Assembly (NCBI GenBank): GCA_965603035.1
Contig: CBFDBL010000002.1
Span: forward strand, 1 to 33,821
DNA from: an uncultured bacterium
Lineage (GTDB): Bacteria; Planctomycetota; PUPC01; DSUN01
Length of the DNA stretch: 33,821 nucleotides
Reading direction: 5' to 3'
Program-made: the position numbers and the translations under genes
Part shown: in pieces, positions 1 through 33,821 of the stretch
Layout: each line of letters starts with the position of its first letter
Numbering within the stretch: position 1 is the stretch's first letter
Notes under the pieces: model-generated
What the model was told of the DNA's origin: nothing
Databases searched by the model: none
Seen by the model: only the letters and a program-made list of their open reading frames with translations

Positions 1-1
1 C

Positions 2-337
2 GTCTCGCTGTTCGTCGGCTACCAGGCGGTGGTGTGGGGTGCTGCGGCAGCTCGGCGCGGCGGTGGACGGTGGGCGCGGTGGCTGGTCCGGGGCTCGGTG
101 GTCGGGTTCCTGGCGCTGTGCGCGGGCTACGTGGCCTTGTGCGGTGGCGAGCATCTGCCGAACATCCCGGTCGGGTATGGCTTCCTGGTCGGGGTGCTGC
201 CGGCGTTCCCTGTCGCGGCGCTGGCGGCGCGTCGGCTGGCCGCGCGGGCGGGCGCTCTGTCGGCGGGGTGGTGGGTGTTCCTGTCGTTCTCGCTTTACTA
301 CTGGGCCTCCGCGGTGTTTACTGTCTGGCGGACCTGA
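2..337 (+). CDS. Integral membrane protein, C-terminal part (5' end lies outside the window)
   Basis: Frame 2 is open from the window edge to TGA 335-337. Third codon positions are almost all G/C. The translation (VSLFVGYQAVVWG..VVGFLALCAGYVALCGG..GFLVGVLPAFPVAALAA..WWVFLSFSLYYWASAVFTVW) has three helix-length hydrophobic segments. The ORF track shows only the part from an internal start (29..337). Confidence 0.6.
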   Translation, partial: VSLFVGYQAVVWGAAAARRGGGRWARWLVRGSVVGFLALCAGYVALCGGEHLPNIPVGYGFLVGVLPAFPVAALAARRLAARAGALSAGWWVFLSFSLYYWASAVFTVWRT

Positions 338-349
338 GCGGAGCCGTGC

Positions 350-487
350 ATGACGGCCTGGGTCGTGCCGAACGGCCTGGCGGTCACGCGGCGCGACGGC
401 TCGCGCGAGCGGTTCGTGGTCGGTGGCCGCCGGAGCTGGGCCGAGGCCATCACGGGCGCCGTGTCGGGCGCCGCCCAGCCCGCGTGA
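350..487 (+). CDS. Hypothetical small protein (45 aa), below the ORF-track length cutoff
   Basis: ATG 350 lies 6 nt after GGAG (340-343); TGA at 485-487. The translation is MTAWVVPNGLAVTRRDGSRERFVVGGRRSWAEAITGAVSGAAQPA. Nearly every third codon position is G or C, as in the confident genes here. It fills the gap between two same-strand genes. No family recognised. Confidence 0.35.
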   Translation: MTAWVVPNGLAVTRRDGSRERFVVGGRRSWAEAITGAVSGAAQPA

Positions 488-519
488 CGGCTCGTCGCGT
501 CGCTTTCTCGAGGCACGCC

Positions 520-1599
520 GTGGCTTACAGCGATGGGACCGTGTACTTCATGAGCGGGACGGGCAACTCGTTCCGCGCGGCGACGTGGCTGGCCGAGGCG
601 GCGCGGGCGCGGGGCGTCGAGGCGCGGCTGGTGCAGATCGCCGCGGGCGCGGCGGTGCGCGACGAGCCGGGCGGCGCGGGGCGCCTGGTCGGGCTCGTGT
701 TCCCGACCCACGGCTTCACGGCGCCGTGGCCTGTGCTGCGGCTCGCGTGGCGGCTGCCGCCGGGGCAGGGCGCCCACGCCGTCGTGGTGCCGACGCGGGC
801 GGGCACGAAGCTCGGCCCGGTGTTCCTGCCGGGTCTCGAGGGCACGGGCGGCTACCTGGTGGCCCTGATCCTGAAGCTGAAGGGCTATCGCGTGCGTGGG
901 GTGACGGCGCTGGACATGCCGTCGAACTTCATGGTCGCGCACCCTGGCTTCTCGGAGCCGAGCGCGCGGGCGATCGTCGCGCGGGCCGAGCCGAAGTGTC
1001 GGGCCTTCGCCGAGGCGGTGCTGTCGGGCCGTCGCCGCTTCGCGGGCATCGTCGGGCTGCTGCTGGGGCTGGTGCTGCTGCCGGTGTCGGTGGCCTACGC
1101 GCTGCTCGGGCGCTTCTACCTCGCGAAGATGATGTTCGCGAGCACGCGCTGCACGGGCTGCGGGCTGTGCGCTCGGAGCTGCCCGCACGGCGCGATCCGC
1201 ATGGTCGGCAGGACGCGGAAGCGGCCCTACTGGACCTTCGCGTGCGAGAACTGCCTGCGCTGCCTGGCCTGGTGCCCCGAGCGGGCCGTCGAGTCGGGCC
1301 ACTCGCTCGGCGTGCTGCTCTACTTCGCGACGACCGTGCCGGTCGGGGCGTGGGCGCTGAACTGGCTGGCGCCGCGCCTGGGACTGCCCGCCGCGGCCAA
1401 CAGCCTGGCGGTCCGGCTCCTGCTCCAGTACCCCTACATCCTGCTCGCGCTGTTCCTCAGCTACCTCGTCTTCACGTTCCTGAGCCGCATCCCGCTCGTG
1501 AACCGCCTGTTCACGTGGACGACGCTCGTCCACTACTTCCGCCGCTACCACGAGCCCGACACGACGCTCGACGCACTGGCCCCGGAGGGGCGACGATGA
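520..1599 (+). CDS. Flavodoxin-like / 2x[4Fe-4S] ferredoxin fusion protein with transmembrane segments (EFR1-type ferredoxin-like)
   Basis: This is the C-terminal two thirds of track ORF 34..1599. VYFMSGTGNS near the N terminus is a flavodoxin-type phosphate-binding motif. There are two CxxCxxCxxxCP clusters (CTGCGLCARSCP, CENCLRCLAWCP). Hydrophobic helices lie before the Fe-S domain (IVGLLLGLVLLPVSVAYALLG) and after it (LLYFATTVPVGAWALNWL, LLLQYPYILLALFLSYLVFTFL). Start set at GTG 520 (GAGG 6 nt upstream); ATG 550 is an alternative. Track residues before 520 are Gly/Arg/Ala-rich junk that overlaps the upstream genes out of frame. Confidence 0.8.
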   Translation: MAYSDGTVYFMSGTGNSFRAATWLAEAARARGVEARLVQIAAGAAVRDEPGGAGRLVGLVFPTHGFTAPWPVLRLAWRLPPGQGAHAVVVPTRAGTKLGPVFLPGLEGTGGYLVALILKLKGYRVRGVTALDMPSNFMVAHPGFSEPSARAIVARAEPKCRAFAEAVLSGRRRFAGIVGLLLGLVLLPVSVAYALLGRFYLAKMMFASTRCTGCGLCARSCPHGAIRMVGRTRKRPYWTFACENCLRCLAWCPERAVESGHSLGVLLYFATTVPVGAWALNWLAPRLGLPAAANSLAVRLLLQYPYILLALFLSYLVFTFLSRIPLVNRLFTWTTLVHYFRRYHEPDTTLDALAPEGRR

Positions 1600-1949
1600 G
1601 GCTGACGAAGCCGATCGCCCGGGAGCTGGCCCTCGAGGCGGCGCTGTTCGCCGCGGGAGCTGGGGAGATCGCGCTGTGCCACGACAGGCCCGTGGTGCTG
1701 GCGGTGCTGTTGGTGGCGACGGCGCCGGTGGCCTTCGCCTTCTGGCGTGGGCGCGAGGTGGTGTGGACGTACGTGGCTGGGGGCGTGATCGGGCCGTGCG
1801 GCGAGATGATCTGCGTGGCTGCGGGGGCGTGGGCCTACGCGGACGCCACGCCGCTGGGCATCCCGCTGTGGCTGCCGTTTGGGTGGGCGCTGGTCGCGGT
1901 GCTGATCCGGGGGGTGGCGGGGACGGTGGGGAAGATGACGGGCGGCTGA
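1596..1949 (+). CDS. Small integral membrane protein (117 aa), translationally coupled to the ferredoxin-like gene
   Basis: ATG 1596-1598 overlaps the upstream TGA 1597-1599 (ATGA). The translation MRLTKPIARELALEAALFAAGAG..VVLAVLLVATAPVAFAFW..WTYVAGGVIGPCGEMICVAAGAW..GIPLWLPFGWALVAVLIRG has 3-4 hydrophobic helices. It is the in-frame tail of track ORF 423..1949, whose upstream part is junk. Confidence 0.65.
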   Translation: MRLTKPIARELALEAALFAAGAGEIALCHDRPVVLAVLLVATAPVAFAFWRGREVVWTYVAGGVIGPCGEMICVAAGAWAYADATPLGIPLWLPFGWALVAVLIRGVAGTVGKMTGG

Positions 1950-1981
1950 GGCCGTCGGGCGCGCGACGGGTGGATCGAGGC

Positions 1982-2010
1982 GAGCCGCCGGGCGTGATGC
2001 CCGGCGGCTC
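1982..2010. terminator. GC-rich perfect hairpin between convergent genes (candidate bidirectional terminator)
   Basis: GAGCCGCCGGGC (1982-1993), loop GTGAT, GCCCGGCGGCTC (1999-2010) form a 12-bp perfect stem. It sits in the 82-bp gap between the + gene ending at 1949 and the - gene ending at 2032. It is followed on + by the G/T-rich GTGGTGTTGG, which is not a clean U tract. Confidence 0.45.
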
Positions 2011-2031
2011 GTGGTGTTGGCGTGGAGCGTG

Positions 2032-5000
2032 TCAGGCCTGGCGTCGTCGTCGGCGGAGGAGCGCCACGGCGCCGAGGCCGAGGAGGGCCATCGTGGTCGG
2101 CTCGGGGATGCCCGTGAGGTGGATCGCCACGTCGTTGCCCTCGTACTGGTAGCTGATCTGCCAGAAGTAGGCGCCGTTGCCATCGATGAAGCTCGCGCCC
2201 TCGGGCAGCGGCAGGCCGGTCCTGGCGTCGGTGAAGATGCCGTCGGCGAATACCAGGGGGTCCTCGATGTCCATCAGCACGGCCCAGTTGCAGACGTCGT
2301 CCTGCCCGAAAATGAGCGGGGTGAGGATATCGAGCTCGGAGCCGGTGGCGATGGGGTGGCCCGGGCCCTGGAAAATCATCTGGTCGTGCTCGGTGCCAGG
2401 CGTGAAGCCCTCGATGTCGAAGCCGATGCTCTCGAAGAAGGTGCCGCCTGGCGCCCCTGTGAGGGTGAGTGCGACGCCTGGGGTGCCGCCGAGGTTCAGG
2501 TTGCCGTAGGTCGCCGTGCTGGGCGTGTCGGAGAAGAGCTCGGTGCTGGAGGCGACGTGGATGTCGGTGTCGGGCATGTTGATGGCCATCGGGTCGATGT
2601 TGCCCGTCCAGCCGGCGGCGCCGATGCCGTACTTGGCGGCGAGGTAGCCGCCGATCTTGCCCATTTCGGTGGCCGAAAGGGCCCTGTTGAAAATGAGAAG
2701 CTCGGCAATGTCCCCTTTCAGCTCCTGGCCGCCATTCGAGCGGTCGGCAATGGCCCAGTCCTGGCCGCTGCCGGAGTGGTAATCGGCCCCTCTGTCGCCA
2801 AGGTTTGAGCTGTCAACCAGCATCCGCCACACAGAGCTGTTGCTCTCGATGGCGAAAATGTGTGACCCGTCTGACGGGAGATCATCGAAGTTATAGCCTT
2901 GACGTCCACCCCTGAACGAGCCCGGCACAGCTTCGCTCCACGTGTCGGCTTTCCATCGCTCATCGTTGTTGCGGTTGCCGAACACGTTGTAACGCCCGTC
3001 GCTGTCGATGTAAGCGACGGCGAACAGTGTGGCCGCGTCGGGGAACTGGGCACTCAGATCGCCGAGTTTCATCTCGTCGTCGCCCTCGACGTTGTCGGCG
3101 TTGAACCGCAGCGCAGGTTGGCCGTTTATGGCGCTGGCGATATAGACGGGCTGCCTGTTGGCATTGCCCTGCGCCGCGCTGTTTCCGTTCCCTGACCTGT
3201 CGGCCCAGGTGGCGACCGTCTGGCCGTCGGTCGGGTCGCCGATGGCCCCGTTCCCCTGGCCGTCAACGTCCGAGGCGTCGAGCCAGACAGCAAGCCCGCC
3301 CGGCATGGCGCCGACGCGGACAGTGACCGTGCCGCCTTCGAGGCCGAGCCGTTCGGGCGCGGCGGCCATGTCGTCGCCGCCGACCTTGAAGGTCGAGCCG
3401 GCGCCGCTGATCTTCAGCGCGCCGGCGCGGAAGGCGCCGCCGTCGCTGATGGTCACGTCGTTGGTGCCGGTATCGACGTTGGCGCCGCCACCGATGTTGA
3501 GGCCCGCGGCCTGCATCGCGGCGTTGGAGATGAGGCGGCCGCCCTGGACGTCCACGGCGACGCCGCCGTGGTTGGTGGTGCCCTGGGTGAGGATGAGGTT
3601 GGCGCCGCCGCTCTTGGTGAAGCTGGCGGTGGCGTTCTGCCCGTCGTAGGAGCCGCTGACGGTCACGTCGACGGCGGCATCGAGGCCGATGCTGTCGGCG
3701 CTCGAGTCCACCGCGCCGCCGGCGAAGAAGACGCCCTCGCGGGCGCCGGCGATGGTGAGGGCGCCGCTCTGGAGAGTGAGGTCGCCGAAGGTGGCGGTCT
3801 TGTCGGTGACGGCGTTGAGGGTGCCGCCGCCGGCCACCCGGACGTTGGTGTCGGGCATGACCAGCGGGCCCCGCTGCGGCAGCATCGCCTGGATGTCGGC
3901 CTCGATCAGGGCGCGGTCGTAGATGTAGATGTCGTCGAGCCAGGTGTTGGAGTGGTTGCCGATGCTGGGCGGGTTGCCCGCGTCGCCCGAGTTGTCCCGA
4001 GCGCCGAAGACGAGCTGGGATCCGGTGTTGCTGATGTCGCCGGATTCGAGCACCTCGCCGTCGAGGACGCCGTTGATGTACCAGCGTCGGATGCCAGTCG
4101 CGTTGTCGTAGGTGGCGACGATGTGGAACCACTCGTCCGGGTTCTGCTGGATGATGTTCGACGCGCCGATGACGTCGTCGTCGCCGCTCGTGCCTCGGAG
4201 GGTCATCGTCAGCTTGTCGTCGCTGTCGCCCCAGCCGATCCTGCGGAACTGCCAGCCCTGGTTGCTTTCGCCCCGCTTGGAGATGTAAGGGTCCCAGCCG
4301 TTGTCGGGCCAGCCCTTGACCCAAGCCGCGACGGTGAGGGTGTCGAGGTCGAACACGGTCTGGCCCGCGCCGTCGTCCACGTTGATGGAGCCGTTGCCGG
4401 TGAGGTTGATCGACTGGCCGCTGAGGCCCTCAGGCACGTCGGAGCTGAAGGCGCCGCCGTTCTGGGTGCCGTGGTAGCCGTTGCCCGACGAGTCGTCGGC
4501 GTCCCCGGCGTCGAAGGTCCAGGCGCCCACGGCGCCCGTCGGGATGACGCCGGCGGTCTTGGGGGCGGTGAGGTTGACCGTGCCGCCGGCCATGACGAGG
4601 TCGCCGCCGCTGAGGGGGTCGGTGGCGCCGCCGGCGTTGAGGCTGCCGCCCTCGACCTGGAAGGTGGTGGAGGCGCCTGAGGTCGGGCCGCCGTCGGGGA
4701 GGTCCATGGGGCCGCTGCCGCGCTTGATAAGGGTGCGGTTGGCGCCGGCGCCGTCGTCGTAGTCGCGGAGGGTAACGTGCTGGTCGCTGTTGATGGCGGC
4801 CGTGCCGTTGACGATCGCGTTGGCGAAGCTCATCGGCCCGCCGGCGACGGTGAGCTCCGTGTTGTCGTTCAGGGTCAGGTCGGCGAAGTCGAGCTGGGAG
4901 GCGCTGCGGGACTCGAGCGTCGAGTTGGCCGAGACGAGCACGTTGATGTTGGAGGTGTCGGGAGCGATCCTGGCGCCGTACATGGTCTCCACGTCGTCCG

Positions 5001-8000
5001 CCGTGAGGACGCTGCTGTAGACGTGCACGTCGTCGATCTGGCCGTCGAAGCGGTTGTCGTTGTCGCGGCGCCACGCCATGGTGAAGTAGTCGGTGGTGTT
5101 CAAGCCCGACCTGGCCTCAGAGCCGACGAGCATCCCGTCGTAGTACCACGCGATGTTGGTTCCGTCGTACGTGGCTGCCGCGTGATGCCAGCTCGAGGTC
5201 TCCAGATCGGCAAGCGGCCGCTCCCAGTTGTAGACGTGGATGCCGGCATCGTTGTTGTTGATCACATCGATGCCGAAGAAGAGGTCGCCGCCGCTGGAGG
5301 CGCTGTAGAAGCCGAAGATGCCCTTCCAGTCGCTCGGCGGGTCGGCGGAATCGGACTTGAACCAGCCGGCGATGGAGCGGGGCGCGGCGCCGCTGACGCC
5401 GACGCTGCCGACGTCCACCTGGCCGTCGTTGCCGTCGAAGTCGAAGGCGGTCCCGATCGCGCCCGGCACGCCGAGGGTGACACCGCCGGAGATGGTTCCG
5501 GGGTTCGCAGTCTGGGTGTCGAACGCGGTCGTGCCGCTCGTCTCGTCGAAGGTCCAGTGGGAGATCAGCCCGGTGGTCGGCCCAGGGGCCGGCGGGGCGA
5601 CGGTGTCGCCGAACGACGCGGTGCCGCCGGCGAGGTGGAGGTCGGTGGAGCCGCCGAGGGGATCGGGCGCGTCGGCCGTGAGAAGGCCCTGGCGGACTTC
5701 GAAGGTGGTGCCCGCGCCGTTGATCGTGTGGGCGACGTTATCGACGATCATCGTGCCGGGGCCGTCCTTGATGAGGGTCTTGCCGCTGCCGCCGACGTAG
5801 TCGCCGATGTCCACGGTGTTCTGCACGTCGAGGGTGCCCGAGCCGCCGGCCAGCACCGTCTCGGTGAACGTGGTCGGCGCGCCCATGGTGGACAGGACGA
5901 CCCCGTCATCCAGGGTCAGCTGTCCCACCGTGGCCTCCAGCGGGTACACGATGTTCAGCGTCGAGTTCGCTGTCCCGTGGACGGTCAGGTCCGTCAAGTC
6001 CAAGTCACCCGCGAAGATCTTCGTGGTGAAGGGCCCCGCAAAGGTGTACCGGGCCGTCGGTGTCGGGTAGTCGGCCCCGGCGATGCTATCCACGAGGGTC
6101 CAATTGGCGTTGTCGTTGCTGCCCTCGAAGGTCCATCGCACGGGGTCGCGCTCGGTGGCGTCGTTGGCCGTGGCCCAGTTGTACTCGTCGATGGTGACCG
6201 CAGAGCCGAAGTCCAGGACCAGCGGGGCCTTGTTGAAGTCGAGCCATTTGGTGCCCGTGTTGTTGTCCACGGCCTTTTCCGGCCCCTCCGCGTCGGGGGT
6301 GCTGCCCCCTGGATTGGTCGCCGTGGCGCCGGGGATTTGCAGGGTGCCGTAGAAGACCTGCATCTCGGAAAGCTGCACGCTGTTGGCTGCGCCGTCGTCG
6401 CGCAGCTTGGTGGGCGTGAATCGGAAGTACTGGTAGGTCGCGTCGGCCGGCGTGGCCGGCGGCTCGATGGTGAGCGTGCCGCCGGCCAGCTCGGCGTGCG
6501 TGGGCCCGTCGAACGGGTCGGCGCCGATGGCGTGCAGCGTGCCCTGCTCCACCCGCCAGGTCGTGTCGGCGGCGACGATCGTGTGCGCGTCGCTGTCCAC
6601 CACCAGCTCGCCGCTGCCGCGCTTGATGAACGTCTTGGGGGCGCCGCCGTCGCCGTAGTCGCCGATGTCCACCGTGTTCTGCACGTCGAGGGTGCCGGAG
6701 GCGGCGCCGATGGCCGTGCTGGCGAAGGTCATCGCGCTACCCGTGGTCGTCAGGGTGGCGTCGTTGTTGACGGTCAGGTCGGCGAAGGCGAGCGGGGAGG
6801 TGCTCCGGGACTCGAGGGTCGAGTTGGCCGTGACGAGCACGTTGATGTTGGAGGTGTCGGGAGCGATCCTGGCGCCGTACATGGCCTCCACGTCGTCCGC
6901 CGTGAGGACGCTGCTGTAGACGTGCACGTCGTCGATCTGGCCGTCGAAGCGGTTGTCGTTGTCGCGGCGCCACGCCATGGTGAAGTAGTCGGTGGTGTTC
7001 AAGCCCGACCTGGCCTCAGAGCCGACGAGCATCCCGTCGTAGTACCACGCGATGTTGGTTCCGTCGTACGTGGCTGCCGCGTGATGCCAGCTCGAGGTCT
7101 CCAGATCGGCAAGCGGCCGCTCCCAGTTGTAGACGTGGATGCCGGCATCGTTGTTGTTGATCACATCGACGCCGAAGAAGAGGTCGCCGGTGCTGCTGTC
7201 GTCGTAGAAGCCGAAGATGCCCCGCCAGTCGCTCGGCGGATCGGCGGAATCGGACTTGAACCACCCGGCGATGCTTCTCGGGGCGGCGCCACTGATGCCG
7301 ACGCTCCCGACGTCCACCTGGCCGCTGCTGCCGTCGAAGTCGAATGCGGTCCCGACCGGCCCTGGCACGCCGAGGGTCACGCCGCCGGAGATGGTGCCGG
7401 CGTTCGCACCCTGGGTGTCCGCCGCGGTCGTGCCGCTCGTCTCGTCGAAGGTCCAGTGGGAGATCAGCCCGGCCGTCGGCCCGGGGGCGGGCGGGGCGGA
7501 GCCATCGCCGAAGGCCGCGGTGCCCCCAGCGAGGGTGAGCTTGGTCGAGTCGCCGAGCGGGTCGGCGCCGATGGCAAGCAGGGTGCCGGCGTCCACCTGG
7601 AACGTGGTGTTGGTGGCGCCGCCGGCGCTCAGCGTGTCGAGGGTGAGCTGCCCGTCGCCCTGCTTGGTCACCGTGCCGGCGGCCGTGTCCTGGGCGTCAA
7701 GCACCGTGACCTGCGCCGAGACGGGCACGTTGACGATCGACGTGCCGCCGGCGTTGACGAGCGTGTCGATGGTGGTCGGGCCGCTGCCGACGAAGCTGAT
7801 CGCGTCGCCGTCGTCCAGGGTCAGGGTCGTCGCCGTCAGGGGGCCCGTGTTGTTGAGCGTCGTGCTGCCCGCGACCTTGGCCGCGCCGAGCCCCGTGCTC
7901 GTGCCCTGCGCCATCAGGGTGCTGCCGTTGCCGAGGGTGGAGCTCCCGAAGGTCACCGGCCCGCCGATGGTGGTGAGGTCCGAGCCGGGGGTCATGTCCA

Positions 8001-10095
8001 GCGTGCCGAGGGCCCACGTTTGGGTGGTGGCGATATTGAGGGTCGAGCCGGAGGCTTCGGCAGTGATCGTGACGCCGCTCAGGTCGCCCATGTCGGTCGT
8101 CGCCTCAGACGTCCAGAGATTGGCCTGGGCGGGGTCGGAGGGGTCGACGAAGTCCAGGGAGCCGTAGGCGACACCCGCGCCCTGGCCGAACTTGGCCTCC
8201 ATGCTGGCGTTGACGGCGCCCTCATACCACCCGATGTAGACCTCGTGGGCGCCCGCGCCTAGAGTCACGGTCGCTGTGGCTTCGGTGCGCCCCTGGTAGG
8301 CGTTGTTGTCCACCACGAGCTGGCCGTCCACCCACCACACGCTGCCGTCGTCGCTGGCGGTGCCGAGGGTGATCTCGCCGGGAGCGAGGGGCGAGCCGCC
8401 GACGCCGACGAGCATCGTGCCCGACCACACGGCGCCGAAGTTGTTGGGGTCCTGATTGCGGATGGGAGGATCGGCGGTGCCGCCGGTGCGATCGTACCAA
8501 TCGTCAGGCGTCCCGTTAGCGGGGTCGCCCTGATCGAGGTCGAGGTAGGTGTGCCTGGTCAACGCCGTCATTCGGGCGCTGCCGACACTGTACAAGTCTT
8601 CATAGACCGGCGCCTGGGCGAGGTAGCCCTTGCTCGGCTCGAGGGGGTCGATCAGCGCCTCGCCGTCGCCGGAGTAGTAGGCCTCGAGCAGATCGTTGGC
8701 GGTGCCGCCGGCCGAGACGCCGGGCTCGAGGGTGAGCATGCCGCCGCGCAGGGTCACGTCGGTGGCACCGGCCAGGGGGTTGGCGCCGCGGAGGTAGAGC
8801 TCGCCCTGCTCGACAACGATGTCCGTGAGCGCGAGGTTGCTCAGGCCGGCGCTGTTGTCGCAGCCGAGGGTGCCTGCACCCGTCTTCGTCAGGCTGGCGG
8901 CCCCCGCGTTCACGATGGCGCCGGCGCCCAGGAGGCCGGTGTTGACCTTGACCTCAGTGTCGCCCGCGATGACGAGAGCCGTGACCAGGCCCTGGCCGAC
9001 CTCGAGGCTGGAGCCGTCCTCGAGCACCACGGGCGCGCCCGACAGGAGGTTCGCCGTACCGCCCACCTTGAGCGAGCCGCCAGCCACCGTCACGGCGGCG
9101 CCGCCTGAGGTCTCGAACGTGGTGGCGACCTCCAGGGTCTTGCCGGCGCCGATGACGAGGTTGCCGCCGTTGTGCTCGAGAGCGAGGGCGCCCCGGTCGT
9201 CGGCGACGGTGACGTGGCCGTCATTGATGGCGGCCGCCTCGTTGACCGTCGGGAAGGGGGGCGGCGACGACGCCGAGCAGACCCAGTTCGAGTCGCCCCA
9301 GTTGCCGGTGAACTGGGTGCCGTGGTCCCAGGTGAGCACGGGCGGGAGGGCATCGAGCGGGCTGTTGCCATCGGCGAGGAACTGGATCTGCGTGCCGTCG
9401 AGTGCCTCGTTCCAGATGGCGACGTCGTCGATCCGGCCGTCGAAGCCGCGGTTCTCACTATACCGCGCCTCGTTGTGCCCAATCCAGAGCGCATGCGTCG
9501 GGGTGCCGATGGGGCCGGCGTAACTGGGCTGGTTGGGCTCGGGCTGGCCGTCGGTGGCGTCGATGTAGGTTCGGATCGTGCCGTCGCTCTGGTCCCAGGT
9601 GAACGCGACGTGGTGCCACGCGTCCTGGGTGGGGGCGGGGTTGTCGCTCATGGTCTGGCCGGAATCTTGCAGCTCGACCCGAATGGCGTCGGGGTTGGGG
9701 TTGCGGCACCAGAACATGGAGAAGCCGGGGTCGCTCCATCCGCCGCCTTGGCACACGATGTGGCCGTCGTTCTCCGTGCTGTAGACCCAGGCCGAGACGG
9801 TGACCGCGCTCTGGATGTTCGGCCACGGCGCAGGCTCTGTTGCGGCCAGCCAGGAATCGCCGTCGTAGGAGAACGCTCTGTCGCCGGCGAGGCCAGTGCG
9901 GCCGCCGCCGTCGGCCGTCAGCGTCGCGTTGCCGCTGATCAAGAGGGAGCCAACCAGCGGCTCCACCACGTCCGGGGTGTAGCCGGGGATGCTGTCCACC
10001 ACGTCGGTGTCCATGGGCCAGTAGGCGATCAGGTCGGCCGAGGCCGAGGCGGCGAGCACCAGACCCAGAGCCGCAGCGAACGCCAGCTTCCTCAT
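2032..10095 (-). CDS. Giant secreted PEP-CTERM surface protein (2,687 aa): LamG-type jelly-roll modules, autotransporter-associated beta-strand repeats, PA14-like and F5/8 type C-like modules
   Basis: Track ORF 2032..10167. Start moved to ATG 10095 (GGAGAG 5 nt upstream), which gives the signal peptide MRKLAFAAALGLVLAASASA. Five LamG/concanavalin-type modules end in the typical signature (GRIDDVAIWNEAL; GQIDDVHVYSSVL twice; LDDIYIYDRAL; GDIAELLIFNRAL). Gly/Thr/Ala-rich beta-strand repeat runs are present (e.g. TKTGAGTL, FIKRGSGELVVD, LIKDGPGTMIVD). The C terminus is IPEPTTMALLGLGAVALLRRRRRQA. Confidence 0.93.
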   Translation of the reverse strand: MRKLAFAAALGLVLAASASADLIAYWPMDTDVVDSIPGYTPDVVEPLVGSLLISGNATLTADGGGRTGLAGDRAFSYDGDSWLAATEPAPWPNIQSAVTVSAWVYSTENDGHIVCQGGGWSDPGFSMFWCRNPNPDAIRVELQDSGQTMSDNPAPTQDAWHHVAFTWDQSDGTIRTYIDATDGQPEPNQPSYAGPIGTPTHALWIGHNEARYSENRGFDGRIDDVAIWNEALDGTQIQFLADGNSPLDALPPVLTWDHGTQFTGNWGDSNWVCSASSPPPFPTVNEAAAINDGHVTVADDRGALALEHNGGNLVIGAGKTLEVATTFETSGGAAVTVAGGSLKVGGTANLLSGAPVVLEDGSSLEVGQGLVTALVIAGDTEVKVNTGLLGAGAIVNAGAASLTKTGAGTLGCDNSAGLSNLALTDIVVEQGELYLRGANPLAGATDVTLRGGMLTLEPGVSAGGTANDLLEAYYSGDGEALIDPLEPSKGYLAQAPVYEDLYSVGSARMTALTRHTYLDLDQGDPANGTPDDWYDRTGGTADPPIRNQDPNNFGAVWSGTMLVGVGGSPLAPGEITLGTASDDGSVWWVDGQLVVDNNAYQGRTEATATVTLGAGAHEVYIGWYEGAVNASMEAKFGQGAGVAYGSLDFVDPSDPAQANLWTSEATTDMGDLSGVTITAEASGSTLNIATTQTWALGTLDMTPGSDLTTIGGPVTFGSSTLGNGSTLMAQGTSTGLGAAKVAGSTTLNNTGPLTATTLTLDDGDAISFVGSGPTTIDTLVNAGGTSIVNVPVSAQVTVLDAQDTAAGTVTKQGDGQLTLDTLSAGGATNTTFQVDAGTLLAIGADPLGDSTKLTLAGGTAAFGDGSAPPAPGPTAGLISHWTFDETSGTTAADTQGANAGTISGGVTLGVPGPVGTAFDFDGSSGQVDVGSVGISGAAPRSIAGWFKSDSADPPSDWRGIFGFYDDSSTGDLFFGVDVINNNDAGIHVYNWERPLADLETSSWHHAAATYDGTNIAWYYDGMLVGSEARSGLNTTDYFTMAWRRDNDNRFDGQIDDVHVYSSVLTADDVEAMYGARIAPDTSNINVLVTANSTLESRSTSPLAFADLTVNNDATLTTTGSAMTFASTAIGAASGTLDVQNTVDIGDYGDGGAPKTFIKRGSGELVVDSDAHTIVAADTTWRVEQGTLHAIGADPFDGPTHAELAGGTLTIEPPATPADATYQYFRFTPTKLRDDGAANSVQLSEMQVFYGTLQIPGATATNPGGSTPDAEGPEKAVDNNTGTKWLDFNKAPLVLDFGSAVTIDEYNWATANDATERDPVRWTFEGSNDNANWTLVDSIAGADYPTPTARYTFAGPFTTKIFAGDLDLTDLTVHGTANSTLNIVYPLEATVGQLTLDDGVVLSTMGAPTTFTETVLAGGSGTLDVQNTVDIGDYVGGSGKTLIKDGPGTMIVDNVAHTINGAGTTFEVRQGLLTADAPDPLGGSTDLHLAGGTASFGDTVAPPAPGPTTGLISHWTFDETSGTTAFDTQTANPGTISGGVTLGVPGAIGTAFDFDGNDGQVDVGSVGVSGAAPRSIAGWFKSDSADPPSDWKGIFGFYSASSGGDLFFGIDVINNNDAGIHVYNWERPLADLETSSWHHAAATYDGTNIAWYYDGMLVGSEARSGLNTTDYFTMAWRRDNDNRFDGQIDDVHVYSSVLTADDVETMYGARIAPDTSNINVLVSANSTLESRSASQLDFADLTLNDNTELTVAGGPMSFANAIVNGTAAINSDQHVTLRDYDDGAGANRTLIKRGSGPMDLPDGGPTSGASTTFQVEGGSLNAGGATDPLSGGDLVMAGGTVNLTAPKTAGVIPTGAVGAWTFDAGDADDSSGNGYHGTQNGGAFSSDVPEGLSGQSINLTGNGSINVDDGAGQTVFDLDTLTVAAWVKGWPDNGWDPYISKRGESNQGWQFRRIGWGDSDDKLTMTLRGTSGDDDVIGASNIIQQNPDEWFHIVATYDNATGIRRWYINGVLDGEVLESGDISNTGSQLVFGARDNSGDAGNPPSIGNHSNTWLDDIYIYDRALIEADIQAMLPQRGPLVMPDTNVRVAGGGTLNAVTDKTATFGDLTLQSGALTIAGAREGVFFAGGAVDSSADSIGLDAAVDVTVSGSYDGQNATASFTKSGGANLILTQGTTNHGGVAVDVQGGRLISNAAMQAAGLNIGGGANVDTGTNDVTISDGGAFRAGALKISGAGSTFKVGGDDMAAAPERLGLEGGTVTVRVGAMPGGLAVWLDASDVDGQGNGAIGDPTDGQTVATWADRSGNGNSAAQGNANRQPVYIASAINGQPALRFNADNVEGDDEMKLGDLSAQFPDAATLFAVAYIDSDGRYNVFGNRNNDERWKADTWSEAVPGSFRGGRQGYNFDDLPSDGSHIFAIESNSSVWRMLVDSSNLGDRGADYHSGSGQDWAIADRSNGGQELKGDIAELLIFNRALSATEMGKIGGYLAAKYGIGAAGWTGNIDPMAINMPDTDIHVASSTELFSDTPSTATYGNLNLGGTPGVALTLTGAPGGTFFESIGFDIEGFTPGTEHDQMIFQGPGHPIATGSELDILTPLIFGQDDVCNWAVLMDIEDPLVFADGIFTDARTGLPLPEGASFIDGNGAYFWQISYQYEGNDVAIHLTGIPEPTTMALLGLGAVALLRRRRRQA
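2035..2109 (-). other. PEP-CTERM sorting signal (C-terminal 25 aa of the giant protein)
   Basis: IPEP motif, then the hydrophobic helix TTMALLGLGAVALL, then the basic tail RRRRRQA at the extreme C terminus. This is the canonical PEP-CTERM/exosortase substrate layout. Confidence 0.8.
4871..5640 (-). repeat. Intragenic duplication, copy B (LamG module plus flanks)
   Basis: Aligns with 6770..7539 at a constant offset of 1,899 bp (633 codons, in frame). By eye, 4921-5290 versus 6820-7189 differ at only 3 positions (4932, 4986, 5271). The flanks are clearly more diverged. Confidence 0.9.
6085..6440 (-). other. F5/8 type C (discoidin)-like module inside the giant protein (approximate bounds)
   Basis: Translation YQYFRFTPTKLRDDGAANSVQLSEMQVFYG..KAVDNNTGTKWLDFNKAPLVLDFGSAVTIDEYNWATANDATERDPVRWTFEGSNDNANWTLVDS. 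The pattern A.D....TKW ... R.P..W.(L/F)(E/Q)GS.D...W is typical of discoidin carbohydrate-binding modules. Confidence 0.55.
6770..7539 (-). repeat. Intragenic duplication, copy A (LamG module plus flanks)
   Basis: Partner of 4871..5640. Both encode GLISHWTFDETSGTTA..APRSIAGWFKSDSADPPSDW..DAGIHVYNWERPLADLETSSWHHAAATYDGTNIAWYYDGMLVGSEARSGLNTTDYFTMAWRRDNDNRFDGQIDDVHVYSSVLTADDVE. Confidence 0.9.
8170..8460 (-). other. PA14-like module inside the giant protein (approximate bounds)
   Basis: Translation NFGAVWSGTMLVGVGGSPLAPGEITLGTASDDGSVWWVDGQLVVDNNAYQGRTEATATVTLGAGAHEVYIGWYEGAVNASMEAKFG. It matches the PA14 pattern (F....G.....G.Y.F....DDG..L.(I/V)DG..V(I/V)DN.........L.AG.....I.Y.E..G.A...L.W). 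Confidence 0.5.
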
Positions 10096-10354
10096 CGGGA
10101 CTCTCCTAGAGAAGACAGGATGCTTCGAATCGCGTGATAGGTTCTGCGTCAACGTCACACGGCGCAACGCTCAGGAGAAACGGGAGAGAACAATCCCACT
10201 CCCCATGAGCAGTCTGCTGTAATGCAAATCCCATGCCGCTGGAGCCGCCGTGGTGTACGAGAATCGGAATTGCCGTAAACACAAGCCTCACATAGGCTTA
10301 ACGATACGCCCGCGCTCGGCCCGCGCGCGCCCTTCCTCCGCGATTTCGGACGCC

Positions 10355-10479
10355 ATGTTGCCGAAACGCAACATCGCCGGGTGGCCTCAACCGCCAATAT
10401 GTTTGTAAACAGTTGTAAGAGCAGGACATGCCGCATGTGGCGAATCGGCAACATGCCGGGGCCCTCCGGCAACATGCCG
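10355..10479 (+). promoter_or_regulatory. Cluster of GCAACAT-containing motifs upstream of the choline-sulfatase promoter (candidate regulator sites)
   Basis: ATGTTGC (10355-10361) and GCAACAT (10368-10374) form a 7-bp inverted repeat with a 6-nt spacer. CGGCAACATGCCG occurs twice as a direct repeat (10446-10458 and 10467-10479, 21 bp apart). ACATGCCGCATGT (10426-10438) is a 13-nt palindrome that shares ACATGCCG. Confidence 0.35.
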
Positions 10480-10510
10480 TGTCCCCTTTCTCGGATGCCC
10501 CGGCCTGCCT

Positions 10511-10539
10511 TTGACTCGTGGCGGTCGAGAGCCTATGGT
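10511..10539 (+). promoter_or_regulatory. Candidate sigma70-type promoter of the choline-sulfatase gene
   Basis: TTGACT (10511-10516), a 17-nt spacer, then TATGGT (10534-10539), about 54 nt before ATG 10593. It lies in a 497-bp divergent intergenic region of lower GC. Confidence 0.4.
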
Positions 10540-10592
10540 AGGCGTCGTGCAGCCCGAGTCCGTCCCTCCCGCGCCCCTGCCACGGAGCGACC

Positions 10593-12107
10593 ATGGACCG
10601 CCCCAATATCCTCATGATCATGGCCGACCAGCTCCCCGCCGCCGCGCTCGGCTGCTACGGGCACGGCGTGGTGCGGAGCCCCCACATCGACCGCCTCGCC
10701 GCCGAGGGCGTCGCCTTCGACCAGTGCCTGTGCAACAGCCCGCTGTGCGCGCCCTCGCGCGCCTCGATGGTCACGGGGCTCCTGCCCTGGCGCACCGGCG
10801 TCTTCGACAACGGCTGCGAGCTGCCCGCCCAGATCCCCACCTTCATGCACCACCTGCGCCGAGCCGGCTACCGCACCCTCCTCTCGGGCAAGATGCACTT
10901 CGTCGGGCCCGACCAGCTCCACGGCTTCGACGAGCGCCTCACCACCGACATCTATCCCTCCTTCTTCCACTGGACCCCCAACTGGCGCAAGGGCGTCTAC
11001 CCCAACCCCGGCACCAGCGTCGCACAGCTCAAGGACGCCGGCCGCTGCCGCTGGAGCCTACAGCTCGACTACGACGAGGAGGTCCACTTCCGCGCCCTCG
11101 AGCGCCTGCGGGCCCTCGCGCGCGACCGCTCCGACCGCCGCCCCTTCCTCCTGTGCGCCTCCTACACCCACCCTCACGACCCGTTCATCATCACCCAGGA
11201 CTACTGGGACCTCTACGACCCCCATGCCGTCGAGCTGCCGGCCGCGCGGCCCCAGCCCATGGCCAGGATGCACGCCTTCAACCGCTGGCTCCAGGTCCAC
11301 CACGAGCTCGATCGCTACCCGCCGTCCGACGAGCTGGTCCGCCGCGCCCGGCGCGCCTACTACGCCATGGTCAGCTACGTGGACGACAAGGTGGGGGAGC
11401 TGGTCGGCGAGGTCCGGCGGCTGGGCCTGGGCGGCAGGACCGTCGTCGTGGTGACCGGCGACCACGGCGAGATGCTCGGCGAGCACGGCATGTGGTTCAA
11501 GCGCACGTTCTACGACGGGTCGGCGCGCGTGCCGCTGGTGTGGTCGTGGCCAGGCCGCTGGCGCGGCGGGCGGCGCGTGGGCGAGGCCGTGTCGCTCGCC
11601 GACCTGTTCCCCACGCTGCTCGACCTGGCCGAGCTGCCCGACCGCGGCAGCGTCGGCCGCGAGGTGGACGGGCAGAGCCTCCTGCCCCTCCTCCGAGGCG
11701 AGACGCCCGGCGCCCCGCGCAGCGCCGTCACCGAGTACTACGGCGAGGGCGTCATCCACCCCCTGCGCATGATCTGCCGCGACAAGTGGAAGTACGTCCA
11801 CGTCCACACACAGCCACCGCTGCTCTTCGACCGCGAGGCCGACCCCACCGAGCAGACCAGCCTCGCAGGCCGCCCCGACGTCGCCGACGTCGAGCACGCC
11901 CTGCGCGACGAGCTGCTCGCAGGCTGGGACCCCGAGGCCATGGAGACCCGCGTCCTCGCCAGCCAGCGCGACCGCAGGCACATCCTCGAGGCCATGGCCC
12001 ACGGCCAGCCCGTCGCGTGGGACCACCAGCCCGTCTTCGACGCCGCCCGCCGCTACGTCCGCGCCCGTGACGCCCAGCACACCAACGGCGAGCGACGACT
12101 CGACTGA
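10593..12107 (+). CDS. betC: Choline-sulfatase-like sulfatase (formylglycine type, Cys)
   Basis: 504 aa; GGAG 5 nt before the ATG. The N terminus RPNILMIMADQL, the sulfatase signature SPLCAPSRASMVTG (C-x-P-x-R) and the block LLSGKMHFVGPDQLHGFDERLTTDIYP are what I recall as diagnostic of the BetC choline-sulfatase family. Also TGDHGEMLGEHGMWFK. The symbol comes from motif memory only. Confidence 0.88.
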   Translation: MDRPNILMIMADQLPAAALGCYGHGVVRSPHIDRLAAEGVAFDQCLCNSPLCAPSRASMVTGLLPWRTGVFDNGCELPAQIPTFMHHLRRAGYRTLLSGKMHFVGPDQLHGFDERLTTDIYPSFFHWTPNWRKGVYPNPGTSVAQLKDAGRCRWSLQLDYDEEVHFRALERLRALARDRSDRRPFLLCASYTHPHDPFIITQDYWDLYDPHAVELPAARPQPMARMHAFNRWLQVHHELDRYPPSDELVRRARRAYYAMVSYVDDKVGELVGEVRRLGLGGRTVVVVTGDHGEMLGEHGMWFKRTFYDGSARVPLVWSWPGRWRGGRRVGEAVSLADLFPTLLDLAELPDRGSVGREVDGQSLLPLLRGETPGAPRSAVTEYYGEGVIHPLRMICRDKWKYVHVHTQPPLLFDREADPTEQTSLAGRPDVADVEHALRDELLAGWDPEAMETRVLASQRDRRHILEAMAHGQPVAWDHQPVFDAARRYVRARDAQHTNGERRLD

Positions 12108-12214
12108 CCCACCCACCTCGACGAGAGCGACGGGGAGGCCGAGGGGCCCCGATACAGCCGCTCGAGCTTCCTCGTGGCGCGCGGCAACGGCGGGAACCGA
12201 CGCAGAGCGTGGGC

Positions 12215-12243
12215 TTGACAGGGCGAGGGTGCCGCCGTAGGAT
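12215..12243 (+). promoter_or_regulatory. Candidate sigma70-type promoter of the cytidylyltransferase / TagF-like pair
   Basis: TTGACA (12215-12220), a 17-nt spacer, then TAGGAT (12238-12243), about 50 nt before the start codon. Confidence 0.45.
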
Positions 12244-12292
12244 AGCAGCGGAGCGCGCAGGGCTGGACGGGCGCGAGCGGGGAGTGGGCGTC

Positions 12293-13042
12293 TTGGAAGC
12301 ATTGATCCTGGCAGCGGGGCGCGGCGATCGCATGGGGGCTCTGACCGCCCGCCTGCCGAAGTGCATGCTCGAGGCGGGCGGGGCCTCGCTCATCCACCGA
12401 CAGCTCGATGCGCTGCGGTCGCACGGCGTGGCGGACGTGACGGTGGTCGTCGGGTTCGGTGCCGAGGCGCTCGCCGAGCACCTGGGGCCGGGGGTCCGGA
12501 CCGTGGTGAACCCGCGGCACGCCGAGACGAACAGCCTCTACTCGTTCTGGCTGGGTGTGCAGCGGGTGCGGGGCGAGATGCTGGTGCTGAACGCCGACGT
12601 GCTGTTCCACCCGGAGTTGCTCGGGCGTCTGCTGGCCTGTGGGCATCCCGACGTGCTGCTCGCGGACCTGTGCGACGGGCTCGGGGCGGAGGAGATGAAG
12701 GTGCGGGTGGTGGACGGCTGGCTCGCCGACATCGCTCGGGACCTGGCGCCCGGGAGCTACGACGGGGAGAACGTGGGGGTCCTGCGGTTCAGCGACGGGG
12801 CTCGCCGCGAGCTGACGGCGATCGCCGAGCGCCTGGTGGCGTCGGGGTGCGAGCGGGCGATGTTCCCGCTGGCGACGCGTCACCTGCTCGCCGAGCGGCC
12901 GGTGCGTGTGCTGGCGACGGCCGGGCAGCCGTGGATCGAGATCGACTTCCCCGAGGACCTGGCGCGTGCGGAGCGGGAGGTGGTGCCGCGGCTGCCCGCT
13001 CTGGCCGAGGGGCTCGCGCAGCGAGGAGCGGCAGGCAGGTGA
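12293..13042 (+). CDS. Nucleotidyltransferase, LicC-like (phospho-alcohol/sugar-phosphate cytidylyltransferase family)
   Basis: In frame with track ORF 12209..13042. EALILAAGRGDRMG..LPKCML is the N-terminal nucleotide-binding signature. VVNPRHAETNSLYSFWL, LVLNADVLF and WIEIDFPEDLARAE parallel the LicC layout (N..Y...N..YS..L / DAD..F / EID...D). Start at TTG 12293 (GGGGAG 8 nt upstream); GTG 12284 is an alternative. The substrate cannot be read from sequence. Confidence 0.78.
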   Translation: MEALILAAGRGDRMGALTARLPKCMLEAGGASLIHRQLDALRSHGVADVTVVVGFGAEALAEHLGPGVRTVVNPRHAETNSLYSFWLGVQRVRGEMLVLNADVLFHPELLGRLLACGHPDVLLADLCDGLGAEEMKVRVVDGWLADIARDLAPGSYDGENVGVLRFSDGARRELTAIAERLVASGCERAMFPLATRHLLAERPVRVLATAGQPWIEIDFPEDLARAEREVVPRLPALAEGLAQRGAAGR

Positions 13043-14109
13043 GGAGGGGCGGCGACAGGCGGGTCATCGGGTTCCGCGCGAAGCGGCCGATGAACTACCT
13101 GATCTTCGCGCCCGTGCACCGGCGGCTGGCGGCGGACCCGCGGTTGAGGGTGTACTTCTTCGGGACGCGCTACGGCGGCGGCTCGGTGCGGCGGCTCTAC
13201 GAGCGGGCGGGTGCGGGCGACGTGCGGCTCCTGGCGCGGGCGGTCGCGCGGTACTATCCCTTCGATCTGTACGTGAGCTCGGACTTCAGCGTGGCGGCTC
13301 GGCGCGCGGCCCGCGCGGCGCACCTGTTCCACGGCCTGTCGTTCAAGAACTACGCGCTGTCGGCCGAGGCCTGCCGCTACGACGCGCTGTGCGTGGTCGG
13401 GCCGTACATGGAGCGTGGGTTCGTGCGCCGGGGGCTGTTCGCCGAGGGGGATCCCCGGCTGCGGCGGGTGGGCATGCCGAAGCTCGATTGCCTGCTCGAC
13501 GGCTCGCTCGACCGGCGGGCGATCCTCGAGGGGCTGGGCTGCCGCGCGGACCGGCCGACGGTGCTCTACGCGCCGACGTGGGGGCCGGAGTCCAGCCTGC
13601 CGGTCATGGGCGAGCGGGTCCTCCGCGGCCTGTGCGGCGCGGGGGTGAACGTGGTGGTGAAGCTGCACGACAACTCGTACGACCGGCGCGAGACCTCGGT
13701 GGACTGGTCGGCGCGTCTGGCGGCGCTGGCCCACGCCGACCTCGCGGTCGCGCGCTCCCACGACGTCGTGCCGCTGCTCTTCGCGGCCGACGTGCTGCTC
13801 ACCGACGCGAGCTCGGCCGCCTACGAGTTCCTGCTGCTCGACCGGCCCATCGTCTTCCTCGCCTTCCCGGGGCAGCTCGACCGCGTGCGCGAGCGCGCCG
13901 ACCTGGCGACCTGGGGCAGGCGCGTGGGCATCACCGTCGAGGAGCCGGGCCGCGTCGCCGCCGCGGTCGAGGACGCGCTCGCCAGCCCGCGCGAGCACGC
14001 CGCCGTCCGCCAGGCCGCCGTCCGCGACCTGTTCTTTCACCCCGGCCGCGCCACCGACCGCGCGGTCGCCGAGCTCTACCGACTGCTCGAGCTCGACCCG
14101 CCGGCCTGA
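13039..14109 (+). CDS. CDP-glycerol glycerophosphotransferase (TagF/TagB) family protein
   Basis: In-frame tail of track ORF 12361..14109. PTVLYAPTWGPES, VNVVVKLHDNSYD and VPLLFAADVLLTDASSAAYEFLLLDRPIVFL match the Glyphos_transf pattern (ILYAPTWR / KLHP / D.LITDYSS...(D/E)F..L.(K/R)PI.F). Start at GTG 13039 overlaps the upstream TGA (GTGA), with GAGGAG 10 nt upstream; ATG 13090 is an alternative. Confidence 0.78.
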   Translation: MRRGGDRRVIGFRAKRPMNYLIFAPVHRRLAADPRLRVYFFGTRYGGGSVRRLYERAGAGDVRLLARAVARYYPFDLYVSSDFSVAARRAARAAHLFHGLSFKNYALSAEACRYDALCVVGPYMERGFVRRGLFAEGDPRLRRVGMPKLDCLLDGSLDRRAILEGLGCRADRPTVLYAPTWGPESSLPVMGERVLRGLCGAGVNVVVKLHDNSYDRRETSVDWSARLAALAHADLAVARSHDVVPLLFAADVLLTDASSAAYEFLLLDRPIVFLAFPGQLDRVRERADLATWGRRVGITVEEPGRVAAAVEDALASPREHAAVRQAAVRDLFFHPGRATDRAVAELYRLLELDPPA

Positions 14110-15926
14110 GCCCACCACGCCGCGACCTCGCGGTCCACGAACGCCTCGGCGATGAACTCGAGGCTGACGAGGACGCCGAGGGCGCGGCGGCGGTTGGCCT
14201 CGCCTCGCCGATGCTCGTGCCAGAGCGCCCACATCGCGTCGGCCTCGACGAGGCCGCGGTCGGCCAGCCGGGTGAGCTGCTCGACGCACATCGCCTGGAA
14301 CGGCCCTGCCTCGCGCAGCAGCAGCGTCAGGTCCTGGCCGATGACGCGCCCGCGGCGCACCCGCTCCTCCTCGGCGCTGTGGAGCGGCAGCCGCCCGCCC
14401 GACCAGCGCTCGACGCGCTTGCGAGCCGACCGCGCCGCCCTCCGGCCGACGCGCGCCAGCCACCCCTCGAGCAGCGGACGCCCGTTCTCGTTGCGATTCG
14501 GCAGGGCGAACAGCCGCGGGAACCGACGGACCAGCATCCGACGATACAGCCGCTGGCCCGCCAGCCAGCGCATCGGCACGGCGAGCAGGAAGTCGAACAC
14601 GGCGTTGTCGAGGAAGGGCGAGAGGTAGCGGAACCGTTCCCGCACCTTGTGCACGAGCATGGTCGTGTAGGGCTGGAGCCTGGCGCCGAGGAACCAGGCG
14701 AGGGCGTAGGCGCCGACCCGCCGATGGTCGTTGCCCTCGTTGACCCGCGCCATGAGATCGACGGCCAGCTCGTCCCAGGCCTCGGGCCGCATGCCGCAGA
14801 GGCGGCCGACGACGTCGGACGGGATGCCCTGGTGGTGCTGCCGCACGAGCTCGAGTGCCGCGCGCTCGTCGGCGGGGCAGGGGTCCAGCGCGCGCGGGTG
14901 CACGACCATGCTGGTGATGCCGTCGCCGGCGAAGCCCGTGATGACGTGCTCGGAGAGATCGGCGAGCGCGTGCCAGTCGCTGAGGAAGCTCCAGAGCACG
15001 TCGGCGAGGCCGTCGCTGTCGCGCGCCTTGCGCAGGTACTCCGCCGCGTGGTCGTGGGGCGTCGAGAGGTCGATCGCCCGATGACGCACCCCCGCCGCCC
15101 GTGCGACCTGGCGGCCGATCTCGAAGTCGAAGGAGCCCGGCGTCCCGTACGTCACGGCCACCAGACGGTCGGCCGGCACGCACTCGAGCGCGGCGCCCAG
15201 CACGGCCCGCGAGTCGAGCCCGCCGCTCAGCGGCAGCAGCACGCGCCCCTTGCCCCGCAGACGCCGCTCGACCGCCGGCACCCACAGCGCGGCCAGCTCG
15301 CGCGCCGCCGCGTCGGGATCGTCCAGGTCGTCGCGGCGCTCGTCGAAGCGATAGCGCCAGTAGCGGCGGACCGTCTCTCCCGCCGCGTCGGCCTCCAGCG
15401 CGCTGCCGTGCGGCAGCAGCCGCACCCCGTCCGTCACCGTCCGATGGTCGAACAGCCAGCGGAAGGCGACCATCTCGGCCACCATCTCGCCGTCGAGCCG
15501 GGCCGGGAACCCGAGAGCGAGGAAGTCGCTCACGTGCGGGAAGAAGCACAGGCGGCCGTCCCGCGCGCCGTAGAAGCAGGGATACTGGCCGTGGCGGTCG
15601 GCGATCAGCCGCAGACGCCGCGCCCGCGCGTCGAAGGCCGTGATGTGGAACGAGCCGTTGAGGTCGGGCAGACGCTCGAGCCAGTCGGGCGCGGCGAGCA
15701 GCTCGTGCAGCGACGTCAGGTCGTCGCCCGAGCCGTCGGAGGCGGGCCAGACGTCCTGGACGTTGTAGATCTCGCCGAACAGGTAGAGGACCGAGTCGCC
15801 GCGGTGGCTCAGGGTCCCGCCGATGCAGCCTGGCCGCTCGAGCAGCACCAGGCCCGGACGCTGGTAGACGGCTCGGAAGCCGTCGGGGGCCGTCACCTCG
15901 CCTGTGGGATTGAAGATGCCGTACAC
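14076..15926 (-). CDS. Asparagine-synthetase-fold (PP-loop ATP pyrophosphatase) protein with Tyr in place of the glutaminase nucleophile Cys, paralog 1
   Basis: 616 aa. GTG start at 15926 with GAGGA 7 nt upstream. The N terminus is (M)YGIF, not MCGI. FGEIYNVQDV corresponds to the AsnB NGEIYN block. PP-loop LLPLSGGLDSRAVLGA. It lies 10 nt downstream of paralog 2, and its 3' end overlaps the TagF-like gene by 34 bp (convergent). Confidence 0.88.
   Translation of the reverse strand: MYGIFNPTGEVTAPDGFRAVYQRPGLVLLERPGCIGGTLSHRGDSVLYLFGEIYNVQDVWPASDGSGDDLTSLHELLAAPDWLERLPDLNGSFHITAFDARARRLRLIADRHGQYPCFYGARDGRLCFFPHVSDFLALGFPARLDGEMVAEMVAFRWLFDHRTVTDGVRLLPHGSALEADAAGETVRRYWRYRFDERRDDLDDPDAAARELAALWVPAVERRLRGKGRVLLPLSGGLDSRAVLGAALECVPADRLVAVTYGTPGSFDFEIGRQVARAAGVRHRAIDLSTPHDHAAEYLRKARDSDGLADVLWSFLSDWHALADLSEHVITGFAGDGITSMVVHPRALDPCPADERAALELVRQHHQGIPSDVVGRLCGMRPEAWDELAVDLMARVNEGNDHRRVGAYALAWFLGARLQPYTTMLVHKVRERFRYLSPFLDNAVFDFLLAVPMRWLAGQRLYRRMLVRRFPRLFALPNRNENGRPLLEGWLARVGRRAARSARKRVERWSGGRLPLHSAEEERVRRGRVIGQDLTLLLREAGPFQAMCVEQLTRLADRGLVEADAMWALWHEHRRGEANRRRALGVLVSLEFIAEAFVDREVAAWWAQAGGSSSSSR
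14146..14303 (-). repeat. 158-bp tract identical between the two AsnB-like paralogs (copy in paralog 1)
   Basis: By eye, 14146-14303 equals 15977-16134 base for base. The tract encodes FQAMCVEQLTRLADRGLVEADAMWALWHEHRRGEANRRRALGVLVSLEFIAE. The rest of the two genes is far more diverged. Confidence 0.9.
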
Positions 15927-15936
15927 GCGGCCGTCC

Positions 15937-17757
15937 TCACTGGGTTGCGGCCGGCCTCTCGCCGTCGAGGAAGGCTTCGGCGATGAACTCGAGGCTGACG
16001 AGGACGCCGAGGGCGCGGCGGCGGTTGGCCTCGCCTCGCCGATGCTCGTGCCAGAGCGCCCACATCGCGTCGGCCTCGACGAGGCCGCGGTCGGCCAGCC
16101 GGGTGAGCTGCTCGACGCACATCGCCTGGAACGGGCCTTCGACCCGCATCAGCGCCTCGTCGTCCATCCGCAGCACCCGGCCGCGCCGCCGCTTCTCACG
16201 TATGTCCCGATACGCGGGAATGAGGCCGCACGTGCCGTCCTCGACGATGCGCCGCACCGACCACGACAGGCGCTCCCACGTGCGCGACGGCCAGCTATCG
16301 AGCAACGGCCGACCGCCCAGACGCGCCGACGGAAGGCGGAAGAGACCCGGGAACCGACCGGCCAGCATCCGCCGGTAGAGCCGCTGGCCCACTCGCCACC
16401 CCAACGGCACCTGCATCGCCAGATCCACGTAGGCGTTGTCGAGGAACGGCAGCAGGTAGTTGAACCGCTCGCGGAGCAGGAAGGTCTGCTCCATGGTGAA
16501 CTTGATTTGGCGGTTCGGGAAGTCCCAGCACTTGACGTAGTTGGCGTTGAGGCGGTGGGGGTTCTCGCCGTTGGTCGCGACGACGACGTCGAGCGCCCGC
16601 TCCTCGGTCTGGGCGGGGTCGAGGCGGAGGAGCCGCGCCGTGATGTCGAAGGGCACCCACTGGCGCATGGCCAGGCCGGCGCGCAGCGCCTCGCGCTCGT
16701 CGGCGTGCCGCTCGGCCGTCGGGTGATCGGGCAGGAGCTGGCCGGAGAGGCAATCGCCCATGAAGCCGAGCAGCGCGTGGGGCGAGACGTCCAGCAGCGT
16801 CTCCCACTCGCTGGGGAAGGTGCGGACCACCTCGACTTGGCCGTCGGTGTCGATGGCCCGGCGGCGGAACTCGCGGCGGTAGTCCGTCGGCTGGCTCAAG
16901 TCGATCGTGCGGTGGGCCACCCCCGCGGCGGCGGCCACCTGGCAGCCGAGATCGAAGTCCAGCGAGCCCGGCGTCCCGTAGGTCACGGCCACGAGGTCGT
17001 CGGCACGCCTGCACTCGAGCAGCGCGCCGAGCAGCGCGCGGGAGTCGAAGCCGCCGCTGATCGGGCACACCAGCCGCTGCTTGCCCCGCACGCGGCGGGC
17101 CACCGAGGCGACGAGCAGATCCGCCATCTCCCGCGCCGTCGCGTCCAGGTCGTCCGGGCCGCCGCCGCTCTCGTCGAACCGCCACGCCCAGTAGCGGCGC
17201 TCGGTCAGCGCGCCGCCCCGAAGCTCCACCACCGTGCCGTAGGGCACGAGGAACACCCCGTCGAGCAGCGTCCTGTCGCCCAGCAGCCACTTGAAGGTGA
17301 GGAACTGGACGAGGAAGTCCTCGTCCAGCCGCGGCGCGAACCCCAGGCCGAGGAAGTGGTGGACGTGGGGGAAGAAGGCCAGGCGGCCGTCGCGGAACGC
17401 GTAGAAGCACTTGCGGCTCCCGTAGCGATCGGCGATCAGCCGCACCCGCCGCGCCGCGGGCTCGACGGCCACGAGGAAGAACGAGCCGTTGAGCCGCGGC
17501 AGCAGGTCGAGCGCGTCGGGGCTCGCGAGCAGCTCGCCGAGCGAGACCAGGTCGTCGCCCGAGCCGTCGGACGCGGGCCAGACGTCCTGCACGTTGTAGA
17601 GCTCGCCGAAGACATAGAGGATCGAGCCATCGCGCTCGGCGAGCCGCCCCTGCTGCGCCTCGGCCCCTCGGAGCAGCGCCACGCCTGGCGCCGAGAAGGC
17701 CGTCGCGAACCCGCGCGGCGCCGACACCTGCCCGCCGAACTCGACGATGCCGTACAC
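15937..17757 (-). CDS. Asparagine-synthetase-fold (PP-loop) protein with Tyr in place of the nucleophile Cys, paralog 2
   Basis: Track ORF 15937..17886. Start moved to GTG 17757, preceded by AGGAGG with a 5-nt spacer, giving (M)YGIVEFGG. FGELYNVQDV block. PP-loop VCPISGGFDSRALLGA. 606 aa. Confidence 0.85.
   Translation of the reverse strand: MYGIVEFGGQVSAPRGFATAFSAPGVALLRGAEAQQGRLAERDGSILYVFGELYNVQDVWPASDGSGDDLVSLGELLASPDALDLLPRLNGSFFLVAVEPAARRVRLIADRYGSRKCFYAFRDGRLAFFPHVHHFLGLGFAPRLDEDFLVQFLTFKWLLGDRTLLDGVFLVPYGTVVELRGGALTERRYWAWRFDESGGGPDDLDATAREMADLLVASVARRVRGKQRLVCPISGGFDSRALLGALLECRRADDLVAVTYGTPGSLDFDLGCQVAAAAGVAHRTIDLSQPTDYRREFRRRAIDTDGQVEVVRTFPSEWETLLDVSPHALLGFMGDCLSGQLLPDHPTAERHADEREALRAGLAMRQWVPFDITARLLRLDPAQTEERALDVVVATNGENPHRLNANYVKCWDFPNRQIKFTMEQTFLLRERFNYLLPFLDNAYVDLAMQVPLGWRVGQRLYRRMLAGRFPGLFRLPSARLGGRPLLDSWPSRTWERLSWSVRRIVEDGTCGLIPAYRDIREKRRRGRVLRMDDEALMRVEGPFQAMCVEQLTRLADRGLVEADAMWALWHEHRRGEANRRRALGVLVSLEFIAEAFLDGERPAATQ
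15977..16134 (-). repeat. 158-bp tract identical between the two AsnB-like paralogs (copy in paralog 2)
   Basis: Partner of 14146-14303, at an offset of 1,831 bp. Confidence 0.9.
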
Positions 17758-17790
17758 GAGAGCCTCCTGGGTGGCGGACGGGAGCCGGAG

Positions 17791-17808
17791 CTCGCCCCGA
17801 AGGGCGAG
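17791..17808 (-). other. Small stem-loop between malQ and the AsnB-like genes
   Basis: On the - strand this reads CTCGCCC-TTCG-GGGCGAG (7-bp stem, TTCG tetraloop). It sits in the 145-bp gap after the malQ stop. No U tract follows, so a terminator role is unproven. Confidence 0.3.
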
Positions 17809-17902
17809 ACTCCGAACAACCTGCCGCGCGTTTGGAGCCCACGCCTTCAGGCGCGAGTTGAGCTGCCGCAGGCCGGATCCCTGCAAGCTGTCCAGATAGC
17901 CC

Positions 17903-19453
17903 CTACGGCTCCTCGGGCTCGTAGCGCAGCGGCTCTTCCTCTTTCTTCTCTTCCTCAGGCAGTTCCTTGCGGCCGTAGGTGACGGCGAGGTCGAGCAGCC
18001 GGGCGGCGAGGTCCGGCTGGAGGGCGTCGGGCGCCGCGCGCCAGGCCCAGTTGCCGCCGAAGCGGCCCGGGGCGTTCATCCTGGCCTCGTTGCCGAGGCC
18101 CAGGAGGTCCTGGAGCGGGACGATGGCGACGTCGGCGACGGTGCGGTAGGCGGCGCGGGCGAGCGCCTGGTGGATGGGCTCGTCGGTCGGGCCGAGGTAG
18201 CGGGCCACGCTGGCCTTCTCGTCGGCGTCGCGGCTGGCGTGCCAGCCGACGGTCGTCTCGTTGTCGTGGGTGCCGGTGTAGGCCACGCAGTTGGCCTCGA
18301 GGTTGTGCGGCAGGTAGGTGTTGGCCGCGTCGTCGGCGAAGGCGAACTGGAGGACGACCATCCCCGGGAGCTGGAACTGCTTGCGGAGCTTGTGGACGTC
18401 GGGCGTGATGAGCCCGAGGTCCTCGGCGATGAGCGGCAGGTCGCCGAGCGCCGCCTCGAGCGCCTCGAAGAGCTTCGCCCCAGGTCCCTTGACCCATCGG
18501 CCGTTCTCCGCCGTGGCCTCGCCCGCGGGCACCTCCCAGTAGGCGGCGAAGCCGCGGAAGTGGTCGAGCCGCACGATGTCCACCGTCCGCAGCGTCTGCG
18601 CGATCCGCGCGACCCACCACGCGAAGCCGTGTTCCCCCATCCGCTTCCAGCGGTACAGCGGGTTGCCCCAGAGCTGGCCCGTCTTCGAGAAGTAGTCGGG
18701 CGGCACCCCCGCCACGACCGTCGGGCTGAGCGTCTCGTCGAGGAAGAAGAGCTCGGGGTGCTGCCAGACGTCGGCGCTGTCGTAGGCCACGAAGATCGGG
18801 ATGTCGCCGATGATCGCGATGCCGCGCTCGTTCGCGTAGCGCTTGAGGTCGGCCCACTGGCGGAAGAACTGCCACTGCGCGTAGCAGCGGGCGAAGACCT
18901 CCTCGGCGAGCCGGTCCCGCGCGTCGGCCAGCGCGTAGGGCTCGCGCGAGGCCAGCGGCCAGTCCCACGTGTTCCACACCGCGCCGCCGTGCTTGTCCTT
19001 GAGCGCCCGGAACAGGGCATAGGCGTCCAGCCAGTCGGCGTTCTCCGAGCAGAAGCGATCGAAGTCGGCACGCCGCTCGCCAGACCCCTGCTCGCCGAAG
19101 CGCTGCGCCGCGCGCGCCAGCACCGCCGTCTTGAACGCGATGACCGGCCCGAAGTCCACCCGATCGTCGGGGAACGCGGGCGCGCCGTCGAGCTCGGACG
19201 GCTCGACGTCCCCCTCCTCGGCCAGACGCCCCAGGTCGAGCAGCAGCGGGTTGCCGGCGAACGCCGAGAAGCAGGCATAGGGCGAGTCGCCGTAGCCCGT
19301 CGGCCCCAGCGGCAGGATCTGCCACAGCGACTGCCCCGCCTCGGCCAGGAAGTCGACGAACCGCCGCGCCGCCTCGCCCAGCTCCCCGATGCCGAACCGC
19401 CCGGGCAGCGACGTCGGATGAAGCAGGATGCCTGCTGACCGCTCAAAGCGCAT
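17903..19453 (-). CDS. malQ: 4-alpha-glucanotransferase (amylomaltase, GH77)
   Basis: Track ORF 17903..19972. Start moved to ATG 19453 (GGAAGGGG 6 nt upstream), giving MRFERSAGILLHPTSLPGRFGIGELG..SLWQILPLGPTGYGDSPYACFSAFAGNPLLLD. Also VRLDHFRGF, IAEDLG and YTGTHDN. These are all hallmark MalQ blocks. 516 aa. Confidence 0.92.
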   Translation of the reverse strand: MRFERSAGILLHPTSLPGRFGIGELGEAARRFVDFLAEAGQSLWQILPLGPTGYGDSPYACFSAFAGNPLLLDLGRLAEEGDVEPSELDGAPAFPDDRVDFGPVIAFKTAVLARAAQRFGEQGSGERRADFDRFCSENADWLDAYALFRALKDKHGGAVWNTWDWPLASREPYALADARDRLAEEVFARCYAQWQFFRQWADLKRYANERGIAIIGDIPIFVAYDSADVWQHPELFFLDETLSPTVVAGVPPDYFSKTGQLWGNPLYRWKRMGEHGFAWWVARIAQTLRTVDIVRLDHFRGFAAYWEVPAGEATAENGRWVKGPGAKLFEALEAALGDLPLIAEDLGLITPDVHKLRKQFQLPGMVVLQFAFADDAANTYLPHNLEANCVAYTGTHDNETTVGWHASRDADEKASVARYLGPTDEPIHQALARAAYRTVADVAIVPLQDLLGLGNEARMNAPGRFGGNWAWRAAPDALQPDLAARLLDLAVTYGRKELPEEEKKEEEPLRYEPEEP

Positions 19454-19624
19454 GTCTGACCCCTTCCGTGGTGTCGCCGCCGAGTATAGCAGGAAAGGCG
19501 CACCCCTCCAAGCCTCCTTCAGCCGCTCGTCACCGCCCCCCTGTGCGCTCGTCCCCGTGCTCCCGCGCGGGGGCGGGATCTTCGACGCTCCGCGTCGCCC
19601 CGCGGCCACAATCCGCGATTCGCC

Positions 19625-19652
19625 TTGACATCCCGTTGTGGCGGGGCATACT
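19625..19652 (+). promoter_or_regulatory. Candidate promoter of the OstA-like / HEAT-repeat gene pair
   Basis: TTGACA (19625-19630), a 16-nt spacer, then CATACT (19647-19652), 40 nt before ATG 19692. Confidence 0.35.
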
Positions 19653-19691
19653 GGGCCACGTCCCGCCTCAAGTGCAGCGGAGGGTAAGCTC

Positions 19692-20384
19692 ATGGACGCC
19701 AGGCTCGATGGATGGGCGATGCTGGCCCTTGCTGCCGCGATGGCCTGCGTTGCACTGGGCGCCTCTGCGGCAGAGAAGGCGCCGGACCCGAAGCGCCAGA
19801 CCGTCGTAGAGGGTGAGGTCCCCATCCAGGCGGACCGTTTCGAGCGGGACCCCGAGACCAGGCGGCTCGTCGGCGAGGGACACGTCCTCGCCGTCTGGGA
19901 CAGGCAGCGGGTGGAATGCGAGAGGATGGAGTGGCTGCCGCCCGAGAAGCCCGAGGGAAGCGGGCGTTTCATCTACGAGGGCAACGTCCGCATCACGATC
20001 AAGCCCAAGGAACCGAAGCGCGCCAAGCCAGGACGGAAGAAGCCCAAGGGATGGCGCGGGACGTGTGGAACAGCGGAGTACGATCCGGCCACCGACCGAA
20101 TCGAGATGAAGAAGGGCAAGGCACCCCAGCGCCCGAGGCTCTGGCGCGGCAAGACCTACGGCGAAGCCGACACGATCGTCTTCATCCCGGGACAGGGTGC
20201 ATTCGAGCTCATAGGCGCTCCCACCGTCCACGGAGGCACAATGTGGGGCCTCGCGGGCGTTGGTCCGTCGCTCATCAAGGCACTCGAAGAGAAGGCCAAA
20301 GAGCAACTCAGGCGGCCACGCGACGGGCCGAAGCCTTCCACAGAGGACGCCACGGAGCCGCCGCGCCAGCCGCCCCAACCCTGA
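19692..20384 (+). CDS. Secreted protein with OstA/LptA-like N-terminal region and Lys/Pro-rich segments
   Basis: In frame with track ORF 19638..20384. Start at ATG 19692 (GGAGGG 7 nt upstream). Signal peptide WAMLALAAAMACVALGASAAE. IQADRFERDPETRRLVGEGHVLAVWDRQRVECERMEW and CGTAEYDPATDRIEMKKG..GEADTIVF resemble the repeated A.....D......G.V pattern of OstA-like domains. The functional call is weak. Confidence 0.65.
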   Translation: MDARLDGWAMLALAAAMACVALGASAAEKAPDPKRQTVVEGEVPIQADRFERDPETRRLVGEGHVLAVWDRQRVECERMEWLPPEKPEGSGRFIYEGNVRITIKPKEPKRAKPGRKKPKGWRGTCGTAEYDPATDRIEMKKGKAPQRPRLWRGKTYGEADTIVFIPGQGAFELIGAPTVHGGTMWGLAGVGPSLIKALEEKAKEQLRRPRDGPKPSTEDATEPPRQPPQP

Positions 20385-20473
20385 TCCTGTGGCTTCCCAG
20401 CGGTTCTCTCCGTCCCACGCGGTGGCTTGGGGGAGGGCGGGAACTGCTCAGGGGCCATCAGCCGTCCTTCCCG

Positions 20474-21844
20474 TTGTCGGGGGCGAGCGACATCAGGCCA
20501 GATGATCTCAGGTCCGAGAACCTCCGCGGCGCGCCCGTCGGTGTGCTCGTCTGTGCGAGCGTCCACCACAACGGCCATGTCCGCGAGGCGGCCGTGCGGG
20601 AGCTGGCGCGGGTGGACACCGGGGAGGAGTTGCCGTCGCTCCTGGCTCGGCGCAACGACTGGGTGCCGGAGGTCCGTGCCGCAGCGGCCGAGGCCCTCGA
20701 CCAGCGGCTGCGGCCCGACTACGCACGCCATTTCCTCGACTGCGTCCCCGACGTGCTTCGGCTTCGGGGCTGCCGGCGGGACGATCACAGCGCCTTCGTC
20801 GAGCGCGTGCGCTCGTTGCTGAGGCGGGCGGAGTGCCGCTCGGAGCTGGTCGCGGCGCTCACAGCGGGGGAGGCTCTCGTCCAGCGCGAATGCGTGCGCC
20901 TGCTGCTGGAGATCGATGCGCTGCCGCCCGAACGGCTGGCGAAGCTGGTGCTCGAGCCGAGCGACCCCCTGGCCCGTGCCGCGGGCGTGCGCGAGGCCTG
21001 CGCGCGGCTCGGCGACGGGGAGCTGGGGGCCTGGCTGCTGCGCTTGCTCGGCGACCGGTTCGTGCGCGTGCGGCGGGAGGCGCTTGATGCAGGGGCATCC
21101 AGGGCCATTCCAGCGTCCGAGGCAGCTCTGGAGGACGCCCTGCTGGACCCGCACCGGACGCTTCGCGCCGTCGCCCAGTACCACTTGCGTCGGCGGGGCA
21201 TGACCCGCGAGGAGATCGCCGAGCGGTGCCGCGCTGCCCTGCGCGCCAACCAGCCGAGGCAGTGGGTCGGCGCGCTGGAAGAGCTCGGGCACCTCGGGTC
21301 GAGCGACGATTGCGACCTCATCCGCGGCTTCCTGAGCCACGACCGCTCGAGGGTGCAGCGGGCGGCTCTCCGCGCTCTCTGGCGCCTGGCGCCCGAGGCC
21401 CACGCCAACCTCGTGCAGCGACGCCTCGGCGACGAGCAGCCCGGGGTGGCCAAAGAGGCGAGCTGGTGTCTCGCCGAGAGGCCGGGGCTGCTCGACCCCG
21501 AATGGCTGATCGAGCTCTTCGGGCGCTCGCAGGAGCGGCGCACGCGGCTCATCGTCGTGAGCCTGCTGGGCGAGCTCAGGAAGTGGGACAGCCTTCTCCA
21601 CCTTCTCCGCGCCATCGACCTGGCCGCCGAGGACGAGCGGCCAGACGTGCAGGCGCCCCTCGAGCAGTGGATGGCCTGCGCCAACCGCTCCTTCGTCCCA
21701 CCGACCCCGGCACAAAGATCTACGATCCGCTGCCTGCTGAACGCCCTGGCGGCCCGCGGCGACTCGGAACTCGCCGGGAGGCTGCGCTTCCACCTGCCTG
21801 CTCCGCCGCCCGCAGACGCCCGCCGGGCGCAATCCGGGCCCTGA
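20474..21844 (+). CDS. HEAT-repeat protein
   Basis: 3' part of track ORF 19916..21844; the upstream part overlaps the OstA-like gene out of frame. It is Leu/Ala/Arg/Glu-rich, with recurring helical-hairpin units of the type H.N..VR.AAV.ELARV, D.VPEVRAAAAEALD, D.F.RVRREALDA and HDRSRVQRAALRAL. No in-frame ATG lies near the 5' end. TTG 20474 was chosen, GTG 20543 is an alternative, and neither has a clear SD. Confidence 0.6.
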   Translation: MSGASDIRPDDLRSENLRGAPVGVLVCASVHHNGHVREAAVRELARVDTGEELPSLLARRNDWVPEVRAAAAEALDQRLRPDYARHFLDCVPDVLRLRGCRRDDHSAFVERVRSLLRRAECRSELVAALTAGEALVQRECVRLLLEIDALPPERLAKLVLEPSDPLARAAGVREACARLGDGELGAWLLRLLGDRFVRVRREALDAGASRAIPASEAALEDALLDPHRTLRAVAQYHLRRRGMTREEIAERCRAALRANQPRQWVGALEELGHLGSSDDCDLIRGFLSHDRSRVQRAALRALWRLAPEAHANLVQRRLGDEQPGVAKEASWCLAERPGLLDPEWLIELFGRSQERRTRLIVVSLLGELRKWDSLLHLLRAIDLAAEDERPDVQAPLEQWMACANRSFVPPTPAQRSTIRCLLNALAARGDSELAGRLRFHLPAPPPADARRAQSGP

Positions 21845-22157
21845 GGGCACGCTCCTGAGCTTTCGGGACGGTGCTGCGCCTGCCTGCCGGCCGCGCCGCG
21901 CGCGGGTGAGGCGTCCGCGACCGGGCAAGTGTCCCTGTACACAGCTTGCCCGTAGAGCCCCGTATACGCCCCGTAGAGCGACGTTTGCGCCGAAGGTATC
22001 CTGGGTCGCGCAATGCCTCCGGCACGCCTAGGATTGGATTCTGGCGTGTCTGGTTTTTCGGACTTGTAAGCATATATGTTCCAAAGGCTTACGGAGGGCC
22101 CGATCGTCCGTCCGGAGCCCGGATCGACGTAAGTCAAGGTTCTCGATCCACGGCGCA

Positions 22158-22178
22158 GCGCCCCGCCAAGCGGGGCGC
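22158..22178. other. Perfect 9-bp GC hairpin in the long noncoding gap
   Basis: GCGCCCCGC (22158-22166), loop CAA, GCGGGGCGC (22170-22178). No U tract on either strand. Confidence 0.4.
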
Positions 22179-22609
22179 CAGCCCCCGGCGCGACGCGACC
22201 GGAGCCCTCGATCGCTGCGGTGGGCGCTCAGGCCACTTGGGGTGGAATTGCAGTAACCGTTCAGGTGGTCAGGCCAGGAGGGCGTGTTGCCCAAAGGAGA
22301 CCTGCGGCCCGAACGGCCACGCAAGGTGCTCTTCCTGCTGGAAGAGGCGGGCGATTCCGTCGAGTTTCTGCCCATCCGTGAGATCATGGCCCCCAACTGG
22401 CGTTTGGGCAACACGCCCGGGAGCGCCACCGAGCCGAGCGCCCGCCGCCGTCTCGCGTCACGCCATTTGCGGCAGGGGCAACTGCCGGGGGGCTGCATGC
22501 ACAGCCCCTCGCTGCGAGGGGGAGCCGCAGAATGGCTTGCCCCTCGCGTCGGCGGGCTGGGCGCACACCCTCCGTCGCAGGGAAGAACAGGGCTGGCGCG
22601 CTATCATGT

Positions 22610-22623
22610 CATTTGCGCAAATG
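22610..22623. promoter_or_regulatory. 14-bp perfect palindrome CATTTGCGCAAATG, copy 1
   Basis: The sequence equals its own reverse complement and is AT-rich relative to its surroundings. It sits at the same position in every repeat unit. Confidence 0.5.
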
Positions 22624-22774
22624 CCCAAACCACCGCGAGGGGCGCCGCGCCGCTCTGCCGCCGACCCGGGCAGCGTGGCATGGCTTGCTGGGGCCTCGCG
22701 GCTCGGCACGATGGGGGCGGCGTCCGGCAGACACCTGGCGCCTGGCGAGCCCATGCGGGAGCGCGCTATCATGC

Positions 22775-22788
22775 CATTTGCGCAAATG
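22775..22788. promoter_or_regulatory. 14-bp perfect palindrome CATTTGCGCAAATG, copy 2
   Basis: Identical to copy 1, 165 bp downstream. Confidence 0.5.
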
Positions 22789-22939
22789 CAGGAATACCCG
22801 CGAGGGGCGCCGCGCCACTTTGCCGCCGACTCGGGCGGCGCGGCACAGCTTGCTGTGGCCTCGCGTCTCGGCACGACGGCGGTGGCGTCCCGGCAACACC
22901 TGGCGTCTGGGGAGCCCATGTGGCGGCGCGGTATCATGT

Positions 22940-22953
22940 CATTTGCGCAAATG
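22940..22953. promoter_or_regulatory. 14-bp perfect palindrome CATTTGCGCAAATG, copy 3
   Basis: Identical to copy 1, 330 bp downstream. Confidence 0.5.
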
Positions 22954-23104
22954 CGACGATAACCGCGAGCCGCGCCGCGCCACTTTGCCGCCGACCCGGG
23001 CAGCGTGGCATGGCCTGCTGGGGCCTCCCGGCTGGCCACGAAGGGAGCAGCGCCCTGGAGAGAGCCGGCGTGGGGCGAGTCCGTGTGGCGCTGGGTTATC
23101 ATGC

Positions 23105-23118
23105 CATTTGCGCAAATG
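23105..23118. promoter_or_regulatory. 14-bp perfect palindrome CATTTGCGCAAATG, copy 4
   Basis: Identical to copy 1, 495 bp downstream. It lies about 100 bp upstream of the TTGACA at 23214. Confidence 0.5.
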
Positions 23119-23213
23119 CGGAGCTCACCGCGAGTGGCGCTGCTCCCCCTCGCTGCCGCCCCAGGACTCCCTTCTGTATCGCACGCCCGACTCAGCAGCG
23201 CGGCGATCTGCGC

Positions 23214-23245
23214 TTGACACCCATCCTCTATTCCGCATGTATGGT
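23214..23245 (+). promoter_or_regulatory. Weak candidate promoter of the second sulfatase gene
   Basis: TTGACA at 23214-23219. The best -10 options are TGTATG (23238-23243, 18-nt spacer) or TATGGT (23240-23245, 20-nt spacer, too long). It is listed only because of the perfect -35 hexamer and its position 72 nt before the start codon. Confidence 0.25.
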
Positions 23246-23290
23246 CTGTCGCTTGCTGCTTCATGTCGCCGCCGGAGAGGAGTCCCAGTC

Positions 23291-24652
23291 GTGGCTCGAC
23301 CGAACATCCTGATCTTCATGACCGACCACCAGCGCGGCGATACGGTGCGGCCCGAGCACCCGTGCAAGACGCCCCACATCGATGCCTTCGCCCGCGAGGG
23401 CGTCCTCTTCGACCAGGTCTTCTGCCCCGCGCCCCACTGCTGCCCCGCACGCGGCACCTTCCACAGCGGCCTCTACCCGACCCGCAGCGGGGTGTGGAAC
23501 AACATCTGCAACGACCAGGCCCTCACCCGCGGTCTCAAGCCCGGCGTCCGCCTGTGGAGCGAGGGCCTCGCCGAGGTGGGCTATCGCATGGCCTGGACGG
23601 GCAAGTGGCACGTGAGCGTCGAGGAAGGGCCCCAGGACCGCGGCTGGCAGCAGGTGCTCCGCGTCAGCGCCCACAAGGCCCGCGAGCACCACACGGCCTG
23701 GGAGCAGTACGAGAAGCTCGCCCAGCGCGCCGCCGACGCCGAGCGCGGCGAGGGCCAGATCCTCCGGCCCGGCTACGGCACCTATACCATGTACGGCACC
23801 CGCCCCGACCACGGCAAGCACCACGACGAGCTGGTGACCCAGGACGCCGTCGAGACTCTGCCCGAGCTGGCGAAGGGCGACGACCCCTGGTGCATGTTCG
23901 TCGGCGCCGTCGCGCCCCACGACCCCTACGTCGTGCCCCAGCGCTTCCGCGACCTCTACGACCTCGACGACGTGCCCCTGCCGCCCAGTTACGCCGACGA
24001 CCTCGCCGACAAGCCGCGCATCTACCAGCGCATGCGGCGGCAGGTGTGGGGCCAGCTCTCCGAGCGCGAGATCCGCGAGGGCATCCGCCACTTTTGGGCA
24101 TACTGCTCCTGGCTCGACGACCTCTTCGGCCAGATCCTCGCCGCGCTCGACGCCACGGGCCAGGCCGACGACACCCTCGTGCTCTACTGCTCGGACCACG
24201 GCGACTACTGCGGCGACCACGGGCTCTTCGCCAAGGGCATCCCCTGCTTCCAGGGCGCCTACCACGTGCCCGCCGTCCTGCGGTGGCCCAACGGGATCGC
24301 CAACCCGGGCCGGCGCGTCGGCGAGCTCGTGAGCCACGCCGACTGGGCGCCCACGTTCCTCGAGCTCGCGGGCGTCGAGCCGCGGCAGCGCTTCACCGGC
24401 GCCAGCCTCGTCCCCTTCCTCCGCGACGAGACGCCCGCCGACTGGCGCGACGCCATCTTCACCCAGTGCAACGGCGTCGAGCTCTACTACACCCAGCGGT
24501 CGGTCATGACGAAGGACTTCAAGTACGTCTTCAACGGCTTCGATGACGACGAGCTCTACGACCTGCGCGCCGACCCCCACGAGATGCACAACCTCGCCGC
24601 CGACCCCGCCTACGAGGCCGTCAAGCTCGCGCTCGTCCGCCGCCTCCGATGA
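23291..24652 (+). CDS. Sulfatase (formylglycine type, Cys); possibly 3'-truncated by a frameshift
   Basis: 3' part of track ORF 22532..24652. Start at GTG 23291 (GGAGAGGAG 8 nt upstream), giving (M)ARPNILIFMTDHQRGD. Sulfatase signature PHCCPARGTFHSG (C-x-P-x-R). Also CSDHGDYCGDHGLFAKG and DELYDLRADPHEMHNLA. The track N-terminal extension is translation of the noncoding repeat array. See the finding on the out-of-frame coding-like tail at 24649-24777. Confidence 0.86.
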   Translation: MARPNILIFMTDHQRGDTVRPEHPCKTPHIDAFAREGVLFDQVFCPAPHCCPARGTFHSGLYPTRSGVWNNICNDQALTRGLKPGVRLWSEGLAEVGYRMAWTGKWHVSVEEGPQDRGWQQVLRVSAHKAREHHTAWEQYEKLAQRAADAERGEGQILRPGYGTYTMYGTRPDHGKHHDELVTQDAVETLPELAKGDDPWCMFVGAVAPHDPYVVPQRFRDLYDLDDVPLPPSYADDLADKPRIYQRMRRQVWGQLSEREIREGIRHFWAYCSWLDDLFGQILAALDATGQADDTLVLYCSDHGDYCGDHGLFAKGIPCFQGAYHVPAVLRWPNGIANPGRRVGELVSHADWAPTFLELAGVEPRQRFTGASLVPFLRDETPADWRDAIFTQCNGVELYYTQRSVMTKDFKYVFNGFDDDELYDLRADPHEMHNLAADPAYEAVKLALVRRLR

Positions 24653-24777
24653 CGCCAGCCGCATCATCTCCTCGCGCCTGGAAGTTCGCCCACCGTGAAA
24701 GCGACGGCGCCATCAACGGCTACATCACCGTCGCCCTCGCCCCCCGCGGCCCCGCCGAGGCCTTTCGCGAGGACTGA
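24649..24777 (+). CDS. Coding-like 42-codon ORF that overlaps the sulfatase stop (ATGA); either a displaced sulfatase C terminus or a coupled small ORF
   Basis: ATG 24649-24651 overlaps TGA 24650-24652. The translation is MTPAASSPRAWKFAHRESDGAINGYITVALAPRGPAEAFRED. From the TGG at 24679 onward, third codon positions are almost all G/C, which is coding-like. Confidence 0.3.
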   Translation: MTPAASSPRAWKFAHRESDGAINGYITVALAPRGPAEAFRED

Positions 24778-24870
24778 CCGCTCGGGCCAGGCCCGCCGAG
24801 CCGCCTGCCAATGACGTCTCCGTGAGGGCCACGTTGCCTCCAACGCACGCCAGCCCAGCCCGTCGCAGAC

Positions 24871-24906
24871 GGGCGACAGCATGTAGCCCAGGGCGTCAGC
24901 CCTGGG
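24871..24906 (-). repeat. REP-like element, left copy (hairpin plus 16-nt tail), minus orientation
   Basis: The reverse complement reads CCCAGGGC-TGAC-GCCCTGGG-CTACATGCTGTCGCCC: an 8-bp stem, a 4-nt loop, and a tail identical to the right copy. Confidence 0.7.
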
Positions 24907-25027
24907 GGAGCGGCGCCCCCCGCAGAGAAGCCCCCGCAGGGGGGCGGCAGGAGCTGTCTCGGGGCCGCGCAGCCTTCCGTGGCCCTCTGCCGCCCCCTGC
25001 GGGGGCTGGGCCGTTGGCGGATCCGAT

Positions 25028-25063
25028 CCACGGGCTTGCGCCCGTGGCTACATGCTGTCGCCC
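25028..25063 (+). repeat. REP-like element, right copy (hairpin plus 16-nt tail), plus orientation
   Basis: CCACGGGC-TTGC-GCCCGTGG-CTACATGCTGTCGCCC. It has the same architecture as the left copy. Two stem base pairs are changed in a compensatory way (C:G to A:T and A:T to C:G). Confidence 0.7.
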
Positions 25064-25173
25064 TGCGGGCTGAAGACAGCGAGAGCACAGCCCGAGTCCG
25101 GCGGCCGGCTCGACGGGCCCGGCCCGAGCGGAGCCGAGGGCAGCGTGGCCCTCCCGGCTCCGCCTCGCGTGGT

Positions 25174-25761
25174 CTACGGCTCGATGGTGGTGCCGAGGAG
25201 GTCGAGGAAGGCGCGGATCCACTCGGGGTGGGCGGGCCAGGCGGGGGCGGTGACGAGGTTGCGGTCCACGACGGCGTTCGAGAAGGTCTCGTTGTGCTGG
25301 ACCCACTCGGCGCCCGAGGCCTCGACCTCGGGCTTGACCGCGGTGTAGGCCGTGCAGCGCCTGCCCTCGAGCACGCCCGCGGCGGCGAGGAGCTGGGCGC
25401 CGTGGCAGATGGCGGCGATGGGCTTGTCGGCCTCGGCGAAATGCCGCACGATGGCCAGCACGTGCTCGTTGAGGCGGATGTACTCGGGCGCGCGGCCGCC
25501 GGGGATGACGAGGGCGTCGTAGTCGGCGGGGTCGACGTCGTCGAAGGTCGCGTTGAGCGCGAAGTTGTGGCCGGGCTTCTCGCTGTAGGTCTGGTCGCCC
25601 TCGAAGTCGTGGACGGCGGTGCGCACGGTCTCGCCGGCCTGCTTGTCGGGGCAGACGGCGTGGACGGTGTGCCCGACCATGGCGAGCATCTGGAAGGGCA
25701 CCATCGCCTCGTAGTCCTCGACGAAGTCGCCCACCAGCATCAGGATCTTCTTCGCCGCCAT
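25174..25761 (-). CDS. DJ-1/PfpI family protein (class I glutamine amidotransferase-like fold)
   Basis: 195 aa. ATG 25761 is preceded by AAGGAG with a 7-nt spacer. [27 protein letters not shown] and the nucleophile elbow [15 protein letters not shown] are typical PfpI/DJ-1 blocks. Confidence 0.92.
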
Positions 25762-25786
25762 TCCCTCTCTCCTTTCCTCTTTTCCA

Positions 25787-25816
25787 CTCGCCCCGATGCT
25801 GGAGCATCGGGGCGAG
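25787..25816 (-). other. 13-bp perfect stem-loop between the 1,250-aa gene and the DJ-1/PfpI gene
   Basis: CTCGCCCCGATGC (25787-25799), a 4-nt loop, GCATCGGGGCGAG (25804-25816). On the transcribed (-) strand it is followed by the purine-rich TGGAAAAGAGGAAAGGAGAGAGGGA-ATG, with no U tract. It is therefore an intercistronic structure or a non-canonical terminator. Confidence 0.5.
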
Positions 25817-25825
25817 TGAAACAGA

Positions 25826-28800
25826 TCACGGCTTCATCGTGACGACAGCGTGCCACAGGTACTTCACGCCGCCGGGCTTCACGGGCAGCGGCGGGTGGGT
25901 CGCGATGTGCTCCATCGCCTTGACGGCGACGGGCAGGGCGACGTCGGGGTTGGGCGAGAAGCCGCCGACGCGCCACAGCCAGCCCCAGCCGTCGAGCCGA
26001 TAGCCCGCGATGAAGTCCTGGCGGCGGCCCGCCACGAGGGTCACGTGCCCGGGATCGTGGCTGCCTCGGACGGCGCCGCGGTTGACGGCGCTCGTCGAGC
26101 GCTCGACCCGCTTGGCGAGCGCGTCTCCCAGCCACGCGCGGCCCTCGGCGGGCACGACGAGGGGCTCGGCCGGCTGGTCGATCTCGCCGCCGCCCACCGG
26201 CAGGCCGAGATGGCCCATGCCGCTGCTGCCGACCTGCTGCTGGCCCTCGGAGCCCGCGGCCAGGTGGAACGAGTAGCCGCCCGTCTCCCACCAGCAGCCG
26301 CCGTGCGCGACGTAGCGGCGGACCGCGTCGAGGGTCTGCCGCCAGTCGCCGTCGGGCAGGGTCGGGAAGGCTTCGCCGTAGGGGTTGATGATGGCGAGCC
26401 AGCGCGTCGGCCCCGCCTCCAGGGCTTCTGCGAGCTGCTTCCCGCTCGTGATGCGGCGGACGGGCATGCCGAGCTTCGCCGCGAGCGGCGATCGGCTGAA
26501 GGCGCCCATCCAGTCCTGGGGCGCGATGGTCGTCCAGATGGGCTTGAGGCCCGGGATGTCGAGGATGCCGACGGCAGGCTTGTCGCCCGGCCAGTCGGTG
26601 GGTGCCTTGCCCGCCAGCTCGGCGGGTGGCTTGACGCGCTTGCGGCCAGGGCGCGCGGGCAGAGCAACACTGACGAATCCCTCGATGGCCAATCCTGTCG
26701 CCACGCTGCCGTCGTCGAAGGTGAACGTGACGCGTGCCTTGCCCACCCCGGGCAGTTCCATCACGACGCCCGTCTTGGCCGGGGCGTAGACCCAGACGTC
26801 GAACCGCCCTTGTTGGCCCTCGAGCACGAAGGGGGTGGGGCACATGTCCGTGGTGGCGGCGAGCAGGCCCGGCGCCGTCGCGCGGAACCCGAACGGCGGC
26901 AGGGCGAGGCGGCCGTCGCTCCAGGGCATCGGGCTGAGGTTGGCGACGATCTTCACGTCGCCGTACGTCGCGCGGATGACGCCGTCTATCCAGGGGCCGG
27001 GGCCGCGCTCGTGGCGGAAGGCGGTCACCGGCTGGCCGACGTAGCGCGAGCAGACCGATTTCTGGAGGCGGTCGAGCCAGCGCAGCCATTCGCGGGTCGC
27101 GTCGCGCTGGAGGGCCGGGGCGCCGACGCGGTAGCTCATGCAGAAGCCGAGGCCGAGGGTCCAGGCCAGCACCTCGCGGTTGGTGACGAACTGGCCGAGG
27201 TCGTGGTAGAGCATGGCCGTCTTGTCGTGGGCGATGTGCTGCGCGAGCGGGTAGACGGTCCAGAGCTCGGGCGGGACCTCGGTCTTCATCAGCCGCCGCC
27301 ACGACGGGCCGCCCTCGGTGGGCACGATGCTCCAGCTCAGGCCGCAGAGCTGGCTCTCGTGGTTCACCACGCGGTCCCAGCCGCTCTCGGTGGACAGCGG
27401 CACCCGCTGGCAGTCCTCGGCGACCATGGAGACCAGGCCGTCGCTGTAGGCGTAGGGCGTGGGCGACGCGGGATTCGCATCGTACCGCCAGCCCCGCGCA
27501 CCGCACTGGTCCTGGAAGAGGATGTCCACGGGATACTGCTCGGTGAACTGGCGGACGGTCTTGCGGTTCGCCGCCTGCACGGCGGGATGCCAGTGGCAGA
27601 CGGTGAAGCCGACGTTCGCGGCGTAGCGTTCGGCCGAGAGGGTTCCGTCGAGCTTGCGGAGGAGCGGGGCGTCGCCGTGCTTCTGGAAGGTCGGGCCTTT
27701 GGGCTCGTCGCACCACCAGGTGGGGTTGGTGTAGGGCATGACGAGGTGGCCGAGCGCGTGGCAGCGGTCGAAGAACGCCTTGAGCTCGGCGGGCGTGCCG
27801 AAGCGGGGGTGGGGCGGCAGATGGTCGGGATACTGCTTGTCGAAGCCGCCCTTGAGGTAGTCGGAGAAGTGCACCTGGGAGGGAACAGGCAGCAGGTGGA
27901 GGTTGGCGAGCTTGTCGCGGGCGGGGCCGTCGTACTTCACGAGCACGGAGCTCTTGAACTTCGCGAGCAACTCGGGCGGCATCTTGTCTTCGAGTCGTCG
28001 GCGGATGGCGTTGGCCTCGCAGTAGGCGCGGAGATCCTCCTCGGGCGAGTGGCCGACGGCGATGCGGACCGTCGGCGAGCGCCACGTCTCGCCGGGCTTG
28101 ACGTACGTGCCGAAGGGGCGGTCGCACCAGCCGCCTTGCTCGTCGCCGCCGCAGGCCATGCGGCCGGGCACGAAGAGCGCCTGCTCGCGCCGGTCCCACG
28201 GCGGATGGATCTGTGGCTGGACGCCGTAGACGGAGGCCGAGCCGTCGCGGGTGTCGAGGTGCACGAAGTCGGCGAAGTTCGCGGGATAGGTCCCGCCGCG
28301 GCGGAAGTAGCGGATCGGCCGCAGCCCCGCGTAGAAGGGGTAGCCGCCGACCTCGAACCAGTGGCCGCCCGCCCGCACGTAGCGGCCCACCGCGTCCACC
28401 GCGGCCATCAGCCCGCCGTCCTCCGGCGCCGGCAGCCACTCGCCGTACGGGTTCAGGACCGCGAGGCACTCGTCGGCCGCCAGCGCGTCCATCATCTCGG
28501 CCACGGTCGTCAGCTCGCGGAACTCGATGGTGCAGGAGGGGAAGCGCAGGGCGGCCTGGAGCTGCTCGCGCCACCGGCTCACCGCGACCGCCGTCCAGCC
28601 GCCCGAGGGCGGCCCGTTGCGGAGCGCGACCAGGCCGAGCCACCGCCGGCCACCGCTGCGCGACACGAGCAGGCGGGTGACGGCAGCCCTGACCATGGCC
28701 ACCGCGTTCGCCGTCTCGGTCTCGTCCACCCGTCCGCCGATGCGCCAGAGCAGGCCCTTGCCGCCGAGGTGACTGGCCGAGAAGTAGGGGCCGTTGGCGG

Positions 28801-29578
28801 AGTCGAGGAGCACGAGGTCGGCCTGCTTGCGCGTCGGCGGGCGGTTGACGATGGCCTTGGCGCCGTCGAGCCGCTTGGCGAGGCGCTCGCCCAGCCAGTC
28901 GCGTCCCTCGGCCGTGACGCGCAGTGCGGCGGGCGGATCGAAGACCTCCCGCTGGTCGAGCGGGCCGCCGTAGAGCCGGATGTGGCCCTGCGGCCCCGAC
29001 GTGACCCGCCGCCAGCCCGACGGGCGGTCGCTCGGCTGCCGCCGGAAGAAGCCGGCCCGGAAGGCCGTGCCGACCGACTGGTTGCCGTTCTCGGGGCAGA
29101 TGAACCGCTCGAGGCGCTCGGGGTCGAAGCGCAGGCGGGCGGGCAGGGCGAAGTCGAGCACGACCTTCTGCTTCGGCGTCACCTCGCCGACGAGGTCCAC
29201 CCCGTCCGCGCGATGCGTCACGGTCACGGTGACGTCGGCCTCGGCGCTGCGATAGAGCAGTCTGGTGGTCCCATCGCCCGGCTCGGCCCGGAAGGAGCGC
29301 TCCTGCGAGGCCGCGTCGAAGTCGCCGGCGGAGATGCTCGTGCCGTCGAGGAATCGCACCTGCCAGAGCCCGTGCTCGCCGCTCCTGAGGATCTCGCCGC
29401 GCCCTTTCTGGGTCAGGCTCGCGATCGAGCCGCTCTTGTCGTCGAACGCGATCGTGCAGGTCTTGCCCGAGATCGCGAGGCCGAGCAGAAGCGGCGCGCG
29501 CGGCCGGCCACAGCCGCCTCCGCCAACCACCACCAGGCCCCCAAGCACCAGGGCCGCCAGGCCGATGGAGCAACGCAT
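25826..29578 (-). CDS. Large secreted (possibly lipo-)protein, 1,250 aa, with a glycoside-hydrolase-like central region flanked by order-swapped repeat modules; function unknown
   Basis: Track ORF 25826..29584. Start moved to ATG 29578 (GAGG 5 nt upstream). Signal peptide [23 protein letters not shown] with a lipobox-like Cys. The central region ([67 protein letters not shown]) looks like a (beta/alpha)8 glycosidase-type domain of unknown family; that is inference. The overlapping 1,744-aa track ORF in another frame is Arg/Pro junk. Confidence 0.85.
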
Positions 29579-29628
29579 CTGCACCTCTCGGATTCAGAGC
29601 CGTCTGCCAGCACGACGTGCGAGCCCCC

Positions 29629-29656
29629 ATGGTATCGATTGAGCCGCACGACGCAA
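29629..29656 (-). promoter_or_regulatory. Candidate promoter of the 1,250-aa gene
   Basis: On the - strand: TTGCGT (29656-29651), a 16-nt spacer, then TACCAT (29634-29629), about 50 nt upstream of ATG 29578. Confidence 0.3.
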
Positions 29657-29735
29657 GGACTGCGGGTGGCGGCACGGCGACGAACGGACTATGATGGGTA
29701 GCACTCGCACCATCGTTACCGTCGAGGGCTTGCAC

Positions 29736-31103
29736 ATGACGAGCAAGAAGTGGCAACGGGCTGGCCTCCTGCTCCTGGCCGCGCTGCCGGTGGCGGCCGT
29801 GACCGCCGCCTGGTTCCTCCACCGCTGGCACAGGCTGGGGGAGAGCGGGGCCTACTTCTTCGGCGCCGTGGGCAACCTGTTTGCGCTCGTCGGGCTGCCG
29901 CTGCTGGTGCTGATGGTGGTGCTGGGCACGCGGCTGCCGCTGGTCGAGCGGGTGTTCGGGCTCGACAGGATGATGCGTGCCCACAAGCTGCTGGCGAAGG
30001 CCGTGGTGTCGCTGTTCCTCGCCCACGCGCTGCTCAGGACCCTGAAGCTGTCGATGAAGCTGGGCGAGGGGTGGCAGTGGGGGTTCCTGTTCTCGATGGA
30101 CTGGTCGCACTGGGGGCTGGTGCTTGGCCGGCTGGCGCTCTACGCTCTGGTTGTGCTCTCGCCGCTGGCGCTGGTGGGCGGGCTCTGGGTGCCATGGCGG
30201 GTGTGGAAGACGGGCCACCTGCTGCTCTACCCCGCGCTCGTGCTGGGGTTCGTGCACTCGAGGGCGGTGGGCGACGACATCGCGAAGTTCCCCTACAACG
30301 CGGTGTGGTACGCCCTGGCCGCGGTGGCGGCGGCCGTGCTCCTCTACCGGGTGGTCTACCGCGTCCTGCGGGGGCGGCGCTGCACGTGGCGGGTGGAGCG
30401 GACGGAGCGTGAGACCCACGACACGACGTCGCTCGTGCTCTCCCGTGGGGCGGGCCCGGGAGCGTTCGCCGCGCGGCGGGCCGGGCAGTTCGCGACGCTG
30501 CGCGTCAAGCGCCCCGTGGGCTGGAGCGAGCCGCACCCCTTCACGATCTCGAGCGCGCCGGGGGCCGGGCCGCTGCGCTTCACGATCAAGGCATCGGGCG
30601 ATTTCTCCGCGACCATCCCCGACCTGGAGCCAGGCACGCCCATCCTCTGCGAGGGGCCCTACGGCATCTTCTGCCCCGACTTCGCGCGGGAGAGGAACAT
30701 CGTGCTGATCGCCGGCGGGGTGGGCGTCACGCCCTTCCTCAGCGCCATCCGCCACGCCGCCGCGACCGTGCCGGAGGCCCGCTTCACCCTCATCTGGGGC
30801 AACAAGACCCGCCCCGACATCATCGCCGCCGACGAGCTGGCCCAGCTCGCGCAGACCCCTCTGCTGAAGCTCGTCCACGTGCTCAGCCAGGAGGACGCCG
30901 CGCCGCCCGACGACGCGCCTGCGCAGGTTGCTCTCGAGACGGGATTCGTCGGCGCCGAGCTGCTCAAGCGCCACGTCGACCCCGCCGGCGCCACCTTCTA
31001 CCTCTGCGGCCCGAAGCCCATGCAGCGCTTCGTCCTGGTAGCGCTCAGGAACGCCTTCGGCGTCAAGCCCCGCCAGGTGCGGCGCGAGCTGTTCTTCTGG
31101 TGA
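29736..31103 (+). CDS. NOX/ferric-reductase-like membrane flavocytochrome (bis-heme transmembrane domain fused to an FNR-like FAD/NAD(P)H domain)
   Basis: In frame with track ORF 29691..31103. Start at ATG 29736 (GAGGG 7 nt upstream). His pairs sit in two helices: RAHKLLAKAVVSLFLAHALL (14 residues apart) and TGHLLLYPALVLGFVHS (13 apart), the spacing of NOX-type heme ligands. HPFTISS is the FAD motif, IAGGVGVTPF the NAD(P)H motif, and there is a C-terminal YLCGP. Confidence 0.85.
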   Translation: MTSKKWQRAGLLLLAALPVAAVTAAWFLHRWHRLGESGAYFFGAVGNLFALVGLPLLVLMVVLGTRLPLVERVFGLDRMMRAHKLLAKAVVSLFLAHALLRTLKLSMKLGEGWQWGFLFSMDWSHWGLVLGRLALYALVVLSPLALVGGLWVPWRVWKTGHLLLYPALVLGFVHSRAVGDDIAKFPYNAVWYALAAVAAAVLLYRVVYRVLRGRRCTWRVERTERETHDTTSLVLSRGAGPGAFAARRAGQFATLRVKRPVGWSEPHPFTISSAPGAGPLRFTIKASGDFSATIPDLEPGTPILCEGPYGIFCPDFARERNIVLIAGGVGVTPFLSAIRHAAATVPEARFTLIWGNKTRPDIIAADELAQLAQTPLLKLVHVLSQEDAAPPDDAPAQVALETGFVGAELLKRHVDPAGATFYLCGPKPMQRFVLVALRNAFGVKPRQVRRELFFW

Positions 31104-31136
31104 GAGCCTCTCCCTCCCACGCCGTTACGCTGCGCC

Positions 31137-32510
31137 TCATCGGCTGTCGTGGACACCGGCACACACCCTGTCGAGTCGGGCCTGGAGGTCGGCGGCGACG
31201 TCGGGCTGGCGGCCGAGCACGTCGTCCTGCTCGCAGAGGTCGCGGTCGAGCGCGAAGAGGCGGGGCGGCTGTGGGCTCTTGGCCCAGCGGGTGTCGGCCA
31301 GCTCGCGATAGGGCGCGATGTAGTTGTGGGTGCGGGTGCGGAGGCTGGCGTAGGGGCCGTAGGCGCTGACGAGGTGGGGGTAGCCCTTGCGCTTGCGGAG
31401 TGCGACGGGCACCAGGTCCTGGCCGTCCATGTGCTGCGGCCCCTCCTTGTGGTCGAGGAGCACCAGGACGGTGGGTGCGACGTCGATGGCGGAGACGTAG
31501 TCGTGGACGCGGACGCCGGCGAGCTCGTCGTAGGGCAGGCGCAGGATGAGCGGCAGGCGGGTCTCGGGCTGGACGAGTGCCCAGGGCTGCTTGTGGAAGA
31601 GGCCCATCTCGCCGAGCAGTGTGCCGTGGTCGGAGGTGAAGAGCACGGCGGTCTCGTCGGCGAGTCCGAGGTCGGCCAGGCGGTCGAGCAGGCGGCCCAC
31701 CCAGCGGTCCACCAGGGAGACTTCGCCCGCGTAGAGTGCGCGGATGCGGGCCGCCTCGGCCTCGGAGAAGCTGCCCGCGTCCGTGGCCGGCGCGAAGATC
31801 AGGCGGGGATGGTGCGGCGCGTCGGCGTAGGCAGCGGCATCGCGCAGCGGCGGGTCCCACGGCTCGTGCGGGTCGAAGCAGTCGACCCACAGGAAGAAGG
31901 GGCGGTTCCCCGCGTTGTCCTCGAGCCACCGCATGGCCGCCGTCATCACGCGGGGGGCGAGGTAGTCCTCCTCGCGCCGCCGCCAGGCATTGTTGAGCAG
32001 GTACTGGCGCTGGCCGGGCGGCAGGCTCGAGAGCTCGAAGTCGCCCGCCGCCTCGCCCGCCCAGGCCGCGCCGGCCAGGGCCTCGCGCGGGCCCGAGCGC
32101 CAGCGGTCGGCCTCCTGGCCGCGGACGAACTCCCAGGCGTCGAAGCCCCGGTGGTAGTTGCCCGAGGGCTTGAAGTAGTGGTAGAGGTCGGTGACGAGGC
32201 CGCACGTCACCCCCGCGTCGGCCAGCAGCTCGGCGACGGTGGGCTCGTCGTCGGGGATGGCGTGCCAGGCCGGCTGGAAGCTCAGCCGGTCGCCCTTGTG
32301 CTCGTGGACCTCCCAGCGGGGGAACAGGCGCCGCCCGGTGAAGAAGATGCGGCGAGCGGGCAGGGTCGGCAGGCCCTCGGCGTAGCACTGCTCGAACACG
32401 ATGCCGTCGTGGGCGAGCGCGTCGAGGCGTGGGGTGCGGATCCAGTCGTTGCCGTAGCAGCCGAGATGGTCGGCGCGGAAGGTGTCGGCGCAGACGGCCA
32501 GGACGTTCAT
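31137..32510 (-). CDS. Sulfatase-fold (alkaline-phosphatase superfamily) hydrolase with Thr at the formylglycine position
   Basis: Track ORF 31137..32792. Start moved to ATG 32510 (AAGGGAG 8 nt upstream), giving MNVLAVCADTFRADHLGCYG..TPRLDALAHDGIVFEQCYAEGLPTLPARRIFFTG. The T-L-P-A-R sits exactly where the other two sulfatases have C-x-P-x-R, 9 residues after the conserved Phe in all three. Also TSDHGTLLGEMGLFHK. 457 aa. Confidence 0.85.
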   Translation of the reverse strand: MNVLAVCADTFRADHLGCYGNDWIRTPRLDALAHDGIVFEQCYAEGLPTLPARRIFFTGRRLFPRWEVHEHKGDRLSFQPAWHAIPDDEPTVAELLADAGVTCGLVTDLYHYFKPSGNYHRGFDAWEFVRGQEADRWRSGPREALAGAAWAGEAAGDFELSSLPPGQRQYLLNNAWRRREEDYLAPRVMTAAMRWLEDNAGNRPFFLWVDCFDPHEPWDPPLRDAAAYADAPHHPRLIFAPATDAGSFSEAEAARIRALYAGEVSLVDRWVGRLLDRLADLGLADETAVLFTSDHGTLLGEMGLFHKQPWALVQPETRLPLILRLPYDELAGVRVHDYVSAIDVAPTVLVLLDHKEGPQHMDGQDLVPVALRKRKGYPHLVSAYGPYASLRTRTHNYIAPYRELADTRWAKSPQPPRLFALDRDLCEQDDVLGRQPDVAADLQARLDRVCAGVHDSR

Positions 32511-32547
32511 GCGGCGCACTCCCTTGCTCGCGGATCGGGCAGCCGCC

Positions 32548-32576
32548 ACTATAGGGCTGTCGGCGGCACGGCGCAA
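32548..32576 (-). promoter_or_regulatory. Candidate promoter of the Thr-type sulfatase-fold gene
   Basis: On the - strand: TTGCGC (32576-32571), a 17-nt spacer, then TATAGT (32553-32548), about 38 nt upstream of ATG 32510. Confidence 0.4.
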
Positions 32577-32598
32577 CCGGCTCGCCGTGCGCGAGCGG

Positions 32599-32626
32599 TT
32601 GACACGGCGGCGCCGGCACGTATGAT
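32599..32626 (+). promoter_or_regulatory. Candidate promoter of the TrkA-N membrane protein gene
   Basis: TTGACA (32599-32604), a 16-nt spacer, then TATGAT (32621-32626), 56 nt before ATG 32683. It is divergent from the promoter above. Confidence 0.45.
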
Positions 32627-32682
32627 GCACGGGGCTGGGCGCGCGCCGACGCGCGGCCCGGGCCGTGAGGGAAGGAGCGAAC

Positions 32683-33821
32683 ATGCCACAGGGGACGCGC
32701 GAGCGCCCAGGCGAGCGGCGCGTGGGGCTGCTCGCCGTGCTCTGGAGCTGGCTGGTGCTGGGCGGGCTGTCGAACGCGCGGTGGGTGGTCATCGGCGTGC
32801 TGTGGGTGGCGGCCCTGCTGCTGGGCTTCTGGGGGTTCGCTGGCTACCTGGCCGCGACGGGCCGGGAGGCGACGGGCCTCCACACCCTCTACCTGGCGCT
32901 CCAGCTCTTCACGCTGGAGTCGGGGTCGGTGGCGGTGCCTGCGGCGGTGGGCTGGCAGCTCGAGGTCGCGCGGCTCATGGCACCCGGCGTGATGGCCTAC
33001 ACGGTGGTGCAGGCGTTGGCGGTGATCTTCGCCCAGCAGTTCGCGACGCTGCGCCTGCTGACGCTGCGCGACCACGTCGTGGTGTGCGGGCTGGGCCGCA
33101 CGGGCCTCGCGCTGGTCAAGAGCTTCCGCGAGCAGGGCTACCCGGTCGTGGTGATCGAGAGCGACGAGGGGAACGACGCGATCGAGCAGTGTCGCGACCT
33201 GGGCGCGACGGTGCTGCTGGGTGACGCGACGGAGGGCGCGCTGCTCCGCAAGGCGCGGGTGCCGCAGGCGCGCTACCTGATGGCGGTGTGCGACGACGGG
33301 CCGAACGCCGAGGTGGCGGCCTACGCCGAGGAGATGGTGCGGGACCGCGAGGAGGGCACGCTGACCTGCTTCGCCCACATCGTGGACCTCGAGCTGTGCG
33401 GGCTGCTGCGCGAGCGCGAGCTGTCGCGCCGCCACGCCGACGCGTTCCGCCTCGAGTTCTTCAACGTCTTCGAGAGCGGCGCCCGGGCGCTCCTGGCCGC
33501 CTACCCGCCCTTCGGCCCCGCCGACCCCTGCGAGCCGCACCTGCTGGTCGTCGGGCTCGGGCGCATGGGGCAGACCCTCGTGGCCCGCGCCGCCCGCGAC
33601 TGGAGCGCCCTCGACCGCGCCGACGGCCGGCCCCTCCACATCACGGCCATCGACCAGCACGTCGGCAGTTGCGTCGAGGCCATGGTCCTGCGCCACCCCC
33701 AGCTCGAGCGCTGGTGCCGGCTCGACGCCCTCGAGATGAGCACCCAGTCGCCGGCGTTCCACCGCGGCGACTTCCTGTTCGACGACCAGGGCCGCTGCGA
33801 CGTGACCATCGCCTACATCTG
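32683..33821 (+). CDS. Membrane protein with tandem TrkA-N / RCK-type NAD-binding domains (3' end outside the window)
   Basis: Not in the ORF track because it has no stop inside the window. ATG 32683 is preceded by AAGGAG with a 5-nt spacer. My translation is MPQGTRERPGERRVGLLAVLWSWLVLGG..VVIGVLWVAALLLGFWGFAGYL..LMAPGVMAYTVVQALAVIF (membrane helices), then HVVVCGLGRTGLALVKSFREQGYPVVVIESD (Rossmann GxGxxG) and a second HLLVVGLGRMGQTLV. Third codon positions are G/C-rich throughout. Confidence 0.8.
   Translation, partial: MPQGTRERPGERRVGLLAVLWSWLVLGGLSNARWVVIGVLWVAALLLGFWGFAGYLAATGREATGLHTLYLALQLFTLESGSVAVPAAVGWQLEVARLMAPGVMAYTVVQALAVIFAQQFATLRLLTLRDHVVVCGLGRTGLALVKSFREQGYPVVVIESDEGNDAIEQCRDLGATVLLGDATEGALLRKARVPQARYLMAVCDDGPNAEVAAYAEEMVRDREEGTLTCFAHIVDLELCGLLRERELSRRHADAFRLEFFNVFESGARALLAAYPPFGPADPCEPHLLVVGLGRMGQTLVARAARDWSALDRADGRPLHITAIDQHVGSCVEAMVLRHPQLERWCRLDALEMSTQSPAFHRGDFLFDDQGRCDVTIAYI

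Follow-up and report, generated by a model that had tools for sequence, protein, structure and literature searches.

Cys-less asparagine-synthetase-like proteins encoded by a tandem gene pair in an uncultured planctomycete

What reaction can be expected of two adjacent asparagine-synthetase-like proteins that both carry tyrosine where AsnB has its catalytic cysteine? The question is raised by genes A and B in a 33,821-nucleotide stretch of DNA from an uncultured planctomycete (the whole stretch is called the window here). Gene A (14076-15926, minus strand), the downstream member, encodes a 616-amino acid protein beginning MYGIF, and gene B (15937-17757, minus strand), the upstream member, encodes a 606-amino acid protein beginning MYGIV; the two proteins are 54% identical.

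The gene pair and its two protein domains

Both genes begin with GTG at the positions claimed in an earlier note on this DNA, with the Shine-Dalgarno sequences and spacing it described. In A, GAGGA (15934-15938) is followed by 7 nt and the GTG (15924-15926); in B, the ribosome-binding region (17755-17768, minus strand) consists of AGGAGG (17763-17768), a 5-nt spacer, and the GTG (17755-17757). At the B-A junction (15924-15939, minus strand) the TGA of B (15937-15939) overlaps the GAGGA of A. The 10-nt gap between the genes suggests co-transcription and translational coupling, and B and A are probably coupled in this way. An upstream start that could supply a cysteine was looked for in both genes: A has none, since the GTG at 15926 is the first start codon following an in-frame stop, and the frame of B is open up to a TTG at 17886, but the resulting 43-residue extension contains no cysteine. 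Near the 3' end, 14127-14322 of A (minus strand) is 94% identical to 15958-16153 of B and includes a perfect 158-nt run (14146-14303 in A, 15977-16134 in B). Judged by this near identity the shared segment is a gene-conversion tract, which accounts for the last ~60 residues being identical in the two proteins.

Alignment with Escherichia coli AsnB shows that the glutaminase site has been lost at four places. Cys1 is replaced by Tyr in both proteins, the segment with Arg49 is deleted, the Asp98 motif (SDTE) is absent, and the oxyanion-hole Asn74 is replaced by Phe in the FGEIYN block of A (LFGEIYN; 15762-15779, minus strand) and the FGELYN block of B (VFGELYN; 17593-17610, minus strand). The PP-loop of the synthetase domain is intact, reading SGGLDS in A (15207-15227, minus strand) and SGGFDS in B (17038-17058, minus strand), in each case with a following Arg that is specific to the subfamily described below, the seven residues together being 234-240; SGGxDS is invariant across a 32-sequence alignment. 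The description in the earlier note of Tyr at residue 2, of the altered FGEIYN/FGELYN block, and of intact SGGLDSR and SGGFDSR loops in a glutaminase-dead pair is thus accurate. Its reading of the mature N-terminus is correct for Tyr2, but the initiator Met is probably kept, since a Tyr in second position is outside the established specificity of methionine aminopeptidase.

The remainder of the synthetase site is less conventional. According to a MAFFT alignment rather than a structural superposition, the Asp351 equivalent of AsnB is kept as D335 (some members of the subfamily have Gly there), the Glu348 position is Phe in both proteins, WDxxNRQ stands in place of the KVDR motif (Asp384/Arg387), a deletion removes Lys429, and the Lys449 position is Arg in A and Ala in B. 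At the Tyr position of the catalytic Tyr-Glu dyad of beta-lactam synthetase (BLS), A and B have Phe, while their relatives have Tyr, Trp, Leu, or His, and Lys443 of BLS is not alignable. Because conserved counterparts of residues that AsnB and BLS cannot do without are missing, the adenylation chemistry may differ or be impaired.

Pfam reports Asn_synthase and a weak GATase_7 match, and structure prediction for each paralog gives a confident two-domain AsnB fold (AlphaFold2 pLDDT 93.1 and pTM 0.92 for A, pLDDT 92.5 for B). Foldseek matches the model of A to TsnB9, BLS, E. coli AsnB, carbapenam synthetase (CarA), and human ASNS at E values of 1e-18 to 1e-12, the PDB entries at E<=1e-12 being 1ct9, 6gq3, 1jgt, 1q15, and 7ylz. 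All NCBIfam scores fall far under their cut-offs: A and B score 75.9 and 66.0 bits against 267.1 for TIGR01536 (asparagine synthase B), 48.5 and 33.8 against 816.9 for TIGR03108 (XrtA/PEP-CTERM amidotransferase), and 51.3 and 21.6 against 525 for NF033535 (lasso peptide cyclase), while NF033561 (macrolactam cyclase) gives a weak match of 50 against 300. On these profile scores both proteins are outside every curated family, and the firm clustering inside a characterized clade that the earlier note had considered was not found.

Close relatives and the wider Cys-less subfamily

Tyr2 is not confined to this DNA, as the earlier note had allowed it might be. The Tyr2 column is invariant in an alignment of six full-length proteins of the close clade (46-55% identity), further copies at the loci designated L001, L009, and L019 also start with (M/V)YG, and orthologues at 45-62% identity retain (M/V)YG[VA]F; at L019 a stop codon lies immediately 5' of the GTG. 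On this conservation Tyr2 is not a local accident. A-type and B-type lineages are resolved in the tree, and three organisms (the window, L009, and L001) share the gene order B then A, with an orthologue of B in L009 at 72% identity. Close relatives have one or three copies, so single-copy forms exist. By tree and gene order, B and A are old paralogues that have been retained in the order B then A. Deletions occur in L009-L011: about 115 internal residues are gone from the A-type copy and 8, in the conserved GQRLYRRM motif, from the B-type copy (P0008), and a third copy is a remnant. Such losses hint at dispensability or misassembly.

Cysteine loss extends well beyond these relatives. By motif and profile, A and B are members of a large Cys-less subfamily of PP-loop enzymes that resemble asparagine synthetase, defined here by having no Cys2, by SGGxDS-R (the PP-loop followed by Arg), and by loss of the Glu348, KVDR, and Lys449 motifs of AsnB. 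It is present in Bacteria and Archaea and may contain up to 2634 cluster representatives (50% identity) at E<1e-30 against the profile, a number that probably includes some true AsnBs. An MCG start is found in none of the best 149 of the 2634 representatives, and SGGxDSR is found in 138 of those 149 and in 92 of the 97 full-length top representatives, but in none of 71 AsnBs with Cys2. Of the same 97, 48 have Pro and 10 have Tyr as the second residue, so the pair is not an isolated oddity: the Cys loss recognized in the earlier note is real, and Tyr2 is one flavor of a larger group. Other strongly conserved motifs of the subfamily, all of them in both A and B, are TxGxPGxxD(Y/F)ExG, G(F/Y)xGD (as in GFMGD), NRQ, and PFLD. 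Short forms retain the synthetase domain alone, a pointer to this domain as the functional core. Relatives carry the automatic database name "asparagine synthase (glutamine-hydrolysing)."

Genomic context in the window and beyond

The neighbors named in the earlier note are present as described. Convergent with the pair on the plus strand are a MobA-like NTP-transferase gene of the sugar-/alditol-phosphate nucleotidylyltransferase family (12209-13042; Pfam NTP_transf_3, E 2e-17; generic NCBIfam matches only) and a TagF-like gene of the CDP-alditol phosphotransferase family (13039-14109; Pfam Glyphos_transf, E 2e-16), the stop of the first overlapping the start of the second in ATGA (13039-13042). 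Upstream of the pair is malQ, about 4 kb away is a gene for a 2711-amino acid PEP-CTERM protein, and an EFR1-type ferredoxin is encoded at 34-1599. The 3' ends of the TagF-like gene and A overlap by 34 nt (14076-14109), and since the genes are convergent they are not co-transcribed. In L009-L011 a TagF-like orthologue (72-75% identity) is likewise convergent with the end of the AsnB-like array and has the same 34-nt overlap, which makes the TagF-like gene a candidate functional partner of the pair. Outside the window, the link to TagF is seen only in this fairly close relative. The connection to an exosortase/PEP-CTERM system drawn in the earlier note has proximity as its sole basis and is not borne out by the TIGR03108 scores; the scanned open reading frames of the window include no exosortase gene, and no glycosyltransferase or UDP-sugar dehydrogenase gene adjoins the pair there.

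The contexts of close relatives vary. In L001 and L002 a URO-D-like gene is upstream and an unknown 700-amino acid protein is encoded nearby, and in L001 the AsnB-like genes precede those for FMN_bind and 4Fe-4S proteins, with no glycosyltransferase present. At L019 the context is a sulfatase and a GH2 gene. The window has no gene in common with L001 or L002 besides the AsnB-like genes.

The wider relatives are consistent, and all ten informative loci, bacterial and archaeal, are among glycan-assembly genes. In the window the convergent NTP-transferase/TagF-like module is all that compares with such clusters, and it includes no glycosyltransferase. The locus of P0009 has Wzm/Wzt, epimerases, and two GT4 genes, that of P0011 has GT2 and GT4 genes, that of P0010 has a methyltransferase and Wzx, and those of P0014 and P0016 are glycosyltransferase-rich clusters. 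A GT4 gene is directly downstream at the loci of P0121 and P0123, and at that of P0129 the AsnB-like gene overlaps the 3' end of wzt. In Sulfitobacter indolifex the AsnB-like gene is directly downstream of tviB, the product of which is a UDP-GlcNAc 6-dehydrogenase that makes a uronic acid, and on pHV4 of Haloferax volcanii it adjoins a flippase and a GT2 gene.

Possible functions and their relation to known enzymes

Several characterized enzymes resemble A and B in part. WbpS, WbqG, and PGN_1234 (TIGR03108) have the same two-domain AsnB fold with its PP-loop, and their genes are located in surface-glycan clusters, as are those of the wider relatives of A and B. They convert a sugar carboxylate (a uronic acid) to an amide, which is the type of reaction proposed for A and B; in the case of the Cys-bearing AsnB homologues WbpS and WbqG, glycan uronic acids become uronamides. 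However, all three are canonical glutamine-hydrolysing AsnB-type amidotransferases, whereas in A and B residue 2 is Tyr and Asn74, Arg49, and Asp98 are missing, and the residue after the PP-loop is Ser or Thr in enzymes of the WbpS/WbqG type but Arg in A and B. Retention of the Cys1 nucleophile is characteristic of TIGR03108-type amidotransferases.

PdmN-type amino-acid ligases from pentangular polyketide pathways (PdmN and the proposed Tln4 and TlnF) have a non-Cys N-terminal residue, as do A and B, and use ATP to join an amino acid to a carboxylate with no glutamine-derived ammonia. PdmN is a non-Cys AsnB homologue for which this joining is described, and a preprint has already stated that a non-Cys N-terminus correlates with ligase activity. 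The genes of these ligases are part of type II PKS clusters, their N-terminal residue is Ser or Ala, and their substrates are aromatic polyketide acids, while A and B have Tyr, their relatives are in glycan clusters, and the window contains no PKS genes. The earlier note had correctly listed BLS, CarA, and lasso cyclases as Cys-less homologues but had left out this type. BLS and CarA have a Cys-less AsnB fold with a catalytically inert N-domain, adenylate a carboxylate, and share with A and B an aromatic residue at the AsnB Glu348 position (GYGAD/GYGSD in BLS and CarA, GFAGD/GFMGD in A and B). They match the model of A with query-normalized Foldseek TM-scores of 0.45-0.49, but are only 14-19% identical to A and B, form intramolecular lactams in clavam or carbapenem clusters, and have Ser after the PP-loop. 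The hydroxyamidotransferase TsnB9 (PDB 7ylz) is the best match among solved structures both by sequence and by structure (sequence E 1.4e-9, profile E 3e-18, TM-score 0.64), but it is 16-18% identical to A and B, transfers hydroxylamine in a polyketide hydroxamate pathway, and has the PP-loop SGGLDSS.

The explanation favored here is that A and B are intact, selected, glutamine-independent, ATP-dependent amide synthetases acting on a carboxylate of an envelope glycan, and taken with its whole mechanism it has about an even chance of being correct. The C-terminal synthetase domain would bind ATP at the PP-loop and adenylate the carboxylate, and the amide would form when the acyl-adenylate is attacked by an amine other than glutamine-released ammonia (free ammonia, an amino acid, or a different amine). 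The N-terminal Ntn-like domain would have lost catalysis and kept a binding or structural role. The most likely substrate is a carboxylate, such as that of a uronic acid, carried by a glycan of the cell surface or by a nucleotide- or lipid-linked precursor of it, and in the window it may relate to the phospho-alditol module of the convergent NTP-transferase and TagF-like genes. B and A may form a heterodimer or serve two different sites or steps. We infer from these comparisons the adenylation chemistry, the nature of nucleophile and substrate, and that the two proteins cooperate. A bolder and clearly less probable form holds that SGGxDS-R proteins are general carboxylate-amine ligases of glycans and that a B/A heterodimer, with the NTP-transferase and TagF-like proteins, decorates an envelope polymer with amide-bearing phospho-alditol or phospho-glycerate groups.

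Instead of an envelope glycan, the substrate of the pair might be a small soluble molecule or a metabolite resembling a cofactor, with A and B acting as an ATP-dependent amide or lactam synthetase of a planctomycete pathway. The URO-D-family gene preceding the AsnB-like genes in L001 and L002, the closest multi-gene contexts, is consistent with this, as are the FMN_bind and 4Fe-4S proteins that follow in L001, the missing glycosyltransferases, the ferredoxin in the window, and the rank of the natural-product enzymes TsnB9, BLS, and CarA among the best Foldseek matches. It is nevertheless unlikely, because the window shares only the AsnB-like genes with L001 and L002 and because glycan clusters make up every informative locus of the wider subfamily. 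Somewhat more doubtful is the proposal that A and B are non-catalytic pseudoenzymes serving as scaffolds or regulators with an AsnB fold. Equivalents of Lys449, Lys429, Glu348, and KVDR are missing or not conserved, the Asp351 equivalent becomes Gly in some members, and the L009-L011 copies have large internal deletions; against this, SGGxDS is kept in 32 of 32 aligned sequences and the next Arg in nearly all of the best representatives, the TxGxPGxxDxExG, GFMGD, NRQ, and PFLD motifs are strongly conserved, and it is the synthetase domain that short forms keep.

Lasso (NF033535) and macrolactam (NF033561) cyclases are also Cys-less AsnB homologues that form amide bonds via adenylation, and variety in the nucleophile is known among AS-like enzymes. 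A function of A and B as peptide or intramolecular cyclases, or as AS-like enzymes that modify peptide C termini (lasso, BLS, CarA, or TsrC type), is improbable: although the Foldseek matches to BLS and CarA and the weak cyclase-model matches point that way, those scores are a small fraction of the cut-offs, the neighbors of homologues are glycan genes, and the usual lasso partners (precursor peptide, leader peptidase, RRE) are missing, no precursor open reading frame, B-type protease, RRE, or beta-lactam gene being found in the window, as the earlier note had observed for all of these but the RRE. That the proteins are ordinary glutamine-dependent asparagine synthetases with a missed Cys-providing start, as the pipeline label of their relatives would have it, is refuted by the sequence of the three start regions (A, B, and L019), by the additional loss of Asn74, Arg49, and Asp98, and by the TIGR01536 scores.

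The gain specific to the window is a modest extension, namely a conserved paralogous pair in an uncultured planctomycete. For the subfamily, the database label names a reaction that is impossible for its members, and the simple diagnostic of no Cys2 with SGGxDS-R would allow a widespread misannotation to be corrected. Experimentally tractable members are available from the cultured Sulfitobacter indolifex (WP_243254475) and Haloferax volcanii (WP_004043124). Decoration of surface polysaccharides with amides influences their charge and antigenicity and their recognition by phages or the immune system, and to our knowledge the enzymes for amides on glycan uronic acids are mostly unassigned. Members of the subfamily are candidate enzymes for such decorations, and if the general proposal is true they would install the amino-acid or amine amides, or glutamine-independent uronamides, that uronic acids carry in many O-antigens, capsules, exopolysaccharides, and archaeal glycans.

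The gene pair, its starts and its predicted fold

Genes A (14076-15926, minus strand, 616 aa) and B (15937-17757, minus strand, 606 aa from its GTG start) are the two ORFs of the window that resemble asparagine synthetase B (AsnB), and their proteins are 54% identical across 600 residues without a gap. Only 10 nt lie between the stop of B and the start of A, which makes co-transcription and translational coupling of the two genes probable. The ribosome-binding sites and GTG starts are found as the earlier note gave them: on the minus strand, GAGGA (15934-15938) lies 7 nt ahead of the GTG of A at 15926 and overlaps the TGA stop of B, while AGGAGG (17763-17768) is read 5 nt ahead of the GTG of B at 17757. 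The GTG of A is the first start codon past an in-frame stop, so an upstream start is impossible for A; the frame of B is open up to a TTG at 17886, and the 43 additional residues include no Cys. Locus L019, which carries a homologue in the MAG of an uncultured member of the Planctomycetota, has a stop codon immediately ahead of the GTG. A missed upstream start supplying a Cys nucleophile is therefore ruled out.

In Pfam, both proteins match Asn_synthase and, weakly, GATase_7. Scores against the curated NCBIfam models are far under the cut-offs: 76 bits for A and 66 for B with TIGR01536 (AsnB, cut-off 267), 51 and 22 with the lasso cyclase model (525), 50 and 48 with the macrolactam cyclase model (300), 48.5 and 33.8 with TIGR03108 (817), and 39.5 and 48.6 with TIGR03104 (570). 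A and B are thus rejected as members of any of these families. Structure prediction of each paralogue, proposed in the earlier note, gave very confident AlphaFold2 models (pLDDT 93.1 for A and 92.5 for B, pTM 0.92 for both), in which residue 2 begins the first beta-strand. Foldseek searches of the PDB with the A model matched the hydroxyamidotransferase TsnB9 (TM-score 0.64) and, at TM-scores of about 0.45-0.50, beta-lactam synthetase (BLS), E. coli AsnB, carbapenam synthetase (CarA) and human ASNS, all within 14-19% identity, and PDB sequence searches concur. The models and these matches confirm the AsnB two-domain fold, and neither protein falls within a characterised clade.

Loss of the glutaminase site and the SGGxDS-R subfamily

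Active-site residues were assigned by sequence alignment with E. coli AsnB and are numbered as in that enzyme. On this alignment the glutaminase site of A and B is lost in four places, the nucleophile being but one of them, since Cys1 is replaced by Tyr, the HRRLSIxD segment bearing Arg49 is deleted throughout the close clade, Asn74 is replaced by Phe, and the SDTE motif bearing Asp98 is missing; the proposal that the pair is glutaminase-dead is upheld accordingly. Methionine aminopeptidase does not cleave ahead of Tyr, so the initiator Met is probably retained, and the free alpha-amine of an Ntn residue would then also be unavailable. In the synthetase domain, the PP-loop (SGGxDS) and the equivalent of Asp351 (D335) are intact. 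Glu348 is replaced by Phe within a GFAGD or GFMGD motif resembling the GYGAD and GYGSD motifs of BLS and CarA, KVDR (Asp384/Arg387) is replaced by W-D-x-x-N-R-Q, and a deletion removes Lys429. Where AsnB has Lys449 (KxGF), A carries Arg and B carries Ala, and relatives do not conserve this position.

All of the closest homologues, which are 45-62% identical (P0002, P0004-P0007, the three tandem copies of locus L001, and L019), start with (M/V)YG[VA]F, and Y2 is an invariant column in an alignment of six full-length proteins of the close clade. The MYG start is also present in the more distant P0121, P0123, P0124, P0129, P0131 and P0142. Tyr2 is therefore real and conserved. The earlier note had named three outcomes that would count against it, and what was found is the opposite of each: no start gives a Cys, Tyr2 is kept in relatives, and no characterised clade claims A or B. 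Directly 3' of the FGEIYN block, residues 56-69 of both proteins (nt 15720-15761 and 17551-17592, minus strand) form the loop VQDVWPASDGSGDD, which hardly varies across the close Tyr2 clade and does not occur in wider relatives; DNA identity between A and B across this region is 82%. The loop is acidic, rich in Gly and specific to this clade, and it lies within the dead glutaminase domain.

A profile search across 1.84 billion cluster representatives returned 2634 proteins at E<1e-30, among which the best 149 were taken at E<1e-60. None of the 149 has an MCG start, and 138 have Arg directly after the PP-loop (SGGxDS-R), compared to none of the 71 Cys2-bearing AsnBs retrieved, where this residue is Ser, Thr, Gly or Ala. 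SGGxDS-R is therefore a simple signature separating the Cys-less group from Cys2 AsnBs. On these counts, A and B form the branch with Tyr2 within a Cys-less subfamily that is both large and ancient; the earlier note overstated the uniqueness of Tyr2. Residue 2 varies among the 97 full-length proteins of the best 149 (Pro in 48, Tyr in 10, Ala in 10, and Ser, Phe, Val or others in the remainder). Short forms that keep just the synthetase domain (27 of the 149) point to that domain as the probable functional core. Automatic pipelines name subfamily members "asparagine synthase (glutamine-hydrolysing)."

About half of the full-length Cys-less members in the P0121-P0268 set, as well as proteins such as P0014 and P0016, have a Met-Pro-Gly start. 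Removal of Met from these members would expose an N-terminal Pro on an Ntn-hydrolase fold, where Pro1 could be either catalytic, as in tautomerase-superfamily enzymes, or purely structural.

A scan for the Tyr2 clade found one locus in genomes, in a Planctomycetota MAG, and four in metagenomes, three of them known before.

History and surroundings of the pair

A neighbour-joining tree of A, B and close relatives splits into two lineages with bootstrap values of 70-86%. The A-type lineage contains A, L009_2, P0002, L001_2 and L001_3, and the B-type lineage contains B, L009_1 and L001_1, which the protein of locus L002 joins with weaker support (50%). In the window, L009 and L001 alike, the B-type gene precedes the A-type gene, and together with the two lineages this indicates a duplication older than these organisms and since retained. 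Such a kept duplication would fit a heterodimer or a division of labour, and neither protein looks like a dead partner because both lineages retain the PP-loop and other motifs. The pair is not obligatory, since L002 and L019 are single-copy.

A and B share an identical C-terminal stretch of ~60 residues, owing to a tract of 196 nt near their 3' ends that is 94% identical and includes a perfect run of 158 nt (14146-14303 and 15977-16134), while DNA identity outside the tract is 45-80%. The tract is the product of recent gene conversion, which homogenises the C-terminal helices of A and B; it is not shared by the orthologous pair at L009. In L009 (1-5187), L010 and L011, from a relative of the window organism, there is an array of three AsnB-like copies. 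The A-type copy is missing ~115 internal residues, the B-type copy (P0008) has lost 8 residues from the conserved GQRLYRRM motif, and just a remnant of the third is left. Either the array is decaying or its repeats led to misassembly; the two are indistinguishable in these metagenome assemblies, which have low coverage and are probably not independent of one another.

Among the closest Tyr2 relatives, the surroundings vary more than among wider subfamily members. L001 has a URO-D-like gene, three tandem AsnB-like copies, FMN_bind and 4Fe-4S proteins, a 708-aa unknown protein and GH130; L002 has the same without the extra AsnB-like copies; and L019 has a sulfatase and a GH2 gene. The window has no gene in common with these three loci beyond the AsnB-like genes. 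The TagF-like gene (13039-14109, plus strand), which overlaps the 3' end of A by 34 nt (14076-14109), recurs only in L009-L011, where it is 72-75% identical to that of the window and likewise meets the AsnB-like array tail to tail with a 34-nt overlap. It is translationally coupled to a MobA-like NTP-transferase gene (12209-13042, plus strand), whose stop overlaps its start (ATGA, 13039-13042).

The high-G+C window also encodes a 2711-aa secreted protein (2032-10167, minus strand) that combines five LamG-like domains with PA14 and F5/8 type C domains and ends in a PEP-CTERM sorting signal. The exosortase link suggested in the earlier note is not supported; A and B score far under the TIGR03108 cut-off, and no exosortase gene was found among the window ORFs scanned. 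Three sulfatase genes lie within the 34 kb (10593-12107 and 22532-24652, plus strand; 31137-32792, minus strand). Taken with the PEP-CTERM protein, the high G+C content and the one genome hit, in a Planctomycetota MAG, they suggest that the window comes from a planctomycete-like organism. The EFR1-family 4Fe-4S ferredoxin-domain protein at 34-1599 (plus strand) has no similarity at E<=1e-5 (tblastn) to the Fe-S protein of L001, where FMN_bind and 4Fe-4S proteins are directly 3' of the three AsnB-like genes (9688-12643). A large protein (25826-29584, minus strand; 1252 to 1744 aa according to which start is used), with a borderline match to DUF6259 as its sole match, adjoins a ferric-reductase-like membrane flavoprotein gene (29691-31103, plus strand), and both genes are unrelated to the pair.

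Candidate chemistry and cultured members

In the proposed mechanism, a carboxylate would be adenylated at the PP-loop of A or B and then attacked by an amine not derived from glutamine. A and B would thus form a pair of carboxylate-amine ligases, dependent on ATP but not on glutamine, whose substrate is an envelope glycan or a precursor of one, a reading to which we give about an even chance, and they are possibly tied to the adjacent NTP-transferase/TagF-like module. Amide formation as such, also proposed in the earlier note, is probable. Action of the pair on a small-molecule substrate is unlikely. That A and B are pseudoenzymes is rather more doubtful, given the short forms reduced to the synthetase domain and the motifs retained in both lineages. 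Peptide or lactam cyclases are very improbable, with the lasso and macrolactam models far under cut-off, no independent coding-strand ORF for a RiPP or lasso precursor in the sole intergenic gap (17758-17902), and no protease or RRE domains in the window ORFs scanned, as the earlier note had also seen for lasso-type precursors and proteases.

The ligase reading has good precedent in several enzymes. WbpS, WbqG and PGN_1234 (TIGR03108) convert glycan uronic acids into uronamides, as shown by gene deletion, but these are canonical glutamine-hydrolysing amidotransferases (PMC7468200), whereas A and B are glutaminase-dead. PdmN, which like A and B has a non-Cys N-terminal residue, couples a polyketide acid to D-Ala or D-Ser, and for AsnB homologues it has been explicitly stated that a non-Cys N-terminus correlates with ligase activity (bioRxiv 10.1101/2025.10.30.685158). 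In other AS-like enzymes the nucleophile is hydroxylamine or hydrazine, or the reaction proceeds onward to a nitrile. BLS, CarA and lasso cyclases form amides intramolecularly. Methanococcus maripaludis AglU attaches threonine to a uronic acid, though no argument here rests on it. In the literature searched, no report of Cys-less AsnB homologues in polysaccharide loci and no described member of the SGGxDS-R subfamily was found. What is new here is a subfamily with this signature, loss of the Glu348, KVDR and Lys449 motifs, a variable residue 2, and a glycan-cluster context for its wider members.

Glycan-assembly genes surround all ten informative loci of these wider members. P0009 is accompanied by Wzm/Wzt, sugar epimerases, PGA_cap and two GT4 genes, P0011 by an array of GT2 and GT4 genes, and P0010 by a methyltransferase and a Wzx flippase; P0014 and P0016 lie in clusters rich in glycosyltransferases, P0121 and P0123 have a GT4 gene immediately downstream, and the gene for P0129 overlaps the 3' end of wzt. 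Annotated cultured members were found by tblastn against plasmids. In Haloferax volcanii DS2 (pHV4, HVO_RS02750, WP_004043124; L028, 8719-10560), a full-length Cys-less protein with an MTGFVGG start and LSGGLDSR adjoins a flippase-like "lipopolysaccharide biosynthesis protein" gene and a GT2 gene; a type I-B CRISPR-Cas operon lies ~3 kb downstream. In Sulfitobacter indolifex DSM 14862 (plasmid pDSM14862_a; L027, 10435-13068), the gene of a 427-aa short form (WP_243254475), with the synthetase domain alone and all motifs present, immediately follows tviB within an EPS cluster, and a follow-up search with this protein returned itself as the sole match. The locus stands out in that the tviB product, UDP-GlcNAc 6-dehydrogenase, makes a uronic acid. 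The Haloferax member thus belongs to a genetically tractable archaeon, and the Sulfitobacter short form, in a cultured bacterium, is a tractable case for uronic-acid amidation.

Follow-up and report, generated by a model that had tools for sequence, protein, structure and literature searches.

The window analysed here, a 33,821-nt stretch of DNA from an uncultured bacterium of the Planctomycetota, contains three Pfam-confirmed sulfatase genes, one of which (23291..24652, + strand; Pfam PF00884, 8e-40) lies directly downstream of an array of palindrome-headed tandem units. Sulfatases are hallmark enzymes of planctomycetal sulfated-glycan degradation, and to our knowledge essentially nothing is known about how planctomycetal sulfatases are regulated. 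Because sulfatases are so common in these genomes, the link between the array and a sulfatase could be due to chance. The gene starts at GTG 23291 behind the ribosome-binding site GGAGAGGAG (23274-23282) and is truncated in the window by a 32-bp insertion at 24646-24677; the intact protein, as in the assemblies L035 and L036, has 484 aa and would end at 24777. The leader of the gene (23164..23290, + strand) is conserved, with 88-90% identity in the relatives L007 and L037, and carries TTGACA at 23214-23219, which begins 95 bp beyond the end of the last palindrome, and TATGGT at 23240-23245. A promoter scan of this leader found no canonical sigma-70 pair. We also considered a sigma-54 promoter with an enhancer-binding site, since TGGTCT-N5-TTGCT at 23242-23257 shows the GG-N10-GC spacing expected of one and is kept in L007 and L037; this idea was dropped because the motif is missing in L038 and at every other head locus. 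By eye, the leader resembled the DNA that follows the last head in L026, and blastn returned no match between them at E<=1.

The array occupies part of a 1.45-kb non-coding gap ahead of the sulfatase gene. Tandem Repeats Finder (TRF) reported a single array in the window, at 22596-23140, with a period of 165 bp, 3.3 copies, 79% matches, 2% indels, and a score of 662. The window has exactly four copies of the palindrome CATTTGCGCAAATG (22610, 22775, 22940, and 23105), compared to 0 copies expected from 100 shuffles; allowing two mismatches added no copies in the window, and the core TTGCGCAA was found at the same four sites only (0.28 expected). Each palindrome belongs to a 23-nt head, TATCATG(T/C)CATTTGCGCAAATGC, starting at 22602, 22767, 22932, and 23097, where the variable position reads T, C, T, and C in turn. 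These results confirm both the exact 165-bp array and the T/C alternation claimed in a preliminary description of this DNA. The strict period spans 22602-23163 and comprises, all on the + strand, unit 1 (22602..22766; 30-bp head 22602-22631, perfect palindrome 22610-22623; nhmmer 1.7e-48), unit 2 (22767..22931; head 22767-22796, palindrome 22775-22788; found by TRF and profile search), unit 3 (22932..23096; head 22932-22961, palindrome 22940-22953), and a terminal partial unit (23097..23163; head 23097-23126, palindrome 23105-23118) that continues for about 40 nt common to the units and matches positions 1-69 of the unit profile. The degenerate fifth unit described upstream was also found, as a decayed outermost member of the direct-repeat family (u0; 22437..22601, + strand) with a half-lost head at 22458-22471 (TCACGCCATTTGCG, then GCAGGGG), 146 bp before head 1. 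This unit aligned poorly with the others and was missed by the profile search at E<1. The identical four-head array is present in L035 and L036, two independent assemblies of the same organism, which rules out an assembly artefact.

Sequence identity is 82% between units 1 and 2, 79% between units 1 and 3, and 76% between units 2 and 3, and TRF gave no 330-bp period. These values do not bear out the 330-bp higher-order repeat suggested from the likeness of units 1 and 3. The segment in which units 1 and 3 agree is ancestral, because it is common to the units of relatives, and the derived changes sit in unit 2. In alignments with the relatives, unit 3 is probably orthologous to the sole full unit of L007 (81% identity), and the terminal partial unit is orthologous to the last head of L007 and to that of L037.

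The full head reads TAT-CATGC-CATTTGC-GCAAATG-N5-ATA over 30 bp, and its core can also be written as ATTTGCGCAAAT with flanks. A symmetric form, the 12-2-12 inverted repeat TCATGCCATTTG-CG-CAAATGGCATGA, occurs in L002, L003-4054, and L046-10399, while the window heads retain the full left arm and 7-8 of the 12 right-arm positions. The segment CATTTGCGCAAATGC is invariant in all ten units of three genomes, where the unit bodies are 70-82% alike within and between genomes. In the sulfatase arrays, the head forms the longest run of invariant columns (15; P ~2e-3), and the same sequence gives the longest such run in the unrelated arrays at folP (13 columns), which supports the earlier claim of a constrained head and drifting bodies. 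Across 24 sites, the left arm, ATCATGCC, hardly varies, including at those that lack its complement. As single-stranded DNA, the window heads folded no better than shuffled sequences (-2.2 to -4.1 kcal/mol; z-scores of -0.6 to +1.0), and only the rare symmetric variants folded well (-8.3 and -11.6 kcal/mol). Together with the lack of RNA structure described below, the 12-2-12 palindrome therefore agrees with the earlier view of a dimeric-protein footprint, as a predicted duplex site. A simple homodimer does not account for the left/right asymmetry conserved in most heads. Searching the literature for TTTGCGCAAA turned up primers and unrelated sequences only.

The array is non-coding, because neither its GC content nor its substitutions showed codon-position bias: by codon position, the GC fraction is 0.75/0.72/0.68 for the array and 0.70/0.45/0.96 for the sulfatase gene, and the substitutions are spread evenly. 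The preliminary description had reached the same conclusion by a misleading argument, namely that the only consistent frame is broken by a TAA; both remaining + frames run open across the array, in ORFs at 22284-23312 and 22532-24652. As a further test for a protein-coding repeat, the palindrome was found in both orientations. A mini-ORF beginning in the head, MPFAQM(R/T)K-stop, was rejected as a by-product of the palindrome, because only about half of the heads contain it, it lacks a ribosome-binding site, and all of its "synonymous" positions are invariant. Across the array, gene callers predict a spurious ORF of 341 aa.

We found the head dispersed at about seven loci in at least four related genomes of one narrow Planctomycetota lineage. 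Exact matches to the 21-mer came from one GTDB species (a Planctomycetota MAG, six contigs) and four matching metagenome contigs; all other 21-mer matches were chance coding matches encoding IM(A/S)FAQM, namely about 22 Acidobacteria metagenome contigs and the sequences L005 and L004, where the translated flanks read as a transposase-like CDS and a panD-like gene, respectively. There were 0 matches in viral contigs, and a BLAST search of the 30-mer against plasmids and phages gave only E>=2. Every head is intergenic. The array stands upstream of the sulfatase promoter, as the preliminary description stated, but the head is not specific to that promoter, since heads are also found 3' of genes and between convergent genes. 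Thus, three to four heads form an array between the 3' ends of the convergent folP and SpoIIE genes, and one head of L002 lies 62 nt past a stop codon; overall, the genes adjoining heads are functionally mixed. The heads are nearly always inside locus-specific tandem duplications, with periods of 129, 163-165 (twice), ~280, ~300, and 498 bp. These periods, and the 15.7 turns that 165 bp represents at a helical repeat of 10.5 bp per turn, leave the proposal that the four window copies lie on the same DNA face unsupported.

Copy number turns over between relatives. The same sulfatase gene is preceded by four heads (plus the decayed fifth) in the window, by two in L007, and by at least four in L037, and the CDS of L007 and L037 are 94% identical. 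Likewise, three heads versus four follow folP in different relatives, and one unit versus three 129-bp units stand beside the regulator gene described below. Some duplicates are recent, as units 2 and 3 of L037 are 99% identical and the 129-bp units of L046 are 97% identical. The sulfatase orthologs in L038, L039, and L040 (76-81% amino acid identity) have no heads, and their upstream DNA is too diverged for insertion boundaries to be placed.

In three lineages, one of them probably the window's own organism, heads bracket a gene for an ArsR-family protein. In L003, this gene (4122-4463) encodes a 113-aa protein, MTAKELGWLLRAFGDGTRVRLLAALSEGEQSVGDLVRTAGRAWATVSRHLQYLDRRGIVQWRTVRGSVRYRLAKPHDAVRKQMLAAFLAVLSNVEDIPARSTPSSARRRKPTH, that matches Pfam HTH_5 (7.7e-9) and NCBIfam ArsR/SmtB (4.7e-14), and a variant, P0392, is present in the sample from which the window came. 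One head lies ~90-100 nt before the start codon of the L003 gene and another lies 56 nt after its stop codon, and a head spacing of 498/499 bp around the gene recurs in L003, L045, the ortholog L044 (81% identical), and L046-L053. The upstream head abuts a conserved promoter, TTGACG-N17-TAAGCT. The protein is cysteine-free and has no recognisable metal site. Searches found no relative above 48% identity among 1.84 billion representative proteins and only two clusters among 5.8 billion proteins, and from these searches the regulator gene appears to be as clade-restricted as the head. There is no ArsR-family gene within the window itself. L046 probably belongs to the window's own organism: L046 and L035 are from the same sample and are co-abundant in two samples (coverage of 6.5 versus 5.9 and of 4.55 versus 4.17). 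Two sulfatase-containing operons flank the regulator gene in L046, and a 129-bp three-copy head array precedes one of them.

Sites of ArsR-type repressors usually lie at the core promoter. No head overlaps a core promoter; relative to the inferred transcription start sites in L046, head centres are at ~-55.5 for the regulator gene and ~-81.5 for a 461-aa gene, and in the window a head centre lies roughly 100 bp upstream of the sulfatase TTGACA, with no helical phase among these three positions. [quoted passage not shown] The head has this format (12-2-12, ~26-30 bp), which any even palindrome fits, and resembles the operators of SmtB, ZiaR, AztR, AzuR, and CzrA in being an AT-rich 26-30-bp inverted repeat. 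Heads also adjoin and surround the ArsR-family gene (L003, L045, L044, and L046-L053), suggesting autoregulation, and are more numerous per region than in these systems. Unlike those operators, the heads stand clear of the -35/-10 elements and transcription start site, neither overlapping nor adjoining them at the regulated gene, are also found just past genes at the 3' side, and have multiplied into tandem arrays of 2-5 copies with periods of 129-498 bp. Moreover, the half-site CATTTG is unrelated to TGAA/TTCA, and the candidate protein has neither cysteine nor a metal site.

We propose, with a probability of about 0.5, that the head array may be an operator array of this ArsR-family regulator, kept by selection and reshaped by unequal exchange. 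The head would be read as double-stranded DNA by a dimeric winged-helix regulator, most likely the clade-specific, cysteine-free 113-aa protein whose own gene it brackets. A single operator ~100 bp upstream of the sulfatase promoter would be the ancestral state; tandem duplication would have copied this operator with ~135 bp of flanking DNA, and unequal exchange in register with the heads would since have gained and lost whole units, with selection holding each head intact as the bodies drift. The resulting four (formerly five) in-register operators would increase how much regulator is bound locally and let it bind cooperatively or with looping ahead of the sulfatase gene. If the ArsR-family protein binds the head and so controls the sulfatase, the effect could be either negative, through looping and repression, or positive, through activation or anti-silencing exerted from upstream as by HlyU.

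Two alternatives would dispense with a DNA-binding regulator. Each unit could encode a small RNA or be a structured RNA, its promoter or 5' element being the head; tandem small RNA arrays such as NsiR1 provide precedents, and the regular, unit-sized architecture and the -10-like hexamer TATCAT beside the conserved head in the window would fit such a role. We consider this very improbable, since the array had no Rfam match (best, ALIL with 12.5 bits versus a gathering score of 50), no unit RNA was more stable than shuffles on either strand (MFE z-scores of -0.2 to +2.1), and the RNAalifold covariation term was +2.67, with 2 of 43 pairs compensatory and many broken; these results also dispose of the family of small structured RNAs raised in the preliminary description. 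Furthermore, unit bodies are unrelated between loci, a scan found no promoter or terminator for the units, and TATCAT was rejected as a -10 box because it is replaced by GGTCAT or GATCAT in L037 and has no -35 partner. The other alternative is a neutral minisatellite in which head conservation reflects chance or gene conversion, to which we attach hardly any weight. The preliminary description had tied it to freely varying copy number and to a palindrome absent elsewhere and from relatives. Copy number does vary (2, 4, and at least 4 heads in close relatives, as head-to-tail repeats), the outermost unit has decayed, and the L037 and L046 duplicates are recent, but the palindrome is not confined to this locus. 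In addition, old units that are otherwise 18-30% different all retain the same 12-15 nt, as do two unrelated arrays and single-copy sites in several genomes, and a 30-bp tract is probably too short for efficient ectopic conversion. The arrays resemble MIRU-VNTR and other prokaryotic non-coding satellites as intergenic tandem repeats with copy-number polymorphism between close relatives, and dispersed families of such satellites are reported to be rare in prokaryotes (PMC6749651). Here, however, only the 30-45-bp head is common between loci and the rest of the unit is locus-specific, implying that the satellite was not transposed as a whole.

The other two rivals keep a protein that recognises the head. 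In one, which we hold to be a minority possibility, the heads bind the same or another protein, and the arrays serve as nucleation, decoy, or chromosome-organisation centres that do not control the adjacent gene, as for datA of DnaA, the sopC/parS centromeres, and the sites of Noc and SlmA. Arrays in non-promoter positions such as that between folP and SpoIIE, the mixed functions of neighbouring genes, the conservation of multiplicity itself, and the 163-165-bp period with almost no indels of two arrays with unrelated bodies are consistent with such centres. F sopC comprises 12 repeats of 43 bp, in each of which SopB binds an inverted repeat, and sopC/datA-type clusters share with the head arrays fixed-period tandem units that each begin with a short inverted repeat, the known or (for the heads) predicted site of a dimeric protein, and a conserved motif with drifting spacer and variable copy number. 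By contrast, the head arrays are 3-4 times longer in period and lie at several chromosomal loci whose periods differ, so that there is no universal spacing, the heads are strictly intergenic unlike matS, SBS, or NBS sites, and no partition or segregation genes (ParA/ParB, ParM/ParR, TubZ/TubR) flank any examined head locus. In the other rival, which we judge unlikely, a transposase or site-specific recombinase would recognise the head, disperse it, and generate or resolve tandem units, the head being either REP/RAYT-like or a dif-like 11-6-11 site, ATCATGCCATT-TGCGCA-AATGGCATGAT. Clade-specific spread, fast turnover of whole units (as between L007 and L037), contig breaks at heads (L006 and L037), the near-constant location of heads within tandem duplications of local DNA, and one conserved and one degenerate arm, as in Xer sites, would suit this idea. 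Like REP/BIME sequences, heads are short, palindromic, strictly extragenic, lineage-specific, clustered repeats, often downstream of genes or between convergent genes. REPs are defined by a GTAG or CGTC tetranucleotide at one end (PMC3733652); GTAG/CTAC occurred in 0 of 24 heads and CGTC/GACG in 8 of 24 at inconsistent positions. Also unlike REP/BIME, the head core is AT-rich rather than GC-rich, most copies cannot form the kind of hairpin that RAYTs recognise, and the clusters consist of local DNA duplicated directly in tandem, not of REPs in alternating orientation. Copy number appears low, with ~15 heads found in a fragmented MAG. No RAYT, transposase, or recombinase gene was seen in the examined high-GC Planctomycetota head loci. 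Finally, orthologous heads are kept in place across species, which implies host-level selection and argues against a mobile or recombinogenic site.

If the ArsR-like protein binds the head, the operator-array reading would provide a natural case of an operator amplified into fast-evolving variable-number arrays at several loci, including before sulfatase genes, and, for an uncultured lineage, a protein-site pair open to direct testing. This reading would also allow tests of operator copy number as a tuner of expression or titrator of the regulator, and of whether a bound palindrome itself promotes tandem duplication. A bolder and doubtful extension is that the heads represent an undescribed bacterial "operator satellite," in which the sites of a clade-specific winged-helix protein would be amplified with local DNA into variable-number arrays at several loci, and the arrays, with the ~164-bp spacing kept in at least two unrelated cases, would assemble higher-order nucleoprotein structures, perhaps with wrapped DNA, acting not as simple promoters but as reservoirs of the regulator or chromatin-like domains. 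Homology between the sulfatase and folP 164-bp arrays was considered and rejected: with heads trimmed, a same-orientation global alignment gave z = -0.28, a lag scan showed no peak at lag 0, and the two array profiles cross-matched at the head +/-20 nt only. Global alignment of the two sets of bodies in reverse-complement orientation gave z = 3.7.

The 1.45-kb gap between a HEAT-repeat gene (19916-21844, + strand; Pfam HEAT_2, 5e-16) and a sulfatase gene (+ strand, start GTG at 23291, preceded by GGAGAGGAG; PF00884, 8e-40; SGSH_C, 2e-25) contains the sole long-period array of the window, whose G+C content is ~71%. This array (22596-23140) has a period of 165, 3.3 copies, and 79% matches in TRF. 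The perfect palindrome CATTTGCGCAAATG occurs at 22610, 22775, 22940, and 23105 and nowhere else in the window (0 expected by chance), the 8-mer core TTGCGCAA is likewise restricted to these four positions, and a decayed fifth head, the head being the ~30-bp palindrome-containing start of each unit, lies at 22458-22471. An identical array is present in L035 and L036, two independent metagenome assemblies of the window organism (relative to the window, L035 has 1 SNP and one indel). These results confirmed the palindrome-headed 165-bp array upstream of a sulfatase gene claimed in the preliminary description; its suggested 330-bp higher-order repeat gained no backing from the unit identities (82% for units 1 and 2, 79% for units 1 and 3, and 76% for units 2 and 3). 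The first 500 bp of the gap have a lower G+C content (0.65). The gap also contains a 21-bp tandem duplication, CCCGTAGAGCCCCGTATACGC (2 copies, 21949-21991), and, immediately before the array, a perfect inverted repeat of 16 bp, GGGCGTGTTGCCCAAA ... TTTGGGCAACACGCCC (22280-22295/22403-22418), which encloses ~107 nt and sits within 31-nt arms that are 77% complementary. Because relatives have different upstream DNA, this inverted repeat did not turn up in them.

When 185,579 species-representative genomes were scanned for exact copies of ATCATGNCATTTGCGCAAATG, the head turned up on six contigs of a single Planctomycetota MAG (CAZDNN01); both remaining matches were chance coding matches. Four more contigs of the same lineage were recovered in a metagenome scan, where ~22 Acidobacteria contigs proved unrelated (a gene there encodes IMAFAQM). 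Viral contigs, plasmids, phages, and the literature yielded no head. All genuine heads are intergenic. Hence, the palindrome does recur elsewhere, whereas its absence there was what the preliminary description had named as counting against it, and we conclude that the head is a dispersed, clade-restricted element. The consensus of 24 non-redundant sites is tATCATGCC-ATTTGCGCAAAT-G(c/g)(c/g)G(a)nAT(a)(a)CC, with a 12-mer core that does not vary, a near-invariant left arm, and a looser right arm that mostly ends in ATA. A perfect 30-bp palindrome, with halves TATCATGCCATTTGC and GCAAATGGCATGATA, is found in a minority of sites, and the head can be written in the 12-2-12 form TCATGCCATTTG-CG-CAAATGGCATGA. 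Between loci, profile searches found only ~45 nt around the head held in common.

Copy number before the orthologous sulfatase gene varies: there are 4(+1) heads at 165 bp in the window organism, 2 at 160 bp at the MAG locus L007, and at least 4 at 165/164/164 bp at locus L037, on a contig that begins within a head. No head is present at the sulfatase orthologs in L038-L040 (76-81% amino-acid identity). Between L007 and L037, the sulfatase CDS is 94% identical and the leader 95.5%, yet the sole full L007 unit matches window unit 3 at 81% and any of the L037 units at only ~75%; L037 units 2 and 3 are 99% identical. This pattern means that gain and loss involve entire units and keep the register. 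Between the convergent folP and SpoIIE 3' ends lies a second array (L008 1371-1746, 3 heads at 163/164 bp; L041 1320-1845, 4 heads at 165/164/164 bp), whose bodies, the remainders of the units, have no detectable homology to those of the sulfatase array. Despite these unrelated bodies, both arrays have a 163-165-bp period; other head loci have periods of 129 bp (L046, units 97% identical), ~280 bp (L001), ~270-300 bp (L006/L026), and 498/499 bp (the regulator bracket described below). The longest invariant run in both 164-bp arrays is the head (15 and 13 columns), while outside it the invariant share of columns is 47-55%; heads are therefore under purifying selection, and bodies are largely free of it. 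A neutral minisatellite is disfavoured. Downstream of folP, a more distant planctomycete carries an unrelated tandem array with a 136-bp period (L043 1492-1833, 2.5 copies, 98% identical) that is rich in internal hairpin-like GTGGCACGGGC...GCCCGTGAC motifs; tandem arrays between genes may be widespread in the group.

The array is non-coding, as the preliminary description held. GC by codon position is flat (0.75/0.72/0.68, compared to 0.70/0.45/0.96 in the sulfatase gene), and substitutions among units show no codon-position bias, despite two + frames that stay open by chance. Gene callers annotate a 341-aa ORF (L035 1139-2164, equal to window 22284-23312) that spans the array and overlaps the sulfatase start; codon-position GC marks it as spurious. 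A mini-ORF, ATG-CCA-TTT-GCG-CAA-ATG-xxx-xxx-stop (MPFAQM..*), is readable in about half of heads (e.g., L007 2476-2500; window 22937-22962); the same 21-mer codes IM(S/A)FAQM in unrelated genes (panD-like in L004, transposase-like in Acidobacteria), and the mini-ORF looks like a palindrome coincidence rather than translation. The small structured RNAs raised as an alternative were likewise rejected. Rfam gave no match at gathering thresholds and noise alone at E<=10. On both strands of units from the window and second arrays, no unit folded more stably than dinucleotide shuffles: 13/14 folds were less stable (z +0.9 to +2.1), and the minus strand of window unit 2 had z -0.2. RNAalifold on six diverged units gave a positive, penalising covariation term, with compensatory pairs at 2/43, and a scan detected no sigma-70-type promoter pair or intrinsic terminator. 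A hairpin element was also rejected, since the four window heads as ssDNA reach only -2 to -4 kcal/mol, not better than shuffles; a 12-13-bp stem is formed only by rare fully symmetric head variants at other loci. CRISPR-like and coding-repeat readings are disfavoured by the tests run.

In locus L003, two heads 498 bp apart enclose a single gene, encoding a cysteine-free, 113-aa winged-helix protein of the ArsR/SmtB family (Pfam HTH_5, 7.7e-9; NCBIfam ArsR/SmtB, 4.7e-14; best PDB relatives BigR, CmtR, SmtB, and HlyU, E 1e-5 to 1e-4). The upstream head lies ~90-100 nt before the start codon and the second 56 nt past the stop. This bracket recurs in L045 (99% identical protein), L044 (81%, different sample), and L046-L053, and non-coding conservation between L044 and L045 consists of the head and a TTGAC-N18-TA(A/G)GCT promoter 14 nt beyond, the rest having diverged. 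The regulator forms two clusters among 5.8 billion proteins, and against 1.84 billion representatives its own cluster was the sole match at E<1e-30 (next relative 48% identical); it is as clade-restricted as the head. L046 and L048 share their two samples with L035 and L036, and coverage ratios agree between these contigs (6.55/5.95 and 4.55/4.17), so the window's genome very probably encodes the regulator. In L046, an operon of Cys/Met-PLP enzyme, DUF4838, GH20, and sulfatase genes runs divergently from the regulator gene. After the regulator gene come five heads, of which one is degenerate and three have a 129-bp period, and then an operon of a 461-aa unknown protein and a sulfatase. At its far end, the divergent sulfatase operon is bordered in L046 by a second, different ArsR-family gene (163-579, 138 aa), which lies beside genes for ferredoxin and thioredoxin. 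In L044, the ribosome-binding site and first ~6 codons of the regulator gene are duplicated ~148 nt upstream (10-43 and 158-191), immediately ahead of the upstream head; this copy is left over from a further duplication or deletion at a head.

Known binding sites of ArsR/SmtB proteins are 12-2-12 inverted repeats inside or close to the targets (PMC8790569), and the simplest account of these loci is that the head is the putative operator of an ArsR-like regulator that controls its own gene. On this view, tandem duplication followed by unequal exchange would have made the window array a set of operators, placed ~100-600 bp before the promoter region of the sulfatase gene. Other readings are kept alongside this operator account, because binding is predicted, head positions are often not those of a promoter element, and neighbours are mixed in function. 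No head overlaps a core promoter; for the two promoters that were inferred, head centres fall at about -55.5 and -81.5, and in the window 95 bp separate the end of the last palindrome from TTGACA. Some heads are in terminator-like or convergent positions. Sulfatases, moreover, are abundant: the window has three Pfam-confirmed genes (10593-12104, 23291-24652, and 31137-32792), a density typical of Planctomycetota, at which an association of heads with sulfatases loses statistical weight and is no longer meaningful. Heads could accordingly have an architectural or titration role, or be recognised by a recombinase or transposase. Their regular occurrence inside tandem duplications favours such an enzyme, but the REP tag GTAG (PMC3733652) is in 0/24 heads, the hairpin is lacking, and no gene for such an enzyme was seen in the high-GC Planctomycetota loci fetched.

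The sources searched contain no description of the head or of such arrays. Dispersed non-coding satellite families are reported to be rare in prokaryotes (PMC6749651), and, unlike in those families, the arrays here have only the head in common. We regard the finding as an extragenic palindrome, or a palindromic site of transcription-factor type, that has been amplified into variable-number arrays, of moderate interest and experimentally approachable.

The window also contains a 2,711-aa ORF (2032-10167, minus strand). Relative to L035 and L036, it carries a 32-bp insertion, CCGATGACGCCAGCCGCATCATCTCCTCGCGC, at 24646-24677 and otherwise differs only by 1 SNP at 21722. The 32-mer occurs once in the window and in no fetched locus. 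By frameshift, the sulfatase stops at VRRLR* (453 aa) compared to the 484-aa form in all homologs, which could reflect strain variation, a pseudogene, or misassembly.
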